From Bacteroidota bacterium (lineage in GTDB: Bacteria > Bacteroidota > Bacteroidia > UKL13-3): a DNA stretch of 64,000 nucleotides. Location of the stretch: positions 3,263-67,262 of the forward strand of contig JAZKBU010000007.1 in the NCBI GenBank assembly GCA_040388375.1. Reading direction: 5' to 3'. This document shows, one piece after another, positions 1 to 64,000 of this stretch. A model generated the notes under the pieces. That model saw only the letters and a program-made list of their open reading frames with translations. It searched no databases and was not told where the DNA came from. A program made the position numbers and the translations under genes. The number at the start of each line of letters is the position of its first letter. Position 1 is the stretch's first letter.

Positions 1-10
1 TACCTGCTTT

Positions 11-1855
11 TTATTTAATACTGTATGAGGCAATTGGCAATTCGTCAGTTAATGATTTCATAAAACTGATGATGGATTTGATTTCCTTATCAGATAAATC
101 GAGAGGTTTGGAAGGCAAAGTTTGGTGTTGTAAAGTAAGGCCTAAACCATTGCCACCACCTTTGTTGTAAAACTCCATTACCTCTTCTAAAGTTTTAAAA
201 TTACCGTTGTGCATATAAGGAGCAGTACGTTCAATATTTCTGATAGTAGGTGTTTTAAAAGCACCCACATTGTATTCAATAGGGAAAAAGTGAAAGCGGC
301 CACTGTCGGCATCGCATGTTGGTTTGTTAAAATTGGTATTCTTAGTAGTACCTAAAACTTCCAGTTCTGTAATGGCATAATTGGGAGGTAATAAACCATT
401 AAACAAAGGAGCAAAATGGCAAGTGCCACATTGTGCTTTACCCATAAATAAATTAAAGCCTTCTATTTGTTCATTGCTCAGCGCCTTTTTATCGCCACGC
501 ATATAATTATCGAATGGCGAATTCATAGGAGCGAGGGTACGTTCAAAACTGGCTATAGCTAAGGCAATGTTTTGAATAGATATAATAGAGTCTTTTTTGG
601 AGTTAGGGAAATTATTTTGGAATAGCTGAAGCAGGCGTTTGTTTTTATTTAAGCGCTTAATTAACAAAGGAAGCTTGGCGTTCATTTCTTTTTTATTAAA
701 CAATACCTGTTCAATTTGTTCTTCCAAACTTTGCGCGCGTGCATCTAAAAACTGTCCGTGTTGAAAAGCTGCATACAATAAAGTGGGTGCATTTCTATTC
801 ACTACCGATATGCCATTAAATGCAATACTTTTTTCTAAATTATCAGTAAAATAATTTGTTGGATTATGGCATGAAGCACAACTTACCATTCCGTTCCCCG
901 ATAATGATTTTTCGAAAAATAATTCTTTTCCTAAGGCTGTTAACTGCTCATTGCCATTGTTTGAACCATTGGGAAACAAACCAATATTTAAAGCATCTTT
1001 GGCAAATAAATTTTGATTAGCCTGATGGGTTTTAGCAAGCGTTAAGTTTAAATCGGCAGCTAAAATTTTTAACTGGTTTTGAAGCGGCAAAGCGGCTTCA
1101 GTTAAAAAGATAAGTCGGTTAAAACTATCAAAATGGTTGGTAGTGTTTGTGAAGTCAAGTGCTTTTTGTAAGTACTTATTTACACTGTCTTTAACAGGGG
1201 TGGAGGTCCTGTTTAAATAAGGTGTTAATACGGCTTGTATGGATAAAAATACCTGATGCGATTCAAGAATACCGCTTTTTAATTCAGGTGCATCAAACCC
1301 GCTAATACCTAAAGTTATATTACGCAATAATTCTAATTGCAGGCTTTCTATTATTTTTTCATCGTTTACCGTTAATTCGTACAAAAGCGCATTTAAATCG
1401 TTAGCGTACATATTTACCAGTTCTGCATTCGATTGTAGTTCTGCTAATAAACTGCTATCAATATTGTCTTCAAAAAGCAGCGCTTCTATGTATTGCATTC
1501 CTTTCGGATGTTGAAATTCCATGTGAGGTTCCTCTACCTCGTAAACCGGTGCTACATTAAATGGACGTGCCGTAACGGGAATAAAATACTCCAGAAAAAA
1601 CTCAATTGGTTTGTAAGCTAAACGGCAGTTAACAAGTGCTTGTTTAGCTTGCTTTATGGTATTGCTATCCTTCGTATTAATGTTTTGAATAGCTGCTTTT
1701 AATTGGTTGGAAGTGGTTGCAAAAACTTTACTTTTAGCTTTGTAATAGTCTAGCGTTGAGTTAACACCAATAGATTGATTGGATGGAAAAATAAATCCAA
1801 AAGCAAAACAAAGGCAAATAAAAAAAGTGAAAAGTAAAGGCCGTTTCATGCTCAA
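11..1855 (-). CDS. Di-haem cytochrome c peroxidase family protein (CCP/MauG-like) with an N-terminal extension of about 270 aa and a signal peptide
   Basis: Two CXXCH haem-binding motifs (CASCHNP, CGTCHFAPLFNG), spaced as in bacterial di-haem CCPs. Hydrophobic N-terminus. Complete ORF with stop at 11-13. Confidence 0.8.
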   Translation of the reverse strand: MSMKRPLLFTFFICLCFAFGFIFPSNQSIGVNSTLDYYKAKSKVFATTSNQLKAAIQNINTKDSNTIKQAKQALVNCRLAYKPIEFFLEYFIPVTARPFNVAPVYEVEEPHMEFQHPKGMQYIEALLFEDNIDSSLLAELQSNAELVNMYANDLNALLYELTVNDEKIIESLQLELLRNITLGISGFDAPELKSGILESHQVFLSIQAVLTPYLNRTSTPVKDSVNKYLQKALDFTNTTNHFDSFNRLIFLTEAALPLQNQLKILAADLNLTLAKTHQANQNLFAKDALNIGLFPNGSNNGNEQLTALGKELFFEKSLSGNGMVSCASCHNPTNYFTDNLEKSIAFNGISVVNRNAPTLLYAAFQHGQFLDARAQSLEEQIEQVLFNKKEMNAKLPLLIKRLNKNKRLLQLFQNNFPNSKKDSIISIQNIALAIASFERTLAPMNSPFDNYMRGDKKALSNEQIEGFNLFMGKAQCGTCHFAPLFNGLLPPNYAITELEVLGTTKNTNFNKPTCDADSGRFHFFPIEYNVGAFKTPTIRNIERTAPYMHNGNFKTLEEVMEFYNKGGGNGLGLTLQHQTLPSKPLDLSDKEIKSIISFMKSLTDELPIASYSIK

Positions 1856-1970
1856 AAATAAGCTTTGAACTGGTAGTAACTATATTTTTGCTATTATTTA
1901 ACTATTAAACAATAAAGAGATAATAAGAAAGGTATTAGTTAATAATTTGTCAGCATTTACTTCCGTTATG

Positions 1971-3551
1971 TTATTTGGCTACAATCATGGTTTTCATCAA
2001 TTGCGATTGACCTTGCTGTACCTGGTAATAATAAGTTCCGTTGCTTAAACTATCGGCTTGCATAACAACTTCGTGAGTACCCTTGCTAAAGTTATCTTCG
2101 GCTATGGTTAATATTTCACGACCCACATTGTCAAACAACCTGATTTTAACATAACCTCCGCTGCAAGTAAACCTAATAGTAGTTTGGCTAATTACTGGGT
2201 TAGGGAAGTTTTCAAGCACGCCTATTTTTGCCACTTCTGTTTCTTTAATACTGGTATTACCATCAGCTATAATATCAAGCAGCGGAAATGTTTTATTGAG
2301 CAATAGCGGGTTCAATTCAGCATCGCTTACATTAAACCAATATTTTAAAATACTGGCATAAATGGCTCTGAAATCAACCTGCATAGGTACATTATCGTTG
2401 GTAGTAACTACATCGGGAATAATAGGATTATTACCTGTAATGCCCGGTTTTACTTTTTTACCAAAAATAAATAATGGAGCAGCAGCACCATGGTCAGTAC
2501 CTAAGCTATCATTTGATTTTATTCTGCGGCCAAATTCTGAAAAAGTCATACCCAACACACGCTCATCAATGGCTAATTTTTTCAAATCGTCCTGAAAAGC
2601 ATTTACCGCCTGCGATATTTTTTGCATTAAATTAGCATGGGTTCCTGTTTCGGTAGCACTTGCATCAGTTTGCGAAGCATGTGTATCAAAACCACCTAAA
2701 CTTACCATATATACTTGTGTTTTTAAACCACCTGCAATTAATTGAGCTACAATTTTTAATTGATCGGCTAAAGTATTTTGCCCTGCAGCCGGGTATAAAG
2801 TGGATAGGTTGGTAGCTTTATCGGCTGCAGCTTTAATGGTACCACTGTATTGTTGCGTTTGTTGGGCTACCAAACGTACATAAGTTAATTCGTGTCCGGC
2901 AGGAGTATTGGGTGCAGGGTCAACGGTTCCATTTACAAACTGATAAAAGGAGGTAGGGTCGGTAATAGACATGCCTAAACTGGCTTGATGGCCTTGCAAT
3001 GCTGGTGAAACCATAGCACCAATTTGAATAGCCGGTGGGTCAGGATAATTGGTATTCGGATAATTGACAGGGAAATTTTCGAACTTGGTATCTAAATAAC
3101 GGCCAAGCCAGCCTGTTTCTTCATTTACATTACTATCGCTGCCTGTAAGCCAAATATCAGTAGCTCTGAAATGAGAAAAGTTAGGGTCAGGGTAACCAAC
3201 GCTTTGTACTATGTTTATCATAGCGTTGTCGTACAAGCTACGTATTTCACTTAAACTTGGGTGTAAACCTGTAGCCTGTGTTCCACTTAAAGTCAATACT
3301 TTGTTTTGTTGAATAATAATATTAGGGCGCGCCAACATTAACTTACTATATTGGTCCAATGGAATAACGGTGTTCAAACCATCATTTCCTCCATTAAGTT
3401 GTATCAGTACAAGTACCCTGTCTTCGGCTCCTGTTTTACCTAAAAACTGTACTATTGGATTGTCGGCTAAGGCTTGAATAGGGAAACCATTTATAAATAA
3501 AGGTATGGCGCTAGCGGTAATGGCTTTTTGTAAAAAATCTCTTCTTTTCAT
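1971..3551 (-). CDS. DUF1501 family protein with Tat signal peptide and C-terminal T9SS sorting domain
   Basis: N-terminal 'MKRRDFLQKAITASA' twin-arginine motif. Sulfatase-like core. C-terminal about 80 aa (ENFPNP...GTYYYQV...KTMIVAK) matches the Por secretion tail. Immediately downstream of the DUF1800 gene, the usual pairing. Confidence 0.8.
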   Translation of the reverse strand: MKRRDFLQKAITASAIPLFINGFPIQALADNPIVQFLGKTGAEDRVLVLIQLNGGNDGLNTVIPLDQYSKLMLARPNIIIQQNKVLTLSGTQATGLHPSLSEIRSLYDNAMINIVQSVGYPDPNFSHFRATDIWLTGSDSNVNEETGWLGRYLDTKFENFPVNYPNTNYPDPPAIQIGAMVSPALQGHQASLGMSITDPTSFYQFVNGTVDPAPNTPAGHELTYVRLVAQQTQQYSGTIKAAADKATNLSTLYPAAGQNTLADQLKIVAQLIAGGLKTQVYMVSLGGFDTHASQTDASATETGTHANLMQKISQAVNAFQDDLKKLAIDERVLGMTFSEFGRRIKSNDSLGTDHGAAAPLFIFGKKVKPGITGNNPIIPDVVTTNDNVPMQVDFRAIYASILKYWFNVSDAELNPLLLNKTFPLLDIIADGNTSIKETEVAKIGVLENFPNPVISQTTIRFTCSGGYVKIRLFDNVGREILTIAEDNFSKGTHEVVMQADSLSNGTYYYQVQQGQSQLMKTMIVAK

Positions 3552-3564
3552 AATAATGGCTGTT

Positions 3565-5274
3565 TTAAATTAATTGAAACTCGGCTAAATCCATTAAGTA
3601 TTTAAATAACCCTTGCAAGCGTGAGTAAACGGTTTGCTTTTTCATGGTATCGGTTGGGTCGGCTATATAGTCGTTCCATGCATCTGACCAATAATGATCA
3701 CTGGCTTGTCCTGAAAGTAAAAACACAGTTTTTAATTGTGTTTTGGTATTGGCCGAAACATCAACAGCATATAATAAACCAAGTGATTCACTGATTACAG
3801 TATTGGGATCTTCTGGATAGGTTAACTGACTGGTAAACGCAATAGGGTCTAAAATAAGTTTAAAGCCTTGTCTGTTAAAACCAGTAGTAACTAATCCATC
3901 GCTTACCTGGTTTCGTTTTGGAAGGGAGTCAGAATTAATCCATAGTTCGTAAAACTGGGGCGATTGCCAGTATGCCGGCCAACCTGCTACATTTGGCGCA
4001 TCGCCTATGTCTTGTCCAAAAGCCATTCCTAGTTGTTGTACATAATATAGATGAGCATACAATTGCGATACGTTTGCACTATCAGGGAATTGTAAATTAA
4101 AGGTACGTGCTAAACCAACTAAGTGATCTGTTGGTGGTTTTATAACACAACCCATATTGAGTACATCGTAAAAATGTTCACTTTTTAGCAAAGTGTCCAT
4201 TACCGTTTTTATATTGTAATTGCTGTTTCTAAAAATGGTAGCCAAAGGAATAATTACATTCGTTTCAGTACTTGCATCAATGTTATAGTACACAAAAAAA
4301 CGGTATATTTTTCGGCATATATATTTGGCTACTTCTTCCTGTGCAAAAATCATATTGATTAAATCATCCAATTCGGTTGCACCATTAGTTCCCATTTTGC
4401 CGGTAATTACGGTATTGTTATAGAATGCTGAAAATTGTTTATTGGTAGTATCATGTTTGGTTGAGTCAAAGAATGAGGTATAACCACTTCGGTTATTTCT
4501 CCATCCGGTCATAACCCTTGCCGCTGCTTTTACATCGTCTTCAGTATAATGGTTGGCTAGGTCTTTTCCTACGGTAAAAAGTTCTTGTAGCTCTCTGCCA
4601 AAATTTTCATCGGGTGCGGTTTTAGTGTTTTTTTCTCCGTTTAAGTACACCAACATACCGCAGTCCGTAGCCACTAAACGGGCAAATGTTTTAAAATTTC
4701 CCAAACAGTTTTGGCGCAACATTTTATGGTGGTCATAAGTAAATCTTGCTAATTGTATTACGGTTGATTCTGTGGCAAAATGATTGTGCCAAAACAAAGT
4801 CATTTTTTCTTTAATTGTTCGGTCTTGATTTATCATTAAGCCCATCCACCAAGCCTTAAATGATTGTCGCCTAACGGCAGTTAACGTAGGATTTTCGTTG
4901 GCATTTACCCATGTTTGTCCTAAAGGAACATCAGCATCGGGGAAGTTAACATTGGCACTGTAATGGTTAAGCGGAGGGGTAGGGTCTGTTACTGAAATAT
5001 TTAGGAGGCTATCAACAGCCTGTACCATTGTTTTACTTTTTAAAAAATCAATATCGGCTTTGTTCACGCCAAATAAAGTTCTTCTGCACAAATGTTTAAT
5101 TTGTTCTTCGCCCCATGCACCTTGGTATGGTGCAATACCCGTGGAGGTTTTTCGTAAACTAGTTGGTAATTCTTTGTTAATAGGATCCTTGTAAGGATAA
5201 ACTGGAACTTCTTTTTCATCTAATACATTCAATGCTGCATTTTGAAAAAACTGTTTACGGTTAATTGGTGCCAT
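3565..5274 (-). CDS. DUF1800 family protein
   Basis: 569 aa. Conserved partner of DUF1501, co-oriented, 13-bp gap. No signal peptide. Confidence 0.75.
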   Translation of the reverse strand: MAPINRKQFFQNAALNVLDEKEVPVYPYKDPINKELPTSLRKTSTGIAPYQGAWGEEQIKHLCRRTLFGVNKADIDFLKSKTMVQAVDSLLNISVTDPTPPLNHYSANVNFPDADVPLGQTWVNANENPTLTAVRRQSFKAWWMGLMINQDRTIKEKMTLFWHNHFATESTVIQLARFTYDHHKMLRQNCLGNFKTFARLVATDCGMLVYLNGEKNTKTAPDENFGRELQELFTVGKDLANHYTEDDVKAAARVMTGWRNNRSGYTSFFDSTKHDTTNKQFSAFYNNTVITGKMGTNGATELDDLINMIFAQEEVAKYICRKIYRFFVYYNIDASTETNVIIPLATIFRNSNYNIKTVMDTLLKSEHFYDVLNMGCVIKPPTDHLVGLARTFNLQFPDSANVSQLYAHLYYVQQLGMAFGQDIGDAPNVAGWPAYWQSPQFYELWINSDSLPKRNQVSDGLVTTGFNRQGFKLILDPIAFTSQLTYPEDPNTVISESLGLLYAVDVSANTKTQLKTVFLLSGQASDHYWSDAWNDYIADPTDTMKKQTVYSRLQGLFKYLMDLAEFQLI

Positions 5275-5458
5275 AAAATAGTGGGATTAAAACAATAAAA
5301 AACTCAGACTGTTAAAAAGCCAAAAGGTTTAATAACGTTCCGTAAAATTATTTAAAAAAAGCATATTGTGTAATTTTATTTACTGGTAATAAGTAGTTTA
5401 TGGGTATGTATATTCTTTTTTAATAATTACGAAATCTGCCGGCATAAAATTTCCGTAC

Positions 5459-5476
5459 ATAAGGCTTAAGCCTTAT
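5459..5476. promoter_or_regulatory. Perfect 18-bp palindrome ATAAGGCTTAAGCCTTAT immediately upstream of the hybrid-kinase start codon
   Basis: Read directly. The arms ATAAGGCTT and AAGCCTTAT are reverse complements. The palindrome ends 6 bp before the ATG at 5483. Confidence 0.3.
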
Positions 5477-5482
5477 ATAATA

Positions 5483-7855
5483 ATGAAATATTTATTTTAC
5501 GTTTTAATTTGTATTACAAGTAAAGTTGCGTTTGGGCAGTTACTTATTTCAACCAACCAAAATCAATCCTATGCGTTGTATCCGTACACACAGATAGCAG
5601 ATGTTGGACAATCGAAATTTAGTTTAAGAGAGTTTAAGGCCAAAGCCTCCGGTTTGGAGTTTAAACCCGTTATGCATATGAATGCCAATATTGGTTTTAC
5701 AGCTAATTATTACTGGTTAACTTTTAGCGTACAAAACAATACTGATGTTAAAAAAACGTATTATTTAGAAACAGCACGCCCCATTACAGACTATGTACAT
5801 TTATATACGGAGTTTACCAATGGAATGATCAAAAGTCAGGAGAGTGGCGATGCCATGCCTTTTGCTGAACGCGATTACGAACACCGCAAAACCATATTTA
5901 AAATAGAACTACCCGCCAATGAAAAAGTGAACTTTTATTTAAATTTAAAAAGCGATGGCGAGGTTATAAACTTACCTTTAAAATTAAGTACGGCTGATGA
6001 ATTAATTATACAAACCTATAAAGAGCAATTAGTGTATGGCATTTTTTATGGCATATTGTTATTAGCTACCATTACCTATTTGTTTTTTTATTTTGCCCTT
6101 GACGATAAAAGTTTTTTATATTACTGTTTGTACGTAGGTTTTGTTGGCTTACTCCAGTTTGCACTCGATGGGTTTTTTTATCAGTATTTTGGTCCCAATG
6201 CAGGCATACTTTCACTAAAGGCAGTTATTATTTTTGCTGCTTTAAGCACCCTGTTTTTTGTTAAATATACCCAGTGGTTTTTACATGTAAGCGAACATTT
6301 TAAAAGTTTAGACAAAATATATAAAGGGTTGTTTATAGCTATTTTGGTTTTATTTATTGTTTGTGTTTTAGCGCCCCAAATACCTACATTAAGTTATACC
6401 ATTATTAATGCCATGGCTTTGTTGTCGTTGGTTTTAGTTATAGCAACGGTAGTTGTTTCCATTATAAAAAAAGTAAAAGTCGATCCTTTTTTTATAGCAG
6501 GTATTAGTTGTATGGTACTTGGCTTTACCATATTTATACTCAATAATTTTAGCATTATACCCAATTCATTTATTACCGAAAATAGCTCAAAATTAGGAAC
6601 AGGTTTAGAGGTTATATTTTTATCACTTTCCATGTCCAACAGAATCAGGAAACTAAGGAGTGAAAAAGAAATGGCACAGTCTATAGCTTTAAAAAAATCG
6701 GAAGACATGAACGATGTGAAGTCGTATTTTATGAATAACATGAGCCATGAATTGCGGACCCCTTTAAATGCTATAATGGGTATTGCCGATGTAATGTTGA
6801 GCGAAAATATAGACCCTAAAATAAAAGAGAATTTTGAAATTATTAAATATTCATCGCAAGGTTTACTCAGTTCAGTAAACGATATTTTAGACTTTAGCAA
6901 AATAGAAAAAGGCGAATTAAAGTTAGATTATGTAGAGTTTGAACCCGTTCAGTTATTTATTCAGATTAACTACAGTGCCAATAAACAAGCCCTCGATAAA
7001 GGCTTATTATTTACTTATGAAGTAGATGAAAATTTACCATCCTTACTATTGGGCGATAACGTTAGGTTAAGCCAAATAATGAACAATGTAATTAGCAATG
7101 CCATTAAATTTACCAATGTAGGTTGGGTTAATGTACGCGTTAAAATAATAGCCCAATACGATAACGAAATTGTTTTACAAATAGCCATCAGCGATTCAGG
7201 TGTTGGTATTCCTAAAGAAAAAATAGAATCTATTTACGAGTCGTTTAGTCAGGAAAGTATTACTAACAAACGCAAGTTTGGTGGTTTAGGTCTAGGCTTA
7301 TCCATAGTTAAAAAACTAGTTGATTTACAGGGAGGTAAAATTAACATAACAAGCAAAACTGGCCAAGGTACAAATTGTACCATAGAGTTACCCTTTACTA
7401 TAATTACTCAACCGCAAATGATAAACGAACATATACAAAAAGAAGAACCCGTTGAAGACAATGGGGTCAATATTTTACTGGTAGAGGACAACGCCATCAA
7501 TCAATTAATAATGAAAAAAATAATGAATAAATGGGAAAATGTTCGTTATGCCATTGCCAATCATGGCGAAGAAGGATTACAATTATTACAGCAAGACCAT
7601 TTTGATATAGTGCTCATGGATTTGCAAATGCCCATAATGGATGGTTACGAAGCAGCTACGGCCATTAGAGTAGGTACAGCAGGAGTGAGTAATATAGATA
7701 TTCCTATAATAGCCCTTACTGCCGATGTAATGGAGGGAACAAAAGACAGGGTGAAGCAGATAGGTATGGACGAATACATGTCCAAACCCGTTGACCAAAA
7801 TATGTTGTACCAAACCGTTATGCGTTTAATACAACAGAAACAAAATAAAAGCTGA
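5483..7855 (+). CDS. Hybrid sensor histidine kinase/response regulator with 7TMR-DISM extracellular and 7TM domains
   Basis: Signal peptide, 7TMR-DISMED2-like periplasmic domain, seven predicted TM helices, HisKA (MSHELRTPLNAI), HATPase_c (GLGLSIVKKLVDLQGG) and a C-terminal receiver (LLVEDNAINQ...DLQMPIMDG). Confidence 0.85.
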   Translation: MKYLFYVLICITSKVAFGQLLISTNQNQSYALYPYTQIADVGQSKFSLREFKAKASGLEFKPVMHMNANIGFTANYYWLTFSVQNNTDVKKTYYLETARPITDYVHLYTEFTNGMIKSQESGDAMPFAERDYEHRKTIFKIELPANEKVNFYLNLKSDGEVINLPLKLSTADELIIQTYKEQLVYGIFYGILLLATITYLFFYFALDDKSFLYYCLYVGFVGLLQFALDGFFYQYFGPNAGILSLKAVIIFAALSTLFFVKYTQWFLHVSEHFKSLDKIYKGLFIAILVLFIVCVLAPQIPTLSYTIINAMALLSLVLVIATVVVSIIKKVKVDPFFIAGISCMVLGFTIFILNNFSIIPNSFITENSSKLGTGLEVIFLSLSMSNRIRKLRSEKEMAQSIALKKSEDMNDVKSYFMNNMSHELRTPLNAIMGIADVMLSENIDPKIKENFEIIKYSSQGLLSSVNDILDFSKIEKGELKLDYVEFEPVQLFIQINYSANKQALDKGLLFTYEVDENLPSLLLGDNVRLSQIMNNVISNAIKFTNVGWVNVRVKIIAQYDNEIVLQIAISDSGVGIPKEKIESIYESFSQESITNKRKFGGLGLGLSIVKKLVDLQGGKINITSKTGQGTNCTIELPFTIITQPQMINEHIQKEEPVEDNGVNILLVEDNAINQLIMKKIMNKWENVRYAIANHGEEGLQLLQQDHFDIVLMDLQMPIMDGYEAATAIRVGTAGVSNIDIPIIALTADVMEGTKDRVKQIGMDEYMSKPVDQNMLYQTVMRLIQQKQNKS

Positions 7856-7938
7856 GGGTAAACAAGCCTATATTTAGTAAGCAAGGAATTACTATAATAT
7901 TAGCTTATATTGCATCAATAAAAAACAGTATAAAACTT

Positions 7939-9183
7939 TTGACTTTTCACGATTTTAAATTTAATAAAACCCTGCTTGATAGTTTAGATGCAATGGGTTT
8001 TGAAACACCTACTCCAATACAACAACAAGCTATACCAGTAGTAATTGATAACAAAGATTTAATTGCTTGTGCCCAAACAGGTACAGGTAAAACAGCCGCT
8101 TATTTACTACCCGTAATGAATAATATAATTAACGATGGCTTGGGTAAACTAAGCACCTTAATTATAGCACCCACACGTGAGTTAGCCCAACAAATAGACC
8201 AACAGGTAGAAGGAATGGCTTATTTTACAGGCATTAGCTCAGTAGCAGTATATGGCGGAAGCGATGGACAAGTATTTGTGCAACAGCAAAAAGCCATGCG
8301 CGAAGGAGCAGATATAGTAATAGCAACGCCCGGCCGTTTAATAGCCATGCTTACCTCCAGCGGTTCAGTTGATATGAGTAATATAAAACACTTAATATTA
8401 GACGAAGCCGACCGTATGTTGGATATGGGTTTTAATGACGACATTAACCGAATAATAGGTTATTTACCAAAAGATAGACAAACCCTTTTGTTTTCAGCTA
8501 CCATGCCCCCTAAAATACGCATGTTAGCCAACAAAATATTAAGACAGCCCGAGCAAATAAATATAGCTATAAGCAAACCGGCCGAAGGTATTTTACAACA
8601 GGCTTATATGGCTTACGATAACCAGAAAACAGCGTTGCTTAAAAATATTTTAAACCAAAAAGATTTTGGCAGCACTATTATTTTTGCCAGTACCAAGGAA
8701 AAAGTAAAAGACCTGGACAGAGAATTGCGCAGAAGCAATTTATCAATTAAAGCATTTCATAGCGACTTAGAGCAGGTAGAACGCGAAGCCATTATGAGCG
8801 ATTTTAGAAACCATGCCGTACAAATTTTAATAGGAACCGATATACTTTCACGTGGTATAGATGTAAGCGGAATAGGTTTGGTTGTTAATTACGATGTGCC
8901 GGGCGACCCCGAAGATTATATACACCGCATAGGCCGTACCGCAAGGGCTGAGAGTACAGGTACAGCCATTACTTTTATTAACCCTAAAGATGCACGTAAG
9001 TTTTTCGATATAGAAAGTTTAATAGGTTACGATATTCCAAAATTGTCATTGATGCCGGAGTTAGGCGAAGCACCACTTTACCAACCGGAGGTTAAAATAA
9101 AAAAAGACTTTAGCAAAACAGGTTTTAAGAAACCATTTAAAAAGAAAAACTTTAACAAGAGCAATTCGACTAAGCCTAACTAG
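7939..9183 (+). CDS. DEAD-box ATP-dependent RNA helicase (RhlE-like)
   Basis: Q-motif (FHDF...TPIQ), Walker A AQTGTGKT, DEAD box 'LILDEADRML', SAT, HRIGRTAR. Basic C-terminal tail. Confidence 0.9.
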   Translation: MTFHDFKFNKTLLDSLDAMGFETPTPIQQQAIPVVIDNKDLIACAQTGTGKTAAYLLPVMNNIINDGLGKLSTLIIAPTRELAQQIDQQVEGMAYFTGISSVAVYGGSDGQVFVQQQKAMREGADIVIATPGRLIAMLTSSGSVDMSNIKHLILDEADRMLDMGFNDDINRIIGYLPKDRQTLLFSATMPPKIRMLANKILRQPEQINIAISKPAEGILQQAYMAYDNQKTALLKNILNQKDFGSTIIFASTKEKVKDLDRELRRSNLSIKAFHSDLEQVEREAIMSDFRNHAVQILIGTDILSRGIDVSGIGLVVNYDVPGDPEDYIHRIGRTARAESTGTAITFINPKDARKFFDIESLIGYDIPKLSLMPELGEAPLYQPEVKIKKDFSKTGFKKPFKKKNFNKSNSTKPN

Positions 9184-9196
9184 CAGTTTACCGGGC

Positions 9197-9355
9197 CTAT
9201 TTAAAAGAGTTTCTTATCTTTTTTTGTTTTCTGAAACCATTATAAAAGCCAAGGTAATAGCCTACCAAAAATGGAATCATTAATAATCCTACTACTAAAA
9301 TACATATAACTGTTATATCAGAAACACTCAAACTGTCTATCACTGCGTGTGGCAT
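9197..9355 (-). CDS. Possible small membrane protein (about 52 aa, single TM). Not in the ORF track because it is shorter than 60 aa
   Basis: ATG at 9355. Translation MPHAVIDSLSVSDITVICILVVGLLMIPFLVGYYLGFYNGFRKQKK... has one hydrophobic helix and a basic tail. Confidence 0.2.
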   Translation of the reverse strand: MPHAVIDSLSVSDITVICILVVGLLMIPFLVGYYLGFYNGFRKQKKIRNSFK

Positions 9356-9657
9356 ACTTTCTTAAATTCTATTCGTTTATTTAGCCTCCAAACATACAAT
9401 ACATATAGCATGCATTATGTAGTGAAAACACGGTATTTATAGTAGAATATATATTTTCATCTACTTAAAAATAGCCCTGTTTTAAATGTACTTTTATTGC
9501 TGTTTTTTAGGCTAAACTATTATTTGTAAGAAGTTAACACTATCTCGTTATTCATACTTTGTAATGCCGTATGGTAAATAAAAGGAATAAGATTATGTTT
9601 GTTTGCCGACCAAAAGCAGTAATAAATGGCAGCCATACAACAACAAACCATTACAAA

Positions 9658-10788
9658 ATGAAACAACTTATTACCTTACTTGCTATAGCTATATATTCAT
9701 TAAACTTACACGCACAAACCGACAGATTATTAGGTTGCAGGGCAGAGGGGAGTGGAGCCATATTCAGCTCGTTAAACAATGCCAATACCGCCTTTGCCGA
9801 TATTGATACCATACCCAATATGAAGCTGAGTAGTTCAGGCGAAAGTGCTTTTGATGTAAACAATAACCGCTACTTTATTAAAACCAGTTTAGGCATTACC
9901 ATTATGCATTCCGAAACAGGTGCACTGGTAGATACCATTAGTGCAGGAAGCGTTATAAAAGGCATAGAGTTTGACTTAAACACCAATAAAATAGTAGGAT
10001 ATAAAAAAGTAGGCAATGCACAAATATTTACGGCATTAAACTTAACAAGCAGAAGCATTACCACTATTGATACCTTATATGGTGTAAATGTAATAACACC
10101 CGGTGAAAGCACTTTTGACCTTAGTGGCAGCCGCTATTTTACCATAACAAACTTAGGAATAACCATTATAAACGCACAAACAGGAGCCATTATAGAAAGC
10201 ATTGGCAATACAGCCGATATCAATAATTTAGAATATGACTCCGTTGGAAACAGGTTGTTAGGCGTACGCTGGGATGGAGATGTAGAAATACTGACAGCTT
10301 TAAACCTTACCGATAAAACATTTACCGATATAGATACACTGCCCAATGTAAATGCCATTATACAAGGTGAAAGTACTTTTGACAGAAGCAATGGACATTA
10401 TATTATTAAAACCAATTTAGGTATTACCATTATAAATGCCCAAACAGGAGCCATTACCAATCAACCCAACAATTTAGGCGCATTAAAAGGTTTAGAATAT
10501 ATTAATAAATCAATTGCAGTTGGTATACCAAACATAGCAGTTGAAAATACAGTGAATGTTTTCCCTAACCCGTTTAATACCTATACTACCGTTCAGTTAA
10601 ATATACCTGCCAAGCAAGTAACGCTGGCTGTTTACAATGTAAACGGACAACAGGTAAATACCACACATGAAGCATTTGGTAATAGCTTAATTATAAATAA
10701 AGCCGACTTACCTGCCGGCATTTATTTTATGCACTTACTACAAAACGATACAAACAATATAGTAAAAAAACTAATCATAACCGATTGA
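9658..10788 (+). CDS. Secreted repeat protein with C-terminal T9SS sorting domain
   Basis: True start is probably the internal ATG at 9658, which gives the signal peptide MKQLITLLAIAIYSLNLHAQ. At least three internal repeats of about 80 aa (ESxFDxSxxRYF..TxLGITII.AQTGAI....). C-terminus 'VFPNPFNTYTTVQLN...GIYFMHLLQNDTNNIVKKLIITD' is a Por secretion tail. Confidence 0.7.
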   Translation: MKQLITLLAIAIYSLNLHAQTDRLLGCRAEGSGAIFSSLNNANTAFADIDTIPNMKLSSSGESAFDVNNNRYFIKTSLGITIMHSETGALVDTISAGSVIKGIEFDLNTNKIVGYKKVGNAQIFTALNLTSRSITTIDTLYGVNVITPGESTFDLSGSRYFTITNLGITIINAQTGAIIESIGNTADINNLEYDSVGNRLLGVRWDGDVEILTALNLTDKTFTDIDTLPNVNAIIQGESTFDRSNGHYIIKTNLGITIINAQTGAITNQPNNLGALKGLEYINKSIAVGIPNIAVENTVNVFPNPFNTYTTVQLNIPAKQVTLAVYNVNGQQVNTTHEAFGNSLIINKADLPAGIYFMHLLQNDTNNIVKKLIITD

Positions 10789-10810
10789 TAAAAGGATAAA
10801 TACTGATACC

Positions 10811-10898
10811 AAAAGAGTGTTTTCCCTATTTTGTAGAGTAGTTATTACCCTATGAAAAAAGAGTAGTTTTCCTATGCACATAGGGTGTTTTCCCTATT
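10811..10898 (+). repeat. Three copies of the box AAAAGAGTGTTTTCC(C)TAT, plus the palindrome CCTATGCACATAGG, in the upstream region of the 11057 gene
   Basis: Read directly: 10811-10830 aaaagagtgttttccctatt, 10855-10876 aaaaaagagtagttttcctatg, 10881-10898 tagggtgttttccctatt. A fourth copy lies at 24353-24376. Confidence 0.5.
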
Positions 10899-11056
10899 GT
10901 TGTTGACACAAACATTCCGCAAACTTGTACTCCAAAAAATAACTGATTGCACTTATACAAAGTGTAGGCATATTATATTTTGTAAGTATTAACAGTTACG
11001 GACGAAGCTGAAAATCCGCTAGAGAGTAAGCAAAGCAACAACAACAATACATACTC

Positions 11057-12688
11057 ATGTCAACTTTTCAATTTATGCCTCCTGCTAACATACAGGATTT
11101 TGCAAACGATGCAAGCAACCAAGCAGCGTTAATTAGTTTATGGAATAACAACATCAATGGATTTATTCAACAAGGTATGATGGGCAATCCGTGGAATGCC
11201 ACCAATGCACCCGTACCTACTAATTATTTTAATCCGCTTGTAAATAATCCGGATGGGCAAATAATGCAAGCTATTCCTTGGCCTGCTTTTCCGGGTAGGT
11301 TGGCTTATAACTACCCAACACTTACGCAGGTTGAGTTGTTTGCTTTAGCCGATACAGGTTTGGCACCTGCTGATATTAATAACAACCCATGCAATACAGC
11401 TACAGGTAATAACGTTCCTTATTTTCCGTATGGTCCGCGTGGTTGGCAGGATGAGTATTGTGAGTGGGCTGTTACCCGTAACAGCGAAGGTAAAATTACC
11501 CGTATTGATTTTACTTGCGAGAACCCCGAATATTATAATTCAGTTTGGTTAATCAGCCCACAAAAAGTATTAGAGCTATACCAAAACACATTAAACAAAC
11601 CACAAATAGTATTGAACGATTTATGCGTATTAGATAGCGAAAACAATCCGGTTATCAATCCGTCAACAGGGCAGCCATTATACAATCCATTAAACAAATG
11701 GAATATAGGTTCCAACTCAACCGCTAAAACAGGTGGTGCTATGCACTTAACCAGTACACCCAATACCATACAAACCGAAATAGGTTTGGCTTGCGCTTCG
11801 TCAGTACAACGCAATGGTACCTTTACCGATAACAATGCATTGCTTTGTTGCGGGCAATACGGGCAACCACACAGAAACAGCGACCCGACTATAGGCGCCC
11901 AGGTAAATGCTTTTGTAGGCGAGGGTTACTCTGTAACATTGGCCAATCCTCCAGGCTTATATATACAAACACCTGATTTCTCCAGTTACGTGGCGCCTGA
12001 TAATGCAGACTGCTCGGAGTTTTGGACTATAGTACGTGGAGCAGCATCAATGGACGGTATGCCCGGTAATTTTATATTACATGCCGTTTTTGAAGTACCC
12101 TCATCAAAACCATACGTAGTAGGCGATATATTAATTGGCAAGCAAAAAATCAGTTGGGGCTCACAAGTTACCAATACCTTTTTTATGCATATAGTAGCAG
12201 CCGCTTACAGCTCCTCAACACCCCAAAGCTACTCCTGTGTAGGCACACCAACCCCTGACCGAACCTTTGCGCAACCCCTGCAGTTGTTTTACGAAACAGT
12301 ATACAATGCCATGTATCCTTCACCGGTACCTAACCCCGTAAGGCATCCAATAGCCTTGTTAAGTAACAGCACCTATATAGCACCATTTATTAACCAGGGT
12401 ACTACCGCCAATATGGTTATTACGGCAGATACCTGCACCGCAGTAGCCGGCAATGCATCAACCTACCCAACAATTACTTTTGACGGAACAGGTATAACAG
12501 CAACCGTAAACAGTGTAGCGCCTGTTACCTATGCGGTACCCGGTAATTCACAACCCAGTACCTATACCGCTTTGTTTGTTACCGTAACCGTTGCTGCCAA
12601 TGCTACCCAAGGATACAGAAGTTTAAGCGTAGCCAATGTGGGGCAATCCAACCCAATTGCTATGCCAGCTCTGTTAAATGTATTGTAA
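11057..12688 (+). CDS. Hypothetical protein, 543 aa, Asn/Pro/Thr-rich, no signal peptide
   Basis: Long ORF with a clean start, and the same amino-acid composition and 15-bp spacing as the downstream partner. No motif I can assign. Confidence 0.6.
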   Translation: MSTFQFMPPANIQDFANDASNQAALISLWNNNINGFIQQGMMGNPWNATNAPVPTNYFNPLVNNPDGQIMQAIPWPAFPGRLAYNYPTLTQVELFALADTGLAPADINNNPCNTATGNNVPYFPYGPRGWQDEYCEWAVTRNSEGKITRIDFTCENPEYYNSVWLISPQKVLELYQNTLNKPQIVLNDLCVLDSENNPVINPSTGQPLYNPLNKWNIGSNSTAKTGGAMHLTSTPNTIQTEIGLACASSVQRNGTFTDNNALLCCGQYGQPHRNSDPTIGAQVNAFVGEGYSVTLANPPGLYIQTPDFSSYVAPDNADCSEFWTIVRGAASMDGMPGNFILHAVFEVPSSKPYVVGDILIGKQKISWGSQVTNTFFMHIVAAAYSSSTPQSYSCVGTPTPDRTFAQPLQLFYETVYNAMYPSPVPNPVRHPIALLSNSTYIAPFINQGTTANMVITADTCTAVAGNASTYPTITFDGTGITATVNSVAPVTYAVPGNSQPSTYTALFVTVTVAANATQGYRSLSVANVGQSNPIAMPALLNVL

Positions 12689-12702
12689 TCTATTTACAGC
12701 CT

Positions 12703-14238
12703 ATGAAACAAATAAAATTACCCCTGTCAAAACAGCACATTGGTTTAGTTGGCATGTTAACTATATGTATTGGTTTTTGGGCCTTTACCGGGATAGAAAA
12801 AAATGAAAATAGCCAGCCTAACAATTACGATAGTTGTGCGTGCTTTTCGCCCAATAACCAACTATCCAAACTAACCGTATATTTTAACAACCAAGTACCC
12901 GGTGATACCAAGCGGCCATTTACCAATCAGTCGCAAGCCGACTGTTTTGCATGGTCAGAGTTTATAAGCGTAAACTGGCCAACCAAAGGAAACTATTTTG
13001 GCGACCCGAACGATTTTTCACCCGTTGCCTGGGAAACTTATATGCCCCGAAACGTATTGTTTCAGGCCAATGGAAATCCGCCTCCCGCATGGGGTACACT
13101 CGTATCAAACGAGTTTGCAGCCAAGTTTAAAACAGAAAAATTAATATATAATAAATCAACAACCAAAGTGCTTACCTTTTTAGGTACAGGTGTCGATACT
13201 ACTATTGACCTTGTTTTTGGCGACCCGAATCAGGCAGCACCTTTCGGGCATCCCAGTTGGTTAGGTGCACAAAACGGAGTGAACCTGTGGTACGAAATAT
13301 TATTGAATAAAGACTATTATGATTTTGTAGTAAAAACAGGCTATTACAATGCCAAAACACAACACGACTCCGCCAAAGCAGGCATCCCTCTAAACTTTCC
13401 ACAAGGCGTTTATAACGGACAAGTAGGAGCCATTGAAATAAAAGCGGCTTGGATGGAACTAACCGATACCATTTCAGCACACTGGAACCGTTATAAAAAA
13501 TCAAAGGCTTATGTGTTAGACCCCGGTACCCGTAAAATGAGACAAGCCACTGTTGCTTTGGTAGGTATGCACATACTGCATAAAACAACCACTCAACCCA
13601 CATGGGTATGGGCTACGTTTGAGCAAATAGACAATGTGCCCGATAAAACAAGACCAGCACCACCTTATGGTTACAACTTTTACAACAGCAATTGCAAAGC
13701 ACAACAATTAAATGTTCCTGCTTCCGCATTGGGATACGACTCATTGACTTCACCAGTAACCATTCCCTGCAATGCCAATATACCGCCACCTTATTATTTA
13801 AAAGCAGGCATGAAATCCGTGCCTTTACAATTAGAACGTACCAATATAATTAATACCACCAATGCGCAACCAATTAATACCAATATGCGCGATACCATTA
13901 AAAAGTATTACCCAAAATCAGTATGGCAATACTACGAATTGGTAGATGTAATATGGTCGCAGCAGGTACAGCCTAACCCAACAAAACCTATTAATGTACC
14001 CAGAAATTTAAATCCCGGTTATATGAATCCCTTAACCATTGTGGCCAATACCACCATGGAAAGTTATGTGCAAGGTACCAATACCTGTACCAGTTGTCAT
14101 ATATACGGAACCATAGCCGACTACCCGCCAGACTCCGTAAACAATACCATTTTCGGTGATTTTAGCTTTGCCATAGGCGATGCTAAATACCCAAAACCTT
14201 TACAGACAAAATGGAAAACAAGTAAAGGCAAACACTAA
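12703..14238 (+). CDS. Hypothetical membrane-anchored protein, 511 aa, with a single C-terminal CXXCH (possible mono-haem c site)
   Basis: N-terminal TM or signal anchor (IGLVGMLTICIGFWAFTG). 'CTSCH' motif near the C-terminus. Starts 15 bp after the 11057 gene, so probably co-transcribed. Confidence 0.6.
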   Translation: MKQIKLPLSKQHIGLVGMLTICIGFWAFTGIEKNENSQPNNYDSCACFSPNNQLSKLTVYFNNQVPGDTKRPFTNQSQADCFAWSEFISVNWPTKGNYFGDPNDFSPVAWETYMPRNVLFQANGNPPPAWGTLVSNEFAAKFKTEKLIYNKSTTKVLTFLGTGVDTTIDLVFGDPNQAAPFGHPSWLGAQNGVNLWYEILLNKDYYDFVVKTGYYNAKTQHDSAKAGIPLNFPQGVYNGQVGAIEIKAAWMELTDTISAHWNRYKKSKAYVLDPGTRKMRQATVALVGMHILHKTTTQPTWVWATFEQIDNVPDKTRPAPPYGYNFYNSNCKAQQLNVPASALGYDSLTSPVTIPCNANIPPPYYLKAGMKSVPLQLERTNIINTTNAQPINTNMRDTIKKYYPKSVWQYYELVDVIWSQQVQPNPTKPINVPRNLNPGYMNPLTIVANTTMESYVQGTNTCTSCHIYGTIADYPPDSVNNTIFGDFSFAIGDAKYPKPLQTKWKTSKGKH

Positions 14239-14275
14239 CTAAGAAACAACCTCTAAACAATCATTCATATATAAT

Positions 14276-14308
14276 CCGTAGCCATTAACTATGTGGCTAC
14301 GGGTTTTG
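14276..14308 (+). terminator. Rho-independent terminator hairpin after the 12703-14238 gene
   Basis: ccgtagcca-ttaactatg-tggctacgg: perfect 9-bp stem followed by gtttt. Confidence 0.5.
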
Positions 14309-14332
14309 AATGATAAATAATTTATCAAAGCT

Positions 14333-14362
14333 AGCACACGCTATAAGCGTGTGCTATTCTTT
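14333..14362 (+). terminator. Perfect 10-bp palindrome AGCACACGCT-ATA-AGCGTGTGCT followed by ATTCTTTT (terminator-like, or an operator)
   Basis: Read directly. A degenerate copy with the same downstream 'GTGTGCTATTCTTTAA' lies at 14578-14610. Confidence 0.4.
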
Positions 14363-14374
14363 TAAATATTTTAG

Positions 14375-14610
14375 TAAATTTAAACACCTAATACAAAAAG
14401 GATGCGAGCGCAGGCCAGACAAAAAAGCGGGCCGCGCATCAAGCCTGTGGGGAGAAGCATTTTTTTGTCTAGCGTTTTTGGATACTTTTTTGGCAATGCA
14501 AAAAGTATCGAAGCAAAAAAAGAGAAGAACATTTATTGCAGGCGGGGACGCCTGCAATGGCTATATAAGATATCTGTGCTAACACACACCTATAGCGTGT
14601 GCTATTCTTT
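14375..14610 (+). ncRNA. Candidate structured RNA: a GC-rich intergenic block bounded by two terminator-like hairpins, containing copy 1 of the 88-nt two-hairpin element
   Basis: Local GC is far above the window average (gcgagcgcaggccagac...gcgggccgcgc...gcggggacgcctgc). Several self-complementary stretches. The small ORFs in the track here overlap on both strands. A -7-like TAAATTTA sequence lies just after the first hairpin. Confidence 0.25.
14475..14561 (+). repeat. 88-nt conserved element, copy 1. Hairpin 1 is gatacttttt/aaaaagtatc; hairpin 2 is ttgcaggcg-GGGA-cgcctgcaa
   Basis: About 85% identical by eye to 24156-24242 in the same orientation. In copy 2 the stem changes that are present keep pairing possible. 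Confidence 0.6.
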
Positions 14611-14646
14611 AATTATTGTAATATTACATTTTAAACAACCTTTAAA

Positions 14647-15066
14647 ATGACAATAGCAAAATACCTTTGGGAGCTGGGCTCCCTCATCATTCTTTTATTG
14701 GGAAGCATTCATTTATACTATACCTTTTTTAGCGATAAATTTTTAACAAGAGATAAAAGCCTGAAGCCTGCGATGGAAAAAAGCAGCCCGGTATTAACCA
14801 AAGAAACCAACATGTGGAAAGCATGGATAGGCTTTAATGCCAGCCATAGCAGCGGTGCTATGTTTATTGGTATAGTTAATATGTATTTAGCTTGGCAATA
14901 CTTTCCCGTATTACAATCAGCCTATTTCTTTTTTATATTCAATATTATAACCATTGCCTTTTATGTATGGTTAGCTAAAAAATATTGGTTTAAAGTACCT
15001 TTTATAGGTGTAAGTATTACTTTAATTTGTTTTATTGTATCGTTTATTTTAGTACTGGCTAGTTAA
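14647..15066 (+). CDS. Small integral membrane protein (four predicted TM helices)
   Basis: Hydrophobic segments throughout. Followed 11 bp later by the methyltransferase gene. Confidence 0.55.
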   Translation: MTIAKYLWELGSLIILLLGSIHLYYTFFSDKFLTRDKSLKPAMEKSSPVLTKETNMWKAWIGFNASHSSGAMFIGIVNMYLAWQYFPVLQSAYFFFIFNIITIAFYVWLAKKYWFKVPFIGVSITLICFIVSFILVLAS

Positions 15067-15077
15067 ATATTTATACA

Positions 15078-15710
15078 ATGGACGACCGTAATCAAACAAC
15101 CATAGAAACCTGGGATAAGCTGGCTGCTGCTTATGAGGAAAAATTCATGGATTTAGATTTATACAACGATACGTATGATACCTTTTGCCAATTGATTGAA
15201 AAGCAAGCAGCACATATATTAGAGATTGGATGCGGGCCGGGAAACATTACCAAATACTTGTTAGCGCAAAGACCTGATTTTAATATAGATGCTACCGATG
15301 CAGCGCCAAATATGGTGAAAGCAGCACAGGAAAATAATCCAACGGCATATTGTACATTAATGGATTGCCACGATATAGATACTTTAACCACCAAGTACGA
15401 TGCAGTGATGTGTGGCTTTTGCATGCCCTATTTATCCAAGGACGATTGCCGGAAATTGATAAAGGATAGTGCTTATGTGTTGAACAGTGGTGGTATATTG
15501 TACTTCAGTACCATTGAAGATGAGTATAACAAATCGGGCTACGAAACCAGTAGCAATGGAGAACATACTATATTTGTTTACTACCACGAAGCAGGTTATT
15601 TAAAAGACTATTTACAGGAAAACAATTTTGAGCTGTTGACTATAGAGCGTAAAGATTATCCGCAGGCAGCACACCCCACTCATATTATTTTTATAGCTCG
15701 CAAAAAGTAA
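15078..15710 (+). CDS. Class I SAM-dependent methyltransferase
   Basis: Motif I 'ILEIGCGPGNITKYL', with an acidic residue in the position expected for motif II. Confidence 0.8.
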   Translation: MDDRNQTTIETWDKLAAAYEEKFMDLDLYNDTYDTFCQLIEKQAAHILEIGCGPGNITKYLLAQRPDFNIDATDAAPNMVKAAQENNPTAYCTLMDCHDIDTLTTKYDAVMCGFCMPYLSKDDCRKLIKDSAYVLNSGGILYFSTIEDEYNKSGYETSSNGEHTIFVYYHEAGYLKDYLQENNFELLTIERKDYPQAAHPTHIIFIARKK

Positions 15711-15835
15711 AGAATTAATTTAACTACATATGATAGTTGCAGCATCAACTATTTTTTTTATTTTTACAAAACCCAACATTGTTTAATATAATTACGTACC
15801 CTTAAAAAAACAACTAATAACTAAAACTAACAACT

Positions 15836-17452
15836 ATGAAAAAATTAATCTACTTATTTCTTGGCGTATTTGCCTTATTGTATAACACCCAACTGAAGGC
15901 CAGCCATGTGGTAGGGTCCGACATGAGCTATACCTGTACCACAACACCCAATGTGTATAAGGTTACCTTAAAAATATACAGGGACTGTAGTGGTATTAAT
16001 TTATGCAAAAATTGTGGCGATAATCCTGTTCCTACAGGTAATACAAATGGTTGTAATACCAGCAACGCAGGTTTTTCAACAAATATTATTGGCATGAGTG
16101 GTACGTGTGCAGGAGTTAATTTTGGTAGTTACACATTAGATGCACTTACAACAAATAATGGTTATGATATTATACAAACATGCAACAATACAAAAACAGT
16201 TTGTACCAATTGTAATACCAGAACAGCAGGTACTTTTAGCCCCGGCATTGAAGTATATATATTTGAGGGTTTAGTTGATCTATCAAGTGTGCCTGCATCT
16301 TGTTGCGTAGTAGGCTTAGAACTAAGCCTTTGTTGCCGCAACACTGCATTAACAACTATGGAACCCGGTAATTTTTATACCAACGCCCAAATAAACAGGT
16401 GTGTGAGTGTTTGTAATTCAGCACCCACATTCTCTAACGAGGCTGTAATTATGGCTTGTGTGGGAGTAGACTATGAATATAATTTAGGAGCTATGGATCC
16501 TGATGGCGATTCATTGAGTTATAATTTAGGAGCTTCGCTTGCAACAGCCGGAGCTAATGTAAATTATATTGCACCTTATTCTCCGGCTTATCCTTTTCCT
16601 TATTTTGGTGCACCCAATGCCAATGCTCCTTTACCGGCCGGCTTACATATAGACCCCAATGCAGGCAATTTGTTTTTCAGGCCTACTGGTGTTTTTGTAG
16701 CTAATTTGGTTATAGAGGTTAAACAATGGCGTAATATAGCAGGTACTATGACTCAAGTAGGTTTAACCAGACGCGATGTGCAATTACAAAGCGTTATGTG
16801 TAATCCAAACCTAGCCCCTAAAATAAAAATATACCAAAATGGCGTACTACAAAGCAACAACCAGTTTTCAGTAAGACCCAATCAACAGATTTGTTTAGAT
16901 ATAGTAGCCGAAGACCAAGAAAACAGTTCAATACCAGCCGATACTACTATACTAACATGGAACAATCCTGGTTTGTATGTACCTGCTATGGCCAATGCTA
17001 CCTTTACCAGTAATTACATAGCGAGTTTACGTAGTATAAACGGTCCCAAAGCCGATAGCTTTAAATTTTGCTGGACACCTCCTACAACAGCCGTTAGACC
17101 ACAACCTTATTTGTTTTCAGTAACCGGTAACGATAATTTTTGCCCCTTTAAATCTTTAAGTATAAAAGGGATTAATATTAAAGTGGAGAATCCATTAGGA
17201 GTGAAAGCTATAGCTGCTGAAAACGATTTAATGGTATATCCCAATCCAAGCCAATCATGGGTTACGCTTACACATAAAACCAATTTAGCAGGTAAAAAGT
17301 ATGTGGTTTTAAGTGTAGACGGACAGCAGGTATTAAATGGAAAAATGAATGCTTTTGAAACCATGATTAATGTAGAGTCATTAGCCAATGGTGTTTACCT
17401 GATAGAAATTGAAGGAGCCAATACTAAAGGTTTGAAACTAATAAAAAACTAA
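15836..17452 (+). CDS. Cys-rich secreted protein with C-terminal T9SS sorting domain
   Basis: Signal peptide MKKLIYLFLGVFALLYNTQLKA. Many Cys in the N-terminal half. C-terminus 'MVYPNPSQSWVTLTH...NGVYLIEIEGANTKGLKLIKN' has the Por tail pattern. Confidence 0.75.
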   Translation: MKKLIYLFLGVFALLYNTQLKASHVVGSDMSYTCTTTPNVYKVTLKIYRDCSGINLCKNCGDNPVPTGNTNGCNTSNAGFSTNIIGMSGTCAGVNFGSYTLDALTTNNGYDIIQTCNNTKTVCTNCNTRTAGTFSPGIEVYIFEGLVDLSSVPASCCVVGLELSLCCRNTALTTMEPGNFYTNAQINRCVSVCNSAPTFSNEAVIMACVGVDYEYNLGAMDPDGDSLSYNLGASLATAGANVNYIAPYSPAYPFPYFGAPNANAPLPAGLHIDPNAGNLFFRPTGVFVANLVIEVKQWRNIAGTMTQVGLTRRDVQLQSVMCNPNLAPKIKIYQNGVLQSNNQFSVRPNQQICLDIVAEDQENSSIPADTTILTWNNPGLYVPAMANATFTSNYIASLRSINGPKADSFKFCWTPPTTAVRPQPYLFSVTGNDNFCPFKSLSIKGINIKVENPLGVKAIAAENDLMVYPNPSQSWVTLTHKTNLAGKKYVVLSVDGQQVLNGKMNAFETMINVESLANGVYLIEIEGANTKGLKLIKN

Positions 17453-17484
17453 GTTGAATACGAGCCATACGGATGGCTTTTGTA

Positions 17485-17528
17485 AAAAGACCTCAGTACT
17501 TATCTGTTTGTACTGAGGTCTTTTTTTA
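17485..17528. terminator. Bidirectional rho-independent terminator between convergent genes
   Basis: gacctcagta-[11-nt loop]-tactgaggtc: perfect 10-bp stem, with A-run 5' and T7 3'. Confidence 0.7.
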
Positions 17529-17903
17529 TTATTTGCTTACCTCACCGGTAGCAGGTGCCAAAAACATGGCTTTGTTGCTTAAGAATACCGATACCCATAA
17601 TAAAGTTAAAAAGGCAGCAGCCATAGGAGGGTGTCCACTGGCTAACTCTATTGATAAAGCGCCACCCAAGTAACAACATAACAATAAAAAACCAATGCGG
17701 CTTGTTTTGGGGTAAACGAAAAGCGCTACCGCTAGTATTTCTATAATACCCAATAATGTAATGTAGCTACCCAATCCAATTTTGCCTAAACTGTCTACTA
17801 TTTGCGGTGATGCCATCAGCTTCATTACCCCGCTCATTACTAACATTAATGAAGGAATAGCCATAAGTACTATAGCAATAATACGTGTTGTTTTGTTTGT
17901 CAT
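17529..17903 (-). CDS. DoxX family membrane protein
   Basis: Likely start is the internal ATG at 17903 (MTNKTTRIIAIVLMAIPSL...). Four TM helices, about 125 aa, typical DoxX size. Divergent from the HxlR regulator. Confidence 0.65.
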   Translation of the reverse strand: MTNKTTRIIAIVLMAIPSLMLVMSGVMKLMASPQIVDSLGKIGLGSYITLLGIIEILAVALFVYPKTSRIGFLLLCCYLGGALSIELASGHPPMAAAFLTLLWVSVFLSNKAMFLAPATGEVSK

Positions 17904-17970
17904 ATTTGTTTTGTTTTTAAATTGTTTTGTAATGCGGGCAAATGTATATACGTTTGCTATATAAAAGTAA

Positions 17971-18010
17971 GTACTATACAATAGTATAGCACTATACAAA
18001 AGTATAGTAC
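17971..18010. promoter_or_regulatory. Nested palindromes in the DoxX/HxlR divergent promoter region (candidate HxlR operator)
   Basis: The outer arms gtactatac and gtatagtac are reverse complements. Inner palindromes are tatacaatagtata and ctatacaaaagtatag. Confidence 0.4.
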
Positions 18011-18051
18011 TTGCATACCACAAAAGCTAAACGTAAAATTGACAAGAAATT

Positions 18052-18405
18052 ATGCCTGAATTAATAGTACACAACAAGGAGCAATGCACAAAAGCCATTC
18101 TGCCTGTAAGAGATGCGTTAGATATATTAAGTGGAAAATGGAAGCTACCTATTATCATTTCATTATCGTTTGGCAATAAAAGATTCAGCGAAATATCCAA
18201 ACACATTCCGGGTATTACAGATAGAATGCTTTCTAAGGAATTGAGGGATTTAGAGCAAAACCAATTAGTGAAACGAACTGTGTACGATACCGTGCCGGTA
18301 GTGGTTGAATACTCCATGACCACCTATGGTAAATCGTTAGAGAAAATAATACAGGAATTACAGGTTTGGGGAGCCAAGCACCGCAAGCGTATTATGGAGA
18401 AGTAA
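18052..18405 (+). CDS. HxlR family winged-helix transcriptional regulator
   Basis: 'ALDILSGKWKLPIIISL...FSEI...ITDRMLSKELRDLEQNQLVKRTVY' fits the HxlR/DUF24 signature. 117 aa. Confidence 0.85.
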   Translation: MPELIVHNKEQCTKAILPVRDALDILSGKWKLPIIISLSFGNKRFSEISKHIPGITDRMLSKELRDLEQNQLVKRTVYDTVPVVVEYSMTTYGKSLEKIIQELQVWGAKHRKRIMEK

Positions 18406-18410
18406 AATGC

Positions 18411-20897
18411 TTACCTTTTTACGCCACCTTTGGCTACGGCACTGGCAGTCCAGGGGTCATCGGGCCAGGCATGTTTGGGGTACCTGCGTTTCAATTCTTT
18501 TTTTACTTCAAAATAAGTATTGTTCCAAAAGCTGCGTAAGTCAGCCGTTACCTGCACGGGTTTAAAACCGGGCGATAACAAATGCAACACCAATGGAATG
18601 GTATTGTTGTTTATTTTAGGCGTATCGGCCATACCAAATACCTCCTGCAAACGCACGGATAGGATAGGAGTTTCGCCATTGGCTAAATAAGCAATAGCTA
18701 TGTTGGAGCCACTGGGCACGGGTATTTTAGCCGGAGCCAGTTTGTCTAACGCTTGTTGTTGCTCCCAGCTTAAATGGTTCTTCAATGCTTCGGTTATATT
18801 TATTTTCTTTAAATCTTCCGGCTTTTTTACCTGGGTTAAATAGGGGGCAAGCCATTCTTTATTGGTCAGTAATAAATGAAAGGTGCTTACATCGGGCCAG
18901 TTATCGGCACTATTCCATTTACGTAAACTTAAAATACGGTTTTGTAATTGGGCAAAGCTTTCATCAAAATTCAACAAGGCTTCACCTTCGGTTTTTATGG
19001 CATTGCAAATAGCATCAACCAAATGCTCTGCACTTGGTGCAGGCAATGGTTTTGATTGCAATACAATACTGCCAATGCGTAAATCTTTGGTGGCAATTAA
19101 ACCACCTTTGCGGGTATCCCAGGTTATTACTTCGCGTTCTTTCACCATCGGCAATAAGTCTTTTGGGTTTAAGGGTGAAGCCATAAATATTTTTCCCAAG
19201 CCATCGCGCGTATCAATATGGGCTACGGCTAACCAGGGCTCGTTGGCTAAGTTATCCCTATGTCCGGCAGTAGCTATTTTACCATTGGCTAATTGAAACT
19301 GTGCATTGTTTCCAGGTCTGGCAAAAGCAATGCGTTCCGGATAAGTATAAGCCAATAATAAACCTGTTTCGTAATCATCAACGGGTGTGTTTTCGGCTTC
19401 TACCTGTAACATTTTACGGTACGAGTCGGCTACCTTGTCTATGCGCCCAAACTTATTGCCCAAGCTGTTGGTCTGTCTGGCCCTGCGCAATGCTTCAATA
19501 CGTAAGTTTATATCTATACCACTGTCTTTTGGTAAAGGATCACGTTCCTCTAAAATAGCAGCAATGTCGGTAGCTAAAGCAATGGCATTATCTGTTTTGG
19601 CTTTTAAAAGCATGTGCGCTATACGTGGGTGGCAAGGCAACTGGTGAATGGCTTTACCATGCTCAGTAATACGTTTATTTGCGTCTATGGCATTCAGATT
19701 GGTTAATACATCAAAAGCTTGTGCAACGGCTGCTTTGGGTGGTGGTGTTAACCAGGTTAATTGTTCAATATTGGCAATACCCCATTTGCTCATATCCAAT
19801 ACCAGGGCGGCTAAATCGGCTTCCATTATTTCGGGTGTGCGGTGTTCAGCCAAACGCTGGTGTGTGGCGTTGGTCCACATACGGTAACAAACGCCTGCAC
19901 TTAAACGCCCTGCACGCCCTGCGCGTTGGTCGGCTGAGTCTTTGGTAATGCTTACTGTTTCCAAACGCGATAAACCTGACTTAGGGTCGAAACGCGATGT
20001 GCGGGCAAAGCCTGTATCTATTACTATTTTAATACCTTCAATGGTTAAACTGGTTTCGGCTATGGAGGTAGCCAATACTACTTTACGTTTACCTGTTTTG
20101 TTAGGCATAATAGCTGCGTATTGTTCGCGTTGTGGTAATTGTCCGTATAAGGGATGAATAGCAAAATCAGTGAGTTTGTTTTTTAACAACTCGGCACATT
20201 TTCTTATCTCGCCTTCGCCCGGTAAAAATACCAATACATCGCCCGGGTTTTCTTTAACCGCTTTTATTACTGCCTGCGATGTTGTTTCGGGCAGCAAAAA
20301 TGGGTCTTGCTCGCCTGTATAATGTATAGCCACCGGGTATTGTTTGCCCTCGCTTACGGCTACAGGGCAGTTTAACAAAGCTGTTAGCTGTGGCATATTT
20401 AAGGTTGCCGACATAATCATAATACGCAAATCGGGCCTTAATATTTGTTGTGCTTCGCGGCATAAAGCCAAAGCTACATCTGCAAATAAACTGCGTTCAT
20501 GAAACTCATCAAATATAACCAGCCCCACATTTTCCAAAGCATTATCAGTATGCAACATGCGGGTTAAAATACCTTCGGTTACTACTTCTATTTTGGTGTT
20601 TGGGCCTATTCTGTTTTCAAACCGAATGCGGTAACCTATGGTTTGCCCTACTTCTTCTTCCAATAGTTCAGACATACGCATGGCAATACTGCGCGCAGCT
20701 AAACGCCTTGGCTCCAGCATTATTATTTTTTTACCGCTGAGCCATGTTTCTTCCAGTAAGGTTAAAGGTAATAAGGTACTTTTTCCTGCTCCCGGAGGGG
20801 CATTTACGATGAGGGTATTGTTATTGGTTAAATGTGTTTTTACCTCAGTAATAATATCGGCAACGGGTAAATTATATTGGTATGGATTAAATGACAA
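18411..20897 (-). CDS. hrpB: ATP-dependent helicase HrpB (DEAH-box)
   Basis: Walker A GAGKST, DEFHERSL, and the HA2 and HrpB C-terminal regions. 828 aa matches the HrpB length. Confidence 0.9.
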   Translation of the reverse strand: MSFNPYQYNLPVADIITEVKTHLTNNNTLIVNAPPGAGKSTLLPLTLLEETWLSGKKIIMLEPRRLAARSIAMRMSELLEEEVGQTIGYRIRFENRIGPNTKIEVVTEGILTRMLHTDNALENVGLVIFDEFHERSLFADVALALCREAQQILRPDLRIMIMSATLNMPQLTALLNCPVAVSEGKQYPVAIHYTGEQDPFLLPETTSQAVIKAVKENPGDVLVFLPGEGEIRKCAELLKNKLTDFAIHPLYGQLPQREQYAAIMPNKTGKRKVVLATSIAETSLTIEGIKIVIDTGFARTSRFDPKSGLSRLETVSITKDSADQRAGRAGRLSAGVCYRMWTNATHQRLAEHRTPEIMEADLAALVLDMSKWGIANIEQLTWLTPPPKAAVAQAFDVLTNLNAIDANKRITEHGKAIHQLPCHPRIAHMLLKAKTDNAIALATDIAAILEERDPLPKDSGIDINLRIEALRRARQTNSLGNKFGRIDKVADSYRKMLQVEAENTPVDDYETGLLLAYTYPERIAFARPGNNAQFQLANGKIATAGHRDNLANEPWLAVAHIDTRDGLGKIFMASPLNPKDLLPMVKEREVITWDTRKGGLIATKDLRIGSIVLQSKPLPAPSAEHLVDAICNAIKTEGEALLNFDESFAQLQNRILSLRKWNSADNWPDVSTFHLLLTNKEWLAPYLTQVKKPEDLKKINITEALKNHLSWEQQQALDKLAPAKIPVPSGSNIAIAYLANGETPILSVRLQEVFGMADTPKINNNTIPLVLHLLSPGFKPVQVTADLRSFWNNTYFEVKKELKRRYPKHAWPDDPWTASAVAKGGVKR

Positions 20898-20959
20898 GCG
20901 TGGTATGTAATTAGGGCTGCAAGTTTAGCAAAAATTGATGAATAAGGCAGGCTTGTTTT

Positions 20960-21003
20960 GCAGGTATAAAAACACAAAATACCTTGGCTTTACAAGCAAG
21001 GTC
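20960..21003 (-). terminator. Probable terminator of the kinase/LytTR operon (minus strand)
   Basis: On the minus strand: ccttgcttgtaaagccaagg hairpin followed by uauuuuguguuuuu. Confidence 0.4.
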
Positions 21004-21033
21004 TTTTAATATATAATACATTTTTAGCAAGGT

Positions 21034-21783
21034 TTATTTGCTCAACCAGTTTTTAAAATCGGCAGAGCGGTCAATACTTACTATTAACTCCTCGGTACTG
21101 GCAGGGGTGGTTTCTATTTTTATACGCCCTTTGGTATAAGCAGTCATTTGTTTAATAGCCTGAATTTTTATAATAAACTGTCGGTTTATACGGAAAAAAT
21201 ATTCAGGGTCTAACATCGTTTCCAGTTTATCTAAAGTATAATCAATCAGGTGGGTAGATTCATCGTTGAGTATTACTTTAACATAACGTCCCTCTGATTG
21301 AAAGTAAGCAATATCATCTATACCAATAGAGCGTATTTTACTGCCTGATGTAACCATAAAACGTTTCTGAAAAGTGTCCTGATTTTTCATTTCATGTAGT
21401 AGCTTATCCAATACTTCTTTCGATACAACTTTTGTATCGTGGTACTTATCCAGTGCATTTTTAAGCTCACTTTTATCAAAGGGTTTCAACAAATAATCAA
21501 TGCTGTTTAGCTTAAAAGCTTTCAGGGCATAGTGGTCGTAAGCGGTAGTAAAAATAATAGGTGCTTTTACCACTACGCTGTCAAAAATACTAAAGCTTAT
21601 ATTGTCTGATAAATAAATGTCAAGGAAAACAATATCGGGTGCCAGGTTATTTTTAAACCAGCTAATGGCTTTGCTTGCTGATGGAATAACCGCCAATACT
21701 TCTATGCTGCTATCTATTTCCTGCAATAGCTTTTGTAAATAGTCAGCCGCTATTTGTTCGTCTTCAATAATCAATACTTTCAT
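21034..21783 (-). CDS. LytTR family two-component response regulator
   Basis: Receiver domain (MKVLIIEDE...DIVFLDI) plus C-terminal LytTR DNA-binding domain. Overlaps the upstream kinase gene by 4 nt. Confidence 0.9.
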   Translation of the reverse strand: MKVLIIEDEQIAADYLQKLLQEIDSSIEVLAVIPSASKAISWFKNNLAPDIVFLDIYLSDNISFSIFDSVVVKAPIIFTTAYDHYALKAFKLNSIDYLLKPFDKSELKNALDKYHDTKVVSKEVLDKLLHEMKNQDTFQKRFMVTSGSKIRSIGIDDIAYFQSEGRYVKVILNDESTHLIDYTLDKLETMLDPEYFFRINRQFIIKIQAIKQMTAYTKGRIKIETTPASTEELIVSIDRSADFKNWLSK

Positions 21784-23609
21784 ATAGTGTGGGCTTGTAT
21801 CAATGGAATAATGACTATGTATTTATTATCGCGGGTTTCAAAACGGGGCGTTTCGTTGTGCAAAATAGCAAATCGGGCCATAATATTTTTTATACCAACG
21901 CCCATGCTGTTTGTTTTGTGCGTACGTATTTGCAGGTTGTTTTCTATAATCAGGTAATGCTGTTGGGTGTATATATTTATTTGTAGAGGATGCTCTTCTT
22001 CTATGGTATTGTGTTTAAGCGCATTTTCTATCAACATTTGTAAACAAAAGGGCGGAATAAATAGCGCCATACTTTCTGCCGCTATGTTTTTATGCAATAA
22101 CAAATTATTGCCAAAACGTATTTTTTGCAAATACATATAATCATCTACCAAGTTTAGCTCCTCTTGTAAGGGTATCAGCGAGTCGCCTTTTTGTGAGAGT
22201 ATGTTGCGGTAAAATTTAGAGAATACGGTTACAAATTCGGCAGCCTTTTTTACATCGGTTTGTATAAGCGAGCTTAAAGCATTTAAGCTGTTGAATAAAA
22301 AGTGTGGACTAATCTGGCTGCGTAGTATTTCGTATTGTGCCATTATGTTTTCGGTTTGTAAGCCTACATTTTCGGTGGTTAGGGTTTGGTTGGTTTTCTT
22401 TTTTAACCGGGTATTTCTATACAGTAAAAACACCAGTAAAAACATAGCCCCAAGCAATATTATAAATATGGTTTTTTGCAATAAGGCTTTGCTCAGTTCG
22501 CTTTCCTTTAACTCGTTGGCGGTTTGTAGCAAAGCCAGCTCTTTGTTTTTACGTTCTACGTTAAACTTGGTTTCTGTTTCGGCCAGTTGGGCTACATGCG
22601 ACTGGTTAATTAACGAATCGTTTAAGGCTATAAACCTGTTTTGCCACGCGTAAGCTTCGGCCGGCTTATGGGTTTGAAAACACAGCTCCCCCATATTGCG
22701 GTAGTAGTTGGAAACTACCGAGCGTGCGCCTATTTGTAAGGCCAATTGGTAGCCGCTGTCCAGGTAGTGTTTGGCTTCCTTATAATTACCTGTGCCTATT
22801 AAAACACTGGCCAGTGTGGTGGCGGTGCTGGCACAGCTTAGTTTGTTATTGGATTTTTTCTGGTATGCAATGGCCTGTTTTAAATAGTCAATGGCTTTGT
22901 CGTTTATGCGTAACTCCGCATAGGCTATACCTATACTGCAGTATAATACAGATTGATTAACAAAAGTGCTGTCCTTGTGGGCAGAAGGAAGCGCTTTTAA
23001 ATACAAGGCAATGGCTTCTTTGTATTTTCCTTCCGAGGTATAAATATTGCCTATATTATTGGCTATGGATACATATTTTTTATAATCGCTGGCTTCTAGT
23101 TTCGATAGTGCTTGTAGGTAAAAACCCAATGCTTTCTTTTTGTTGTTTAAATAAAAATAGTCGTTGCCAATATTAACCAGGGCAGATATATATCCTTTTT
23201 CATATTGAAGCGAATCGTACAGGCGCAAAGCATGTAAATGCAAATCAACGGCCTCGTTGTATAAACCTTCTGTGCGCAGCATATTGGCGTTTAAATCCAT
23301 GGCCATAGCCAAACCCGGAGCGTAATGTATTTGGGTGCTTAGTGTAGTTATTTCGTGTGTTAAAACTTTACCCGCTTCTCTGTCAGATAAAACAACGCCA
23401 AAGGCCAAATCGCGCAGCGCTTTTACCTTGTTGCTGTCGTTAGGCATGTGCTTAATAGCCTTTTGCAGGCTATCTATATTGTGGTTTTGCGCATGTATGG
23501 GGTTGCTAAAACAGACCCAAACAATGGTTAGTATCCATAAGGCTTTAAACATATGGCAACTTAAATATTTCAGCGCTAAAAAAGTATTATGCTGTGCTGA
23601 AAGTGTCAT
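21780..23609 (-). CDS. Sensor histidine kinase, LytS/YehU type (His_kinase domain), with periplasmic TPR repeats
   Basis: Signal or TM segment, TPR-like repeats, one TM (IFIILLGAMFLLVFLLY), then 'SPHFLFNSLNALSSLI' His_kinase motif and an ATPase domain. The internal Met about 20 codons in (MFKALWILTIVWVCF) may be the true start. Confidence 0.8.
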   Translation of the reverse strand: MTLSAQHNTFLALKYLSCHMFKALWILTIVWVCFSNPIHAQNHNIDSLQKAIKHMPNDSNKVKALRDLAFGVVLSDREAGKVLTHEITTLSTQIHYAPGLAMAMDLNANMLRTEGLYNEAVDLHLHALRLYDSLQYEKGYISALVNIGNDYFYLNNKKKALGFYLQALSKLEASDYKKYVSIANNIGNIYTSEGKYKEAIALYLKALPSAHKDSTFVNQSVLYCSIGIAYAELRINDKAIDYLKQAIAYQKKSNNKLSCASTATTLASVLIGTGNYKEAKHYLDSGYQLALQIGARSVVSNYYRNMGELCFQTHKPAEAYAWQNRFIALNDSLINQSHVAQLAETETKFNVERKNKELALLQTANELKESELSKALLQKTIFIILLGAMFLLVFLLYRNTRLKKKTNQTLTTENVGLQTENIMAQYEILRSQISPHFLFNSLNALSSLIQTDVKKAAEFVTVFSKFYRNILSQKGDSLIPLQEELNLVDDYMYLQKIRFGNNLLLHKNIAAESMALFIPPFCLQMLIENALKHNTIEEEHPLQINIYTQQHYLIIENNLQIRTHKTNSMGVGIKNIMARFAILHNETPRFETRDNKYIVIIPLIQAHTI

Positions 23610-23747
23610 TTATTGACATGAAGGAGCAGTATACTATTTTAAAAATGACACATTTAAACGGTATGAAAAAGGGCTTAGTAGTTTACGAGTTAATAAGAGA
23701 TGGGTTGATTGGCTGCCTACTTAAAACCCGGACAGTATGAAAAAAAT

Positions 23748-24052
23748 GTTTTTGGTACATTCCTGAAACTGGGACTATATAAAAAATATATTTTTATTAC
23801 GTTCCTCAAATTCGGAATGTATATAAAATAAATTTTTACTACGTTCCTGAAACTAGGACTGTATATAAAATATATTTTTATTATGTTCCTGAAACTCGGA
23901 ATATATATAAAATAAATTTTTACTACGTTCCTGAAATGAGGAATGCATATAAAATAAATTTTTATTATGTTCCTGAAATGAGGACTGTATATAAAATAAA
24001 TTTTTACTATGTTCCTAAAACTAGGACTATGTGTAAAATAAATTTTTAGTAC
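23748..24052 (+). repeat. Tandem array of seven 42-bp direct repeats (plus a degenerate eighth), consensus TTTTTAYTAYGTTCCTGAAAYNRGGAMTRTATATAAAATAAA
   Basis: The GTTCCT core recurs at 23759, 23801, 23843, 23885, 23927, 23969 and 24011, exactly 42 bp apart. Units alternate between two subtypes (ATTAY...CGGAAT and ACTAC...AGGACT). No unique spacers. Confidence 0.9.
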
Positions 24053-24155
24053 TTATTTATAACTAACATATCATATAAAAAGCAGAAATACCTTCAGCGT
24101 GCGTACAGAAGTATTTTGCCCTTATTGTGTCTTCAGACCAATAAGTAGCCTGGCA

Positions 24156-24242
24156 TTTTTGGATACTATTTTGCTCATGCAAAAAGTATTGAAGCAAGAA
24201 AAGGGAAGAATATTAATTGCATGCGGGGACGCCTGCAATGGC
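24156..24242 (+). repeat. 88-nt conserved two-hairpin element, copy 2
   Basis: Aligns with 14475-14561: ...tttttggatact..tttg...atgcaaaaagtatYgaagcaaRaaaRgRgaagaaYattWattgcaKgcggggacgcctgcaatggc. Confidence 0.6.
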
Positions 24243-24352
24243 GTAATTACAATCCGTAAAGTGCTTCGTTAACTATATGAACTGTAAGATATAAAAATGT
24301 AATCCTACCTATATACCAATATTTATATTTTTTCGTTTTACATATTAGTTTT

Positions 24353-24376
24353 AAAAAAAAGAGTGTTTTTCCTACT
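24353..24376 (+). repeat. Fourth copy of the AAAAGAGTGTTTTTCC box
   Basis: aaaaaaaagagtgtttttcctac, followed by a partial second copy aaaaaagggtattt. Confidence 0.45.
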
Positions 24377-24672
24377 AAAAAAGGGTATTTATACTATTGG
24401 ATAGTAATAAATACATATTTACTATTGCAGTCAATATATATATAAGTAATATAACAAATATAGATAAAAAGCCCATAGGTGCGCTAACACCTACAGGCCA
24501 TGTAAATAAATAAAACGTTGTCCTATGCTGATAAAACTACATCCTATTTAGCTACGAAAGTAGCCAAATAACAAAACATAGCAATACTGATTTGCTGATA
24601 CACTAAAAATGCCATAACCCCAAGGCTAGCTTTAAATAGTGAGGTAAATAACAAACTATTAAACAAACAATA

Positions 24673-25167
24673 ATGAAACGAATAATAATTATAATGACTA
24701 CTCTTGTACTTGTTGCCTGTAGTCGTGAAAAACAACAGGAAAGTGCTTTACCCTTTAAAAAAGCTATTCCTAATCTTACCTCGACAAATACAAAAAAAGA
24801 CCCTAAACCTACTTCTGGTAAAAATGCAAAAATGATAAAAACCAATAAATGTGATGCAACAGTGACTACAAACTGTACACTGATGAATAAAGGCACACGG
24901 GAAGCTCCCAGAAAGTATGATGAGTTGGTGGATATGCTTAAACTGGCGCCTGCAAATGGTAATCATTATGTGAGCGATTTATTTAACTCAAGTGATTTTG
25001 AAGAAATTTCGGAACAACTTGACTCCATAGATTTGGTTAAATTGCAAAGTGATACTTACTATTTAAATATTAATTATGAAGCTGACGATGTAGTAGTTTT
25101 TATGGCAGGACCTACTAACCCAGTTAGTACGGAGAATATGGACTTTGGATTTCAATTACCTAAATAA
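24673..25167 (+). CDS. Hypothetical lipoprotein (164 aa)
   Basis: Signal peptide with lipobox LVLVAC-S. Lys/Thr-rich linker, then a globular C-terminus. Confidence 0.55.
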   Translation: MKRIIIIMTTLVLVACSREKQQESALPFKKAIPNLTSTNTKKDPKPTSGKNAKMIKTNKCDATVTTNCTLMNKGTREAPRKYDELVDMLKLAPANGNHYVSDLFNSSDFEEISEQLDSIDLVKLQSDTYYLNINYEADDVVVFMAGPTNPVSTENMDFGFQLPK

Positions 25168-25176
25168 TACACTTAC

Positions 25177-26277
25177 ATGTTATCAATTAAAAATATAGCT
25201 TTTGTATTCCTGGCAATTTGTTTTTTTACAAGTTGCCGGGAAAAGGTAAATGGAAATACTTACAATGCTGACGAGTTCATTACGGACTCTTTTACCATAA
25301 ACATTAACGATTTTAACAGCGTTTGCCAGTTTATCAATTTTACCAATGCCCAAACTATTAACTCATTTGACCCGGTAAAAAATGAAATTGAAACCTATCA
25401 ATTAAAGGGTAATACCTTTGTGCTTGATAGTACTCAAAACATACGGGTGAATCAGCGGGTGGATTTTTACTTTTTTACGCCTTTGCAAGGCAAATACTAT
25501 TTAACGGATGCGGAGAACAATTGGACCATTGTAGACGCTGCTACTAAACAATCGCAGTTTTATAAACGAACCGCTACTATTCCGTTTATTGAACAAGAGT
25601 ATCGCTTGGGTTATAACAGACAAACTCCCCTTATTAAACAGGGTAATGTATTATACTGCCAATATACAAGCCCTGCCGGGACAGCCCAAATAGATGAACA
25701 TATTATGGCTTCGTTTACGCCTCAAAATGGTGTTATTGATAACATCAGTAATTATTTGGATAAGCCTAAGGCTTTATATAATTATGTAGAAAGACTGCAT
25801 ATGTATTGCGTAAAGGATAGTATTGTATCACTTCTGTTTCCTTGTTTTGATACGCTGTATAGGTTAAACATAACCACAGGTATGGTTACCAAGAAGGTAC
25901 TCCAAAACAAAAACTTTTGTTTACCTGTACAAACGCAATTAAATGTTGATGATCCCAATTATTTTAGTGCTTTGAGTAAATATACTTATGCTAATTTCAG
26001 GTACTACGGTATTCAATACAACCCTGCTACCGGGCATTACGTAGCCTATTATAAATTACCTGTAAAACATGTAAAGGATAGAAATATAGTTGATACAGAC
26101 CAACCGCTACAAGCCATTGTAATGGATAGTGATTATAATATTCTTAACTATGTATTGTTTAAACCTGTTTATGATGACCCTTTTTGTTTTGCAGTGCATC
26201 CCACAAAAGGTATAGCCATTCCTTTACTTAAAGAGCCTAAAACCAATGCTAAGAATTTTTATTATTTTAATTTTTAG
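25177..26277 (+). CDS. Hypothetical lipoprotein (366 aa)
   Basis: Lipobox FFTSC-R. Rich in Tyr, Asn and Thr. Size and composition are compatible with a beta-propeller-type Bacteroidota lipoprotein, but the family is not assigned. Confidence 0.6.
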   Translation: MLSIKNIAFVFLAICFFTSCREKVNGNTYNADEFITDSFTININDFNSVCQFINFTNAQTINSFDPVKNEIETYQLKGNTFVLDSTQNIRVNQRVDFYFFTPLQGKYYLTDAENNWTIVDAATKQSQFYKRTATIPFIEQEYRLGYNRQTPLIKQGNVLYCQYTSPAGTAQIDEHIMASFTPQNGVIDNISNYLDKPKALYNYVERLHMYCVKDSIVSLLFPCFDTLYRLNITTGMVTKKVLQNKNFCLPVQTQLNVDDPNYFSALSKYTYANFRYYGIQYNPATGHYVAYYKLPVKHVKDRNIVDTDQPLQAIVMDSDYNILNYVLFKPVYDDPFCFAVHPTKGIAIPLLKEPKTNAKNFYYFNF

Positions 26278-26656
26278 TTGCTTGCTTGGGTGTAAACAAG
26301 TCAACTACACTACCAATAAGGAGTTTTTTAGCTATGCGGCTATGTGGGGTATAAAACCGGAAACGGATACGCAATTGTATGCGCTTTTTCCGGCTAACCA
26401 ATGTACCAAATGTTTTACGATACACAATACCAACCCAGCTTTAACCCATCAAGTTACCATTATACATGCTTTGAATAAGGAAATGTTTAGTGGTTTTCAA
26501 TCTATGTATTACGACAGTACAAATACGCTGCAAACCCTGCAACTGGTTAATTATGCCAATACTTTTGTAGTGGTTAAAAACAAAAACATAGTAGCCATTA
26601 GCCCTATTACCGACTTTTTCCCCCAAGCGGATAGTTTACTGGCAGTATACCCGTAA
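26246..26656 (+). CDS. Hypothetical small lipoprotein (136 aa)
   Basis: Lipobox CLLGC-K. Overlaps the preceding gene by 32 nt. Confidence 0.5.
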   Translation: MLRIFIILIFSCLLGCKQVNYTTNKEFFSYAAMWGIKPETDTQLYALFPANQCTKCFTIHNTNPALTHQVTIIHALNKEMFSGFQSMYYDSTNTLQTLQLVNYANTFVVVKNKNIVAISPITDFFPQADSLLAVYP

Positions 26657-26803
26657 TAGCGTACCATAATCAGTTAATTTAAATAAACACCAAGTATAAA
26701 AAATAGATTTCTCCTTTATTAACAACCCAATAATAAATACCCAAAGTTTGTAAATGGTATTAAAATAAATATTTTTGGCTTTACTAAAACTAAAAATTTA
26801 TTT

Positions 26804-27766
26804 ATGGAACAAACACCTACAACTGAAACAAAAAATTACCAACTTGATTATCACGGCAGAGGCAGTGAGTTATTTGGGGTACTTATTATTAATTGGCTGC
26901 TTACCTTAGTAAGCTTGGGTTTATATTACCCTTGGGCCAAAGCCAAACAACTCAACTATTTATTTGGAGCTACCTCTTTAAATAATGATAGGTTTGCTTT
27001 CCACGGCACCGGACAAGAAATGTTTAAAGGCTTTATTAAAGCCATAATACTGTTTGCTATTATTTATGGTATTTTTTTCCTGTTTATTTATTTGCAAATG
27101 CCTGTTATAGGTGCATTGCTAATGTATATAGGCTTTTTGGCTTTAATTCCATTGGCTATACATGGTTCGTACCGTTACCGCATGTCAAGAACCTCATGGA
27201 GAGGCATTCGTTTTGGCTACCGTGGCGATAGAGATAAACTAATAGCGCTATTTGTAAAAGGTATATTATTAACCATCGTAACTTTTGGTATTTACGGGGC
27301 TTGGTTTGCTGTTAATTTAAGAAGGTATGTATTGAGTAATGTACGTTTTGGCAATATTAGTTTCCGCTACGAGGCCGATGGTAGTGATTACTTTTGGTTG
27401 GTATTTAAAGGTTATATATTGTCAATTTTAACCTTAGGTATTTATAGTTTTTGGTGGATGAAAGAAATGTTTGCCTTTTTTGTAGATAACCTAAGCATGT
27501 ATAAAGATGGCGAAAGAATAAACTTACATTCAAAAGCAACCGGAGGTGGTTTTTTTGCTTTAATGGTGGTTAATTTTTTAATTATAGTATTTACCTTAGG
27601 CTTGGGTTATGCTTGGGTAGTAACCCGCACCATGCAATTTATGGCCGAAAATATAGTAGTAGAAGGCGATATAGACTTAGACACCATTAGTCAAACCGAA
27701 GAAGAATTTACTGATGCTACAGGCGAAGATGTAAGTGACTTTTTAAACCTTGACATTACGTTATAA
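26804..27766 (+). CDS. DUF898 (YjgN-like) family inner membrane protein
   Basis: Repeated 'LGLYYPWAKAKQLNY / FGIYGAWFAVNLRRY / LGIYSFWWMKEMFAFF' helix-pair modules typical of DUF898. Confidence 0.8.
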   Translation: MEQTPTTETKNYQLDYHGRGSELFGVLIINWLLTLVSLGLYYPWAKAKQLNYLFGATSLNNDRFAFHGTGQEMFKGFIKAIILFAIIYGIFFLFIYLQMPVIGALLMYIGFLALIPLAIHGSYRYRMSRTSWRGIRFGYRGDRDKLIALFVKGILLTIVTFGIYGAWFAVNLRRYVLSNVRFGNISFRYEADGSDYFWLVFKGYILSILTLGIYSFWWMKEMFAFFVDNLSMYKDGERINLHSKATGGGFFALMVVNFLIIVFTLGLGYAWVVTRTMQFMAENIVVEGDIDLDTISQTEEEFTDATGEDVSDFLNLDITL

Positions 27767-28857
27767 TGTATAGAACCACGGCTATCTATTTTGATGGAAA
27801 CTCGTCTACTGCGCAAACCATAGATTTGTTGCTTGATACGCAAAATGCTTTATTGGTTTTTGCTTCGGACACTTTAAGTATACAAAAATGGCCTGTAGAA
27901 GATATTATCCTAAACCATGTAAGCGGATTGCATACCATACAATATGGCAGCAGCCCTATACAAACCATTAAAATAGAAGACCAGGCATTTATACACCAGT
28001 TAAACCAATATAGAAAAGCAATAGGTAAGGACAGTTGGTATCAGGGTTTGCTTAATTTAGGTTTTATAGCCCATATATCTATAGCCCTTGCCCTGTTTGC
28101 ACTTTTAGTAGTTAGTTATATATGGGTATTGCCGGCCGTGGCCGAACATGCAGTAGTATTAGTACCCGAAAGTTACGATATAACAGTAGGTGAGGAGTTT
28201 TACGAGCAGTTTATGGAGTACAACGAAATAGATTCATTCCGAACCGAAAGCCTTAATCAGTTTGCTAAAAAGCTGCAATTGCATAACCAAAAGCCGCTTC
28301 AATTTACGGTAGTAAAATCGGAAACCGTAAATGCTTTTGCTTTACCCGATGGACACATAGTAGTATTTACGGGTTTAATAGAGCTAATGGATAATTACGA
28401 TGAGCTAGTAGCCCTCATAGGCCACGAAGCTACTCATGTAAATGAAAGGCACTCCGTAAAAATGCTTTGTCGTAATGTATCAGGTTATTTAATCGTATCG
28501 GCCATATTGAGTGATGCCAATGGTATTATGGCTACCCTTGCCGATAATGCCAATGGTTTATATTCCTTATCCTTTTCGCGAGGTTTTGAGCGCGAAGCCG
28601 ACTTAAAAGGATTTGATATTATGGAAAGCAACCGCGTAAACCCATATGGCATGACCCATTTGTTTGATAAGCTGGTAACTGGTAACGATACCACTATAAT
28701 AGTTCCTGAATTTTTAAGTTCACACCCTGTTACCAAAGATAGAATGAGCTATATGCACAAAACCATTGAGAGTCGCCCGTACAGCTACAAAAGTAATTTA
28801 CTACTTAAAAAATTGTTTGACGATATTAAACGGGGCGAGGCTATTCCTATAAAATAA
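27766..28857 (+). CDS. M48 family zinc metallopeptidase with N-terminal domain and TM segment
   Basis: 'ALIGHEATHVNERH' HExxH motif. Its start codon overlaps the stop of the DUF898 gene (ATAATG), which suggests translational coupling. Confidence 0.8.
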   Translation: MYRTTAIYFDGNSSTAQTIDLLLDTQNALLVFASDTLSIQKWPVEDIILNHVSGLHTIQYGSSPIQTIKIEDQAFIHQLNQYRKAIGKDSWYQGLLNLGFIAHISIALALFALLVVSYIWVLPAVAEHAVVLVPESYDITVGEEFYEQFMEYNEIDSFRTESLNQFAKKLQLHNQKPLQFTVVKSETVNAFALPDGHIVVFTGLIELMDNYDELVALIGHEATHVNERHSVKMLCRNVSGYLIVSAILSDANGIMATLADNANGLYSLSFSRGFEREADLKGFDIMESNRVNPYGMTHLFDKLVTGNDTTIIVPEFLSSHPVTKDRMSYMHKTIESRPYSYKSNLLLKKLFDDIKRGEAIPIK

Positions 28858-28871
28858 AGCTTCCCATAAAA

Positions 28872-28905
28872 AAGCGCAAAGGCCAAGCCTTTGCGCTTTT
28901 TTTAT
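28872..28905 (+). terminator. Rho-independent terminator
   Basis: gcgcaaaggc-caa-gcctttgcgc: perfect 10-bp stem followed by T7. Confidence 0.75.
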
Positions 28906-29080
28906 AACCATTCCGTAAGTATTAAGTAGTTGTAATGGCATACGTTATTAGTATTATAAAATACTAAAACACAAAATAAATACTGACAATCAACAGGATG
29001 AAGGATATATAATTTTTATCAATACCCGTAAGCACCTCCCATACACATAAGCAACTATAATTGCGCCCAATTTTTTAAGT

Positions 29081-30913
29081 ATGAAATATAAAATATTGGG
29101 GGGAATATTGGCTGTTTTCAGTTTAATAAACGGAGCCACAGCACAGCAAGACAGTAACCAATTAAATACGGTAGTAATACAAGAAAACCGATTACAGATT
29201 AAAGAATTGCCCAACAGCCATGTGCTCTTAAAAATGGAGTTGGCACTATTACAATCACATAAAAGCGTAGCCGACCTGTTAAGTAACGTAAATGGAGTAG
29301 ATATACGCCAAAGGGGTCCTGCGGGTATACAGTCCGATGTATCTATAAGAGGTGGTTCCTTTGACCAAACACAAATTTTATTGAATGGCTTAAAAATGAA
29401 CGACCCACAAACGGGTCATCATAACATGAATTTGCCATTGCCCGAAGAAGCCATTAAAGAAATAATAGTAGCCAAAAACTCAGCCGCCCGTAAATATGGT
29501 TTAAATGCTTACAGTGGTTATGTAAACATACTAACACAAGTACCTAAAAACAATATGGTGTATGCAGGTGTTATGGGAGGAGAATATGGTTTGTTTGCTG
29601 CTCAGCTTGGGGCCGCTTGGCACATAAAAAACTGGGCGCAGCATATAGCGGTTAAACAATCAACCAGCGATGGGTATACCACCAATACCGATTTTAAAAC
29701 CAAAGAAATATTTTACCAATCAAGCATTCATACATCCAAAAACCAATTGGATATTTTTGGTGGTTATGCCGAGCGTGCCTTTGGTGCAAGAGGTTTTTAT
29801 GTAGCAAAATCAACCGAGTTTGAAACAACCAAAAGTACTTTTATAGGTATAAAAGATAAATTTAAAATAAACAATTGGCATATACTTACACAAGCCTATT
29901 GGCGCAATAATGGCGACCAATATATTTACCTGAGAAACAATCCCAGCATCTACGAAAACCAACATTATACCAATACCATGGGTTTAGAGTTACATGCTAC
30001 GCATTATAATAAATTAGGGCAAACGGGTATTGGTATTGATATAAGAAACGAAAGTATTAGGAGTTATAATTTTTCGTCAGGTAAAAGAAATGAACAGTTG
30101 GGCATAAGAGATAGAAATATACAAGGACTTTTTGTAGAGCATGCGTTTAGCTTATTAAACAAAAAACTATTCATTACGCCAGGGGTGTATGTTAATTTAT
30201 TAAACAATAACCAACTGGATTTTTTCCCCGGGTTTGATGCACAATACAAAGCCACCACGCAAATAACTTTATTTGCCACGCTCGATAATGCTTTGCGCTT
30301 ACCTACGTATACCGATTTGTATTACAAAGGGCCTGCTAACATAGGTAACAGTGCACTGACGCCAGAAAAATCAATCAATTCAGAAATAGGAATACAATAT
30401 AAAAAACAAGCCATTAGCATAGCTGCATCGTATTTTAATAGGTACTCCAACAATACCATTGATTGGGCTAAAATGGCCGATTCGCTAAAATGGCAACCTT
30501 TAAATGTAAACCACTTACAAACCGATGGTATGGAGTTTTCGTTTGCTTATTTTACCAAAGGCATTTTAAACAAATTGTCTGTTGACTATACTTATATAGA
30601 TATGAAACTTTTGCAAAGCGAAAATTATAAAAGCTATTATGCACTCACCAACTTAAAACACCAACTGATTATAAAAGCAGCTATTAAATTACCCAAAAGT
30701 ATCATGCTTACTTTATCGGGCAGGCACATAGAAAGAGTAAGTTTGGTTGATTACCAATTGTTAGACGCCAGATTGAGTTGGCAATACAAAGGCTTATTCA
30801 CTTACATTGATATGAGCAATATATTGAACAAACAATATACAGAGGCAGGTTATGTACAAATGCCAGGAAGATGGTTCAGTGCTGGCATACAATATAAACT
30901 GGTGGGTAAATAA
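29081..30913 (+). CDS. TonB-dependent outer membrane receptor
   Basis: Signal peptide and plug domain (DLLSNVNGVDIRQRGPAGIQSDVSIRGGSFDQTQILLNGLKMND). Beta-barrel with a C-terminal aromatic residue region (...RWFSAGIQYKLVGK). Confidence 0.85.
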   Translation: MKYKILGGILAVFSLINGATAQQDSNQLNTVVIQENRLQIKELPNSHVLLKMELALLQSHKSVADLLSNVNGVDIRQRGPAGIQSDVSIRGGSFDQTQILLNGLKMNDPQTGHHNMNLPLPEEAIKEIIVAKNSAARKYGLNAYSGYVNILTQVPKNNMVYAGVMGGEYGLFAAQLGAAWHIKNWAQHIAVKQSTSDGYTTNTDFKTKEIFYQSSIHTSKNQLDIFGGYAERAFGARGFYVAKSTEFETTKSTFIGIKDKFKINNWHILTQAYWRNNGDQYIYLRNNPSIYENQHYTNTMGLELHATHYNKLGQTGIGIDIRNESIRSYNFSSGKRNEQLGIRDRNIQGLFVEHAFSLLNKKLFITPGVYVNLLNNNQLDFFPGFDAQYKATTQITLFATLDNALRLPTYTDLYYKGPANIGNSALTPEKSINSEIGIQYKKQAISIAASYFNRYSNNTIDWAKMADSLKWQPLNVNHLQTDGMEFSFAYFTKGILNKLSVDYTYIDMKLLQSENYKSYYALTNLKHQLIIKAAIKLPKSIMLTLSGRHIERVSLVDYQLLDARLSWQYKGLFTYIDMSNILNKQYTEAGYVQMPGRWFSAGIQYKLVGK

Positions 30914-31052
30914 GGTGACGTTTTGTTACCTTTTTCCCTTTTCAAAATTTGCAAGTAATCAGCGTAGTTTAAATACTATAGAAAGTTAATCATAAAAATA
31001 ATGCCATATTTCATTTAATTTATTTAATTGCACGCTACAAAACAAAACAACT

Positions 31053-32948
31053 ATGGGAGAATTTTTAACGCATTATGGCTGGATTATTATATTGGTCATC
31101 TGTTTATTACTGTACAAAATTATATTGAGGTTTTTATTCGGAATGGTAATAGTTCCCGAAGATAAAATAGGTTTAGTAACCAAAAAATTTGTACTGTTTG
31201 GTACTGATAAGGAATTACCTGATGGACGCATTATTGCTACCAAAGGCGAAGCAGGTTTCCAGGCAAAAACATTGGCTCCCGGTCTATACTTCTGGATGTG
31301 GGTTTGGCAGTATGATGTAACCATGGAAAGCTTTATGATAATACCGGAAGGAAAAATAGGTTTGGTATTGGCAAAAGATGGTGCAGAGATTCCAACAGGT
31401 AATATATTAGGTAAACGTGCAGAGTGCGATAATTTTCAGGATGCAGAAAAGTTTTTAAACAATGGCGGACAACGTGGTCGCCAAACGGTTTATATAACGG
31501 CCGGTTCGTACCGTATCAATACCATGTTGTTTCAGGTATCCATAACCGATATGATACGCATACAGGAAAGCATGGTGGGTATAGTAACCACTTTAGATGG
31601 TATGCCTATAGATGCAGGACAAATAGCAGGTAAGCTGGTGGACGGACATAATAATTTCCAGGACTTTGATACCTTCCTTAAAAATGGTGGTAACAGAGGT
31701 TTACAACCACAGGTTATTTTAGCAGGTTCGTATAACTTAAATCCTTGGGCAGTGCAAATGGAAGAAATTCCGATGACGGAAATACCTATTGGTTATGTGG
31801 GCGTTGTTATATCGTACATAGGGCAAGAGGGAAGCGATTTAACAGGCTCAGAGTTTAAACATGGTAATATAGTAGAAAAAGGATTTAAAGGCGTTTGGCT
31901 AGAGCCGCTTGGTCCGGGTAAATACCCTATTAACAAATATATTATGAAAGTAGAGTTGGTACCAACTACCAACCTTGTTTTAAACTGGGCTGCAGCCCGA
32001 AGCGAAGCCCATAATTTAGATAAAAACTTATCGACCATTACCGTACGCTCTAAAGACGGATTTCCGTTTAACTTAGATGTGGCGCAAATTATACATGTAC
32101 CTACTACGGAAGCACCAAAAGTGATTGCCCGTTTTGGTAATATGGTTAATTTAGTATCGCAGGTATTAGAGCCAACTATTGGTAACTATTTTAGAAACTC
32201 GGCACAGGATAGCGATGTAATTGCTTTTTTAAGCACCCGTAAAGAGCGTCAGGAATCAGCCAAAGGACATATTAAAAAAGTATTGGATGAGTATAACGTA
32301 AATGCTGTTGATACTTTAATTGGCGATATAGTACCACCAGAATCGTTAATGAAAACATTAACCGACAGGAAGCTGGCAGAAGAGCAAAAGATAACTTACA
32401 ATACACAAAAGCAGGCACAGGAAACTCGCCAAGGAATGGAGAAAGAAACTGCCATTGCCGATATGCAGAAAGATATAGTAAAAGCACAACAAAGTGTAGA
32501 GATAGCCGAACGTACAGCTAACGCAACGGTTAAAAAATCGGAGGGAGATGCTGCCAGTGTAAGGTTAGCCGTAAGTGCGGAAGCAGAGGCTACCAAGCTG
32601 CGTGCGCAAGCCGAATCAGAATCTATTAAGCTAAAAGCATCGGCACAGGCAGAGCAAATAGTTTTAACTGGTAATGCCGAAGCAGGTAAAATTTTAGCCA
32701 TTGGTAAGTCAACAGCCGAAGCCTATGAGTTAGCCGTAAAAGCATTGGGTGGCGAAAACTTTACCCGTTATAAAATTACCGAAGAGTTATCGAAAGGCAA
32801 TATCAAACTAATACCGGATGTATTAATTGGAGGTAACAACGGTGGCGGCAATGCCATGGAAGGTTTATTGGGATTAAAGCTCATGGAAATGATGAACCCT
32901 GATAAGAAAGAAAATCCTGTTACTATTGAAAAGAAAGACGAAGCGTAA
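31053..32948 (+). CDS. Flotillin-like (SPFH/band-7) membrane protein
   Basis: N-terminal TM. Duplicated PHB-like region (PEDKIGLV / PEGKIGLV). Long Ala/Glu-rich coiled coil (AEAEATKLRAQAESESIKLKASAQAEQ), as in YqiK/FloT. Confidence 0.7.
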   Translation: MGEFLTHYGWIIILVICLLLYKIILRFLFGMVIVPEDKIGLVTKKFVLFGTDKELPDGRIIATKGEAGFQAKTLAPGLYFWMWVWQYDVTMESFMIIPEGKIGLVLAKDGAEIPTGNILGKRAECDNFQDAEKFLNNGGQRGRQTVYITAGSYRINTMLFQVSITDMIRIQESMVGIVTTLDGMPIDAGQIAGKLVDGHNNFQDFDTFLKNGGNRGLQPQVILAGSYNLNPWAVQMEEIPMTEIPIGYVGVVISYIGQEGSDLTGSEFKHGNIVEKGFKGVWLEPLGPGKYPINKYIMKVELVPTTNLVLNWAAARSEAHNLDKNLSTITVRSKDGFPFNLDVAQIIHVPTTEAPKVIARFGNMVNLVSQVLEPTIGNYFRNSAQDSDVIAFLSTRKERQESAKGHIKKVLDEYNVNAVDTLIGDIVPPESLMKTLTDRKLAEEQKITYNTQKQAQETRQGMEKETAIADMQKDIVKAQQSVEIAERTANATVKKSEGDAASVRLAVSAEAEATKLRAQAESESIKLKASAQAEQIVLTGNAEAGKILAIGKSTAEAYELAVKALGGENFTRYKITEELSKGNIKLIPDVLIGGNNGGGNAMEGLLGLKLMEMMNPDKKENPVTIEKKDEA

Positions 32949-32954
32949 GTAAAT

Positions 32955-33009
32955 AACCTATACTAAAAAAGCCCAACTGCATTGCAGTCGGGCTTTTTTA
33001 GTATAGGTT
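32955..33009. terminator. Bidirectional terminator: a 55-bp near-perfect palindrome between convergent genes
   Basis: aacctatactaaaaaagcccaactgc|at|tgcagtcgggcttttttagtataggtt. GC stem flanked by an A-run and a T-run. Confidence 0.7.
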
Positions 33010-33021
33010 ATTTTGTTTGTA

Positions 33022-33483
33022 TTAACGTCTCCGTTTTACAAAGGTTAGCTTTTTTGCTTTAGGAGCAGGTTTCAGGCTTATTTCCTTTTCAGCCAAAGCT
33101 ACATCGTAATCAATCCAGATAATGTTTAAATGGTAGTTGTCATATAGCACAATAACACGGTGTGTAATGTCTTTATCCTGTATATATTCTATAGCAGCAA
33201 TGGTATATTTTCTGCCACCCATAGAGCAAGGCAATCTTTTACCATCAAGACTTGGCGTATTGAAAAATACTTTGGTAAAGCCTTCGCCCGTAATGGAGTC
33301 GTAAGCCGTTTTATCGTAAGCCGCAGTGCGGCTATACAATTCTATACCTACATATTCAGGTTTGTTTTTTACACAGGCGTTTATATGCAATTGCTGACCA
33401 ACAGTAAAGGGCACTTTGTTTTTTTGCTGCGCAAACAAAGCAACACTGCTCAACACATACAGGATAATGAATAACTTTTTCAT
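33022..33483 (-). CDS. Hypothetical secreted protein (153 aa)
   Basis: Signal peptide MKKLFIILYVLSSVALFAQQ. Confidence 0.5.
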   Translation of the reverse strand: MKKLFIILYVLSSVALFAQQKNKVPFTVGQQLHINACVKNKPEYVGIELYSRTAAYDKTAYDSITGEGFTKVFFNTPSLDGKRLPCSMGGRKYTIAAIEYIQDKDITHRVIVLYDNYHLNIIWIDYDVALAEKEISLKPAPKAKKLTFVKRRR

Positions 33484-33489
33484 ATTATT

Positions 33490-35370
33490 TTATGCTTTAA
33501 CAACCAATACCGGAATATTTACCAAATGCCTTACATCGTCAACAGTTGAGCCAAAAATTAAATCGCTTATACCAGCATGTCCGTGTGCACCCATTACCAA
33601 CACATCCATATTGTTTTCATTTACAATTTGTGCAATACTTTTAGCCCTGTTGCCGTAGCCTAACTGTATATCAGCGGTAATACCCAATTCTTTTAAGTTG
33701 TTTTGGTAAGCTTCCAAATTAGCTTGGTCTGATAGGGTTTCCGTATCCAATGCATCTTTACCCAAGCGTTTAGCCATAGCCGATTCTACCACATGTATCA
33801 ATAAATAATCCATATCCTTTCCGCCCAAAGTAATAGCGTGGTTTATGGTAGCCTGGTCCTGTTTACTGAAATCAACTGAAATGGCAATTTTTTTGTATTG
33901 AACAGGTTCAATGTATTCCAACTGCACCGCATTGCCGTGAGGGACTAATCGTTTTTGTGTATTGAGTTTTACAAACAACGGATTGAAAGTAATGTATAAT
34001 AAAAGCCCCAATGCAAATAAGCAGGTAGCCAATACCAATAGTTTTACTATAATATAATCACCACCCAATACATCAAATAGTTTTATAATTTCTTCAATAA
34101 CCAGTTTTATATTTAAGCTTACAATAATAATGGCCGTAATCCATGCAGCTATTTTTACCCAATTATTAATAGCAAAAGAGCCCATTAGTTTTTTACTGCT
34201 GGTAAAGTGAATAAGCGGAATAACTGCAAAACCAAGTTGTAAGCTTAACACCACCTGGCTAAGTACCAACAGGCTGCCTAATTTATCGTTACCAAAAAAT
34301 AAAATGGTTGCTACTGCGGGTATAATAGCTATTAAACGGGTTATCAACCTGCGTAATAAAGGGCTGATACGTAAGTTTAAATAACCCTCCATAATAATTT
34401 GTCCGGCCAGTGTGCCCGTAATGGTAGAGCTTTGCCCTGCACAAATTAAAGCAATGGCAAACAGGGCAGGAGCCAGATTGCCAAATAAACTTTTCAGTAA
34501 AATATGTGCATCCTGTATACTTGAAACCTCATGATGCCCCAGCTTAAAAAAGGCAGTAGCGGCTAAAATTAATATAGCAGCATTTACAAAAAAGGCCATG
34601 TTTAAAGCAATGAACGAATCAATAAAATTAAACTTAATGGCTTTGCGAATACCCTCATCGTTTTTTTCAATTTTACGCGATTGAACCAATGCCGAATGCA
34701 GGTACAAATTATGGGGCATAACGGTAGCACCAATAATACCAATGGCTATGTACAAGGCATTGCCATCTAGGTTGGTAGGTATAAAACCTTTGCTTACTTC
34801 TATATAGTCAGGATCAACAATAAACAACTCTGTTAAAAACGAAAGCCCAATAATACTAACCAGCGAAACAATAAATATCTCAAGCTTGCGTACTCCTTTA
34901 TTAATTAAAAGCAATAATAAAAAAGTATCAAGCACCGTAATTAAAACACCATATATTAAAGGCAAACCAAACAGTAAATTTAAACCGATTGCCATCCCTA
35001 TTATCTCCGCTAAATCGCAAGCGGCAATGGCTATTTCGGCAAATACATACAAAGAAACATTGGTCCATTTTGGGTACTGTTGTCTGCTGGCTTGGGCTAA
35101 ATCCCAGCCTTTTACTATGCCTAACCGAGCGGCTAAACCCTGTAAGAGCAAAGCCATTAAATTACTCATTAACAATACCCAAATGAGTTGGTAACCAAAC
35201 TGGCTTCCTCCGGCTATATCAGTAGCCCAATTACCCGGGTCCATATAACCAACACTTACCAAATAAGCAGGCCCTATAAACGCCAAAAGCGTACGCCACC
35301 AGTTTTTCTGAACAGGTATATTTACGCTTTCGTGTATTTCGCTTAATGATTTATCAGAGTGCTTATCCAT
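33490..35370 (-). CDS. mntH: Nramp-family divalent metal (Mn2+/Fe2+) transporter MntH fused to a C-terminal universal stress protein (UspA) domain
   Basis: 'GPAYLVSVGYMDPGNWATDIAGG' Nramp signature. 11-12 TM helices. The C-terminal 150 aa (ISVDFS...VLVMGAHGHAGISDLIFGSTVDDVRHLVNIPVLVV) is a UspA fold. Confidence 0.9.
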   Translation of the reverse strand: MDKHSDKSLSEIHESVNIPVQKNWWRTLLAFIGPAYLVSVGYMDPGNWATDIAGGSQFGYQLIWVLLMSNLMALLLQGLAARLGIVKGWDLAQASRQQYPKWTNVSLYVFAEIAIAACDLAEIIGMAIGLNLLFGLPLIYGVLITVLDTFLLLLLINKGVRKLEIFIVSLVSIIGLSFLTELFIVDPDYIEVSKGFIPTNLDGNALYIAIGIIGATVMPHNLYLHSALVQSRKIEKNDEGIRKAIKFNFIDSFIALNMAFFVNAAILILAATAFFKLGHHEVSSIQDAHILLKSLFGNLAPALFAIALICAGQSSTITGTLAGQIIMEGYLNLRISPLLRRLITRLIAIIPAVATILFFGNDKLGSLLVLSQVVLSLQLGFAVIPLIHFTSSKKLMGSFAINNWVKIAAWITAIIIVSLNIKLVIEEIIKLFDVLGGDYIIVKLLVLATCLFALGLLLYITFNPLFVKLNTQKRLVPHGNAVQLEYIEPVQYKKIAISVDFSKQDQATINHAITLGGKDMDYLLIHVVESAMAKRLGKDALDTETLSDQANLEAYQNNLKELGITADIQLGYGNRAKSIAQIVNENNMDVLVMGAHGHAGISDLIFGSTVDDVRHLVNIPVLVVKA

Positions 35371-35399
35371 AGATATAATTAGTTTCGCAAAACTAGTAA

Positions 35400-35415
35400 G
35401 TTAGACGCATCTAAC
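35400..35415. promoter_or_regulatory. 16-bp palindrome GTTAGACGCATCTAAC, about 30 bp upstream of the mntH start
   Basis: GTTAGA and TCTAAC are reverse complements around a CGCA centre. Candidate metalloregulator operator. Confidence 0.3.
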
Positions 35416-35472
35416 AAATAAATATTCTTATTTTGTTGTTAAAACTTTTTTTGAGGTATAATTGTAAATAAT

Positions 35473-35640
35473 ATGATGATTAAGAAATTTTTGAGCTACA
35501 TACTGTTTTGGAAAAAAACGCCCGAAACAGACAATACGTCAAACTTTAGCCTGAAGGTTATGCATGGAATTAACAAAATTTCCATTTTAATGTTCTTATT
35601 GGCAGTTATAGTGCTTATAGTACGCTATTTGTTTGCTTAG
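35473..35640 (+). CDS. Possible small membrane protein (55 aa) in the mntH / zinc-peptidase intergenic region
   Basis: MMIKKFLSYILFWKKTPETDNTSNFSLKVMHGINKISILMFLLAVIVLIVRYLFA, with a C-terminal TM helix. Shorter than 60 aa, so absent from the track. Confidence 0.25.
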   Translation: MMIKKFLSYILFWKKTPETDNTSNFSLKVMHGINKISILMFLLAVIVLIVRYLFA

Positions 35641-35665
35641 GCTTATAAATTAAACAATAAAAATT

Positions 35666-36346
35666 ATGTTACCTTATCTAATATTAGTATTACTACCCAT
35701 TGCTGCCAGCTATTTTATAGGATGGCGCTTTAAAGCAAAAGCAAAACAATATGCCGAAAGTTTTTTACAAAACGGACTAACAGGCGCACAAATTGCTGAG
35801 CGTATGTTACACGACCATGGCATATATGATGTAAAAGTTCTTTCAGTAGAAGGACAGTTAACTGACCATTATAACCCGGCTAATAAAACAGTAAATTTAA
35901 GCCAGGTAGTATACCATAGTAACAGCGTTTTAGCTGCTGCGGTTGCTGCGCATGAGTGTGGTCACGCAGTGCAACATGCCAAAGCTTACAGTTGGTTAAT
36001 GCTTAGAAGCAAAGTAGTACCCGTAGTAAGTATTACCAGTCAGTTTATACCCTTTGTATTAATGGGAGGTGTATTAATGATTAATATATTCCCGCAATTG
36101 TTACTGTTAGGCATAGTTATTTTTGCCTTAAGTACCTTGTTTAGCATTATAACTTTACCCGTAGAGTTTGATGCCAGCAAAAGAGCTTTAGCCTGGTTAA
36201 ATACAAAAGGTTATGTAGTAGGCAGAGAAGCAAACGAAGCTAAAACAGCTTTAAACTGGGCAGCTTCTACTTATGTAATGAATGCTATTGCATCAATTGG
36301 TACCCTTATGTATTACGTACTTTTGTTTACAGGCAGAAGAGACTAA
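35666..36346 (+). CDS. YugP-type membrane zinc metallopeptidase (Zn_peptidase_2 family)
   Basis: 'AHECGHAVQH' HExxH motif. Size and TM topology fit PF04298. Confidence 0.7.
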   Translation: MLPYLILVLLPIAASYFIGWRFKAKAKQYAESFLQNGLTGAQIAERMLHDHGIYDVKVLSVEGQLTDHYNPANKTVNLSQVVYHSNSVLAAAVAAHECGHAVQHAKAYSWLMLRSKVVPVVSITSQFIPFVLMGGVLMINIFPQLLLLGIVIFALSTLFSIITLPVEFDASKRALAWLNTKGYVVGREANEAKTALNWAASTYVMNAIASIGTLMYYVLLFTGRRD

Positions 36347-36368
36347 AATAGTTAACAATAGGTTTTAA

Positions 36369-36404
36369 AAAGTTGTGGTTTAGCAGTAAGCCACAACTTT
36401 TTTG
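36369..36404 (+). terminator. Rho-independent terminator
   Basis: gttgtgg..ccacaac stem followed by tttttt. Confidence 0.6.
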
Positions 36405-36452
36405 TTTATACACTTTTGTTGCTTACCATATCCTAAACTTTATATTTACCGC

Positions 36453-37574
36453 ATGAAACAAAAGGCTTTACTCATTATTATTAGTTGTCTGCTTTGGCTT
36501 GGTACTTGGGCACAAGTGAGCAATACGGGTATGGTAGATCAAATGGACAGTGCTGAAAATGGTAAACTAAGTATTTCTGGTTACGTTGATATTTATTATG
36601 GATTCGATTTAAATCAACCAAAAACATCTGACCGTGATTATGCTGTTTCTTCTCCCAGGCATAATGAGTTTAACATTAACCTTACCTATATTGATTTAAA
36701 ATACCGTAACGATAAAGTAAGAGCCAGATTAATACCTGGTTTTGGTACCTATGTAAATAGCAACTATGCCAACGAAAAGGGCTCGTTAAAAAATATTATA
36801 GAAGCCAATGTAGGCATAAAGCTATTTAAGGCTAAAGATATTTGGGTAGATGTTGGGGTAATAGGTTCTCCTTATACCAATGAGTCTGCTGTTTCTAAAG
36901 ATCATTTTATGTACACACGCTCTTTCGCACCCGAGTATGTGCCTTATTATCTATCGGGAGCAAAGCTAACCCTTCCGTTAAGTAAGAAAGTAAATGCCTA
37001 TTTATATTTACTCAATGGTTGGCAACAAATTTCTGATGTAAACAATCCATTATCAATAGGTACACAAATAGAATATAGGCCAACCAATAAAATACTTTTG
37101 AATTGGGATACTTATTTAGGTGATGAAGAGTCGAAAGTAACCCCACATTTTGGGAATAGATACTTTACAGATATATATGCTATTTACAATCCTGACGGGC
37201 AATTTTCATTTACCAGTTGCGTATATATTGGTTGGCAGCAAGTAAAAGACACCGTGGCTAATAAAACAAATTTCAATCAGTGGTGGCAAGCCAATTTTAT
37301 AGGAAAATATAAAATAAATAAAAACACCTTTATAGCAGGGAGAGTGGAGTATTTTGAAGATAACCATGAAGTAATGATAAAACCGGTAACAGGTATTAAT
37401 GGCTTTAGTACATATAGCAGTGGTTTATGTTTAACAACTAAAGTGAGTAATAATGCTTTATTTAGAATAGAAGGCCGCAATTATTATAGCAACAAAGAAG
37501 TATATATAGATACTGACGGTAATAAAGCAAATAGTAGTAATTTATTAATTACCAATATTACAGTTTGGTTTTAA
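36453..37574 (+). CDS. Outer-membrane beta-barrel (porin-like) protein
   Basis: Start is likely the internal ATG at 36453 (MKQKALLIIISCLLWLGTWAQ signal). Alternating hydrophobic beta-strand pattern. C-terminal 'ITVWF' aromatic residue. Confidence 0.55.
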   Translation: MKQKALLIIISCLLWLGTWAQVSNTGMVDQMDSAENGKLSISGYVDIYYGFDLNQPKTSDRDYAVSSPRHNEFNINLTYIDLKYRNDKVRARLIPGFGTYVNSNYANEKGSLKNIIEANVGIKLFKAKDIWVDVGVIGSPYTNESAVSKDHFMYTRSFAPEYVPYYLSGAKLTLPLSKKVNAYLYLLNGWQQISDVNNPLSIGTQIEYRPTNKILLNWDTYLGDEESKVTPHFGNRYFTDIYAIYNPDGQFSFTSCVYIGWQQVKDTVANKTNFNQWWQANFIGKYKINKNTFIAGRVEYFEDNHEVMIKPVTGINGFSTYSSGLCLTTKVSNNALFRIEGRNYYSNKEVYIDTDGNKANSSNLLITNITVWF

Positions 37575-37654
37575 AACTTAGCCTTACATTATCAATAACA
37601 TGATTTCTTCAGTAAAATGAGATAACAACAACATTTATAAACTTTCTAAACCAA

Positions 37655-38836
37655 ATGACTATTCCAATAATTATTACTATTTGTATACTCCTTATTTTAG
37701 CTTATATCTTTGATGTTAGTTCATCAAAAACAAAAATACCATCCGTTATTTTATTGCTGCTTTTAGGCTGGGTAGTAAAACAAATTGTAGTGTTATTTCA
37801 ATTATCCATTCCCGACCTTACATCCATATTACCCATTTTAGGTACTGTTGGTTTAATTTTAATTGTATTAGAAGGTTCGTTAGAGCTGGAGTTTAATAAA
37901 TCAAAACTTCCTATCGTTATACAATCATCAATTATTGCATTGTTACCTATGTTATTGTTAAGCTTTGGTTTAGCCTGGGCTTTTCATTATGTTGGCCATA
38001 CCGGCTTTAAAAATGGTTTAGCCAATGCTATACCTTTTGCCATAGTGAGTAGTGCCATTGCCATACCCAGCGCTAAAAACTTAATAGCCCGCAACAAAGA
38101 ATTTGTGACTTACGAAAGTAGTTTGTCAGATATTTTTGGTGTTATACTTTTTAACTTTATTACTTTAAACGACAATATAGGCACCAAATCTATTGGTATA
38201 TTTTTGATAGAATTACTCATTATTTTAGTCGTTACATTTATTGCTACCTTGGGCTTGGCTTATTTGTTAAGCAAAATAAAACACCATGTAAAATTTGCCC
38301 CCATCATCTTAATCATTATTTTGATTTATGCCATTTCAAAAGTGTACCATTTACCGGCTTTAATTTTTATTTTATTGTTTGGCTTATTTCTGGGTAATTT
38401 AGACGAGTTGAAACAGTTTAAGTTTATCCAAAAACTAAAACCCAATATACTCAATCAGGAAGTACATAAGTTTAAAGAGTTAACTACCGAAATAGCCTTT
38501 TTAATTCGTGCCTTATTTTTTCTGCTTTTTGGTTACCTCATAGAAACAGCCGAACTGTTAAATTCAGAAACCATTTTATGGGCATTGGGGATTACCCTTG
38601 GTATTTTTAGCATACGTTATTTGTTTTTAAAAGTATTTAAATTACCAATAAGTCCCTTGTTGTTTATTGCACCCCGAGGACTCATTACCATACTTTTATT
38701 TTTAACCATACCCATTACGCAAACAATTGACATAGCCAATAAATCATTAATTATACAAGTAATAGTTTTAACGGCCTTGGTAATGATGTATGGTTTGATA
38801 AAACATAAAAATGCAGAAACCGTAGCAGCAACTTAA
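37655..38836 (+). CDS. Cation:proton antiporter family membrane protein
   Basis: About 12 TM helices and the Na+/H+-exchanger-like arrangement. Assignment from topology only. Confidence 0.5.
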   Translation: MTIPIIITICILLILAYIFDVSSSKTKIPSVILLLLLGWVVKQIVVLFQLSIPDLTSILPILGTVGLILIVLEGSLELEFNKSKLPIVIQSSIIALLPMLLLSFGLAWAFHYVGHTGFKNGLANAIPFAIVSSAIAIPSAKNLIARNKEFVTYESSLSDIFGVILFNFITLNDNIGTKSIGIFLIELLIILVVTFIATLGLAYLLSKIKHHVKFAPIILIIILIYAISKVYHLPALIFILLFGLFLGNLDELKQFKFIQKLKPNILNQEVHKFKELTTEIAFLIRALFFLLFGYLIETAELLNSETILWALGITLGIFSIRYLFLKVFKLPISPLLFIAPRGLITILLFLTIPITQTIDIANKSLIIQVIVLTALVMMYGLIKHKNAETVAAT

Positions 38837-38868
38837 TGCTTCTTGAGTCTGTTTATAAATCGTGTTAT

Positions 38869-39852
38869 TTACGATTCCTTCATAGCCATTTTATTGTATT
38901 TATTCCGGTACTCAATAGGAGTAAGCCCTGTTATCTTTTTAAATATAGTTCTAAACGATTTCGTGTCAGTATAACCTACATCAAACATCACCTCATTTAT
39001 ATTTTTTCGGCTGTTTTCAAAGCTACGTTTAGCCGCTTCAATTTTTATACGTTGTATGTATTCTAAAACCGAATTATTGGTAGCCAGTTTAAAACGCCTT
39101 TCAAAACTACGTCTGCCCACAGCTATAATAGTAGCCAAATCATCTACGCTTAGTTTTTCGTGAATATTGTTCTCTATATAAGTTTGTATTTTTTTGATAT
39201 CATCATCTTTATGATTCTTTTGGCCCTTAAACATGGCAAAAGTGGTCTGACTATCCCTGTCAATATCAATAGCAAAATATTTAGAGGCCAGTATAGCCGT
39301 TTCCCTATCCGTATATTTCTCCACCAGGTGCAATAATAAATTCCAGTACGAGTTAGCGCCACCACTTGAGTACAAACGGTTTTCTTCCGTAATAATACTA
39401 CCATCAATAACATCAACCTCAGGAAACATTTCCCTGAACTCATTTTGAAAACCCCAGTGTGTTGAACATTTTTTGCCATTTAACAAACCCGTAGAAGCCA
39501 GTAAAAAAGCACCTACACATAACGAGGCTACCTCCGCACCATTTTCATATTGTTTATTAATCCACGGTAATAAATCCTTGTTTTGGTTAATAGCTGATTG
39601 CATATCGCCAAACAGTGCAGGAATAATAACCAAATCACTTGGCGCATCATCATGTATTTGCGTATCAGTATGTATGGAGTACATGCCATTATTTATTTTT
39701 ACCTCCTTGGTACCGCCCACCAATTGTACTTGGAACAAAGGGCTTTTACCCGATGCCATTAAAAACTGGTTGACAGCCGAAAACAAATATTGAGGATCGG
39801 CAACGGCTTGCATAACCGATGATTCAGGAACTAATATGCTTACATGTTTCAT
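38869..39852 (-). CDS. GlxA-type transcriptional regulator: DJ-1/PfpI domain fused to an AraC HTH
   Basis: N-terminal class I glutamine amidotransferase-like fold (nucleophile-elbow Cys within LCVGAF). C-terminal AraC signature (TGLTPIEYRNKYN). Confidence 0.85.
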   Translation of the reverse strand: MKHVSILVPESSVMQAVADPQYLFSAVNQFLMASGKSPLFQVQLVGGTKEVKINNGMYSIHTDTQIHDDAPSDLVIIPALFGDMQSAINQNKDLLPWINKQYENGAEVASLCVGAFLLASTGLLNGKKCSTHWGFQNEFREMFPEVDVIDGSIITEENRLYSSGGANSYWNLLLHLVEKYTDRETAILASKYFAIDIDRDSQTTFAMFKGQKNHKDDDIKKIQTYIENNIHEKLSVDDLATIIAVGRRSFERRFKLATNNSVLEYIQRIKIEAAKRSFENSRKNINEVMFDVGYTDTKSFRTIFKKITGLTPIEYRNKYNKMAMKES

Positions 39853-40001
39853 GTTGTTTTATTGAAGTGATTGCGAATATAATAAAATAAATTGTCGCAA
39901 AACACCCTTTTGTTGCCGTTTATACACTGCTTTTATTTTGTAGAGTTATTACATATTTGTAGTGTTCAAAATCAAATAATATTCATTTAAAAAATATAGA
40001 C

Positions 40002-40850
40002 ATGCAAAAATTAGATTTTAAAATTAACATACAGGCAAGTGCTGCAAAAGTATGGCAGGTATTATGGACCGATGCACTTTACCGTAAATGGACCAATGTT
40101 TTTCACGAAGGTTCGTATGCCGTTTCCGATTTTCAACAAGGCAGCAAAGTATTGTTTTTAGGACCCGATGGTGGTGGTATGTATAGCGAAGTAACCGTAT
40201 GCAAACCCAAAGAAGAAATGTCGTTTACCCATTTGGGTATGGTAAAAGATTTTAAAGAATTACCTCTTGACGAAGAAACAAAGAAATGGAGTGGAGGAAT
40301 GGAACGTTATTTTTTAACAGAAGAAAACGGAACTACCCTATTGCATATAAGCTTAGATTCAGTAGAAGAATTCAAGGATTATTTTAATGAAACATTTCCC
40401 AAAGCAATCAATACCATAAAAGAGTTAGCTGAGCAACCCATATTAATTACCATAGAAGCACAGGTAGATGCACCCGTAGAAAAAGTATGGGAGTTTTGGA
40501 CTTCGCCCAAACACATTATGCAGTGGAACAATGCTTCTGATGACTGGCATACCACAAAAGCCGAAAACGATGTAAGAATAGGAGGTAGCTTTTCGTCAAG
40601 AATGGAAGCCAAAGACGGTAGCTTTGGGTTTGATTTTGGTGGCGTGTACGATGAGGTAAAACCAAATGAAGTACTGGCTTATACACTTGGCGATGGCAGG
40701 AAAGTAAAAATACTATTTAGCGAGCAAGGCAACCAAACAAAAATAACCGAAACCTTTGGTGCTGAAGAACAAAATACCATTGCATTACAGGAATTTGGCT
40801 GGCAGTCTATTTTAAACAATTTTAAAAAATACGCAGAAGCTAATAAATAG
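40002..40850 (+). CDS. SRPBCC superfamily protein with two AHSA1-like domains
   Basis: Two tandem copies of the Aha1/polyketide-cyclase-like module (…ASAAKVWQVLWTD…, …APVEKVWEFWTSP…). Confidence 0.6.
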   Translation: MQKLDFKINIQASAAKVWQVLWTDALYRKWTNVFHEGSYAVSDFQQGSKVLFLGPDGGGMYSEVTVCKPKEEMSFTHLGMVKDFKELPLDEETKKWSGGMERYFLTEENGTTLLHISLDSVEEFKDYFNETFPKAINTIKELAEQPILITIEAQVDAPVEKVWEFWTSPKHIMQWNNASDDWHTTKAENDVRIGGSFSSRMEAKDGSFGFDFGGVYDEVKPNEVLAYTLGDGRKVKILFSEQGNQTKITETFGAEEQNTIALQEFGWQSILNNFKKYAEANK

Positions 40851-40868
40851 TCAAAACAGTTTAATACC

Positions 40869-41282
40869 ATGACTACGCAAATTAATACCTACCTGACCTT
40901 TAGTGGCAATTGCCGCGAAGCAATGACCTTTTACCAAAGCTGTTTGGGAGGTGAATTGGTGTTCCAAACTATTGGAGAGTCGCCTTTGGCAGCACAAATG
41001 CCTGAGCAAATGAAAGCGTGTATTTTACATGCTACACTTACCAAAGATAGTTTGCTGTTAATGGGATCCGACATGGTAGCTTCAGCCGGGTTAATATTTG
41101 GTAATGCTGTTTCACTTTCTTTAAATTGCGCTAGCGAGGAAGAAATAAGAAACTGTTATAGCAAACTTTCGGTAGGTGGCCATGCTACCCATCCCTTAGA
41201 AAATAGTTTTTGGGGTGCTTTGTTTGGTGGCTTAACAGATAAGTATGGAAACCATTGGCTACTTAATTACAATAAAAATTAA
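40869..41282 (+). CDS. VOC/glyoxalase-family protein (PhnB-like)
   Basis: 'YLTFSGNCREAMTFYQSCLGGEL' N-terminus is typical of PhnB/3-demethylubiquinone-MT-like VOC proteins. Confidence 0.6.
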   Translation: MTTQINTYLTFSGNCREAMTFYQSCLGGELVFQTIGESPLAAQMPEQMKACILHATLTKDSLLLMGSDMVASAGLIFGNAVSLSLNCASEEEIRNCYSKLSVGGHATHPLENSFWGALFGGLTDKYGNHWLLNYNKN

Positions 41283-41311
41283 CAACACAATTAAATTAAA
41301 AATAAACTACT

Positions 41312-41680
41312 ATGAAAAAAACAACTACCCTTTACTGGATTATTACTTCTTTGTTTAGTGCATTTATGATTTTCACTGCTGTCCCGGATATTTTAATGGT
41401 GCCGGAAGCAGTTACTTTTATGAACCATTTAGGTTATCCCAATTATTTTATTCCATTTATTGGTGTAGCTAAAATTTTAGGTGCTATAGCTATTCTTATT
41501 CCTGGTTACCCACGTATTAAAGAATGGGCTTATGCAGGGTTAGCTTACGATTTAATAGGAGCCGTTTACTCAGCTGTATCTACTGATGGTTTTGACACCG
41601 GTATGTTATTTATGGTATTGCCATTTGGCTTCTTTGTTTGGTCGTATGTGCTATACCACAAAAAAATAGCAGCTGTTTAA
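41312..41680 (+). CDS. DoxX family membrane protein
   Basis: 122 aa with four TM helices. Confidence 0.6.
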   Translation: MKKTTTLYWIITSLFSAFMIFTAVPDILMVPEAVTFMNHLGYPNYFIPFIGVAKILGAIAILIPGYPRIKEWAYAGLAYDLIGAVYSAVSTDGFDTGMLFMVLPFGFFVWSYVLYHKKIAAV

Positions 41681-41691
41681 AGCAGACATAA

Positions 41692-41904
41692 ATGGTTGAA
41701 GTTTTTAAAACAAATGTGCAGGGAGTGGATGAATCAAAAATGATTATTCAGCAACTCCTTGCACATTTACCCGACAGTAAAATTAACTTTGATTTAGACG
41801 ATTGTGATTATATTCTGCGAGTAGAATCACTTTGCACCGCCACCGAAAGTATTATTTCTACAGTGCAATCAATGGGCTACCAGTGTGTGGAACTGGTTGA
41901 TTAG
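41692..41904 (+). CDS. Small hypothetical protein (70 aa)
   Basis: ORF 11 bp downstream of doxX. No recognisable motif. Confidence 0.35.
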   Translation: MVEVFKTNVQGVDESKMIIQQLLAHLPDSKINFDLDDCDYILRVESLCTATESIISTVQSMGYQCVELVD

Positions 41905-41913
41905 TAAATACAA

Positions 41914-41950
41914 GTAACTGCTTTACAGTTAGGAACGGGCAGTTTTTTTG
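41914..41950 (+). terminator. Probable rho-independent terminator
   Basis: aactgc...gcagtt stem followed by T7. Confidence 0.45.
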
Positions 41951-42061
41951 TTGGTTAAGTATTACTCCAATACCTTCAAAACCAAATCAAACCTCTTAAA
42001 AAAAATATTTATATAGCCCGTAAATAATTTTTACATTGCCCCCTCAAAATTTTATTAAAGA

Positions 42062-44209
42062 ATGAAGAAAATAATTACAAGTGTGCTTATTTTATTGATG
42101 CTTGGTGTAAAAGTATCGAAAGCAGATGAAGGCATGTGGTTACCATTGCTATTGCAGGAAAACTATGCCGACATGAAAAAGAAAGGGTTGAAATTAACAG
42201 CCGAACAGTTGTACAGTGCCAATAACTCAAGCATGAAAGATGCGATAGTTTGGTTTGGTGGCGGTTGCACAGGCGAGGTTATTTCAAACCAAGGTTTGGT
42301 TTTAACCAATCACCATTGCGGATACGATGCCATTGCAGGTAAATCAACCCGAAAAGACAATATTTTAGATAACGGTTTTTGGGCTAAAGATAAAAGCGAA
42401 GAAAAACAGATTGAAGGTTTAACAGTAGCTTTTGTAAAAAGCATTAGTGATGTAAGCGCCAAAGTAATGGAAGAGGTAAAAGGCATGGACGAAAAAACAC
42501 GTACCGCTAAACTACCTAGTATATACAAAAAAATAGTTGACGAAGCTATAAAAGGAACAGGTTACGAAGGCTTGGTACGCGAAATGTACAAAGGCAATGC
42601 TTATTACCTGTTTATATTAGAGCGTTTTACCGATATCCGTTTAGTAGGTACACCACCACAAAACATTGGTAAATTTGGTGGCGAAACTGATAACTGGATG
42701 TGGCCACGCCACACTGGCGATTTCAGTATGTTCCGTATTTACAGCAGTAAAGACGGCAAGCCGGCTAAATACAGTGAAGAAAATGTTCCTTACACACCAA
42801 AACACTCATTACCCATTAACTTAAAAGGTATAAAAAGTGGCGATTACGCTATGATTATGGGTTTTCCTGGTCGTACCAACCGTTATGAGTTTAGCAAAGG
42901 TGTGCAGATTATTACCGATAAAGTAGATCCAACCATAGTAGCTTTACGCGATATCCGTTTAAATGCATGGAACGAACAAATGAGCAAAGATGTGGATACA
43001 CGTTTAAAACTATCTTCAAACAAAGCATCAATTGCCAATTACTGGAAATTTTACAGAGGTGAATATGAGCAATTAAAAAAGAACAAAGTATTTGAACAAA
43101 AACAAGCCGAAGAAAAAGCATTTGCTAAATGGGCGGCTGATAAAGACGAATACAAAAACTTATTGGCAGATGTTGACAAAACTTTTGATGCTTACAGGCC
43201 AATAAGCCAACAACGTACCTTCTTAAACGAAGCTATTTTAGCACCCACCGTTTCAGCATTGGCAAACTTAGCAAGCGCTATGGAAGATGCAGTAAGCAAA
43301 GGCGATGAAAAACAAATAACAGGTTTAAAAGAACAAGTAATGGGCGCTATGGAAGATTTACCATACGAATCGTTAGTGGTAAAAGCCGATAAACGTATTT
43401 TTGATAGTATTTTATTGTACTACTACAATAATGTACCAAAAGACCAACAAGCACCATTAATGGGTGAGATTATTGCAAAATACAATGCAGGAAATCCGGC
43501 AGCAGCTATTAAAGCTTATACTGATGATGTGTTTGCACACAGTATTTTTGCCGATAAAAAAATGGTAGAAGGCTGGGTTGTTAACCCCCGTTTAAGCATG
43601 TTACATAACGATATAGCTTACAAACACGTAAAAGCATTTAAAGACCATTATATCAATAACTATAAATCTAAAGTAGACGCTTTTAACGAAAGCAGTTTAG
43701 CCTTAGGCAGATTGTATATTAAAGGTTTAATGGAAATGAACAAAAGCCGCAAGTTCTATCCTGATGCAAATTCATCGTTGCGTTTAACTTACGGTACTGT
43801 AAAACCATATGGTAAATTTCCTTTGATTACCAATTTAGATGAAGTAATAGCTAAAAACATAAAATACGCTGATCAACCAGAACAAGAGTTTGCTATTCCT
43901 GAAAGATTAAAAGAATTACACAAAGCCAAAGATTACGGTCGTTATGCTATGAAGGATGGTAAATTACCAGTTGCTTTTTTAACCGATAACGATATTACAG
44001 GTGGAAACAGTGGTAGCCCGGTAATTGATGGCGAAGGCCAGATTATAGGTTTAGCTTTTGACGGAAACTGGGAAGCTATGAGTGGTAATATACACTTTGA
44101 CCCGGCTAACAAACGTACTATCTGTGTTGATATCCGTTACGTATTGTGGTTAGTTGACAAATTTGGTCAGGCTCCACATATAGTAGCAGAAATGAACATT
44201 GTTCAATAA
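42062..44209 (+). CDS. S46 family dipeptidyl-peptidase (DPP7/DPP11-like)
   Basis: Mature N-terminus 'DEGMWLP'. Catalytic His (NHHCG), Asp and Ser (TGGNSGSPV). 715 aa. Confidence 0.9.
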   Translation: MKKIITSVLILLMLGVKVSKADEGMWLPLLLQENYADMKKKGLKLTAEQLYSANNSSMKDAIVWFGGGCTGEVISNQGLVLTNHHCGYDAIAGKSTRKDNILDNGFWAKDKSEEKQIEGLTVAFVKSISDVSAKVMEEVKGMDEKTRTAKLPSIYKKIVDEAIKGTGYEGLVREMYKGNAYYLFILERFTDIRLVGTPPQNIGKFGGETDNWMWPRHTGDFSMFRIYSSKDGKPAKYSEENVPYTPKHSLPINLKGIKSGDYAMIMGFPGRTNRYEFSKGVQIITDKVDPTIVALRDIRLNAWNEQMSKDVDTRLKLSSNKASIANYWKFYRGEYEQLKKNKVFEQKQAEEKAFAKWAADKDEYKNLLADVDKTFDAYRPISQQRTFLNEAILAPTVSALANLASAMEDAVSKGDEKQITGLKEQVMGAMEDLPYESLVVKADKRIFDSILLYYYNNVPKDQQAPLMGEIIAKYNAGNPAAAIKAYTDDVFAHSIFADKKMVEGWVVNPRLSMLHNDIAYKHVKAFKDHYINNYKSKVDAFNESSLALGRLYIKGLMEMNKSRKFYPDANSSLRLTYGTVKPYGKFPLITNLDEVIAKNIKYADQPEQEFAIPERLKELHKAKDYGRYAMKDGKLPVAFLTDNDITGGNSGSPVIDGEGQIIGLAFDGNWEAMSGNIHFDPANKRTICVDIRYVLWLVDKFGQAPHIVAEMNIVQ

Positions 44210-44227
44210 ACAATTATTTAAACTCAA

Positions 44228-44626
44228 ATGAAAAAAGTATTTGCTATAGCATTGTTAAGTATAAGCTTGGTGGCTTGTAATAACGACCCTCGTGCAAAAT
44301 TACCTGCAACAGGTAGTTTTGGTCAACCAGTAGTGGCTGATACCGTTAAAACAGTAAGCGATGTATTGACCTTGTTACAAACGGGTAATAATATACCCGT
44401 TAAAGTAACCGGTACCATTGACAAATACTGCAAAGGCGAAGGTTGTTGGTTAACCCTTGAAAATAAAGGTAGCGAACCTTTGTTTGTAGAGGTGGAGAAC
44501 AAAGCCTTTGTTTTACCTTTAAATATTGAAGGTAAAATAGCTACTGTACAAGGCAATGCTGTAAAAGAAATCAAAGATGGTAAAGAAGAAGTGAGGATTA
44601 TAGCTTCAGGAGTAACCATTCAATAA
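44228..44626 (+). CDS. Hypothetical lipoprotein (132 aa)
   Basis: Lipobox LVAC-N. Immediately downstream of the S46 peptidase gene. Confidence 0.5.
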   Translation: MKKVFAIALLSISLVACNNDPRAKLPATGSFGQPVVADTVKTVSDVLTLLQTGNNIPVKVTGTIDKYCKGEGCWLTLENKGSEPLFVEVENKAFVLPLNIEGKIATVQGNAVKEIKDGKEEVRIIASGVTIQ

Positions 44627-44743
44627 TTATATTTTTATTAAAAAAATGCTCTATGCTGCAACGGCATGGGGCATTTTTTATGTCTAAGGTTCGAATGTTA
44701 GTTTAAAAATCATTATTTTACTACTTTCGCCTTTCCAATAGGT

Positions 44744-46408
44744 ATGCTACAAAAGTTAAACATTAAAAATTACGCTATTATTAAACAAGTTGATATAGAG
44801 TTTCATAAAAACTTTAATATTATAACGGGTGAAACAGGTGCCGGTAAATCAATATTGATGGGCGCTTTGGGCTTAATTTTAGGCGATAGGGCAGATGCAA
44901 AATCTATTATGACCGATGAAGATAAATGTGTAATTGAGGCACAATATTTCATCAAATCGTACAAGCTAAAGCCTTATTTTAGTGCTAATGAATTAGATTA
45001 TGACGATGTATGTATAGTAAGACGCGAAATTACCAGCAACGGTAAATCAAGAGCATTTATTAATGATACACCGGTAACTTTAAATCAGTTAAAAGATTTA
45101 GGCAGTTTATTAATTGATATAGTTAGCCAGCATGAAACATTGGCTTTAAACGATAATGCATTCCAATTATCGGTAATAGATGCCATTGCCGATCATGAAG
45201 ACGTTTTAAACAATTATAAAAATAACTTTCAGCAGTATAAAAAAGCAGAAAAGTATTTGGCTGAATTGATGGAGCGTGAAGCAAAATCAAAACAAGATGA
45301 AGACTATTTCCAGTTTATTCTAAACGAATTGGTGGAAGCCAATTTACAGGAAAATGAACAACAGGAATTAGAATTACAGCTAAGCATATTAAGCAATGCA
45401 GAGCAAATAAAAGAAGCTACTTATAACGCTTATGCAGGTTTAGATGTAGCAGAGCAAAATATAATAGACCAATTACGCGCTATTAAAAATACCATTACGC
45501 CCGTTGCTAAACACAATATCTTAATAGTTGATTTGGCACAAAGAGTTGAACAAAGTATAGTAGAGTTAAAAGACATAGCTGCGGAGTTAGATGGCATTTC
45601 AGAAAAAACCAATGCAGACCCCAAAGAACTAGAACGTGTAGAAGAAAGATTACAGTTGTTATTTGCTTTGCAAAAAAAACACCGTGTAGCAAACAATGCA
45701 GAATTGTTGGCATTGCAACAAAAACTGGAAAATGATTTATTGCAAATAGGTTCATTACAACACGAAATTGAAATAAAACAAACAGAATTAACGTTACTCA
45801 AAAACAGTTTAACAAATAGTGCACAAACCATTAGTAGCAAGCGAGCCAGTGTTAAAACACAAGTGGAGCAAAAAGTAAAACTATTATTGGCACAGGTGGC
45901 TATGCCCGATGCGTCATTGCAAATAAACCAAACCGTATTGGCTACCGAGCAAATGAACATAAACGGAATAGATAAAATAGAGTTTATGTTTTCGGCCAAT
46001 AAAGGTTCCGCATTTCAACCCATTAGCAAAGTAGCCAGTGGGGGAGAGCTGAGCCGTTTAATGTTATGTATTAAATCGCTCATTAGCGAAAAAGTAAGTT
46101 TACCAAGTATTGTTTTCGATGAGATAGATACAGGTATTAGCGGGGAAGCGGCATTAAAAGTATCGCAGGTATTACAAAAACATGCAAGTAAGCACCAAAT
46201 AATAGCCATTACCCATTTACCACAAATTGCAGCCAAAGCTGATGCGCATTTTAATGTTTACAAACAAAACATAGGCAATAAAACAGTATCAAATATTAAA
46301 TTGCTGAATAAAAGTGAACAAATTAATGAGATAGCAGTGATGCTAAGTGGTAATAATCCAACCGACCAGGTAGTATTAGCAGCCAAAGAATTAATGATGA
46401 GTAACTAA
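44744..46408 (+). CDS. recN: DNA repair protein RecN
   Basis: N-terminal Walker A 'ITGETGAGKSIL', long coiled-coil middle, and C-terminal SMC signature and Walker B (LPSIVFDEIDTGISG). Confidence 0.9.
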   Translation: MLQKLNIKNYAIIKQVDIEFHKNFNIITGETGAGKSILMGALGLILGDRADAKSIMTDEDKCVIEAQYFIKSYKLKPYFSANELDYDDVCIVRREITSNGKSRAFINDTPVTLNQLKDLGSLLIDIVSQHETLALNDNAFQLSVIDAIADHEDVLNNYKNNFQQYKKAEKYLAELMEREAKSKQDEDYFQFILNELVEANLQENEQQELELQLSILSNAEQIKEATYNAYAGLDVAEQNIIDQLRAIKNTITPVAKHNILIVDLAQRVEQSIVELKDIAAELDGISEKTNADPKELERVEERLQLLFALQKKHRVANNAELLALQQKLENDLLQIGSLQHEIEIKQTELTLLKNSLTNSAQTISSKRASVKTQVEQKVKLLLAQVAMPDASLQINQTVLATEQMNINGIDKIEFMFSANKGSAFQPISKVASGGELSRLMLCIKSLISEKVSLPSIVFDEIDTGISGEAALKVSQVLQKHASKHQIIAITHLPQIAAKADAHFNVYKQNIGNKTVSNIKLLNKSEQINEIAVMLSGNNPTDQVVLAAKELMMSN

Positions 46409-46415
46409 AATTTGC

Positions 46416-47639
46416 ATGAAAGTAATTTTTAATAAATATAATCAATCCATTATGCTGTTTTTTTTATGGCTTTGGACTGTTGGTTTATTTACCGTAGATA
46501 AATTCAGAGTGCTTTCCAGTATATCCATGATTGGGTTTTCAGCCATTGGTTTGTTATCAGCACCACCTAAATATTGGTTTAAAAACTATTATAACAACAA
46601 ATCATTTTTTGCATTAGGCATTAGTTTTTTTATACTATTTCCATCCTATTTATACTCTACCAATACCGATTACTTGTGTAAAAAAGTATTACTACTCCTG
46701 CCTTATTTTGTATTGCCCTTTACCTATGTACAAATTAAACCATTCAATAAAGACCATATACAAATTATCATCAATACCTTTTGTATAGGTGTAATTATAA
46801 CTGCCGTACAGGCATTAATTTACTACTATAACAATGCCAGCGAGGTCAATCAGGCTTATTTAGAAAGCAGGGTAATGCCAACCGCAGTAGCACATCATCC
46901 AACATTTAGTTTAATGTGTGCTTTAGCCATTTATTTTTTATACTATAATTTTAAAAATGCTGAAACACTCAAATACCAAATTATCAATGCCGTAGGAGCT
47001 GTTTTATTAGTTGTATTTATTCATATATTTTCGGTAAGAGCAGGCTTACTAGCGTTCTATCTGCTAATGCTTTTAGCTATTTACGAACAAGTAATCATAT
47101 ACAAAAAGATAAAATTAGTAGTGGCTATGGTAGTGGTATGCTTAACCGTGGCAGGTTTAACCTTCGCGTTTTCACCTACCATTCGCAACAAAATAGCCAA
47201 TACACAAAACGACATAGACAACTACCAAAGCGGTAAAAGTGTAAACAACCAATCATTGGGAAGCAGAATTATTTCCTACAAAAATGCCATTGAAATAGCC
47301 TCCAATACCTCCGTATTATTTGGTTGTGGGTTAGGCGATATTGAAGACCTCAATAACCAATTGTTTGCCACCAAATATCCCGAAGTAAGTAAAAGAATCA
47401 TACCACATAATCAGTTCCTTTTTTATTATGCAGCCATTGGTTTATTAGGCGTATTCATATTTATACTAGCCTTTTATTTTCCATTGTATAAAAATTTCAG
47501 CAACCTGTACTTAGTAGCACAATACATAGTTGTTACCGTAGCGTTTTTAATTGAAGCCTTTCTAACCACCCAATTAGGTGTATCATTTTCACTGTTATTC
47601 CTGCTGTTGTTTATCAATAATAAGCAAGCAAGCTTATAG
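46416..47639 (+). CDS. O-antigen ligase (Wzy_C)-like polytopic membrane protein
   Basis: About 10 TM helices. 'SVRAGLLAF' loop resembles the Wzy_C/WaaL motif. Confidence 0.5.
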   Translation: MKVIFNKYNQSIMLFFLWLWTVGLFTVDKFRVLSSISMIGFSAIGLLSAPPKYWFKNYYNNKSFFALGISFFILFPSYLYSTNTDYLCKKVLLLLPYFVLPFTYVQIKPFNKDHIQIIINTFCIGVIITAVQALIYYYNNASEVNQAYLESRVMPTAVAHHPTFSLMCALAIYFLYYNFKNAETLKYQIINAVGAVLLVVFIHIFSVRAGLLAFYLLMLLAIYEQVIIYKKIKLVVAMVVVCLTVAGLTFAFSPTIRNKIANTQNDIDNYQSGKSVNNQSLGSRIISYKNAIEIASNTSVLFGCGLGDIEDLNNQLFATKYPEVSKRIIPHNQFLFYYAAIGLLGVFIFILAFYFPLYKNFSNLYLVAQYIVVTVAFLIEAFLTTQLGVSFSLLFLLLFINNKQASL

Positions 47640-47654
47640 AATAATAGCCCTGTG

Positions 47655-48980
47655 CTAATTGCTTCGGTTAATATAAGCCATTAAGTCGCCACTTATTCTC
47701 ATCAACTCTATTTCCGCCAGTTTTGCATCGTAGGTAGCACTTAAATAGCGGTTATTACTTAATAATAAATTTTGTTGTGCATCCCTTAACTCCAGCGAAG
47801 TAATAGTTCCTACTTTGTATTGTTCATCTGTAATGCTAAAGTTTTGCGTTACAATAGATACATTTTCCTTTTCGAATTGCACCAGTTGGTTATTTAACGT
47901 ATACGTATTATACGATTGCTGTAAGTTGTTTTGCAGTTTTGCTAACGAATCCTTATACACTAGCTCGCTTGATTTTAAAGTGATTTTAGCATTCTGTAAA
48001 CGCTTATTTACATCAAAACCATTAAACAAATTAATATTAAGCGCAGCTCCATAATGAAAACCTAAGTTTTGCGATGACTGTAAAAAGCCGGCTTCCGAGG
48101 TTTGTTTACTATAATTATAACCACTTTTTAATTGCACCGTAGGCATACGTTCTGCATTTATTTCCTGTATAGCCAAAGCATTTACCTGCTGGGTTCTTTT
48201 AGCTGCCAATACATCGGCATTTTGAGCCATTACTTTTGTTTGCAAATCAGTTAGCTTTAGTTCTGCATTCAAGGCAATCGAATCAGGTACATCAAAATCA
48301 GTACTCACATCTCTGGCCAATAATTGGTTTAAATTGTTCTTACTGTTTTTAAATTTAATCTCTTGTTTCATCAGGTTTGATTTATCAGTATTTAAATCAA
48401 CCTTAGCCTTCAATACTTCATTAAGCGAAGCCTTACCGGCATCATATTTGTCTTGTGCCAACTGAACCCTTTTTTCAGAAATAGTTAAAGCACTTTTATT
48501 TACATTGGTTTGTTGTTTAGCCAATACTACATCATAATAGGCTCTTATTACCCTGGTGAAATTTTGTTCAATTTGCGAACGCATTCTTAATTCACCTATA
48601 TTTTGTAACTCGTTTAATTTGCTTTTAGTGGCAAACATTTTTAAACCATCAAAAATAGTCCAGCCCAATTCAACGTTGGCCGCTAACTGACTACTTTTTG
48701 CCCCATCCTTGTTGTTTTCAGTACCATTTAAAAACTGTTGTTGGGTATTAATTACCTGATTGTCCTGAAGGGCAGTTCCAGCTACATTGGGTAACATTCC
48801 TGCTGCCCCAATGCGGTTATTGTTCTTGCTCAGTTCAGCTTCGTTTTTAGCCAGTTGAATAGCATAGTTATTGCTTAATGCAATAGTTAAAACATCGCTT
48901 AAATTCAATACCTGTTGGGCTTTACTTATGTTAGCATTGCCAATAAAATAAATGAGAAATAATACAATATACTTATTCAT
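47655..48980 (-). CDS. TolC-family outer membrane efflux protein
   Basis: Signal peptide. Two repeated alpha/beta halves rich in Q/N/L coiled-coil segments. Last gene of the RND operon. Confidence 0.85.
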   Translation of the reverse strand: MNKYIVLFLIYFIGNANISKAQQVLNLSDVLTIALSNNYAIQLAKNEAELSKNNNRIGAAGMLPNVAGTALQDNQVINTQQQFLNGTENNKDGAKSSQLAANVELGWTIFDGLKMFATKSKLNELQNIGELRMRSQIEQNFTRVIRAYYDVVLAKQQTNVNKSALTISEKRVQLAQDKYDAGKASLNEVLKAKVDLNTDKSNLMKQEIKFKNSKNNLNQLLARDVSTDFDVPDSIALNAELKLTDLQTKVMAQNADVLAAKRTQQVNALAIQEINAERMPTVQLKSGYNYSKQTSEAGFLQSSQNLGFHYGAALNINLFNGFDVNKRLQNAKITLKSSELVYKDSLAKLQNNLQQSYNTYTLNNQLVQFEKENVSIVTQNFSITDEQYKVGTITSLELRDAQQNLLLSNNRYLSATYDAKLAEIELMRISGDLMAYINRSN

Positions 48981-51900
48981 GATTCGATTCTTCTTTTAAT
49001 TCGTTAGCGTTACCTTTTTGCTCTTTCGACATAAAACTATAAATAGCCGGTATTACATACAGCGTTAAAAAACCACTAAACAATAATCCGCCAATAATTA
49101 CTATACCCATTGAAACCCTGCTTTTAGCTCCGGCTCCTAAAGCTAAAGCAATAGGTAAAGCACCTAAAATAGTAGCCAAGCTGGTCATCATAATGGGTCT
49201 TAGCCTTGAAACAGCAGAGTCAATAGCTGAATCAAATACCTTTTTACCCAAATGTTTTTGATGGTTGGCAAACTCAACAATTAATATCCCGTTTTTAGTT
49301 ACCAAACCTATTAGTACAATAATGCCTATTTGCCCGAAAATGTTAAAGGTTTGGTTAAAATACCAAAGCGAGAGTAGGGCTCCTGCCAAAGCCATTGGAA
49401 CAGTAAGCATAATAATTAAAGGGTCAACAAAACTTTCAAACTGAGCTGCCAAAACCAGATAAACCAATACCAGTGCCAGCACCAATGCAAAAGTGGTATT
49501 TGATGAGCTTTCGGAAAAATCGCGCGAAGGTCCGGTTAATGCAGTAGTAAATGATTCATCCAAAACTTTTTTGGCTATTTTATCCATTTCCTTAATACCA
49601 TCGCCAATTGTTTTACCCGGTGCTAAACCCGCCTGTACAGTAGCTGCCTTATAACGGTTATAATGGTATAGTTGAGGTGGACTACTGCGTTCTTCTACTT
49701 TCAATAAGTTATCCAGTTGCACTATCTGTCCTTTGTCGTTTCTTACAAATAACGATTTTAAATCAAGTGGTTCATCACGATTGCCCCTGTCTACTTGTCC
49801 TACCACCTGGTATTGTTTTCCATTCATGGTAAAATAACCGTAACGTAAACCACTGTATGACAGTTGTAAGGTTTGTGCTACACTTTGAATGCTCACGCCT
49901 AAACTTTTGGCTTTATCCCTGTCAATAGTTACCACCAGTTCAGGCTTATTAAACTTTAAGTTTACATCAATACCCTGAAAGGTTTTGTTGTTATTTACCT
50001 CTTCCATAAACTTTGGTAAAAAGGTTTGTATTTTTTCAAAGCTTTGGTTTTGCAATATGTATTGCACAGGAAGCCCGGCTCTTGAGCCTCCTGAACCATT
50101 AATGGTTTGATCCTGTATTACAAATGTTCTAGCATCAGGATAAGCTTTTAAGTTTTGAGTAATATAATCAGCTATTTCCTGTTGCGTTCTTTGTCTGCTA
50201 TCCGGAGGACCTAATAAAATACGTGTGAAACCCGTATTTACGGCACCACTCCCAATAAATCCTGGAGCCGTAACTGATAACATAACCCTTTTTTCATCCA
50301 CAGAGTCCATAACCATTTGACCTATTTTATCCTGAAAATCTTCCATGAACTCATACGAAGCACCTTCAGGAGCAGTACTGCTGATACGCATTACACTTCT
50401 GTCGTCTAATGGTGATAACTCAGATGGTATATTAATCCAAATCAAAACAATCAAAACAAACGAAGCCAATACAATAACCCAGGCCAACCATCTTTTATGC
50501 ATAAAACTAGTTAATGATTTTCTATAAGCCTCGTTTAACCATTCAAAAAATGGCTCGGTAGCATGGTAAAATTTGCTTCTCTTTTTTGCATCTTTTCTGG
50601 TCAGAACCACGTTTAACATAGGTGTTAGCGTTAACGATACAAAAGCTGAAATCAATACCGCACCCGCTACCACCACACCAAATTCCCTGAATAAACGGCC
50701 AACAAATCCTTGCATGAAAATAACAGGTAAGAATACAACAGCAAGTGTAATAGAGGTAGAAACAACGGCAAAGAAAATTTCATTAGAACCTTTAATGGCT
50801 GCTTCGCGAGGTGATAAACCTTCTTCTATTTTTTTGAAAATATTTTCAGTTACCACAATTCCGTCATCAACCACCAAGCCCGTTGCCAGCACTATAGCTA
50901 ATAAGGTTAATATATTAATAGAAAAACCCGCCAGATACATAATAAAGAAAGCCCCTATTAACGATACAGGTATGTCAATTAAAGGCCTGAAAGCAATCAA
51001 CCAATCCCTAAAAAACAGGAAAATAATAAACACTACCAATATAAAAGCTATCAATAAAGTTTCTTTTACTTCCGTAATCGAAGTTTTTATAAAACCAGTA
51101 TTGTCAATAGCTATATCCAGTTTAAAGTCTTTTGGAACTTCTTTTTTTATTTGCTCATAACGTTTGTAAAACTCATCCGCTATTTCAATATAATTAGCTC
51201 CCGGTTGAGGTACAATGCCAAGCCCTATCATAGGTACACCCGATTCCTTTAAAATAGTTTCTTCATTTTCAGCTCCAATAATAGCATTACCAATATCCTT
51301 TAGTTTAATGGTTTGGTTATTATCCGACTTAATAATAAGGTTGTTAAACTCATCTTCAGTTGCAAATCTACCTACTGTTTTTACTGTTAATTCCGTATTG
51401 TTTCCTTCAATTTTTCCGCCCGGTAATTCAACATTTTCTTTATCCAAAGCATTTTTTATATCCAAAGGAGTTAATCCGAATGAGGCCATTTTAATAGGAT
51501 CTAACCAAAGACGCATAGCATATTTCTTTTGCCCCCAAATTTGAATAGTACTAACACCCGGAATAGTTTGTAACTTCTCCAATAATACATTCTCAGCATA
51601 GTCACTTACCATTAATTGGTTTTTAGTATCACTCTGAACAGTTAATGAAATTATAGCATCAGAGTTAGCATCAGCTTTACTCACTACGGGCGGAGCATCA
51701 ATATCTTGCGGTAATTGACGTACTGCCTGAGAAACTTTATCGCGTACATCATTGGTAGCACTTTCTAAATCTGCATCCAAATTAAACTCAACAGTAATAC
51801 TGCTTGTTCCTAAATTACTAGCTGATGAAATAGAACGAATACCTGCAATACCATTAATAGCTTTTTCTAAAGGTTCCGTTATTTGCGACTCTATAATATC

Positions 51901-52068
51901 AGCATTAGCCCCCGTATAACTTGTTCTAACGGTTATAACTGGTGGGTCTATGGATGGGTATTCTCTTATACCTAAAAAGGTGTAACCAATAATGCCAAAT
52001 AAAACAATAATGATTGACATTACTGTGGCTAATACCGGTCTGTTTATACTTATTGAACTTAAACTCAT
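48973..52068 (-). CDS. RND efflux transporter permease (AcrB/HAE1-like)
   Basis: 1031 aa with 12-TM architecture and two large periplasmic loops. Conserved TM4 region. Confidence 0.95.
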   Translation of the reverse strand: MSLSSISINRPVLATVMSIIIVLFGIIGYTFLGIREYPSIDPPVITVRTSYTGANADIIESQITEPLEKAINGIAGIRSISSASNLGTSSITVEFNLDADLESATNDVRDKVSQAVRQLPQDIDAPPVVSKADANSDAIISLTVQSDTKNQLMVSDYAENVLLEKLQTIPGVSTIQIWGQKKYAMRLWLDPIKMASFGLTPLDIKNALDKENVELPGGKIEGNNTELTVKTVGRFATEDEFNNLIIKSDNNQTIKLKDIGNAIIGAENEETILKESGVPMIGLGIVPQPGANYIEIADEFYKRYEQIKKEVPKDFKLDIAIDNTGFIKTSITEVKETLLIAFILVVFIIFLFFRDWLIAFRPLIDIPVSLIGAFFIMYLAGFSINILTLLAIVLATGLVVDDGIVVTENIFKKIEEGLSPREAAIKGSNEIFFAVVSTSITLAVVFLPVIFMQGFVGRLFREFGVVVAGAVLISAFVSLTLTPMLNVVLTRKDAKKRSKFYHATEPFFEWLNEAYRKSLTSFMHKRWLAWVIVLASFVLIVLIWINIPSELSPLDDRSVMRISSTAPEGASYEFMEDFQDKIGQMVMDSVDEKRVMLSVTAPGFIGSGAVNTGFTRILLGPPDSRQRTQQEIADYITQNLKAYPDARTFVIQDQTINGSGGSRAGLPVQYILQNQSFEKIQTFLPKFMEEVNNNKTFQGIDVNLKFNKPELVVTIDRDKAKSLGVSIQSVAQTLQLSYSGLRYGYFTMNGKQYQVVGQVDRGNRDEPLDLKSLFVRNDKGQIVQLDNLLKVEERSSPPQLYHYNRYKAATVQAGLAPGKTIGDGIKEMDKIAKKVLDESFTTALTGPSRDFSESSSNTTFALVLALVLVYLVLAAQFESFVDPLIIMLTVPMALAGALLSLWYFNQTFNIFGQIGIIVLIGLVTKNGILIVEFANHQKHLGKKVFDSAIDSAVSRLRPIMMTSLATILGALPIALALGAGAKSRVSMGIVIIGGLLFSGFLTLYVIPAIYSFMSKEQKGNANELKEESNHE

Positions 52069-52087
52069 TTTTTATTTGGTGTAAATT

Positions 52088-53152
52088 TTATGGTTTGGTA
52101 ACTTTTACTTTGGCGCCTTTTTTCATTTGTATTACGCCTTGCACTATTACACTATCATTTTCATTTAATCCGTCAATTACCTCAACAGTTAAATCATTTC
52201 TGTTTCCAATGGTTACCTGTTTCTCAATAGCAGAGTCACCTTGTATTAAAAATACTTTCTGTCCTTTTAAAATTGGAACAATAGCTTGAGTTGGGATTAA
52301 TAAGGCATCAGGGTTACTATCCAACGTAATGTTTACTTTGGCAAAAGCACCCGGCAGTAACTTTTTATTAGTGTTATTACAGATAGCTCTGGCAATTACA
52401 TTTCTGTTAACGGGGTCTATTTTTGGGTCAATGGCATATATTTTTGCAGTAAAGGTTTCTTTTTGTCCTTCTACAGTAAAGTTAATAAGCATACCGTTTC
52501 TTATTTTAGAAGTGTACTTTTCAGGAATGGCAAACTCAATTTTAACCTGATCGATATTTTGTAAATGACTAATAGTAATTGTATTGTTAATAAAGCTTCC
52601 TTCACTAATATTTCTCAACCCTATCAATCCATTGAAGGGAGCTATAATTTCGGTGCGTCTGATTTGTTCTTTCAATAAATCAATATCAGCATTAATACTG
52701 TTTAAGTCAGTTAACGATAAGTCGTAGGCTTCAGTGCTGATAGCTCCTTTGGCTAAAAGTTGTTTGTTCCTTTTTTCAGTTTCATCCTTTAGCTTTTTAG
52801 TTGATAAAGCCTTTTTCAATTGTGCCTGCAAGTCAGCATCGTTAATTTTTACTAACCATTGTCCTTTGTGTACTTGTTGCCCTTCGTTAAAGTTTATTTT
52901 TACAACCTTACCCTGTGTTTCACTTTTTAAATCAACCTCTTCATTGGCTAAAATATTTCCAACGGTTTGAATGCTATTATTTAAAACACTTTTCTTCACT
53001 ACATAAATACCAACACTTACCGGAGCAGCAGGTCCTTTCTTTTTGCCGTTATTAGCTGTCTGTGCTGATTTGCTTGATGATATTTTAAATAGGGTCAATA
53101 ATGCAATGATTGCAATAATGACTATCGTCCAGATTATTTGTCTTTTATTCAT
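52088..53152 (-). CDS. RND efflux periplasmic adaptor (membrane fusion protein, HlyD family)
   Basis: N-terminal anchor, coiled-coil hairpin, lipoyl and beta-barrel modules. Confidence 0.9.
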   Translation of the reverse strand: MNKRQIIWTIVIIAIIALLTLFKISSSKSAQTANNGKKKGPAAPVSVGIYVVKKSVLNNSIQTVGNILANEEVDLKSETQGKVVKINFNEGQQVHKGQWLVKINDADLQAQLKKALSTKKLKDETEKRNKQLLAKGAISTEAYDLSLTDLNSINADIDLLKEQIRRTEIIAPFNGLIGLRNISEGSFINNTITISHLQNIDQVKIEFAIPEKYTSKIRNGMLINFTVEGQKETFTAKIYAIDPKIDPVNRNVIARAICNNTNKKLLPGAFAKVNITLDSNPDALLIPTQAIVPILKGQKVFLIQGDSAIEKQVTIGNRNDLTVEVIDGLNENDSVIVQGVIQMKKGAKVKVTKP

Positions 53153-53157
53153 GTCTT

Positions 53158-53670
53158 TTATTTTCTTTTTTCAATCTTTAATTCGTATTTGTTAGCAGGT
53201 AGTTTACCAAGGTTATCTAACATTCTATTGGTAAGGTCATAAAATGTGGTTTTTTCCTTTTCTGTAAAGCCATCGAATGCCGCTTTATTGATATCTATAA
53301 ATACTTGGCTAATTTTTGGAGCAAATTTTAAAGTTTTTTTAGTGGCTACAATTCTGTGTTCACGCCTGTCTTTTGGGTTTATTTCTCTTTTAACCAAGCC
53401 TTTTTCCGAGAGGTAATCAATAACACGTACTATCATTGCTTTGTCAATACCAAAGTATTTTGCCAAACATTGTTGGGTCATGTTTTCATTTTTACTAACC
53501 AGACTTAGTAAAAGAAAATACTTGTCCAGGTTAATATCTTCAAACTGTTTTGAGGCTACTCCATAATACGTTTTAGCTAATGTTTTAAACCCAAAGTAAA
53601 GAGGAGTTTCTTCATCGGCAAAAGGAGCCAGCGGTAATTCTCGTGTAGTTTTCATAATTGAAGGGCACAA
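53158..53670 (-). CDS. MarR family transcriptional regulator (first gene of the efflux operon)
   Basis: Winged-helix core (LLSLVSKNENMTQQCLAKYFGIDKAMIVRVIDYLSEKGLVKRE...DRREHRI). Confidence 0.85.
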   Translation of the reverse strand: MCPSIMKTTRELPLAPFADEETPLYFGFKTLAKTYYGVASKQFEDINLDKYFLLLSLVSKNENMTQQCLAKYFGIDKAMIVRVIDYLSEKGLVKREINPKDRREHRIVATKKTLKFAPKISQVFIDINKAAFDGFTEKEKTTFYDLTNRMLDNLGKLPANKYELKIEKRK

Positions 53671-53699
53671 ATATAGTTGTTTCTGTCAATAGTTGATTT

Positions 53700-53716
53700 A
53701 ATCAACTAATTTTTAC
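53700..53716. promoter_or_regulatory. Perfect 8-1-8 palindrome AGTTGATT-T-AATCAACT, 30 bp upstream of marR (candidate MarR operator)
   Basis: Read directly. The arms are reverse complements. Confidence 0.45.
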
Positions 53717-53813
53717 AAAACGATGAATATTTAAATTATTTTAACAATTATCTTTTATTCAAATAATTTATGTATAAGTTTGCACTTACCAAAAAATCGG
53801 ATATATTTTCATT

Positions 53814-54179
53814 ATGAGAGATGCAGGCGTTTATACACAGCTTTGGAAGAAATACCTTCCTATAATCAGAATTTTACTAAAAAAAACTGAGGATAGTGAT
53901 CAAAAATTACAAATTTACAAACATGAATTTGTTTCTACCGGAGCTAAAAATAAATTAGGCTATATCTTTAACTTAGAGCTTGTAAACGGTAAAGCAATCA
54001 ATAAATCAAATTCAACAGCTCCTGCCTTTGATTTATTAAACTTAATGAACGATAATGAACTTATTGCTCAATGGTTAAAAGAAAAAAGTGTTAAAATTAG
54101 TGTAAATAAAGCCTGTGAGTTAAACTTACAGCTTATTCAAAAAGCAGAAGTGCCAGAAGTAGTTGAAGCTGCTATGTAA
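53814..54179 (+). CDS. Hypothetical protein (121 aa)
   Basis: ORF only. No motif recognised. Confidence 0.4.
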   Translation: MRDAGVYTQLWKKYLPIIRILLKKTEDSDQKLQIYKHEFVSTGAKNKLGYIFNLELVNGKAINKSNSTAPAFDLLNLMNDNELIAQWLKEKSVKISVNKACELNLQLIQKAEVPEVVEAAM

Positions 54180-54185
54180 ACTTAT

Positions 54186-54842
54186 TTAGTCTTTAATATA
54201 AGAACTTTTAGCTCCCTGGTATTTACCTTGGGCTAAAAGTTTTTTCATTTTTAGGAGGGTGTTATACGGGCCATCAACCAAAAATAAATTAATCAGCCAA
54301 ACAGGAATATTACCTCCCGGATTTACATACAAATAATATTCACCTTCCACTATTCCGTTTGCTTTTGGTGTAAATGTCCAGCTTGCTTTTAAGGCAGGTA
54401 CTTCTACCATGTCAGCTTTTGGAGGTAATAAGCCAAGTATATTACTTGATTGTATAACCACTGTTTTATTTGAGGCCTGCCTTATTTTGTAGTAAATAAC
54501 CACATATCTATTAGCCACTGGCCAGGGTGCTTCCGTTTCCTGATAATAATACAATTCAGAATCATTCACATTTCTGATGATATAAGCACTTTTGCATCTT
54601 TCAATGTATTGTTCATGTATAGCAATGTCTTTTACAAAAGCTACTAAACCGTTTAAATTGGAATTAAAATTAGTCACTGCTTTTATTTCATTAATGGCGT
54701 AGTTGTTATTCTTTTTTACATAAATCTTTATATTATTCTGGTCTTTTTTCAACTCCCAACGGTCATTATTATCACGTACATTTTGCGAAGTAAAACCAAA
54801 GCAACATACTAGGATGACAGGTACTAAAATCTTATGGTACAA
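54186..54842 (-). CDS. Secreted START/Bet-v1-like (lipid-binding fold) protein
   Basis: Signal peptide. About 200-aa domain with the hydrophobic-pocket pattern of START/SRPBCC. Weak assignment. Confidence 0.45.
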   Translation of the reverse strand: MYHKILVPVILVCCFGFTSQNVRDNNDRWELKKDQNNIKIYVKKNNNYAINEIKAVTNFNSNLNGLVAFVKDIAIHEQYIERCKSAYIIRNVNDSELYYYQETEAPWPVANRYVVIYYKIRQASNKTVVIQSSNILGLLPPKADMVEVPALKASWTFTPKANGIVEGEYYLYVNPGGNIPVWLINLFLVDGPYNTLLKMKKLLAQGKYQGAKSSYIKD

Positions 54843-55183
54843 TTTTTTAAATTAATTAAGTGTATACAATTTAGTTATTGATTCTATTAAGTAGCTAATT
54901 TATTTTAGCTAAATAAGCCTTATTTTGTTGTATTTTATCCAAAATCCCTTTAATTGCAACTGCTAGTTTGAGTAATTAGCTGTTTTAGTGGTTGTTTTTT
55001 TAGTTTCAATGATTTTATTTTTTTAATCAGTTTAGACAAGAACTTGAGTAGAATATTTAAAAGACATCATGGGGCAATTAACACGATATCTTCTGAAACA
55101 GTATTTATAATTTATATTGACCAATACTTTAAATGAGAATAGAATAATTCTATTAATAAACGAATATTAGCAATAAACAATTA

Positions 55184-58100
55184 ATGACAAATATTAATAC
55201 TGAATTATCCCTATTTGATAAGGCCTTAAAGGAGACATTATTTAGTAGTTTTGAACATCCATTTGTAATCATTAATGAATATTACGAAATACAGAGTATA
55301 CACGGAAATATAGAGTTGTTTTTACCCCCTACCTATTACAACAATAATTTATTAGAAATAGTTAATAGTAGTTTACAAACAGAAGTAAGCTCCATTACTT
55401 CACGCGCTATCAAAGAGCAAAAAGATACTAAAAGCGCTATTAAAAAAATAAACATAACAGGTAGTACTTATTATATACAATTATCAGTTAAAGTTTTATT
55501 GTTAAATGGCGTCAAGACAAAATTATTTATGGTAATTTTTGAAGAGGTTTTTTTTGATGATTTAGAACTTGACACCGTTAAGAACTCATTAGATTTAATC
55601 GTTAATCCACATTCAGTAGCCGAAAGACATATTACCGAAGAAAAATACAAAGCGTTTATTGAAAACTCAATGAGTGCCTTTTTATTGACCAAACCTGATG
55701 GAACAATTTTAGAAGTAAATAATGCGGCTATTGAAATATTTGGCTATTCAGAAGAAGAGCTTAAACAAAATGCCTGTCAAAATATAATTGACCATGACGA
55801 CCCACAGTTTTCAAAATTACTGGAAGCCCAATTTAAAAAAGGAAGAATAAAAGGAGAAGCCATTGGCATTAGAAAAAACGGAGAATATTTTCCTGTGGAG
55901 TTTTCTTCAGTTGTATTCAAAGATTTTGTTACAGGTGAAGATAGAATTAGTAAAGTAATAACAGATATTTCTGAAATTAGAAAAACAGAAAGAATGTTGG
56001 AAGAAAGTAGTAAAGTGGGGAGGATAGGGGGATGGGAATTGGATTTGTTCCACAATACACTTTATTGGAGTGAGGTAACAAAAGAAATTCATGAAGTACC
56101 TAGTGATTTTGTTCCCAATTTAGAAACAGCAGTCAATTTTTATAAAGAAGGATATAATAGAAAAACGATTAATAGGTTATTGAAAGAGGCCGTAGACAAA
56201 GGCTCTTCTTTTGATATTGAATTGAAAATTGTTACCATTAAGCAAAGAGAATGTTGGATTAGGGTAAAAGGAGAAGCGGAATTTAGAAATGGAAAGTGTT
56301 CCCGTTTATTTGGAATTTTTCAGGATATAGATAAACAAAAAATAATACAAGAGAAATTAGAAATTAGCCAGCAAGAATACAAATCACTATACGAACAGAA
56401 TCCGGCAGCCGTTTTTTCCGTTAATTTAGAGGGTGAGTTTATTAGCGCTAATGATGTTTTTGCACAAAAAGCAGATTGTACCAAAGAAGAAATTTTAAAT
56501 AGTAATTTCAATAAATTTATCCATCAGGATGATTTAGCCCGTGTAAGTACCTATTTTGATGATGCTAAAAAGGGCGCGGTTAGCGAAGCTGAAATAAGGA
56601 TAATCAATGCGAAGCAAAAAGAAATACTCATAGCCTTAATAGTTTTACCTATTATAGTTAACAATAAAATTACGGGAGTATATGGAATTGCTAACGATAT
56701 AACGGCTGATAAATTAATTCGTCAATCTATTGAAAAAGCTAAAAACGATTTAACTAAAATTATGTCCGCTTCTCAGGATATTATTTGCACCATTGATAGA
56801 GAAGGGAAATTTGTTTTATTAAATAAAGCGGCAGAACATATACTTGGTTTTCCAATTGATTATTTAAAAGGAAAATCATACAACGAGTTTGTTTATGAGG
56901 CTGATATAGCAGACACTGAAAAATCAATGTTTTTGATTATGAATGGTCAGTTGGCTTCTAATTTCGAAAACAGGTATATCAGGATAGACGGAACAATGGT
57001 TCCATTATCGTGGTCAGCCAGATGGGACTCAACTGACCAGTTAATGTATTGTGTTGCACGTGATGTAACCCAAAAGAAAAAGGCCGAGGAGGAAATAATA
57101 AAAAGCAACGAGCGCTTTGAATATGTTACACAAGCTACGTTTGATGCCATTTGGGATTGGGACATAGTGAATGATTTAATATATTGGGGAAGTGGTTTTA
57201 AAACATTATTCGGTTATTCCAATATCAATGAATTTGTAAAAGGAAATGAGTGGAAGAACAGAATTTACAAAGACGATATAAAAAATGTAATACAATCATT
57301 AGATACTTTTTTACAAGGAAGAGAGTTAAACTGGACCTATGAATATAAGTATTTAAAAGCCGATGGAACTTATGCTTACGTATTAGATAAAGCCATTGCA
57401 GTGAGAGATGCAGCAGGTAATGCCATTCGTATGATTGGTGCTATGCAGGATTTAACCAAACAAAAACAAGAAGAGCATAGGCTTAAATTATTAGAATCAG
57501 TAATTATTAATGCCAAAGACGGTGTAATAATACTAGAGGACGAATTCAGTGCAAATGCAAGTAAAAAAATTATATATGTAAATGATGCACTTTGTAAAAT
57601 AACTGGCTATTCAAAAGAAGAACTGATAGGATGTAGTCCCAACATATTTCAGGGTTTTAATACCGATAAAAAAGAAATAGAGCGTGTAAAAAAAGCAATG
57701 AATGATTGGCAACCAGTAGAAGCCGAAGTAATTAATTATAGAAAAAATGGTGAAGAGTTCTGGATGAATTTCTCCATTGTACCTATAGCAAATGAAACAG
57801 GTAAATATACACATTGGATTGCAATAGAAAGAGATGTAACAGCAAGGAAAACATCAGAGGAAGAGAAAGAACATTTACTAAAAGAGTTAACCCAAAATAA
57901 CAAAGAACTTAAACAGTTTTCTTATATTACTTCCCATAACATGAGGGCTCCATTAACCAATTTATTGGCTATTTTCGATATTTTAGATTTATCTAAAATT
58001 ACAGATATGGAGACAAAAGTTTTATTAGATGCTATGAAAACATCAACGTATCACTTAAATGAAACTTTAAATGATTTGATAAAAATCCTCATTATAAAAG

Positions 58101-58567
58101 AAAATACAAACCAGGATGTAGAGGAAATATATTTTAGTGATTCAGTACGGGCAGTAACCAAATCAATAGATTCACTATTGAAAAATGCCAAAGCAAGTAT
58201 AAAAAGTAACTTTAGTAAAGCAGAAAAAGTAAACTTTAACAAGAGTTATTTAGAAAGTATATTTTTAAATTTAATTACCAATTCAATTAAATATGCTCAC
58301 CCGGATAGAAGGACCCAAATGAGCATTACTACCACTACTATCAATAATACCATAGAACTTGTTTTTACAGACAACGGATTAGGCTTTGATAATGAAAAAG
58401 TGAAGGGTAAAATTTTTGGATTGTATCAAAAATTCCATAGCCATCCCGACAGTAAAGGGATTGGTTTATATTTGGTATATTCGCAGGTGACTTCTTTGGG
58501 CGGGAATATTAAAGTAAGCAGTAAAGAAAATGAAGGCACCACTTTTACAATAACATTTTTAAATTAA
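55184..58567 (+). CDS. Multi-PAS/PAC sensor histidine kinase (paralog 1)
   Basis: At least five PAS/PAC modules, then a HisKA-like 'ELKQFSYITSHNMRAPLTNLLAIF' and a HATPase_c (DNGLGFDNEKVKGKIFGLYQKFHSHPDSKGIGLYLV). Confidence 0.85.
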   Translation: MTNINTELSLFDKALKETLFSSFEHPFVIINEYYEIQSIHGNIELFLPPTYYNNNLLEIVNSSLQTEVSSITSRAIKEQKDTKSAIKKINITGSTYYIQLSVKVLLLNGVKTKLFMVIFEEVFFDDLELDTVKNSLDLIVNPHSVAERHITEEKYKAFIENSMSAFLLTKPDGTILEVNNAAIEIFGYSEEELKQNACQNIIDHDDPQFSKLLEAQFKKGRIKGEAIGIRKNGEYFPVEFSSVVFKDFVTGEDRISKVITDISEIRKTERMLEESSKVGRIGGWELDLFHNTLYWSEVTKEIHEVPSDFVPNLETAVNFYKEGYNRKTINRLLKEAVDKGSSFDIELKIVTIKQRECWIRVKGEAEFRNGKCSRLFGIFQDIDKQKIIQEKLEISQQEYKSLYEQNPAAVFSVNLEGEFISANDVFAQKADCTKEEILNSNFNKFIHQDDLARVSTYFDDAKKGAVSEAEIRIINAKQKEILIALIVLPIIVNNKITGVYGIANDITADKLIRQSIEKAKNDLTKIMSASQDIICTIDREGKFVLLNKAAEHILGFPIDYLKGKSYNEFVYEADIADTEKSMFLIMNGQLASNFENRYIRIDGTMVPLSWSARWDSTDQLMYCVARDVTQKKKAEEEIIKSNERFEYVTQATFDAIWDWDIVNDLIYWGSGFKTLFGYSNINEFVKGNEWKNRIYKDDIKNVIQSLDTFLQGRELNWTYEYKYLKADGTYAYVLDKAIAVRDAAGNAIRMIGAMQDLTKQKQEEHRLKLLESVIINAKDGVIILEDEFSANASKKIIYVNDALCKITGYSKEELIGCSPNIFQGFNTDKKEIERVKKAMNDWQPVEAEVINYRKNGEEFWMNFSIVPIANETGKYTHWIAIERDVTARKTSEEEKEHLLKELTQNNKELKQFSYITSHNMRAPLTNLLAIFDILDLSKITDMETKVLLDAMKTSTYHLNETLNDLIKILIIKENTNQDVEEIYFSDSVRAVTKSIDSLLKNAKASIKSNFSKAEKVNFNKSYLESIFLNLITNSIKYAHPDRRTQMSITTTTINNTIELVFTDNGLGFDNEKVKGKIFGLYQKFHSHPDSKGIGLYLVYSQVTSLGGNIKVSSKENEGTTFTITFLN

Positions 58568-58583
58568 CAACAAATAGACCAAT

Positions 58584-59009
58584 ATGATTCCTTTAGTACT
58601 TTGCGTTGATGATGATAAAGTTGCTTTAATGATAAGCAAGTTAAACTTTAAAAAGGCAAGTTTTTGTTCAGAGGTGGTAACTGCTGAAAACGGTAGAGAA
58701 GCACTTAATTATTTTGAACAACAAGATGAATTGGCCGAAAACGGCAGGAAAATACCCAATTTGATTTTCCTTGACTTAAACATGCCGCTTATGGATGGAT
58801 GGGAGTTTTTAGATTTGTTTGCTAAAAAGTACGGAAGTATTTATCCCAATATAAAAATAGCGTTATTGTCTTCCAGTGTTAATCCGGAAGATAAAATAAA
58901 AGCAGATCAAAATCCAATGATTTTCTGTTTTATAGACAAAGCATTAGGAATAGATAATTTAAAGGAATTAAGACAAAATAAAGAAGTGAAGCATTATTTT
59001 GCAGAATAA
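58584..59009 (+). CDS. Stand-alone response-regulator receiver domain (CheY-like)
   Basis: 'LCVDDDKVA...LIFLDLNMPLMDGWEF...IALLSSS'. No output domain. Confidence 0.85.
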   Translation: MIPLVLCVDDDKVALMISKLNFKKASFCSEVVTAENGREALNYFEQQDELAENGRKIPNLIFLDLNMPLMDGWEFLDLFAKKYGSIYPNIKIALLSSSVNPEDKIKADQNPMIFCFIDKALGIDNLKELRQNKEVKHYFAE

Positions 59010-59185
59010 TAATTTTATAAGTGAGCTATGTATTTGTCGCGTTAATGTTAGCAAGTAACTATAAAACTCTATAAAATGATACAGCAAAATAGTTCTAAGT
59101 GAATTATTTTTGATTCGTACCATTTGAGATAAATTTTATATTAAAGGTCTATCAAAAATGTGTAAAGGATTTCAGTAAAATATAA

Positions 59186-62100
59186 TTGATAATAAAATTG
59201 AATAGCTCAATTAACTATAATACTTTAAAAACTATATTAGATAATGCAAATCAGGCATTATTTGTAACCAATGCAAAAGGTAATATTTGTAATGCCAATA
59301 ATACAGCCGGCAAAATATTCGGATATAGTAATGAAGAGTTACTGAATTATTCATTCAATGATTTAGTTAAAAGTACTGCTGGAAGCCTTGATTTTACTAG
59401 CTTTATTAAACAACAAATAAGCCCCTTAACAAAATTTATTGGTATTCATAAAGAAGGGTTTAGCTTCCCTGTGTTTGTTGCTAATACTTCCTTCACAGAT
59501 GAACAAAATGGCGAGCAGTATTATTACATCACATTCAATAACGGTAATCAAACACAAGCAATAAACTCAGCAGATACATTAGAAAAAAACGAAGCCAAAT
59601 TAAAGGCCATACTTGAAAATTTAGCAGATGTAATAACGGTTGTAAATAGTGATTTAGAAGTTGTGTTTCAAAGTTCCATCAAAAACATATTAGGCTATGA
59701 GGAAAGTGAATTAATTGGACAAAATATTTTAAATTATATTCATAAAGACGACTTAGCGCTTATAAAACAAGAATTTGAAAAAGGTATTGAAAAGGGAGGA
59801 ATAAGCAATTTAATTGAATTTAAGTTTTTAAGTAAAAGTGGCAATTATATATATTTTGAGGCCAGTGGAAATAACCAATTGAATAATCCCGCTGTAAATG
59901 GTATTATAATTAATTCAAGGGATATAACCACAAGGAAACAGATTGAAAAAGAAGTAGTATTATCAAGATTTACTTTAAATAATATAGAAAGTTCCATATT
60001 ATGGAATATGCCTGATGGTACTTTTTTAGACTATAATGACTATGCTTATAAAATGCTAGGTTATACTAAAGAAGAGTTTAAAAACATATCAGTTGCTAAT
60101 ATTGACTCCACTTACACACCAGAAGCTTGGGCAGAGCATTGGGAACATTTAAGAAAAGAAAAACACCTAAGTTTTGAAAGCAAACATATTCGTAAAGACG
60201 GTACTTTAATTGATGTTGAAATTAATGCCAATTATATTCAATACGGAGACTTTGAATTAAATTGTGCTTTGGTTAACGATATAACCAACCGTAAAAAAGT
60301 AGAAGATGCACTTCAGGCATCAGAAAGCCAGATTCGCTCTGTTTTTGATAATACAGAAATAGGTTTTATTTTATTTTCAGCCGATTTAAGAATAGTTTCA
60401 TTTAACGCTACTGCTGAAAAATATACCATTGAAGAGCACGAAAAACAGTTAGTTAATGATGCGTATTATTTAGATTATTTTCCTTTAGATTCAAGAGCGA
60501 ATATTTTAAAGCATGCTCAAAATGTGCTGGCAGGTAATAAAATGGATTTTGATTTACTTGGAAAAAAAAATAAAGCCAATCAGGAGAATTGGTTTAATGT
60601 TAAGTTTTCGCCAGTTACAAATAAAAACAATGAGGTTGTTGGTTTATTAATGGCAATGGAAAATATTAGTGAACGTAAAAAAATTGAAAAAGATTTAAAA
60701 ATCAGCAACGAACGATTTGAATATGTTACGCAAGCTACATTTGATGCTATTTGGGATTGGGATTTACTAACCAACCATTTGTTTTGGGGTAAAGGTTACC
60801 ATACTTTGTTTGGTTATAATGTAGTTGAAAGTAATAATTACATTAATGAATCAAACTATTTTATTCATGAAGAAGATAGAGAACGCATATTTGATAGCTT
60901 GCAACAAGCAATAGATAAAGGTGAAAATAACTGGAATGCTCAATATCGATACTTAAAATCAAATGGCGAATATGCCTTTGTTGAAGATAAAGGTGTAATA
61001 GTGAGGAATGAAAATGGCAAAGCCATTAGAATGATAGGAGCTATGCAGGATATAAGCTCGCAGAAACAAAAAGAACAACAGTTGAAATTGTATGAATCCG
61101 TTATTACAAACTCAACAGATAGTGTTTTAATAACAGGAGCCAATGCAACAGAAGAAGGTTATGAAATAGTTTTTGTAAACGAAGCTTTTACCAAAATGAC
61201 AGGTTATACCAAAAAAGAAGTAATTGGTAAAACACCCAAATTATTACAAGGACCTAAAACAAATAAAAAATCATTAGACCGCTTAGACAGAGCTTTAAAA
61301 AACTTTAAACCTTGCGAAATTGAAGTAATCAATTACAAAAAAAACGGGGAAGAGTTTTGGGTTAATTTAGCTATTGTTCCCATTGGCGATATGAATGGTT
61401 CATATACCAACTGGGTTTCTATTCAACGCGATACAACAGAGCGCAATAAAAATATAATTGAAAAAGAAGCCATATTTGAAATAGTTAAGTCAATTAATGG
61501 CAGTAATAATCTAGAAAACTCTTTAGGAGAAGTAATAGAAAAAGTTTGCAGATATTTAGATTTTCAATATGGTGAAGTTTGGTCGCTGAATATTGATGAA
61601 AATAAAATGGTTTTTAGGGCAGATTGGAGTGCCAATAAAAAAATATTTTTAAAGCGGAGCGATGCTAGCATAAGTACCATAGAAAAAGGAGAAGGTTTAC
61701 CCGGTACAGCCTGGTTAAACAAAGAAAGAATATACATAAAGGATTTACAGAACTCTATTTTTGTAAGAAAAGAAAGTGCTAAAAAGGCAGGTTTAGTAAG
61801 TGGAATGGCCTTGCCGATTTATTTCAATAATGAGGTAGTAGCCGTGTTTAATTTATTTTCAAACAAGCCATTTACCAAAGACCAGCTATATGCAGATTTA
61901 CTTAATAAACTAACAAGCCAAATAGGAGCTGATATTCAAAAAAACAGGAAAGAATTAGAACTGAACCAGTTTTTTACTTTATCACCCGATTTGCTTTCCA
62001 TATCAGGTATGGATGGCTATTTAAAAAAAATAAATCCGGCTTTTACCAACATTTTAGGTTATACAGAGCAGGAGTTATTGGCTGTACCACTCATAGAATT

Positions 62101-63007
62101 TGTCCATGCAGATGATAAGCATAAAACACTATTTACGGCTGAAAACTTTTTGGATAATAATTCAAACATTTATATTGAAAACAGATTTATAGCTAAAAAT
62201 GGTGAAATAAAATGGCTGGCTTGGACATGTACTCCACTGGTTAAAGAAGGGCTGATTTTTTCAGCTACCAAAGATATAACAGAAAAGAAAAAAATGGATG
62301 ATGAGCGTAAAAAGCTTATCAATGAATTAACGAGCAATAACAAGGAGTTAAAACAGTTTTCATATATTACCTCACATAACATGAGAGCGCCATTAACTAA
62401 TTTATTGGCTATTTTTCAAATGTTAGATACTTCAAAAATTGTTGATGAAGAAACATTGACTTTAATAGAAGCAATGAGGCAGTCAACCCATAATTTAAAT
62501 GAGACACTTAATGATTTAATTAAAATTTTAATTATAAAAGAAAATACCAACCAAAAAGTATTTGACCTTGAATTTAAAGTAGTGCTTGATTATGTACGTG
62601 AAAGTATCAGTTCTATTATTAATAATTCAAATGCAGTTATTAATGTTAATTTTTCTAAAGCCCCAATAGTTAGGTTTAATAAAGGTTATTTGGAAAGTAT
62701 ATTTTTAAATTTAATAACCAATTCAATTAAATACGCTCACACAACACGAAAACCTACTATACACATTGAAACCAGAGTAGGCAATGAGTTTATTGAATTG
62801 ATTTTTAAAGATAATGGGCTTGGTTTTAATGAAGAAAAAGTAAAAGGTAAAATATTTGGGTTGTACCAAAAATTCCATAATCATCCGGATAGTAAAGGGA
62901 TAGGTCTGTATTTGGTTTACTCTCAGGTAACAGCATTAGGTGGCGAAATATCAGTTAATAGTATAGAGGGCGAGGGTACTACGTTCGTAATAAAGTTTAA
63001 AAAATAA
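59186..63007 (+). CDS. Multi-PAS/GAF sensor histidine kinase (paralog 2)
   Basis: PAS repeats, a GAF-like region (about residues 760-920), and a C-terminal kinase core nearly identical to paralog 1 (ELKQFSYITSHNMRAPLTNLLAIF; GLGFNEEKVKGKIFGLYQKFHNHPDSKGIGLYLV). Confidence 0.85.
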   Translation: MIIKLNSSINYNTLKTILDNANQALFVTNAKGNICNANNTAGKIFGYSNEELLNYSFNDLVKSTAGSLDFTSFIKQQISPLTKFIGIHKEGFSFPVFVANTSFTDEQNGEQYYYITFNNGNQTQAINSADTLEKNEAKLKAILENLADVITVVNSDLEVVFQSSIKNILGYEESELIGQNILNYIHKDDLALIKQEFEKGIEKGGISNLIEFKFLSKSGNYIYFEASGNNQLNNPAVNGIIINSRDITTRKQIEKEVVLSRFTLNNIESSILWNMPDGTFLDYNDYAYKMLGYTKEEFKNISVANIDSTYTPEAWAEHWEHLRKEKHLSFESKHIRKDGTLIDVEINANYIQYGDFELNCALVNDITNRKKVEDALQASESQIRSVFDNTEIGFILFSADLRIVSFNATAEKYTIEEHEKQLVNDAYYLDYFPLDSRANILKHAQNVLAGNKMDFDLLGKKNKANQENWFNVKFSPVTNKNNEVVGLLMAMENISERKKIEKDLKISNERFEYVTQATFDAIWDWDLLTNHLFWGKGYHTLFGYNVVESNNYINESNYFIHEEDRERIFDSLQQAIDKGENNWNAQYRYLKSNGEYAFVEDKGVIVRNENGKAIRMIGAMQDISSQKQKEQQLKLYESVITNSTDSVLITGANATEEGYEIVFVNEAFTKMTGYTKKEVIGKTPKLLQGPKTNKKSLDRLDRALKNFKPCEIEVINYKKNGEEFWVNLAIVPIGDMNGSYTNWVSIQRDTTERNKNIIEKEAIFEIVKSINGSNNLENSLGEVIEKVCRYLDFQYGEVWSLNIDENKMVFRADWSANKKIFLKRSDASISTIEKGEGLPGTAWLNKERIYIKDLQNSIFVRKESAKKAGLVSGMALPIYFNNEVVAVFNLFSNKPFTKDQLYADLLNKLTSQIGADIQKNRKELELNQFFTLSPDLLSISGMDGYLKKINPAFTNILGYTEQELLAVPLIEFVHADDKHKTLFTAENFLDNNSNIYIENRFIAKNGEIKWLAWTCTPLVKEGLIFSATKDITEKKKMDDERKKLINELTSNNKELKQFSYITSHNMRAPLTNLLAIFQMLDTSKIVDEETLTLIEAMRQSTHNLNETLNDLIKILIIKENTNQKVFDLEFKVVLDYVRESISSIINNSNAVINVNFSKAPIVRFNKGYLESIFLNLITNSIKYAHTTRKPTIHIETRVGNEFIELIFKDNGLGFNEEKVKGKIFGLYQKFHNHPDSKGIGLYLVYSQVTALGGEISVNSIEGEGTTFVIKFKK

Positions 63008-63124
63008 AAAGCTTACCAATAAAAAGCAGGTGAAATTACTTTTATGATTTAAATATCCATACCATACTAAAATGTAATCAGTATGATTGTAGTGTTATAA
63101 TAACATTGTTTAAATGGCGAGTTG

Positions 63125-64000
63125 ATGAGTTTAGAAAACGAAAATATTATCCTGAAACAAAAACTGTCTCAACTTGAAATAGAGTTGCAGCAAGTACGTG
63201 ATACAATTTCAATTCCATTAAGTAAATTAAAACAAGAAACTATTTATCGCCAATTAATTGAATACTCCAGCGATATTATTTATGAGATTAATACCGAAGG
63301 ATTACTTACCTATATTTCTCCAAGTTGGACAAAATTATTAGGACACCAGCCACAAGAAGTTTTAGGACACCAATTTGAAATATTTATTCATCCCAATGAT
63401 TTAGCTGAAAGAAAAGCTTTTTTACTAAAATTAATACGCAATAAAACAGATGATGAAATTGAATATAGAGTGCTGCACAAAAACGGTAATTATATTTGGT
63501 ATAAATCAAGAGTTACAATAGTAAAAAGCGGCAACGAAAAATTTTATATTGGCAATGCACGAGATACGAGTGCAGAGAAATACGCACAAGAAAAGGTACA
63601 CTTAGTTGAGTTTACCATTCAAAAAGCAACTATGTCCGTTTTTTGGATTAAATCAAATGCTACATTTTTTGAAATGAGCGAAGCTGCCCATAATACACTT
63701 GGATATACCAAAGACGAATTAATGCGTTTAAGTATAGAAGACATAAACCCTGAATATAGTATTGAAACGTGGCCAAACCATTGGGAAGAATTAAAGAAAA
63801 ACAAAACACTTGAATTTATAACAAAACAAAAAAAGAAAGATGGAACAGAGCTTTTAGTTGAAATAAAGGCTAATTTTATTCAGTTTGGCGATATAGAATT
63901 AAACTGTGCTTTTGTTACCGATATAAGTGAAAGGAGTAAAATAGAACAAGAATTAAAAGAAAGTGAACAACGCTTTAACGTAGCCATAGCCGGTTCAAGC
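63125..64000 (+). CDS. PAS-domain sensor protein (paralog 3), 5' partial, cut by the window end
   Basis: ATG at 63125. The frame stays open to position 64000. PAS blocks parallel paralog 2 (NHWEELKKNKTLEFITKQKKKDGTELLVEIKANFIQFGDIELNCAFVTDISER). Confidence 0.7.
   Translation, partial: MSLENENIILKQKLSQLEIELQQVRDTISIPLSKLKQETIYRQLIEYSSDIIYEINTEGLLTYISPSWTKLLGHQPQEVLGHQFEIFIHPNDLAERKAFLLKLIRNKTDDEIEYRVLHKNGNYIWYKSRVTIVKSGNEKFYIGNARDTSAEKYAQEKVHLVEFTIQKATMSVFWIKSNATFFEMSEAAHNTLGYTKDELMRLSIEDINPEYSIETWPNHWEELKKNKTLEFITKQKKKDGTELLVEIKANFIQFGDIELNCAFVTDISERSKIEQELKESEQRFNVAIAGSS

Follow-up and report, generated by a model that had tools for sequence, protein, structure and literature searches.

Strict orientation, same-face spacing and a site that abuts the −35 element are activator hallmarks, found at LytTR, AraC/XylS and SARP promoters. 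LytTR-regulated promoters (AgrA P2/P3, ComE, PlnC/D, BlpR, YpdB and BtsR are examples) carry imperfect direct repeats just upstream of −35, whose centres are about 21-22 bp apart and which are separated by an A/T-rich spacer; they are orientation-dependent, and their frequent targets are toxins, bacteriocins and secreted factors. AraC/XylS sites, such as araI1-I2, the XylS sites at Pm and the marbox of MarA, SoxS and Rob, are asymmetric, bipartite, 15-20 bp long and strictly oriented; direct repeats recur every 21 bp with the proximal one overlapping or abutting −35, and single sites serve the monomeric members. In SARP and OmpR-PhoB sites, head-to-tail repeats with a period of 11 or 22 bp line one helical face and either take the place of −35 or adjoin it; SARPs are actinobacterial. 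The sigma-A promoter of the Bacteroidota reportedly has the form TTG-N20-TAnnTTTG (Bayley et al. 2000; Chen et al. 2007). For environmental members of the phylum (Chitinophagia- and Flavobacteriia-like lineages), very few transcription-factor regulons have been defined.

The window analysed here, a whole stretch of 64,000 nucleotides from a Bacteroidota metagenome-assembled genome (locus tag V4538_11635), carries two arrays of a 15-bp box directly upstream of predicted promoters. We conclude that the box array is a real, conserved cis-regulatory array of a large family, undescribed in Rfam or in the literature searched. In kind, it would be an upstream activator site.

Box arrays in the window and their close relatives

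The first array occupies a gap of 268 bp between the gene at 9571-10788 and the operon that starts at 11057. Four boxes (10815-10897) stand there head to tail, all on the plus strand and each preceded by an A-tract; their consensus is GRGTRTTTNCCCTAT, and their 3′ ends are spaced 24, 22 and 22 bp apart. The features of this region are:

9571-10788: upstream neighbour, a T9SS-tailed protein (Por_Secre_tail)
10815-10829, plus strand: box 1, GAGTGTTTTCCCTAT, exact consensus, PWM score 24.0 bits, preceded by the A-tract 10811-10814
10836-10853, plus strand: box 2, GAGTAGTTATTACCCTAT, a variant longer by 3 nt, recovered as a gapped regular-expression match
10861-10875, plus strand: box 3, GAGTAGTTTTCCTAT, 15.8 bits, preceded by AAAAAA
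10883-10897, plus strand: box 4, promoter-proximal, GGGTGTTTTCCCTAT, 24.3 bits
10897-10927, plus strand: predicted core promoter, with TTG at 10897-10899 (−33-like), a 20-nt spacer and CAAACTTG at 10920-10927
10998-11032, plus strand: DUF805b-type leader hairpin and AGAGTAAGCA, in the 5′-UTR of the 11057 gene (Rfam RF02914)
11057-12688, plus strand: DUF8225 protein (PF26676, precomputed annotation), first gene of the operon
12703-14238, plus strand: 511-residue partner, second gene of the operon, with an N-terminal transmembrane segment and a C-terminal CTSCH

The initial annotation had seen three copies here, at 10811, 10855 and 10881. Sites are present as it stated, but the boxes number four, and the 3′ end of box 3 lies 22 bp from those of both box 2 and box 4. 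It had also placed a box at 24353-24376; the motif does recur there, but the site is a pair (24361-24397) with the same 22-bp period, its second box weaker than the first:

24361-24375, plus strand: box A, GAGTGTTTTTCCTAC, 20.1 bits, preceded by an A-tract
24383-24397, plus strand: box B, GGGTATTTATACTAT, 16.5 bits, 22 bp past box A
24397-24427, plus strand: predicted core promoter, with TTG at 24397-24399, N20 and TACTATTG at 24420-24427, which matches TAnnTTTG in 7 of 8 positions

Both arrays are intergenic and run in the direction of the gene that follows; with two in a 64-kb window, such arrays accompany a minority of promoters. The leader of the operon at 24673 (24428-24672, about 245 nt) is 94% identical to its counterpart in a close relative (L109), above the conservation of the flanking genes. 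It contains several hairpins, for instance GCCCATAGGTGCGCTAACACCTACAGGC and TAGCTACGAAAGTAGC, and may be a structured leader or a small RNA.

Scans of the window set these sites apart from chance. The PWM, which was built from related genomes, gave six matches at ≥15 bits compared to 0.43 expected from dinucleotide-preserving shuffles, and three compared to 0.03 at ≥18 bits; five of the six fall in the two arrays, and the sixth (61223, minus strand) lies within a gene. The 15-mer core GAGTGTTTTCCCTAT with up to two mismatches was found five times (0.17 expected from dinucleotide shuffles), two of these being coding look-alikes at 10554 and 11634 (minus strand), and a gapped pattern drawn from the 10.8-kb copies matched only those copies and 24361-24375, all on the plus strand. 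The 15-mer originally reported, AAAAGAGTGTTTTCC, showed no enrichment in the window when three mismatches were allowed (5 matches, 4.7 expected): the box signal resides in the core and its clustering, not in AAAAGAGTGTTTTCC as such. The look-alike at 10554-10568, GAATGTTTTCCCTAA, codes for NVFPNP, the start of a T9SS C-terminal sorting domain, so that T9SS tails are expected to give false positives in scans for the box motif.

Both loci are conserved in CAYTWI01, a genome mislabelled 'Bifidobacterium' that was found through the genome scan described below; it is 84-90% identical to the window at the DNA level, carries the two orthologous loci on one contig and served as a proxy for the source genome in genome-wide terms. 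Its 10.8-kb orthologue (L009) keeps all four boxes, with box 2 reading GAGTAGTTATTACCCCAT, and in its 24-kb orthologue (L109) the pair is likewise present, box A having the perfect form GAGTGTTTTCCCTAC and box B reading GAGTATTTATACTAT. A 2-kb metagenome contig (L002) encodes a DUF8225 protein 79% identical to that of the window, the sole near relative in the protein collection. Upstream of it, the proximal box and one distal box are kept and the sequence between them has diverged. Box 4 is thus conserved in both L009 and L002 and box 1 in L009, and box 2 corresponds in the alignment to GGGGTTTTCCCTAC, the strongest of the distal boxes in L002. The promoter region itself, CATTGT..AAACATT..GCAA..TTGTAC around 10898-10930, is conserved in both as well. 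No array was found upstream of a distant DUF8225 homologue (60% identity, L003). Two palindromes reported in the array, ATAGGG-N6-CCCTAT and CCTATGCACATAGG, do exist, but they follow from the GGG...CCC make-up of the box and are no separate features; in each, one pair is lost in L009 without a compensating change, and neither can be recognised in L002.

The partner protein encoded at 12703-14238 had no Pfam match. A distant paralogue of it (23% identity, E = 2e-9), which keeps the C-terminal CxxCH, is encoded behind a box pair of its own at another locus of a close relative (L040).

The hairpin in the 5′-UTR of the 11057 gene belongs to a different layer of the promoter region. It scored 32.1 bits with RF02914, below the gathering threshold of 35.6, and the orthologous L002 site scored 44.3 bits, above it. 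A metagenome scan for this leader returned at least 122 sites, and the pattern ACGGAG.AAGCCGAAAATCCG, 3-6 nt and AGAGTAGGC precedes the ATG by a near-constant 30-38 nt in more than 100 unrelated genes (L120-L239). Among the matches listed, one weak box was the only box upstream of a leader and no downstream gene was a DUF8225 orthologue; other box arrays have no DUF805b leader. The leader is therefore independent of the boxes, and the promoter region is modular, being made of boxes, core promoter and a generic leader. The DUF805b-type element (RF02914) lies in the 5′-UTR of the gene behind the 10.8-kb array and yet is a separate module, which looks like a generic 5′-UTR or translation element of the Bacteroidota, not tied to DUF805 genes. 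Over the whole window, Rfam at the gathering threshold and a tRNA scan returned nothing. A trpB-motif match, obtained at the E-value threshold in the two gaps, was weak and on the wrong strand, and we took it as chance. Elsewhere in the window, the neighbouring genes at 55184-58567 and 59186-63007 (1127 and 1273 residues) are large paralogues that share blocks of 72-80% DNA identity at an offset of 4440 bp.

The box family across genomes

We scanned one genome from each of 185,579 species for the exact 19-mer AAAAGRGTGTTTTYCCTAY, which yielded 119 matches in 110 stretches. About 40 of these were lone copies scattered over unrelated phyla, roughly as many as chance would give; calculated from base composition, about 10^-3 matches are expected per 5-Mb AT-rich genome. 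Cultured species with matches include Flavobacterium terrae DSM 18829, F. ardleyense KCTC 52644 and Galbibacter marinus. Exact matches in the fetched loci were concentrated in four metagenome-assembled genomes of Bacteroidota:

CALRXU02: 27 matches
CAYTWI01: 11 matches
RDYC01: 6 matches
JANMIV01: 4 matches

A family PWM derived from the scan loci (G-R-G-T-R-T-T-T-N-C-C-C-T-A-T) recovered 68 arrays from 39 loci and the window together, ranging from single boxes to three or four. Of 56 pairs of neighbouring boxes, 43 had a spacing of exactly 22 bp and 49 one of 20-22 bp, and the spacer was a nearly invariant A6-7 tract. Coding sequence makes up about 83% of the total, yet 61 of the 68 arrays were intergenic, and every one of the seven genic arrays was a single weak box. 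Where the neighbour could be scored, the arrays were oriented toward the next gene in 56 of 58 cases.

The distance to the promoter is equally regular. In most cases TG comes directly after the last box, and box and flank together read ...CCCTATTG. A TAnnTTTG element started 22-23 nt past the last box in 27 arrays and in none of the mirror control; in seven arrays it started 44-45 nt past the last called box, a weak proximal box having gone uncalled there. The two elements of the window, CAAACTTG and TACTATTG, each start 22 nt past the last box, the former being a weak, TAnnTTTG-like −7. The arrays stop at −33 and never cover the −7 element or the predicted start site. Set beside the sigma-A consensus, as the initial annotation had proposed, the box is a separate element that adjoins −33/−7, not an ordinary promoter consensus.

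Single or double boxes of a variant, GGGTGTTTTTCCTAT, occur in Flavobacteriia, among them Flavobacterium, Lutibacter and Polaribacter. The distance from box to −7 is the same at about 8-10 of 30 such sites, and the box module is therefore older than the lineage of the window. Searches of Rfam, both at the gathering threshold over the whole window and at the E-value threshold over both gaps, revealed no family covering the boxes, and we found no description of the motif in the full-text literature.

One genome, CALRXU02, presents the module in a different way. A nearly identical promoter cassette of about 135 nt, composed of a hairpin (a half-box and its complement), CCTTTT, two boxes and the extended −7 TTGGGnTAnGTTTG, precedes unrelated genes at 10 or more loci (L004, L006, L015, L080, L084, L089, L097 and others), and conservation stops at its edges. 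Promoter modules can thus disperse as units in these genomes, and part of the recurrence of the box could reflect promoter copying and not selection for a common regulator.

The genes that follow the arrays are heterogeneous. They encode N6 and C5 DNA methylases, AIPR, SIR2-like, HD-CE and Abi proteins, a TNT toxin domain, LRR proteins, a LodA-like lysine oxidase, a phage-tail-collar protein, T9SS cargo and many proteins that carry a signal peptide or are of unknown function. No function shared among them emerged from Pfam, which is unusual for a classical regulon and counts against an activator regulon. Upstream of the arrays lie unrelated housekeeping genes (those of citrate synthase, DAHP synthase and signal peptidase II, for instance), and this suggests a trans-acting rather than a local factor. 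The boxes had been suggested to form a regulon signature, and this holds as far as the arrays are oriented, stand before many genes and keep a fixed distance to the promoter, but not for the coherence of the genes as judged by Pfam; on balance they look like the signature of a large regulon. The motif would bring under common control many genes of unknown function (DUF8225 and the CxxCH partner among them) together with defence and toxin genes. With its 22-bp unit, its fixed position, dozens of targets per genome and its presence in cultured Flavobacteriia, it also offers a testable handle for isolating the regulator.

A probable activator array and its alternatives

The layout of these promoters, namely direct repeats on one face, strict orientation, a proximal site at −33 and weak −7 elements in the window, argues for activation, and we consider it probable that the box array is an upstream activator-binding array abutting the −33 element of a sigma-A promoter. 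The unit, about 22 bp long, consists of the 15-bp box GRGT-RTTTN-CCCTAT with an A6-7 tract in front of it. Its head-to-tail period equals two helical turns, which places all boxes on one face of the double helix. Since the last box merges with the −33 TTG, the proximal box would occupy about −37 to −51 from the predicted start and the others would lie at about −59, −81 and −105. The invariant blocks GRGT and CCCTAT have their centres about 10 bp, or about one helical turn, apart, and the 22-bp unit contains no internal 11-bp repeat. A sequence-specific activator could bind cooperatively with one protomer per box, each protomer reading two adjacent major grooves. The promoter-proximal protomer would then contact RNA polymerase, through sigma region 4 or the alpha C-terminal domain, and thereby switch on weak −7 promoters, here CAAACTTG and TACTATTG, while the phased A-tracts probably contribute a fixed bend. 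A single factor acting in this way would control the DUF8225 operon (11057), the lipoprotein operon (24673) and dozens of promoters in the lineage. It should be said that the −7 elements of the window match TAnnTTTG only in part, a point that counts against activation.

Such a factor might have a wider role, as a class-spanning master regulator of accessory genes whose promoters come as a plug-in module placed before horizontally acquired or lineage-specific genes, among them those for restriction-modification, Abi and SIR2 defence, toxins, LodA-type oxidases and secreted proteins. The module would comprise an upstream hairpin, two to four phased boxes and a sigma-A core, copied in some genomes as the cassette of about 135 nt. 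We regard this extension as speculative and rather unlikely; if true, it would represent a positive counterpart of xenogeneic silencing.

The CALRXU02 cassette could equally be taken to mean that a strong, self-contained promoter module, upstream hairpin included, has been copied before newly acquired genes without any dedicated regulator, the boxes and A-tracts serving as an UP-like or bent-DNA element of a sigma-A core. Besides the sharp edges of that cassette, the phasing of A-tracts every 22 bp and the heterogeneous, often accessory genes downstream fit such copying. However, what the window, its relatives and the Flavobacteriia have in common is the boxes and their spacing alone, in differing surroundings, as is the case for binding sites, and the invariant G-G-T...TTT..CCC-TA shows more specificity than a generic UP or bend element would account for. 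Copying without a regulator is therefore unlikely.

Less probable again is a repressor or silencer that would coat the region above the promoter and hold accessory, defence and toxin genes off until relieved. Several targets are potentially costly (TNT toxin, Abi, SIR2 and the methylases of restriction-modification), and in two metagenome-assembled genomes many array promoters have a good −7, for instance TAGGTTTG, and may not need activation. Yet a protein bound to boxes that end at −33 would never lie over the −7 element or start site; the orientation, same-face spacing and proximal site at −35 resemble, by analogy, the activator hallmarks named at the outset; and the −7 elements of the window itself are weak.

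We also weighed an element acting in RNA, in which the hairpin ATAGGGTGTTTTCCCTAT followed by TGTTGTTG would terminate the transcript of 9571-10788, or CCCUAU/AUAGGG would form an attenuator, and found it very improbable. The terminator-like scan does report 10880-10897; this weak hairpin is the sole result of the sigma-70 and terminator scan, which is uninformative for Bacteroidota. The fold of 10789-10920 has a z-score of −1.96, which is not compelling, and the stem has six pairs, only three of them G-C, and a poor tail. Moreover, the pairing loses one pair uncompensated in L009 and is absent from L002, as described above for the palindromes, no Rfam family covers the boxes, and the direct repeats keep their fixed promoter distance below quite different upstream genes.

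The initial annotation had further proposed that the box and an 88-nt element flank the 11057-14238 cassette, meet again at 24 kb and might be the ends of a mobilised or duplicated segment. The two copies of this element in the window (14469-14561 and 24150-24242) are 87% identical, and it occurs in the relative past the DUF8225 operon (L009, 5854-5913 and 6696-6750) and past the 24673 operon (L109, 7566-7638); it is an independent dispersed intergenic repeat. A segment of about 600 bp (23708-24309), which includes the element and a 42-bp tandem array, is absent from L109, where the boxes are kept, and the meeting of box and 88-nt element at 24 kb is therefore lineage-specific and accidental, as is the supposed link around the cassette. 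That the two motifs are cassette borders can be practically dismissed: both do lie near both loci of the window, but the PWM scan disclosed no inverted or second box on the 3′ side of the cassette, with no minus-strand box near 14.2-14.7 kb, and the element belongs to a segment that a box-keeping relative lacks. Transposon or MITE ends were likewise rejected, as there is no inverted copy and the relative has both arrays and the cassette in full, only the 88-nt/42-bp segment being variable.

Several structures were observed around these repeats. The element (88/93 nt) contains two hairpins, GGATACTTTTT..AAAAAGTATC and TTGCAGGCGGGGACGCCTGCAA, and a similar-looking element is found at about 5400-5480 of L078. 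A GC-rich stretch (14381-14470), repeated in L009 too, precedes the first copy, and this GC-rich/88-nt block is bracketed by two copies, 76% identical, of a 49-nt hairpin with a T-run (AGCACACGC..GCGTGTGCTATTCTTT; 14314-14362 and 14562-14610). A separate terminator-like hairpin lies at 14277-14305. The 42-bp tandem array (23682-24093) has 7-8 units, each made of a TTCCT-N6-AGGAA-type palindrome and an A/T-rich half.

Candidate regulators and comparison with known systems

Judged by its geometry and by analogy, the regulator of an upstream activator array of this kind is most likely either a LytTR-type response regulator or an AraC/XylS-type protein, which we rate about equal. A LytTR gene lies near the 24-kb array:

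21034-21783, minus strand: LytTR response regulator (Pfam), candidate regulator of the boxes
21780-23609, minus strand: TPR-His_kinase (Pfam), divergent from the 24-kb array

In the CAYTWI01 relative, this kinase/LytTR pair is only 226 bp from the array. LytTR genes beside arrays numbered two in 277 kb (window/L109 and L078), which is about chance for LytTR-rich Bacteroidota, and the two were not orthologous. A tblastn search with LytTR, kinase and AraC domains showed no enrichment in the 277 kb of array-bearing loci. No minus-strand PWM match of ≥8 bits lies between 22436 and 24360, so that no box faces the kinase operon, autoregulation being frequent but not universal in LytTR systems, and four homologues of the window regulator with 57-61% identity (L114-L118) have no boxes nearby; their genomes may lack the box regulon altogether. 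With no enrichment, no autoregulatory box and boxless homologue loci, these tests did not support the neighbouring LytTR protein as the regulator, and it is a candidate only. In three more distant genomes (L114, 4158-5195; L115, 2275-3291; L116, 6864-7886), a T9SS-tailed gene of about 340 residues directly follows the TPR-kinase/LytTR operon, an arrangement absent from the window.

No regulator recurred among the array-upstream genes by Pfam. An AraC HTH occurs near one array (L097) as a weak match (E = 0.001), and upstream of the sole AraC-type gene of the window (38869-39852) there is a half-box at best. This minus-strand half-box, AAAAGGGTGTTTTGC (39897-39911), lies about 45 nt upstream of the gene, which is of AraC/DJ-1-PfpI type, and has neither the CCCTAT block nor a TAnnTTTG at +22.

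Plasmid or phage iterons, which form one or a few repeat clusters per replicon beside a replication initiator gene or origin, were rejected as a model: there is no rep gene nearby, and dozens of arrays per genome stand each before a promoter. Compared with the sigma-A core promoter of the Bacteroidota (−33 TTTG / −7 TAnnTTTG), the arrays lie directly upstream and the box is an extra element. SARP and OmpR-PhoB sites differ from them in having 6-7-bp units every 11 bp, whereas the unit here is 22 bp long and undivided. The likeness to AraC/XylS sites lies in GAGT ... CCCTAT, one turn apart, which may be compared with TAGC-N7-TCCATA or TGCA-N6-GGNTA; unlike in those systems, no AraC-type gene recurs near the arrays. 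LytTR promoters depart from the arrays in their shorter repeats (9-12 bp, compared to a box of 15 bp), and the arrays also differ in their near-invariant A-tract spacer and in the occurrence of three to four or single boxes. They are alike, however, in their 22-bp direct repeats, in the proximal repeat at −33 and in the common orientation of repeats and gene.

Follow-up and report, generated by a model that had tools for sequence, protein, structure and literature searches.

Two adjacent genes, here called A and B, form an obligate, self-contained and uncharacterised pair that has been kept together across several phyla. They lie in the window, the whole 64,000-nt stretch of Bacteroidota DNA analysed here. 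Tentatively, and with somewhat less than an even chance, we read their products as an extracytoplasmic two-subunit haem-dependent oxidoreductase allied to secreted oxidases.

Conservation and surroundings of the gene pair

The two genes are:

11057-12688, + strand: gene A (ORF A), 543 aa, ATG start, from the ORF list
12703-14238, + strand: gene B (ORF B), 511 aa, ATG start, from the ORF list

The two large co-directional frames noted in the sequence-only reading are real, and their coordinates agree with the ORF list; the gap between them is short, as that reading had it, but measures 14 nt (12689-12702) rather than 15 bp. Residue composition bears out the shared richness in Asn, Pro, Thr and Gly (10.3, 9.0, 9.2 and 6.6% in A; 9.0, 8.2, 8.8 and 6.1% in B). 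With 1128 database homologues for A and 541 for B, and E-values down to 1e-291, both are more than chance ORFs. When co-occurrence was checked, B immediately followed A on the same strand in 78 of 80 genome loci from at least five phyla, the two A loci without a downstream B being contig ends, and A adjoined B in 55 of the 59 testable metagenome loci, down to ~30% B identity. No third conserved gene was found beside the pair, the best other neighbour cluster reaching 11 of 81 loci, and the proposal of an undescribed system holds in that the pair is uncharacterised and self-contained. A 177-aa gene overlaps B in Methylobacter loci only.

A pattern scan of 185,579 species genomes yielded 218 candidate stretches in which a relative of A was confirmed; these belong to Bacteroidota, methanotrophic Gammaproteobacteria, Myxococcota, Acidobacteriota and Burkholderiales. 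A natural fusion (P0278, 1135 aa), seen on nine contigs, consists of a signal peptide, A, an Ig domain and B without its own anchor. Distant B relatives also occur without A (L086, L089, L137, L158, L165 and L169), suggesting that B is able to work without it. Neither A, B nor a long A homologue matched the PHROGs or PADLOC models of phage and anti-phage defence proteins.

Non-coding elements were located on both sides of the pair:

10811-10897, + strand: three copies of a 19-nt box (AAAAGAGTGTTTTCCCTAT and variants), at 10811-10829, 10857-10875 and 10879-10897
10998-11032, + strand: DUF805b-like cis-regulatory RNA motif in the 5' UTR of A, 25 nt before the A start codon
14276-14307, + strand: intrinsic-terminator-like hairpin after B, arms 14276-14284 and 14294-14302, read from the sequence

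The 19-nt boxes lie 160-245 nt upstream of gene A and possibly mark its promoter or operator region; their core, GTTTTCCCTAT, matches the window 8 times, an enrichment over the expected 1.9. The idea that such boxes frame the pair stands as far as the three copies are concerned, but elsewhere they were found only in one syntenic relative (L003, ~85% nucleotide identity) and not in the other upstream regions inspected. The DUF805b-like motif consists of a 4-bp hairpin, whose loop contains GAAAA, and a conserved GAGUA(G/A)G tail behind it. Its match to Rfam RF02914 is full length (1-35) and scores 32.1 bits, below the gathering score of 35.6, with E-values from 1e-7 to 3.5e-5. In 17 sources, among them the window, a regular expression for the motif matched some 10-60 nt upstream of A; elsewhere in 2.4 Mb it gave five matches, mostly weak. 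The motif is a non-coding element conserved with the A-B cassette and newly recognised here. Downstream of B, the expected terminator was confirmed as a perfect 9-bp stem (CCGTAGCCA/TGGCTACGG) with a 9-nt loop, followed by GTTTT; a consensus terminator scan missed this hairpin because its tail has only four T. Synteny with L003 continues to 14320 and includes the hairpin. The GC-rich downstream block, also thought to frame the cassette, turned out to be a dispersed repeat, present twice more in L003, and for that reason was rejected as a part of the system.

Domains and conserved sites of the two proteins

A belongs to Pfam DUF8225 (PF26676), as judged from the precomputed PF26676.1 match on P0001, a database protein identical to ORF A (100%) along its whole length; the model is missing from the local Pfam copy. 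The same precomputed match is carried by all 120 homologues listed, and DUF8225 is unmentioned in the literature searched. The absence of any recognisable domain, asserted earlier for both proteins, was reproduced in local Pfam, NCBIfam and PDB sequence searches, which returned nothing usable for single sequences or profiles, but does not extend to precomputed matches and models: A combines DUF8225 with an Ig-like domain, and B presumably has a cytochrome P460/c'-beta-like fold. The features of A are:

11432-11467, + strand: motif GPRGWQDEYCEW of A (aa 126-137), an invariant Trp/Tyr/Cys/acidic cluster
12389-12685, + strand: Ig-like (IPT/TIG) beta-sandwich, the C-terminal domain of A (aa ~445-543)

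The N-terminal ~430 aa of A, for which no structural relative was found in the PDB, are 46-60% identical across phyla and contain dozens of invariant polar or aromatic residues. In GPRGWQDEYCEW, where the cluster reads W130..Y134-C135-E-W137, these residues do not vary among 120 close homologues, and across 260 sequences with identities as low as 35% their conservation is still at least 95%; H230 and H342 are conserved as well, as are four invariant Cys. The cluster may form an active or cofactor site of A, and a CTQ-type cofactor there would be pure conjecture. Most A homologues are ~695 aa long and carry an extra C-terminal domain of ~140 aa that is absent from A here. Its identification as a PA-IL lectin is retained as a weak lead, with one sub-threshold Pfam match (E 0.045) and no PDB sequence match.

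The features of B are:

12739-12795, + strand: N-terminal signal anchor of B (aa 13-31), after Lys-rich residues, from a Kyte-Doolittle scan
13255-13632, + strand: beta-sheet core of B (aa ~185-310), a presumed P460/c'-beta-like haem platform
14086-14100, + strand: CTSCH of B (aa 462-466), predicted site of covalent haem-c attachment, His466 being the presumed proximal ligand

B has no Pfam family, some of its homologues are named 'cytochrome c family protein' by NCBI, and its superfamily comprises 3022 cluster representatives at 50% identity. The N-terminal membrane anchor ascribed to it is present as one TM-like segment (aa 13-31) preceded by K2, K5 and K10, which predicts an N-in/C-out topology, and B homologues carry equivalent anchors or lipoprotein lipoboxes. 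The CTSCH motif is single, as described, but His466 lies 45 rather than 40 residues from the C-terminus. CXXCH occupies the same position in 119 of 120 close homologues and in 129 of 130 full-length distant representatives. This family-wide motif, in a protein that is always exported, agrees with the suggested haem-c site matured in the periplasm, and we infer that B is an exported mono-haem c-type protein. The segments AIEIKAAWMELTD (aa 243-255) and ALVGMHILHKT (aa 285-295), singled out in the sequence-only reading, are both present and are among the best-conserved parts of the B family.

The AF2 model of B (pLDDT 88.6, pTM 0.87) places the sheet strands at residues 194-201, 244-252, 266-272, 279-293 and 302-308, with the invariant polar residues E245, K247, H290, K294 and E307 on the sheet; no conserved Met was seen in the B family. 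The P460/c'-beta haem fold is a five-stranded antiparallel twisted beta-sheet (PMC11928373), and the template-free model of B appears to reproduce this fold, known only from c-haem proteins. We presume that the core of B is P460/c'-beta-like. Sequence-profile controls failed, so that the link to P460 is one of fold. Neither B nor ten diverse homologues matched PF16694. The P460 profile was built on the N. europaea sequence (100% identical to PDB 2JE2/2JE3) with retrieved homologues of 150-229 aa, and hhalign of the full profiles gave a non-significant probability of at most 3%. With the B insertion excised the probability was 22% (P 9e-4), a signal that comes from the CXXCH region, where CTSCH of B aligns with CXXCH of P460, since the sheet-only score of 12.0 is below the mean of 13.8 for block-shuffled decoys. 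A cross-link from Lys to the meso-carbon of the haem is what sets P460 apart from c'-beta. Two non-significant local alignments paired K247 of B with Lys70 of N. europaea P460; the residue equivalences K247 to Lys70 and H290 to Glu96 were rejected, the sheet-only control lying below the decoys and the mapping being shifted.

B resembles P460 and c'-beta proteins (PF16694; 2JE3, 6HIU, 6AMG, 7S5O, 8BRK) in its export, its single CXXCH near the C-terminus and its sheet with invariant polar residues and no conserved Met ligand. It differs in being about three times larger (511 against 135-200 aa), with a ~150-aa N-terminal extension after the anchor and a ~150-aa insertion between sheet and CXXCH, in having no significant profile-profile similarity once its CXXCH is removed, and in its obligate partner gene, where P460 and c'-beta have none.

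Oxidase neighbours and related systems

A minority of A-B loci, several of them mutually close relatives, adjoin oxidase genes, whose identities were confirmed with Pfam models. Tyrosinase-A-B operons occur at L152, L154-157, L162, L164 and L168, and the order A-B-tyrosinase at L072. A-B precedes lodA-lodB at L077 and L079 and follows it at L106; the L083 island holds A-B, an A-B fusion, tyrosinase, lodA and lodB, and the L088 operon reads lodA, B-like gene, lodB. Tyrosinases and multicopper oxidases are known companions of LodA operons in gene clusters, LodB is required to generate active LodA, and the distribution of LodA/LodB across phyla is patchy (PMC4417212).

LodA/LodB and GoxA/GoxB, CTQ amino-acid oxidases with a flavoprotein, share with A-B a two-gene operon in which a large, signal-less conserved protein is followed by a dedicated redox partner. 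The LodA/LodB and A-B systems are both patchily distributed among phyla, several genomes have lod genes in physical linkage with A-B, and one lod operon contains a B-like gene. In contrast to LodA, A lacks the LodA_N (PF17990) and LodA_C (PF18417) domains, for which it gave no match while the same models gave true LodA neighbours scores of 86-281 bits. Homology between A and LodA was rejected after hhalign of the A profile with an alignment of six LodA sequences returned a probability of 0.06%. The gene conserved next to A encodes an exported, putative c-haem protein, whereas LodB is a cytoplasmic flavoprotein. Quinohaemoprotein amine dehydrogenase (QHNDH) also counts among the closest known systems, as does MauG with its substrate. 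MauG is a haem enzyme that generates a protein-derived cofactor, tryptophan tryptophylquinone, in pre-methylamine dehydrogenase. There, too, a periplasmic c-haem protein has a partner carrying a conserved Trp, but MauG is di-haem with a cytochrome c peroxidase fold, against one CXXCH and a P460-like fold in B, and mau clusters contain many more genes than the self-contained A-B.

Proposed function and alternatives

If A and B form the haem-dependent oxidoreductase that we tentatively favour, B would be exported by Sec and tethered on the outer face of the inner membrane, with one c-type haem covalently bound at C462/C465/H466 and seated on the P460/c'-beta-like sheet platform lined by E245, K247, H290, K294 and E307. 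The lack of a conserved Met makes this haem site look open and reactive, unlike that of a simple electron carrier. A would be the partner subunit supplying the substrate-binding or catalytic site, for which the W130/Y134/C135/W137 cluster with H230, H342 and the four invariant Cys is the candidate; docking or surface binding might involve its Ig-like domain and possibly, on weak evidence, the lectin-like domain of most homologues. The two would act as a 1:1 complex in which B takes electrons from A or handles a small oxidant or product (O2, H2O2, N-oxides) of the A reaction, and B-like proteins may serve LodA-type quinoprotein amine oxidases in the same way. The module would thus share a functional neighbourhood with tyrosinase and LodA/LodB, that of extracellular amino-acid, amine or phenolic oxidation. 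The earlier suggestion of a two-subunit redox enzyme is partly supported, as the A-B fusion and the recurrent linkage to tyrosinase and LodA/LodB favour a two-subunit enzyme.

Were this reading true, the P460/c'-beta fold, regarded as restricted to two small protein families, would also underlie a large family of enzymes coupled to a partner. The 'oxidase islands' of tyrosinase, multicopper oxidase and LodA, with a possible joint role in biofilms, melanisation and microbial competition, would gain a fourth player, and A would join LodA as a second tractable example of a large oxidase-like protein working outside the cell although it lacks a signal peptide. There is practical value as well: biotechnology has an interest in secreted oxidases, and P460-type haems are important in the chemistry of N2O and NO.

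B might instead be a haem-dependent modifier that installs a cofactor or cross-link in the Trp/Tyr/Cys cluster of A (compare MauG and LodB), leaving mature A as the sole working enzyme. A large conserved protein and a redox partner are encoded side by side, strictly one to one, as in lodA-lodB, A has its invariant W130-x3-Y134-C135-x-W137 motif and four invariant Cys, and A-B is co-located with other cofactor-maturing systems. We nevertheless consider a maturase unlikely: the B-like gene between lodA and lodB at L088 co-exists with the known maturase and does not replace it, the stable covalent A-B fusion is more in keeping with a permanent complex than with a maturase acting transiently, A has no detectable homology to LodA, and the one haem motif of B differs from the di-haem peroxidase fold of MauG.

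We also think it unlikely that an enlarged P460/c'-beta-type B is itself the enzyme, acting on NH2OH, NO, H2O2 or amines, with A as a non-catalytic accessory for docking, delivery or adhesion. The fold of the B model and its invariant polar pocket, which includes Lys and His, would suit such a role, as would the B relatives without A, twice beside an aldehyde dehydrogenase (L089, L137), and the Ig-like domain of A together with the extra C-terminal domain of most homologues, the latter with a weak PA-IL-like signature. A-B is found in methanotrophs, which use P460 and c'-beta too (PMC11928373). Yet the ~430-aa N-terminal domain of A is better conserved than a usual scaffold, the residue equivalence to P460 catalytic residues lacks statistical support, and nitrogen-cycle genes were not found among A-B neighbours.

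A bolder proposal, which we regard as distinctly unlikely, makes B a third, partner-dependent branch of P460/c'-beta proteins, in which K247 forms a P460-type Lys-haem cross-link or a new His/Lys catalytic pocket operates. Together with a new-fold A, possibly bearing a Trp/Tyr/Cys-derived cofactor, it would be a new class of extracellular oxidase that acts on amines, amino acids or phenols beside tyrosinase and LodA; A, like LodA, would then exit the cell by a signal-peptide-independent route.

A indeed lacks a signal peptide, as the sequence-only reading had noted: there is no hydrophobic N-terminus and no space for an upstream extension, and an N-terminal signal peptide is absent from the window copy and from 120 of 120 close homologues. 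Tat export was considered and rejected, the conserved N-terminal F-x-F-R-T-P-A motif having no hydrophobic region behind it. One Corallococcus locus carries this motif as RRFLTPA. B is clearly exported, so that, as encoded, the two proteins are on opposite sides of the membrane. On this basis A could be cytoplasmic and B periplasmic, serving the same pathway or regulon with no physical contact, which we find quite improbable. The exceptions with an N-terminal export signal argue against it, since the fusion puts A behind a signal peptide and drops the B anchor, and one A clade (8 loci) consists of lipoproteins. The four invariant Cys and the Ig and lectin-like domains of A are typical extracytoplasmic features, and LodA, which has no signal peptide, is extracellular by experiment (PMC2855505). 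An N-terminal signal was absent from the LodA-like sequences compared here. For A and B to work as a two-subunit oxidoreductase, signal-less A would likewise have a route to B.

A structural or cell-surface pair in which CXXCH is a disulfide or metal motif with no haem would fit the Ig-like and lectin-like domains and the absence of a haem protein family detected by sequence, but is very improbable given the c-haem-type fold that the template-free B model appears to show, the oxidase-gene linkage of A-B, and the exact C-x-x-C-H, His included, kept in ~99% of relatives across deep divergence.

The A–B gene pair and its distribution

The pair consists of two co-directional open reading frames (ORF listing):

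11057–12688, + strand: gene A, 543 aa
12703–14238, + strand: gene B, 511 aa

These are the two frames described in the sequence-only reading, although the gap between them is 14 nt, not 15 bp. The Asn/Pro/Thr/Gly-rich composition reported there is present in both proteins. The absence of a recognisable domain was reproduced in part: local Pfam, NCBIfam and PDB sequence searches of A and B returned no matches, but a precomputed match to PF26676 (DUF8225), a model absent from the local Pfam copy, exists for an identical A protein, on record from a Bacteroidota MAG, and for all listed A homologues. No mention of DUF8225 or PF26676 was found in the literature searched. Database searches retrieved 1128 matches for A and 541 for B, with E-values down to 1e-291, and some B homologues carry the NCBI name "cytochrome c family protein". 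The A–B pair fits no characterised family among those tested.

Pattern scanning of a single genome for each species gave 218 confirmed stretches that encode an A relative, from which 80 loci were kept for neighbourhood work. These comprise Bacteroidota (Chitinophaga, Flavobacterium, Saprospiraceae, Aquimarina), methanotrophic Gammaproteobacteria (Methylobacter, Methylovulum, Methylocucumis), Myxococcota, Acidobacteriota, Burkholderia and Beijerinckiaceae. In 78 of the 80 loci, HMM searches of six-frame ORFs placed B directly after A on the same strand, upholding the earlier proposal of a two-gene cassette; the two remaining loci both end at a contig end. Conversely, metagenomes were scanned with the B alignment to sample B relatives from 61% to 27% identity, and A adjoined B in 55 of the 59 loci with sufficient flanks, now and then with B first. 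The few B relatives without A (L086, L089, L137, L158, L165 and L169) are mostly among the most divergent. The B superfamily numbers 3022 representatives at 50% clustering (E ≤ 1e-3). Clustering of all other neighbours revealed no third conserved gene, the best cluster occurring in 11 of 81 loci. A–B is an obligate, self-contained module. In Methylobacter, a 177-aa gene without a Pfam domain shares 4 nt with the end of B (L001, 11165–11698; L035, ~13132–13287); among the loci sampled, it was not found beyond Methylobacter loci L001, L002 and L035.

Predicted structure and conserved residues of A and B

The AlphaFold2 models of A and B are both of high confidence, with a pLDDT of 92.2 and a pTM of 0.92 for A. 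The usual A homologue is ~695 aa long and carries an extra C-terminal domain, absent from the window's A, for which only a sub-threshold PA-IL-like signature was obtained. In a set of 260 sequences with identities as low as 35%, A retains four cysteines (112, 135, 154 and 264), two histidines (230 and 342), the motif GPRGWQDEYCEW at aa 126–137, and many Trp, Tyr, Arg and acidic residues. One A homologue, P0086 (776 aa), bears an N-terminal extension with an HHH_5 (helix-hairpin-helix) match at aa 12–50, which is sub-threshold (E 3.9e-5; 24.5 bits, cutoff 27) and odd for a presumed extracytoplasmic protein.

Protein B contains the N-terminal membrane anchor noted previously, a single TM-like segment (aa 13–31) preceded by three lysines, an arrangement that implies an N-in, C-out topology. 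Its lone CTSCH motif lies at aa 462–466, although 45 rather than ~40 residues from the C-terminus, and both peptide segments quoted by the sequence-only reading are found in B, within the most conserved parts of the family. The CXXCH is kept in 119 of 120 close and 129 of 130 distant relatives. Three distant relatives (P0281, P0301 and P0305) have a second CXXCH, 6–15 residues from the C-terminus, and may be di-haem variants.

According to a 2025 review, a five-stranded sheet of the type suggested by the AlphaFold2 model of B (pLDDT 88.6, pTM 0.87) is unique to the P460 and c'-beta haem-c families, in which the CXXCH His is the proximal ligand (PMC11928373). The invariant polar residues E245, K247, H290, K294 and E307 lie on predicted strands and the B family has no conserved Met, features that may point to a reactive haem pocket more than to plain electron transfer. 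Pfam PF16694, which covers P460 and c'-beta, had no match in B or in ten diverse B relatives, and full-length hhalign of B against a family profile built from Nitrosomonas europaea P460 (query sequence 100% identical to PDB 2JE2/2JE3) was insignificant. After removal of the N-terminal extension and a ~150-aa insertion, the alignment reached a P of 9e-4 with a probability of 22%, pairing K247 with Lys70, the cross-link residue of P460, H290 with Glu96, its catalytic residue, and the two CXXCH motifs with each other. In a control without the CXXCH region, the score was 12.0, lower than that of block-shuffled decoys (13.8 on average, 19.6 at most), and the mapping of H290 shifted; we therefore rejected these residue equivalences as evidence and treat them as a hypothesis. 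The P460 link of B reaches only as far as its predicted fold, and B is not assigned to the P460 family.

Oxidase neighbours, proposed partnership and location

Genes for tyrosinases, or for LodA-type quinoprotein oxidases and their flavoprotein partner LodB, adjoin A–B or B-like genes in the following arrangements:

L079 (Burkholderia lata) and L077 (Burkholderiales MAG): A-B-lodA-lodB
L106: lodA-lodB-A-B
L050 (Methylocucumis): lodB-lodA divergent from A-B
L090: DUF8225-B-82aa-lodA-lodB
L152, L154–157, L162, L164 and L168 (eight related soil contigs): tyrosinase-A-B operons
L072 (Nannocystis punicea): tyrosinase after B
L088: lodA, B-like, lodB

An oxidase island (L083, 1993–14397; also L084 and L085) encodes on one strand DUF8225 (A), B, an A–B fusion (P0278), a tyrosinase, a LodA-like protein and a LodB-like flavoprotein. 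Clustering of lodA operons with tyrosinases and multicopper oxidases has been reported, with no mention of the A–B pair in that literature (PMC4417212).

The undescribed two-subunit redox system with periplasmic c-haem that was proposed from the sequence is the best-supported reading of the pair, whose function we infer. A–B is quite possibly, in our tentative view, an oxidoreductase that acts beyond the cytoplasm and is allied to tyrosinase and to oxidases of the LodA type. B would be its exported subunit, carrying a single reactive haem that is P460/c'-beta-like, and A a catalytic or substrate-binding partner of unmatched fold. More radical, and quite unlikely, is the reading that the pair unites a new, partner-dependent branch of P460-type haem chemistry with a new fold that bears a cofactor.

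The most telling neighbour case is L088, where a bona fide lodA (LodA_N 221 bits, LodA_C 86 bits) and the gene for a LodB-like flavoprotein flank the gene of a B-like haem lipoprotein carrying EVKAAW, WVWATFE and CIGCH. This B-like protein occurs alongside the known maturase of LodA, which makes a redox or catalytic role as partner more likely for B than that of a stand-in maturase. A model in which B modifies A is unlikely. We give the same low weight to B being the enzyme itself, with A as an accessory. Aldehyde dehydrogenase genes adjoin two independent A-less B relatives (L089, 1352–2770; L137, 7926–9542), a weak hint that B-family proteins may take part in aldehyde-producing reactions; amine or alcohol oxidation would fit.

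The window's A lacks a hydrophobic N-terminus, and its reading frame allows no earlier start, in agreement with the earlier statement that it has no signal peptide; none was found in 120 of 120 close homologues either. This would favour separate compartments for A and B, an arrangement that we consider improbable given two exceptions. In the natural fusion P0278 (1135 aa, on nine contigs), an N-terminal signal sequence is followed by an A domain and an Ig domain and then by a B domain without B's anchor, a layout that favours A and B being physical partners in a 1:1 ratio, both of them outside the cytoplasm. In one clade of A (Lewinella, Ulvibacter and Saprospiraceae; 8 loci), a lipoprotein signal peptide precedes the conserved F-x-F-x-T-P-A motif. 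No hydrophobic region comes after the conserved N-terminal motif of A, which was therefore rejected as a Tat signal. LodA is extracellular and its partner LodB intracellular (PMC2855505), a precedent for a signal-less A, whose location we infer. The LodA-like and long tyrosinase sequences adjoining A–B also lack signal peptides. A non-redox role for the pair is highly improbable. A 390-aa protein, P0319, joins an A-homologous N-terminal part (aa 1–201) directly to a B-homologous C-terminal part (aa 188–389); either a chimera made in assembly or a fusion created by deletion of the A–B junction may explain it.

Non-coding surroundings of the cassette

The following features surround the two genes:

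10811–10897: three copies of the 19-nt box AAAAGAGTGTTTTCCCTAT, upstream of the cassette
10998–11032, + strand: DUF805b-like RNA motif (RF02914; Rfam scan), 25 nt upstream of the A start codon
14276–14307: terminator closing the operon, a perfect 9-bp hairpin followed by GTTTT
14332–14362 and 14583–14612: near-identical hairpin-containing repeats AGCACACGCTATAAGCGTGTGCTATTCTTT and ACACACCTATAGCGTGTGCTATTCTTTAA, bracketing the GC-rich block
14404–14564: GC-rich block, ~160 nt

RF02914 was the only match in the whole-window Rfam scan; it spans the full model length and, at 32.1 bits, comes close to the gathering score (35.6). Its hairpin and GAGUAGG tail lie roughly 10–60 nt upstream of A in 17 sources, the window included, the 16 other motif-bearing loci belonging to diverse Bacteroidota; five other, mostly weak matches occur elsewhere in 2.4 Mb. 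The closing base pair is A-U in some instances and C-G in others. The motif is a real 5'-UTR element that accompanies the cassette in Bacteroidota. It is named for another gene family (DUF805), yet here precedes A.

As for the non-coding frame proposed earlier, the boxes and the terminator are present, whereas the GC-rich block falls outside the system: two further copies in the syntenic relative L003 (16099–16218 and 17909–18060) identify it as a dispersed repeat. Together with its bracketing repeats, it resembles a small repeat, dispersed or mobile, that has inserted beside the terminator. The core 11-mer of the 19-nt boxes occurs more often in the window than expected (8 matches; expectation 1.9), and the boxes were seen again only in L003. 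The flanking genes (9571–10788 and 15836–17452, + strand) encode large secreted-looking proteins whose C-termini resemble, by eye only, type IX secretion sorting domains (...VYPNPS...); neither gene is conserved beside the cassette elsewhere. L003 (CAYTWI010000031.1), which shares ~85% nucleotide identity and synteny with the Bacteroidota-like window over >12 kb, is labelled "uncultured Bifidobacterium sp." and is probably a mis-binned contig.

Follow-up and report, generated by a model that had tools for sequence, protein, structure and literature searches.

The two related stretches found in the 64,000-nt segment of Bacteroidota chromosome analysed here (hereafter the window) probably belong to a family of short non-coding interspersed mosaic repeats, which recombination or gene conversion between copies would spread and homogenise at the DNA level, possibly with mobilisation in trans. 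The family is specific to a clade of uncultured Bacteroidota. Its copies are non-coding and intergenic and stand at several non-orthologous loci; they are assembled from separable modules in varied combinations, truncations and orientations, and the content of a given locus varies between close strains, as seen at the site of the second window copy and at a histidine kinase locus. Scattered, cut-down, inverted and swapped copies are the behaviour of selfish or recombining DNA rather than of a conserved regulatory RNA. On present evidence this is no new kind of biology.

The window is ordinary Bacteroidota chromosome of ~35% G+C, with genes for T9SS cargo proteins, TonB receptors, two-component systems and helicases; its HrpB is identical to MES2381693.1 from a metagenome-assembled genome (MAG) labelled ‘Bacteroidota bacterium’ at NCBI. 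Pfam searches of 44 ORFs of the window, six of which were also compared with NCBIfam, revealed no mobile-element gene, whether transposase, reverse transcriptase or TnpB. Repetition of other kinds is present: two adjacent very large ORFs at 55184-63007 (1127 and 1273 aa) share segments of 72-80% identity at a spacing of 3600-4440 nt, and the T9SS cargo ORF at 9571-10788 contains an internal 264-nt periodic repeat (9871-10456).

A repeat scan returned positions 14469-14561 (within copy 1) and 24150-24242 (within copy 2) as the sole two-copy family of the window; the two align without gaps over 93 nt of the same strand at 87% identity. The hairpin 2 20-mer GCGGGGACGCCTGCAATGGC has two exact occurrences in the window and none in 100 shuffles, and a covariance model built from six copies detected no third copy when the whole window was scanned with filters off. 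Both copies are intergenic and lie between real genes, in agreement with the first-pass annotation, which had described an intergenic pair of about 85% identity in the same orientation. Its two hairpins are also borne out. Hairpin 1 of copy 1 pairs GATACTTTTT (14481-14490) with AAAAAGTATC (14500-14509), the 10-bp stem originally described, and its counterpart in copy 2, which had been read as imperfect, has 12 pairs with one bulged A. Hairpin 2, for which a GGGA loop and one mismatch in copy 2 had been proposed, pairs ATTGCAGGCG (14535-14544) with CGCCTGCAAT (14549-14558) at 10 of 10 positions in copy 1, and 24216-24225 with 24230-24239 at 9 of 10 positions in copy 2. In folding, copy 1 reaches a z-score of -4.9 and copy 2 one of -2.3.

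The only ORFs that cross the copies are of 82-90 aa at copy 1 and 57 aa at copy 2. Coding capacity of the element was rejected, since a translation of copy 1 in all six frames, used as protein query, found no homologue at E-values up to 10. An 82-aa ORF is annotated across copy 1 in the sibling MAG GCA_040384025.1 (L035; 16251-16499, equivalent to window 14402-14650), where it overlaps the start of a LIC_13387-family gene; it has no homologues and is probably spurious. That the pair might prove to be an already described Rfam family, as envisaged in the first-pass annotation, found no support: Rfam 15 gave no match at the gathering score anywhere in the window. With E-values up to 10, no match overlapped copy 2, and copy 1 was hit by mir-3910 and Pseudomonas P31 at 15-16 bits (gathering scores of 95 and 40, respectively), which are chance matches far below threshold.

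Judging from alignment of the copies, the 88-nt unit described at first is merely the 3′ part of a longer modular element of ~167-196 nt (Table 1); it stands as that part, although its limits were drawn too short, homology continuing upstream in both copies. The modules, labelled A to F in this analysis, keep the fixed order A-B-C-D-E-F. Modules A and B (ggatgcgagcgcaggccagac and aaaaaagcgggccgcgcatcaagcctgtggggagaagcattt, respectively, in copy 1) form a G+C-rich 5′ part that is closed in copy 1 by an inverted repeat (14414-14426/14461-14473). Module C is a small hairpin (gttgttg-tgtctcccgac-caacaac), D is the A/T-rich hairpin 1, E is a purine-rich linker, and F is the G+C-rich hairpin 2 followed by GGC, that is ATTGCAGGCG-GGGA-CGCCTGCAAT-GGC. 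All copies share a sharp 3′ end (...CAATGGC) and vary in 5′ content. For copy 1, this shared end sets the right limit and the end of a flanking duplication the left one. In copy 2, a divergent 5′ part is followed by the module C hairpin (24121-24145), hairpin 1 (24162-24190), the linker, hairpin 2 (24216-24239) and GGC; its module C hairpin carries a compensatory change relative to the second copy of the L023 cluster described below (L023b) and to L027. An inverted-repeat scan of four full copies revealed internal hairpins alone and no terminal inverted repeats. Of the two arms of the imperfect direct duplication that brackets copy 1, the left one carries the terminator hairpin at 14332-14356 along with an AT-rich stretch that resembles a promoter, and the right one includes the stretch immediately upstream of the LIC_13387-family ORF at 14647.

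Table 1. Coordinates of the element copies, their modules and the flanking duplication in the window
Feature	Position	Strand	Remarks
Copy 1, full-length (A-B, remnant of C, D-E-F)	14391-14561	+	86% identity over 176 nt to L028 9488-9660
Modules A and B of copy 1	14400-14462	+	Shared with L028 and L027; module A with L023b
Hairpin 1 of copy 1 (module D)	14481-14509	+	10-bp A/T-rich stem, 9-nt loop
Purine-rich linker of copy 1 (module E)	14510-14534	+	Length varies by 3 nt between copies
Hairpin 2 and GGC of copy 1 (module F)	14535-14561	+	10-bp G+C-rich stem, GGGA loop
Copy 2	24076-24242	+	Bounded where divergence in the window-L035 alignment sets in and stops abruptly
Left arm of imperfect ~78-nt direct duplication bracketing copy 1	14313-14390	+	From repeat scan
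Right arm of the ~78-nt duplication	14562-14641	+	Terminator-like hairpin at 14585-14601

Dispersal of the family is evident from related genomes. An exact search with a 19-mer of hairpin 2 across 185,579 species-representative genomes and the JGI metagenomes matched at least 17 loci; those that were real among the matches listed are L002, L004 and L006, and the others were rejected as chance matches in G+C-rich or coding DNA. Further relatives were gathered via the flanking proteins, which brought the related DNA compared to ~0.3 Mb. L002 lies on the same contig as L023, where three copies are found within 600 nt, inside a 935-nt intergenic region: one is full, one nearly full and one (L023c) is missing the 5′ arm of hairpin 1, and an isolated 3′ half of hairpin 2 is present in addition. 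Module F is the most widely conserved part of the element, standing alone in L006 and occurring three times within 850 nt in L004, where it is joined to a different 3′ module. The contig of L002 and L023 (CAYTWI010000089.1) is labelled ‘uncultured Bifidobacterium sp.’, yet it has 39% G+C and Bacteroidota-type genes (TPR-His_kinase/LytTR) and is syntenic with the L025 and L027 contigs, which carry a Por_Secre_tail gene; it is probably mis-binned.

The same modules recur in altered arrangements in close relatives of the window. The MAG GCA_040384145.1 (L028), whose HrpB differs from that of the window at 6 of 828 residues, contains a full element at 9488-9660 (Table 1), upstream of a TPR-histidine-kinase/LytTR operon and thus at a locus that is neither orthologous nor otherwise related to that of copy 1. 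Directly downstream of it, modules A-B′-C are repeated in inverted orientation. At the orthologous kinase locus, L027 has the B-C modules alone, L025 and L026 have a module F remnant together with another shared module, ‘G’, and L023 has its cluster of three copies; the content of this locus differs, for instance, between L026 and L028 or L030. Solitary 3′ halves of module F occur in both L026 and L023, where they keep the orthologous downstream flank and differ in what lies upstream. Overall, copies pile up in clusters and their truncation points fall at hairpin loops. The element also breaks assemblies, as expected of a repeat, with short-read contigs ending inside or beside it in six Logan contigs (L018, L024-L027 and L029) and one NCBI contig (L030). 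It is absent from ~0.2 Mb of other related DNA (L019-L021, L031-L034), and the family may be low-copy within genomes.

Carriers outside the chromosome were sought as well. Two of three patterns searched against viral contigs had no match and the third gave a single chance match inside a GIY-YIG-like ORF, and blastn with the element found nothing in phage and plasmid sequences. No recombinase gene was found linked to the copies at the loci examined. The sole Y1 transposase gene among the examined sequences (Y1_Tnp, IS200/RAYT-like) is at L028 1-334; it is flanked by hairpins unrelated to the element and followed, within L028 1-760, by several unrelated REP-like hairpins, CAACTCCGAAGGAGTTG and AACCCTGCATGAAATGCAGGGTT, which suggests a separate REP/RAYT system in this sibling genome.

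Comparison of orthologous sites between close strains provides insight into how the copies change. The L035 MAG aligns with window 13390-30916 at 3.3% divergence. At copy 1, modules A-C show no difference over 84 nt and modules D-F six over 93 nt (6.5%), three of them in the linker; a T-to-A change in the L035 hairpin 2 breaks a stem pair, and a base has been inserted in its loop. Identity of A-C in the sibling MAG may reflect some constraint on this part. Two consecutive intrinsic terminators, at 14277-14308 and 14332-14356, follow the 511-aa ORF upstream of copy 1. The first, a genuine terminator 200 nt away from hairpin 2, differs between the window and L035 by a compensatory A-T to G-C change; the second has its loop inverted from ATA to TAT, similar to what is seen for a hairpin 2 loop in L035 described next.

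The copy 2 site has undergone a change of a different order. Here the element (24076-24242) is 28% different from its L035 counterpart between flanks that are ~98% identical, with 1.9% divergence in the downstream intergenic DNA and 1.4% in the adjacent kinase gene, and it holds the most divergent 150-nt window of the 17 kb compared. With 78% identity to copy 2, 79% to L023b and 86% to D-F of copy 1, the L035 occupant is no nearer to the element at the equivalent position than to paralogues, and the loop of its hairpin 2 is inverted. By these identities the L035 site carries a different family member, with the caveat that MAG assemblies may mis-join repeats and exaggerate the apparent ‘replacement’. 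In the more distant L019 (HrpB 95.5% identical), window 23720-26731 is absent and 36 nt stand in its place. Besides copy 2, this 3.0-kb segment includes a 42-nt tandem array and three ORFs (164, 366 and 136 aa) that lack a Pfam or NCBIfam match.

The intergenic DNA downstream of copy 2 (24243-24630) is unusually conserved; it shows two differences over ~380 nt relative to L035, compared with 5-6% in the neighbouring ORFs, and contains two stem-loops on the - strand, at 24470-24499 (with a T-run) and 24544-24571. Together these match the Rfam ‘trpB motif’ below threshold (31 bits, gathering score 59), as do, similarly weakly, the two terminators at 14275-14368. The 24243-24630 region may represent an unannotated - strand RNA or attenuator.

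Conservation of both stems in the pair had been taken in the first-pass annotation to favour a function at the RNA level, as an sRNA or a leader. Our results do not sustain this. In the two-hairpin alignment of six sequences and the hairpin 2 alignment of 10, sample sizes that give low power, 94-95% of cells pair; this reflects sequence conservation, as most pairs never vary (13 of 20 are invariant in the former and 6 of 10 in the latter). A compensatory double change is seen at one pair only. Covariation is not above that of shuffled alignments, at least 120 of 500 shuffles reaching the observed value on every measure at these low-powered sample sizes. Five cells are G-U on the + strand, read as three events, and three cells are A.C or C.A mismatches, the equivalent of G-U on the opposite strand; stem changes favour neither strand. 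Nor is the element conserved at or above the level of its neutral surroundings at the copy 2 site, where 28% divergence contrasts with 1.9% in adjacent DNA and 3.3% overall. Shuffle-level covariation, the damaged hairpin 2 in the L035 ortholog of copy 1 and replacement of the element at the copy 2 site together argue against selection on RNA structure. What was found is essentially the picture of degenerate, scattered copies lacking covariation that the first-pass annotation itself had named as counter-evidence. Its further option of a ‘structured repeat’ fares better, the two-hairpin module being conserved in several copies.

The most credible alternative, though itself unlikely, is a multi-copy family of + strand sRNAs in which hairpin 1, linker and hairpin 2 form a scaffold for protein binding or stability and the variable 5′ part provides target specificity. 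The single orientation of all copies within a cluster would be in keeping with this, as would folding stability in excess of shuffled sequence, the + strand G-U changes and the one compensatory pair. In addition, copy 1 follows the duplicated AT-rich promoter-like stretch and is succeeded 16-24 nt downstream by a terminator-like hairpin, an arrangement that could yield a discrete RNA of ~215 nt. However, when upstream sequences were read by eye, the copies had no promoter in common and their 5′ flanks were unrelated, and no Bacteroidota-type promoter (TAnnTTTG) was seen by eye within the element on either strand. Copy 2 and the L023 and L028 copies have no terminator following them. The A.C mismatches offset the G-U pairs, truncated and inverted fragments are common, and, as set out above, covariation stays at shuffle level, hairpin 2 is damaged in the copy 1 ortholog, the element is the least conserved segment of the copy 2 neighbourhood and Rfam offers no match.

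Behaviour of module F in distant MAGs raises another possibility, which we consider decidedly unlikely: that a dedicated recombinase, site-specific or of HUH type, acts on it as on dRS3 of the NIMEs or attC of integrons, with the other modules as cassettes exchanged there. This would be one particular mechanism of exchange at the DNA level. It is the sole module common to distant MAGs, where its partner modules vary; its isolated 3′ halves retain the downstream flank with different upstream content (L023 and L026); the entire element has been replaced at the copy 2 site with the flanks left intact, and the loop is inverted in one allele. A G+C-rich palindrome between A/T-rich variable units is also the arrangement of NIMEs (PMC1797815). 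On the other hand, no recombinase gene is linked to any copy, clustered copies are direct rather than flanking inverted pairs, the sample is small, and the end points fit ordinary homologous recombination or palindrome-driven template switching equally well. It is very doubtful that a putative HUH or site-specific recombinase recognises hairpin 2 and swaps whole non-coding module cassettes at fixed sites. Were this the case, it would account for the presence of two family members at one site in near-identical strains, and would constitute a NIME- or integron-like device that rewires the upstream regions of signalling and secreted-protein genes.

A role in cis is highly improbable. The element would then serve neighbouring genes as a leader, an attenuator or paired palindromic operators, perhaps tied to TPR-histidine-kinase/LytTR operons, or else act on the - strand as a terminator-like element resembling the pneumococcal SPRITE repeat. 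Copy 2 and the L023 and L028 clusters do lie in long regions upstream of TPR-His_kinase/LytTR operons, tandem arrays adjoin two of these three cases, and hairpins 1 and 2 are near-perfect palindromes of operator size. However, copy 1, L004 and L006 are not beside such operons, the genes downstream of the two window copies are unrelated, and the window and L023 differ in how the element is oriented towards the kinase gene. The element is also missing at 54%-identical kinase orthologs (L031-L034) and at the L019 ortholog of the window kinase. Homology over ~175 nt, including the non-palindromic linker, points to common descent rather than to convergent operators. As to termination, the first-pass annotation had held that no U-tract follows either copy, which is correct for the + strand, where hairpin 2 is not an intrinsic terminator in either copy, and incorrect for the - strand, on which a pyrimidine- or U-rich tract does follow hairpin 2. 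A scan flagged hairpin 2 of copy 1 as terminator-like on that strand, yet no - strand gene ends there or at copy 2. A functional link to TPR-His_kinase/LytTR operons was rejected as the main explanation, being seen at two of five independent loci and absent at the distant orthologs and at copy 1, and is retained as a weak rival.

The kinase loci have features of their own. Between the TPR-His_kinase/LytTR operon (21034-23609, - strand) and copy 2 lies the tandem array (23682-24093), consisting of ~10 units of 42 nt, each with the inverted repeat TTCCT-N6-AGGAA; L035 has three units fewer. A different array, with a period of ~21 nt, lies between the element copies of L023, upstream of a paralogous kinase operon. 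Both arrays may serve as direct-repeat binding sites of LytTR type. The orthologous TPR-His_kinase/LytTR pair of a more distant relative (L031 10001-21384, and also L032 and L034) has as neighbours genes for a T9SS cargo protein, an ATP-grasp (MvdD-like) protein and a C39-peptidase ABC exporter; the locus resembles one for a peptide signal or RiPP, a clue to the stimulus of these kinases.

Two further readings of the pair were dismissed: it is not the leader of a shared downstream gene, as the two downstream ORFs are unrelated, nor attL and attR of an island, since housekeeping and signalling genes, in part conserved in L019, occupy the intervening DNA, no integrase is present and the copies are just 87% identical.

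We therefore return to the interspersed mosaic repeat as the preferred explanation and propose that the copies would exchange by gene conversion or recombination, with the conserved hairpin modules serving as anchors, and may be mobilised in trans by an enzyme encoded elsewhere than nearby. The palindromes would then act at the DNA level, as recombination or recognition sites and as mutation hot spots, and any effects on neighbouring transcripts would be incidental. Mobility is inferred here, since the search yielded neither a transposase nor terminal inverted repeats nor a regular duplication of the target site.

Proteobacteria, neisseriae and streptococci have well-described small interspersed repeats; to our knowledge, hardly any have been described in environmental Bacteroidota, for which the present family provides a concrete, alignable example. 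In practical terms, such modules break metagenome assemblies, attract spurious ORF calls and could easily pass for a structured RNA motif when genomes are screened comparatively. That an entire element has been replaced between strains with ~98% identical flanks also offers a tidy case for the study of repeat exchange.

Among known systems, miniature elements derived from transposons share with this family their small size, lack of coding capacity, high degree of base pairing and presence or absence between strains, which applies to MITEs and to palindrome-associated transposable elements derived from IS200/IS605 alike. Classic MITEs have terminal inverted repeats and a short target-site duplication. 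The element, in contrast, lacks both the inverted termini and a short duplication of constant length at its target: the duplication at copy 1 is imperfect and of ~78 nt, and none comparable is found at copy 2, L028 or L023b. Subterminal hairpins combined with a lack of inverted termini would be in line with the IS200/IS605 style. The 5′ junctions of five full copies show no conserved target tetranucleotide, and neither the 44 scanned ORFs of the window nor the examined loci include a cognate tnpA or tnpB gene.

REP/BIME and REPIN-RAYT systems likewise combine extragenic palindromes with other motifs in intergenic mosaic clusters (PMC2817692, PMC3733652). A REP is a palindrome of 20-40 nt, and the tag that defines it is GTAG or CGTC at one end (PMC3733652). 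Unlike a REP, the element has neither tag at the foot of its palindrome, CGTC occurring in module F solely across the loop on the - strand and not at an end, and it does not form inverted REP pairs. A RAYT would be a single-copy Y1 transposase gene between the same palindromes; the one Y1 gene among the sequences examined (L028 1-334) adjoins a different hairpin, CAACTCCGAAGGAGTTG. REPs also reach tens to hundreds of copies per genome, and for the element the assembly breaks are the sole hint of such repetition. Membership of both REP/RAYT and classic MITEs fails on defining features, given the lack of a GTAG or CGTC tag, of terminal inverted repeats and of a regular target duplication.

More extensive likeness is found with BOX of Streptococcus pneumoniae (boxA, boxB repeated n times, boxC), which is also <200 nt, non-coding, intergenic and modular, with a fixed module order, variable presence and copy number of modules and strong folding if transcribed; its complement similarly varies between strains and its mobilising enzyme is uncertain (PMC3049150). 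The ends of BOX are reported to be similar to the terminal inverted repeats of ISSpn2 (PMC3049150), whereas the element, from another phylum, has no terminal inverted repeats, no sequence similarity to BOX and no tandemly iterated internal module. In neisserial NIMEs, 20-bp dRS3 inverted repeats separate RS units of 50-150 bp, and the arrays change from strain to strain and are regarded as substrates for recombination (PMC1797815). Shared with them is a short G+C-rich palindrome that recurs between diverse variable units of lower G+C (PMC1797815), and the content of the element likewise varies between strains. However, dRS3 (ATTCCC-N8-GGGAAT) stands on both sides of RS units and has a known linkage to phage integrase, whereas module F has no such known link, stands at the 3′ end only and occurs in short clusters. 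The closest counterparts of the element in organisation are pneumococcal BOX and the neisserial NIMEs (PMC3049150, PMC1797815).

What the first reader, a model, noticed from the sequence alone, without database searches (positions are those of the whole stretch)
23610..24672. Longest non-coding stretch of the window (1,063 bp) stacks three unexplained elements
The gene-dense window has no ORF of 60 aa or more between the kinase start (23609) and the lipoprotein gene (24673). The exceptions are two minus-strand ORFs that overlap the lipoprotein start, which I take to be spurious. Within this gap lie:
- the 42-bp tandem array (23748-24052)
- copy 2 of the 88-nt two-hairpin element (24156-24242)
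- a copy of the AAAAGAGTGTTTTTCC box (24353)
- a GNRA-type mini-hairpin gctac-GAAA-gtagc (about 24556)

This density of conserved non-coding elements suggests an sRNA locus, a complex regulatory region, or the scar or boundary of an acquired segment.
Basis: partly seen in the sequence, partly recalled or inferred. Interest (0 to 1): 0.6.

Follow-up and report, generated by a model that had tools for sequence, protein, structure and literature searches.

The report
Patchwork intergenic region: repeats plus regulatory sites
The long gene-free stretch is a fast-changing patchwork: a conserved promoter of a two-component system, a strain-specific block of repetitive DNA, and the control region of an accessory three-gene lipoprotein cassette, so it is mostly ordinary but gives testable regulatory leads.

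Summary
They do not form one locus. Four related genomes each show a different arrangement at this site.

- **Conserved in all (23553-23709):** the kinase promoter, plus two 9-bp direct repeats with a 12-bp spacer. That is the classical geometry of LytTR response-regulator sites, and it is kept in orthologues of only 46-53% identity.
- **Segment A (~23710-24309):** present only in the window and its 99% relative. It holds the 42-bp array, which varies in copy number (7 units here, 8 there). It also holds a degenerate ~175-nt copy of a dispersed, modular hairpin repeat; the "88-nt element" is its 3' half. This family is multi-copy in a Saprospiraceae clade. Its 28-nt hairpin core recurs in other genera, twice in ICE-like DNA. 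In four loci a tandem array with a period of 21, 42 or 82 bp lies just 5' of such a repeat.
- **Segment B (~24310-26722):** present only in the window and a 91% relative. It is an orphan three-gene lipoprotein cassette with its own control region. The "box" is half of a 22-bp direct-repeat pair next to a promoter-like site. The pair recurs at three other loci, one beside a paralogous kinase/LytTR operon. The "GNRA hairpin" belongs to a minus-strand hairpin-plus-terminator RNA.

Verdict: a composite of known kinds; moderate interest.

The parts
23553..23709 (-). Conserved upstream region of the TPR-His_kinase/LytTR operon. It has a -7-like box TAAGTTGC (23563->23556) ending 3 nt before the ATG at 23552. 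It also has two 9-bp direct repeats with a 12-bp spacer. In the kinase sense these read TGCTCCTTC-12-GACACTTTC. On the plus strand they are GAAAGTGTC at 23599-23607 and GAAGGAGCA at 23620-23628.
   Evidence: The region aligns in all relatives L001-L005. The 9+12+9 repeat pair and the -7 box are kept in orthologues of 46-53% identity (L046, L047, L048) whose intergenic DNA is otherwise unalignable. The geometry matches published LytTR sites (PMC6193735, PMC2766830).
23707..24084 (.). 42-bp tandem array (copy-number-variable minisatellite). It has 7 good units (23749-24052) plus one degenerate unit on each side. The unit is TTTTTAYTAYGTTCCTGAAAYNNGGAMTRYATATAAAATAWA.
   Evidence: TRF scores are 373-446, and the units are listed in register. 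L001, whose kinase is 99% identical, has 8 good units. The array is absent in L003/L004 and L005. No array turned up in the metagenome scan (29 single chance hits), in plasmids or in phages.
24085..24242 (+). Degenerate copy of a dispersed mosaic hairpin repeat, made of five modules. (1) Own 5' hairpin, ~24085-24117. (2) Hairpin 'X', 24121-24145 (CUUAUUG...CAAUAAG). (3) Hairpin 1, 24162-24189 (GATACTATTTTGCTCATGCAAAAAGTAT). (4) Purine-rich tract, 24190-24210. (5) Hairpin 2, 24216-24242 (ATTGCATGCGGGGACGCCTGCAATGGC).
   Evidence: It is 87% identical to 14469-14561, and the modules were mapped by blastn-short. At least 15 full or partial copies occur in L001, L003 and L006-L014. The hairpins fold, with compensatory changes between copies. 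Copy 2 folds weakly as a whole (z -2.0 on plus, -0.5 on minus) compared with copy 1 (z -3.7 and -4.9). No Rfam family matches.
24243..24309 (.). Junction DNA between segment A and segment B. Part of it (~24283-24305) resembles the ancestral linker seen in L003 and L005.
   Evidence: Alignments.
24310..24327 (.). Left copy of an imperfect direct repeat (TATATACCAATATTTATA) flanking segment B. The right copy, CAACCCAATAATAAATA, is at ~26723-26739. L001, which lacks B, has a single copy.
   Evidence: Read directly from the alignments. This is a weak, AT-rich match.
24357..24400 (+). Pair of 22-bp direct repeats: AAAAGAGTGTTTTTCCTACTAA then AAAAGGGTATTTATACTATTGG. This is a putative response-regulator or activator binding site next to a promoter.
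   Evidence: The strict pattern AAAGRGTR-N13-15-AAAGRGTR occurs once in the window, against 0.01 expected. It is conserved in L003/L004 (93% identity). It recurs independently at L006, L009 and, four-fold, at window 10811-10900, each time pointing at a downstream gene start. In L006 it lies between a paralogous TPR-kinase/LytTR operon and a divergent lipoprotein gene.
24397..24427 (+). Promoter-like site: TTG (24397-24399), then 20 nt, then TACTATTG (24420-24427). The latter has one mismatch to the Bacteroidota -7 motif TAnnTTTG.
   Evidence: Motif scan. L006 has the same layout: TTG at the end of unit 2, then 21 nt, then TAATTTTG, then the lipoprotein ATG. The transcription start site is inferred, not shown.
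24462..24615 (-). Candidate minus-strand structured RNA of about 150 nt. It has four parts. (1) First hairpin, 24615-24578. (2) A 12-bp hairpin, 24571-24544; this is the 'GNRA' hairpin, whose loop reads UUUC on this strand. (3) Hairpin, 24544-24513. (4) An intrinsic terminator, 24499-24470, followed by UUUUUAUC.
   Evidence: The terminator scan finds it on the minus strand only. The minus-strand fold is -45.1 kcal/mol (z -4.0), against -27.5 (z -2.45) for the plus strand. All 5 substitutions and 1 indel between the window and L003 inside the hairpins keep minus-strand pairing, via G-U, while the plus strand has C-A mismatches. 24401-24571 is 90-95% identical to L003, against 86.5% for the lipoprotein gene. 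No convincing promoter was found.
24673..26656 (+). Accessory three-gene cassette, the coding part of segment B: a 164-aa lipoprotein, a 366-aa lipoprotein and a 136-aa protein.
   Evidence: Substitutions are biased to third codon positions in the plus frames. There are no Pfam, NCBIfam or PADLOC hits. The 366-aa protein has only 2 homologues among 5.8 billion proteins, and gene order is kept in L044/L045. The cassette is absent from L001 and L005.
14396..14612 (+). Full-length copy 1 of the mosaic repeat (5' GC-rich module, hairpin 1, purine tract, hairpin 2), followed by a terminator-like hairpin. It serves as the reference for the gap copy.
   Evidence: In L001 a 1.6-kb two-gene insertion sits inside this site, with hairpin 1 on both sides.
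10811..10900 (+). Four tandem ~22-bp units of the same box motif, upstream of the 543-aa gene at 11057.

Best explanation
The gap is a hypervariable divergent intergenic region made of three pieces with separate histories. It is not one functional locus.

**Piece 1 (23553-23709, conserved).** This is the promoter of the TPR-histidine-kinase/LytTR response-regulator operon. Just upstream of its promoter boxes lie two 9-bp direct repeats with a 12-bp spacer. I infer that the phosphorylated LytTR regulator binds here as a dimer and autoregulates the operon.

**Piece 2 (segment A, ~23710-24309).** This is repeat-derived filler gained in the window/L001 lineage. It consists of a 42-bp minisatellite that changes copy number, most likely by slippage or unequal exchange. 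Next to it lies a decaying copy of a dispersed, modular, hairpin-forming repeat of the BOX/BIME/REP kind. I infer this piece is selfish or neutral DNA. Its main effect would be to push the two flanking control regions about 600 bp apart, in steps of 42 bp (four helical turns).

**Piece 3 (24310-24672).** This is the native control region of an accessory three-gene lipoprotein cassette.
- A pair of 22-bp direct repeats sits against a promoter-like TTG/-7 site. It resembles the kinase-promoter repeats (AAAG.G core, AAAGGGTA unit). I infer it is an activator site, most likely for the adjacent LytTR regulator, making the cassette a target of the two-component system.
- The resulting long 5' leader would be opposed by a minus-strand structured RNA that ends at an intrinsic terminator at ~24462. 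That RNA would act as a cis-antisense RNA or a transcriptional insulator.

**Shown:** the presence/absence mosaic, repeat family membership, copy-number variation, motif recurrence and strand-specific structure conservation.

**Inferred:** protein binding, promoter use and transcription.
For: **Mosaic structure.** blastn and alignments against four relatives give four configurations.

**LytTR geometry at the kinase promoter.** 9 bp + 12 bp + 9 bp is kept in six orthologous loci, down to 46% kinase identity. This matches published LytTR sites located just upstream of -35 (PMC6193735; PMC2766830). The adjacent gene encodes a Response_reg+LytTR protein. It is the only one found among the 29 window ORFs scanned against Pfam.

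**Box pair.**
- 1 occurrence in the window against 0.01 expected.
- Orthologue conserved.
- Three further independent loci, all oriented toward a gene start.
- One of them lies beside a paralogous TPR-kinase/LytTR operon with the same divergent lipoprotein layout.

**Variable-number array.** 7 units here against 8 in L001, absent from L003 and L005, and no array found in the metagenome contigs or in plasmid and phage records.

**Dispersed repeat.**
- At least 15 full or partial copies across the fetched loci, with modules shuffled, duplicated or loop-inverted.
- Hairpins kept by compensatory changes.
- No Rfam match.

**Minus-strand RNA.**
Against: - No expression or binding data exist for any part.
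- The box pair is inverted relative to its presumed promoter, compared with the kinase-promoter repeats. Its unit 1 differs from the kinase repeat by a 1-nt indel, and its period is 22 rather than 21 bp (notes).
- Two box loci (L009, window 10811) have no LytTR gene next to them in the stretch examined, so a different regulator may bind.
- The -7-like box at 24420 has a mismatch, and it lies 245 nt from the ATG.
- No clear promoter for the minus-strand RNA was found, and the best -33 candidate is lost in L003.
- The structure-conservation argument rests on only two sequences and six changes, roughly p~0.03.
- A tandem array lies 5' of the mosaic repeat in four independent loci. This argues that the array may be part of the repeat element rather than incidental slippage.
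Confidence: 0.6

Rival explanations
1. The 88-nt (really ~175-nt) hairpin element is a functional RNA gene or cis-regulatory leader. Transcribed on the plus strand, it would control the downstream lipoprotein cassette. On this reading the gap is primarily an sRNA or leader locus.
For: Copies usually lie in the same orientation as flanking genes. Several lie 100-190 nt upstream of an ATG. Stems show compensatory substitutions and an optional inserted hairpin, as structured RNAs do. Copy 1 is followed by a terminator-like hairpin before the next gene. The 28-nt hairpin 1 pattern matches exactly across genera, and up to about 40 nt is identical in two of the three distant loci.
Against: - Copies also occur downstream of genes and opposite to both neighbours (L008, L010).
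- Modules are shuffled, duplicated in tandem, truncated and loop-inverted. That is typical of DNA-level mosaic repeats.
- The gap copy is degenerate: hairpin 2 is weakened (-11.7 against -19 kcal/mol), the whole-element z is only -2.0, and the 5' module is replaced.
- The copy is absent from L003, which keeps the cassette and its control region intact.
- No Rfam family matches.
Confidence: 0.12
2. The 42-bp array is a functional protein-binding array. It could be a sopC-like centromere or iteron set, or a phased array of regulator sites that titrates or loops the adjacent LytTR regulator. On this reading it is not neutral minisatellite DNA.
For: Each unit carries a short inverted repeat, TTCC-N8-GGAA(C). 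The period is 42 bp, which is 2 x 21 bp or four helical turns. Arrays with periods of 21, 42 and 82-84 bp lie next to the same repeat family in four loci. The 21-bp units of L006 and L009 contain a TACCTTTC-like 9-mer resembling the kinase-promoter repeat (notes). The F-plasmid sopC analogy (43-bp repeats, each with an inverted repeat) is from my own knowledge.
Against: - The array is absent from L003 and L005, which keep the same operon.
- No partition or replication genes were seen among the 29 window ORFs scanned against Pfam.
- There is no similarity to plasmids or phages.
- The 42-bp unit does not fit the direct-repeat consensus, because the invariant C at position 5 is replaced (notes).
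- The most variable positions lie inside the putative site.
- Copy number differs between 99%-related strains, as expected for a neutral variable-number repeat.
Confidence: 0.12
3. The minus-strand double hairpin and terminator (24571-24462) does not belong to an sRNA. It would be a relic or insulator terminator carried in with the cassette. It would stop stray antisense transcription from running into the box promoter and the kinase operon.
For: The same architecture, a hairpin followed by a terminator, occurs as an ordinary gene-end signal at 14275-14368 and gives a comparable weak Rfam trpB score (26 against 31 bits). No good minus-strand promoter was found.
Against: No minus-strand gene ends here. 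The overlapping minus ORFs show no coding signal. A relic would not be expected to keep strand-specific pairing through six changes, or to be better conserved than the neighbouring coding gene.
Confidence: 0.3
4. The whole gap is decaying junk or a pseudogenised region with no residual function.
For: Segment A is dispensable in close relatives, and its repeat copy is degenerate. No ORF of 60 aa or more lies in the gap.
Against: 23553-23709 is conserved in all relatives, with a motif pair kept at 46% protein identity. 24357-24571 is 90-95% conserved, with a recurrent motif and structure-preserving changes.
Confidence: 0.07

Closest known systems
LytTR-family response-regulator operators (AgrA, ComE, PlnC, HdrR/BrsR type): two 9-bp direct repeats with a 12-bp spacer just upstream of the -35
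   Same: The kinase-promoter repeats have exactly 9+12+9 geometry. They sit immediately upstream of the promoter boxes of an operon encoding a LytTR regulator, and they are conserved across orthologues. The box pair has the same head-to-tail layout, a 22-bp period and a related core.
   Different: The sequence (TACCCTTTC / TTCACTTTC) differs from the published consensus ACCNCTTAN. The promoter is of the Bacteroidota -33/-7 type. The box pair is inverted relative to its presumed promoter and has a 13-bp spacer. Binding is untested.
Pneumococcal BOX elements (boxA-boxB(n)-boxC) and enterobacterial BIME/REP mosaic repeats
   Same: Both are short, intergenic, multi-copy, modular repeats with strong hairpin potential. 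Both have variable numbers of tandem sub-units, occur in either orientation, and probably affect co-transcribed genes. BOX elements are interpreted as parasitic (PMC3049150).
   Different: The sequences are unrelated and the phylum is different (Saprospiraceae, Bacteroidota). The tandem arrays next to the repeat differ in sequence between loci, unlike the shared boxB. No RAYT or other mobilising enzyme has been identified. The hairpin core also occurs in ICE-like DNA of other genera.
Bacterial variable-number tandem repeats (minisatellites) in promoter regions
   Same: Head-to-tail 42-bp units, higher-order 84/126-bp periodicity, and a copy-number difference between 99%-related strains.
   Different: No phase-variable gene is obviously linked. 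The unit carries a small inverted repeat, and the period is a whole number of helical turns.
Cis-antisense sRNAs and intrinsic terminators opposite a 5' leader
   Same: A GC-rich stem followed by a U-run, preceded by further hairpins, encoded opposite the presumed 5' leader of the cassette.
   Different: No promoter or transcript has been shown. The weak Rfam trpB-motif hit (31 bits against a gathering score of 59) is generic.

Membership tests
LytTR response-regulator binding site | Two ~9-bp imperfect direct repeats separated by 11-13 bp | tested here: met
   The kinase promoter has 9+12+9 in six orthologous loci (notes). The box pair has a 22-bp start-to-start spacing, i.e. a 13-bp spacer.
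LytTR response-regulator binding site | Located just upstream of the promoter's upstream hexamer, in a fixed orientation | tested here: inconclusive
   The kinase-promoter repeats end 16 nt before the -7 box in L047 and lie similarly elsewhere. The box pair sits against a TTG/-7-like site, but in the opposite orientation. No transcription start sites are known.
LytTR response-regulator binding site | A LytTR-domain regulator is encoded nearby | tested here: met
   Window 21034-21783 encodes Response_reg+LytTR. L006 3935-4651 does as well. The L009 and window 10811 box loci have none adjacent in the stretch examined.
LytTR response-regulator binding site | The regulator binds the repeats and activates transcription | not testable with these tools
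   Needs EMSA, DAP-seq or reporter assays.
Interspersed mosaic repeats (BOX/BIME/REP-like) | Many dispersed copies, essentially intergenic | tested here: met
   The window has 2 copies. The fetched parts of GCA_964442045.1 give 7 exact-pattern hits and more partial copies. L001 has 3. All lie between genes.
Interspersed mosaic repeats (BOX/BIME/REP-like) | Modular build, with modules varying in number, order or orientation | tested here: met
   The 5' module has two variants and an optional inserted hairpin. Hairpin 1 is duplicated in L009 and L010. Hairpin 2 occurs in 0-2 copies and with an inverted loop.
Interspersed mosaic repeats (BOX/BIME/REP-like) | Stable hairpins maintained between copies | tested here: met
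   Folds and compensatory changes in hairpin X and the long A/U stem.
Interspersed mosaic repeats (BOX/BIME/REP-like) | An associated mobilising enzyme (e.g. a RAYT for REPs), or demonstrated insertion polymorphism with clean ends | tested here: inconclusive
   Presence/absence polymorphism is seen, but the junctions are not clean. Whole genomes could not be scanned for Y1 transposases.
Variable-number tandem repeat | Head-to-tail repeat with copy number differing between close strains | tested here: met
   7 good units in the window against 8 in L001.
Rfam trpB ncRNA motif (RF04312) | Score at or above the family's gathering threshold | tested here: not met
   31 bits against a threshold of 59, E=0.067. 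An ordinary double terminator at 14275-14368 scores 26 bits.
Intrinsic-terminator-ended sRNA | GC-rich stem-loop followed by a U-run on the transcribed strand | tested here: met
   Minus strand 24499-24470 has 13 pairs followed by TTTTTATC. Pairing is strand-specific and conserved.
Intrinsic-terminator-ended sRNA | Own promoter and a discrete transcript | tested here: inconclusive
   Only a weak -7-like TAGCCTTG at 24628 was found, with a -33 candidate 23 nt away that is lost in L003. Transcription cannot be tested here.
GNRA-tetraloop hairpin | A GNRA loop on the strand that is the functional RNA | tested here: inconclusive
   The GAAA loop exists on the plus strand. Substitutions and wobble pairs favour the minus strand, where the loop is UUUC.
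Plasmid centromere or iteron array (sopC-like) | Cognate partition or replication genes nearby; plasmid or ICE context | tested here: not met
   No such domains among the 29 window ORFs scanned against Pfam. No plasmid or phage similarity.

The most novel reading that the evidence does not exclude
The tandem array and the hairpin repeat may together form one previously undescribed composite element of Saprospiraceae: a phased array with a period of 21, 42 or 82-84 bp joined to a ~190-nt structured module. Its 28-nt hairpin core matches exactly across genera and travels on ICE-like DNA. The core would be the recognition site of an unknown HUH-type or other recombinase, or of an RNA-binding protein, and the arrays would be generated or carried at its 5' boundary. 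A variant of this reading is that the 21-bp arrays are amplified LytTR-type operator sites acting as regulator sponges.
Probability: 0.2. Interest if true: 0.55.

Novelty: new member of a known kind. Interest (0 to 1): 0.35.

Why it matters
The analysis gives a concrete, testable regulon hypothesis for an uncharacterised TPR-kinase/LytTR two-component system in uncultured Saprospiraceae. The hypothesis names the operator motif, autoregulation and an accessory lipoprotein cassette as the target.

It documents an undescribed family of modular hairpin repeats with attached phased tandem arrays in Bacteroidota. These are useful for annotation, strain typing and explaining assembly breaks.

It also shows how a 'dense stack of conserved non-coding elements' can be an illusion created by independent insertions at one hotspot.

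None of this overturns current understanding.

Tried and rejected
- **Rfam, whole window at gathering thresholds:** nothing.
- **Rfam, permissive scans of the gap, copy 1 and six related loci:** only generic or chance hits, including a sub-threshold trpB motif.
- **tRNA/tmRNA scan:** none.
- **Coding potential of the gap:**
  - No ORF of 60 aa or more lies inside it.
  - The two minus ORFs over the lipoprotein start lack codon-position bias, whereas the plus genes have it.
  - A 33-aa hydrophobic minus ORF stays open in L003 but carries non-conservative changes, so I rejected it as coding.
- **42-bp unit elsewhere:**
  - Metagenome-contig scan: 29 single chance hits, none extending beyond the 20-mer.
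  - Other loci: found only in L001.
- **Whole gap against plasmids and phages:** no match.
- **Hairpin 1 in viral contigs:** none.
- **Exact-protein look-ups for the window's kinase and lipoprotein:** not on record.
- **NCBIfam and PADLOC on the cassette proteins:** nothing.
- **Fitting the 42-bp unit to the LytTR-like repeat consensus or to the box motif:** poor fit, rejected (notes).
- **RNAalifold on a mixed alignment of repeat copies:** recovered only the invariant hairpin 1, with no covariation. The set is too heterogeneous for a formal covariation test.
- **MITE with terminal inverted repeats:** the ends of the ~200-nt L011/L012 element are not inverted repeats.
- **Simple deletion of segment B in L001 between the flanking direct repeats:** the DNA left of the repeat does not align, so this is unresolved.
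Full report
**Setting**

The window is chromosomal DNA of an uncultured Bacteroidota bacterium, likely Saprospiraceae. It encodes T9SS sorting tails. Its closest relative is MAG GCA_040384145.1, with a 99% identical kinase. DNA pattern hits fall in Saprospiraceae and Aureispira MAGs.

- Left of the gap, on the minus strand, lies an operon for a TPR-containing His_kinase (PF06580) and a Response_reg+LytTR regulator.
- Right of the gap, on the plus strand, lie a 164-aa lipoprotein, a 366-aa lipoprotein and a 136-aa protein with no family assignment.
- After those come DUF898 and an M48 peptidase.

**Checking the observation**

Every listed element is present.

- **Gap.** It is the longest ORF-free stretch in the window: 1,063 bp at a 100-aa cut-off and 927 bp at 60 aa. 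Relatives annotate a 590-aa kinase, so the true start is probably the ATG at 23552 and the gap about 1,120 bp.
- **Array.** TRF finds the 42-bp array at 23749-24052, with 7.2 copies. Printed in register, it has 7 good units plus a degenerate unit on each side.
- **Two-hairpin element.** 24150-24242 is 87% identical to 14469-14561.
- **Box.** It sits at 24357-24372, with 3 matches in the window against 0.12 expected.
- **Mini-hairpin.** The stem extends to 12 pairs over 24544-24571.

**Comparative anatomy: the key result**

I fetched the orthologous locus from four relatives via kinase homologues and compared the DNA.

| Locus | Kinase identity | Segment A (array + repeat) | Segment B (cassette + upstream) |
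|---|---|---|---|
| Window | - | present | present |
| L001 | 99% | present (window 23300-24249 aligns) | absent (24250-26723 missing) |
| L003/L004 | 91% | absent (23708-24309 missing) | present (24310-26700 aligns) |
| L005 | 89% | absent | absent |

- In L005 the kinase and DUF898 genes are separated by only 272 bp.
- Only 23553-23709 and the DUF898 promoter region (from ~26724) are common to all.
- The gap is therefore the junction of two independently variable segments, A (~23710-24309) and B (~24310-26722), at an insertion/deletion hotspot.
- The order of gains and losses is unresolved.
- B is flanked by a weak AT-rich direct repeat that is single-copy in L001.

**The conserved kinase-proximal piece**

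Alignment with more distant orthologous operons (L046, L047, L048; kinase identity 46-53%) shows two conserved features in DNA that is otherwise unalignable.

- A -7-like box TAAGTTGC lies almost against the start codon.
- In the kinase sense, there are two 9-bp direct repeats with a 12-bp spacer:
  - TACCCTTTC-12-TTTACTTTC in L003 and L005
  - TGCTCCTTC-12-GACACTTTC in the window
  - similar pairs in L046-L048

This is the published geometry of LytTR-regulator operators, which sit just upstream of the promoter and mediate positive autoregulation (PMC6193735; PMC2766830). Binding itself is inferred.

**The box**

Searching all loci shows that the box is one unit of a ~22-bp head-to-tail repeat, consensus AAAAGRGTRKTTTWYMCTAYTG.

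- The strict pair pattern occurs once in the window, against 0.01 expected.
- It is conserved in L003.
- It recurs independently at L006, at L009 and, four-fold, at window 10811-10900. Each time it points toward a gene start.
- In L006 it lies between a paralogous TPR-kinase/LytTR operon and a divergent lipoprotein gene. The TTG at the end of unit 2 is followed after 21 nt by a canonical TAATTTTG and then the ATG.
- The window has the same layout: TTG, then 20 nt, then TACTATTG at 24420.
- Unit 2 (AAAGGGTA) is the reverse complement of the kinase-promoter repeat TACCCTTT.

The pair is therefore a strong candidate activator site, plausibly for the adjacent LytTR regulator.

Caveats:
- It is inverted relative to its presumed promoter.
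- It has a 13-bp spacer.
- Two of the other loci have no LytTR gene alongside in the stretch examined.

**The minus-strand structure**

- The terminator scan places the GC-rich stem at 24499-24470, followed by a T-run, on the minus strand, preceded by the 12-bp hairpin.
- Folding 24455-24615 gives -45.1 kcal/mol (z -4.0) on the minus strand and -27.5 (z -2.45) on the plus strand.
- Between the window and L003, the five substitutions and one indel inside these hairpins all preserve minus-strand pairing. Examples are U-G to C-G, G-C to G-U, and G-U to A-U. The plus strand carries C-A mismatches in both genomes.
- 24401-24571 is 90-95% identical to L003, whereas the lipoprotein gene is 86.5% identical.
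- The plus-strand genes are real, showing third-position bias. The overlapping minus ORFs are not.

I read this as a ~150-nt minus-strand RNA, or at least a maintained minus-strand terminator, opposite the presumed cassette leader. No convincing promoter was found. The Rfam trpB hit is generic, because an ordinary double terminator at 14275-14368 scores similarly.

**The 88-nt element**

Aligning all copies shows a longer modular repeat of about 190 nt. Its modules are:

1. A GC-rich 5' module, in two variants, with an optional inserted hairpin.
2. An invariant hairpin 1, GATACTTTTTTGGCAATGCAAAAAGTATC.
3. A purine-rich tract.
4. Zero to two copies of hairpin 2.

Other properties:

- One genome-collection scan for hairpin 1 gave 9 loci. 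Seven hits are in GCA_964442045.1, which is mislabelled Bifidobacterium. The others are in two Saprospiraceae MAGs and an Aureispira MAG.
- In two of those distant genomes the hairpin sits in a different ~200-nt unit inside ICE-like DNA, with RteC, PcfJ, an excisionase-type HTH and a nearby tRNA.
- Stems are maintained by compensatory changes. Hairpin X reads CUUAUUG/CAAUAAG in the window and GUUGUUG/CAACAAC elsewhere. The long A/U stem is compensated in L009.
- Copies occur upstream of genes, downstream of genes and antisense to them. Modules are shuffled and truncated.
- The gap copy is degenerate and is dispensable in L003.
- There is no Rfam match and no viral hit.

This fits interspersed mosaic repeats such as pneumococcal BOX elements (PMC3049150) or BIME/REP elements. 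It does not fit a dedicated sRNA gene.

In L001 a two-gene insertion sits inside the copy-1 site with hairpin 1 on both sides. The repeats therefore mark, or mediate, cassette turnover.

**The array**

- The 42-bp unit occurs only here and in L001, with 7 and 8 good units respectively.
- It is not found as an array in the metagenome contigs, and the gap has no match in plasmids or phages.
- It behaves as a variable-number minisatellite.
- TRF on all loci shows that four of the five distinct arrays found lie within about 110 nt of the 5' end of a mosaic repeat:
  - window, period 42
  - L009, period 21, 16 copies
  - L006, period 21, 7 copies
  - L003, period 82, 3.4 copies
- By my rough estimate this is far more often than chance would give, so the arrays may belong to the repeat element. 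This is the least explained feature and the basis of the novel reading.

**Verdict**

The gap is a composite: one conserved promoter/operator, one block of lineage-specific repetitive DNA, and the control region of an orphan accessory cassette. The 366-aa protein has only two homologues among 5.8 billion proteins.

- Novelty: new members of known kinds.
- Interest: moderate to low (0.35). It rests mainly on the testable LytTR regulon hypothesis and on the undescribed array-plus-hairpin repeat family.

Noticed in passing
window 10811-10900: Four tandem ~22-bp units of the same box motif (AAAAGAGTGTTTTCCCTA...) lie upstream of an uncharacterised 543-aa gene (11057) and a 511-aa gene. This may be a second target of the same regulator.
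   Followed up: partly
L001 19698-21600 (site of window 14396-14612): The 99%-related strain carries a 1.6-kb insertion (a 479-aa TonB_C protein and a 74-aa protein) inside mosaic-repeat copy 1, with hairpin 1 present on both sides. This looks like cassette turnover at the repeat.
   Followed up: partly
L009 6240-6588; L006 1320-1471; L003 899-1177: Tandem arrays with periods of 21 (16 copies), 21 (7 copies) and 82 (3.4 copies) lie immediately 5' of mosaic repeats. The 21-bp units contain a TACCTTTC-like 9-mer resembling the LytTR-type repeat of the kinase promoters.
   Followed up: partly
L011 ~6440-6780 (minus strand) and L012 3699-3897: A different ~200-nt element, 86% identical between a Saprospiraceae MAG and an Aureispira MAG, ends in the same hairpin 1. 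It lies in ICE-like DNA (RteC, PcfJ, HTH_17), with the same tRNA 3-4 kb away.
   Followed up: partly
window 23550-23563: The kinase -7-like box TAAGTTGC ends 3 nt before the ATG, which suggests a leaderless or near-leaderless mRNA. The arrangement is conserved in L046 and L048.
   Followed up: no
window 24375-24476 (minus strand): A 33-aa, very hydrophobic ORF starts inside the 3' arm of the minus-strand terminator. It stays open in L003 (34 aa) but with M->K and T->V changes, so it is probably not coding.
   Followed up: yes
L003, L006, L008-L010, L013, L014 (GCA_964442045.1, CAYTWI01): The assembly is titled 'uncultured Bifidobacterium sp.', yet it is syntenic with this Bacteroidota window and encodes T9SS sorting domains. 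This is an apparent taxonomic mislabel.
   Followed up: no
L005 12646-13656; L046 121-1320 and 4158-5195; L047 8658-9686; L048 4543-5754: Orthologous TPR-kinase/LytTR operons are regularly flanked by a gene for a Por_Secre_tail (T9SS-secreted) protein. This may be the conserved target of this two-component system.
   Followed up: no
window 55184-58567 and 59186-63007: Two adjacent multi-PAS histidine-kinase genes share 72-80% identical DNA blocks offset by 4,440 bp and 3,600 bp. They are tandem paralogues.
   Followed up: no
window 14275-14368 and 14580-14610: The hairpin TAGCACACGC-TATA-GCGTGTGCTA followed by TTCTTT occurs twice, 248 bp apart. One copy follows the 511-aa gene and the other follows mosaic-repeat copy 1, so it is a duplicated terminator module.
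   Followed up: no
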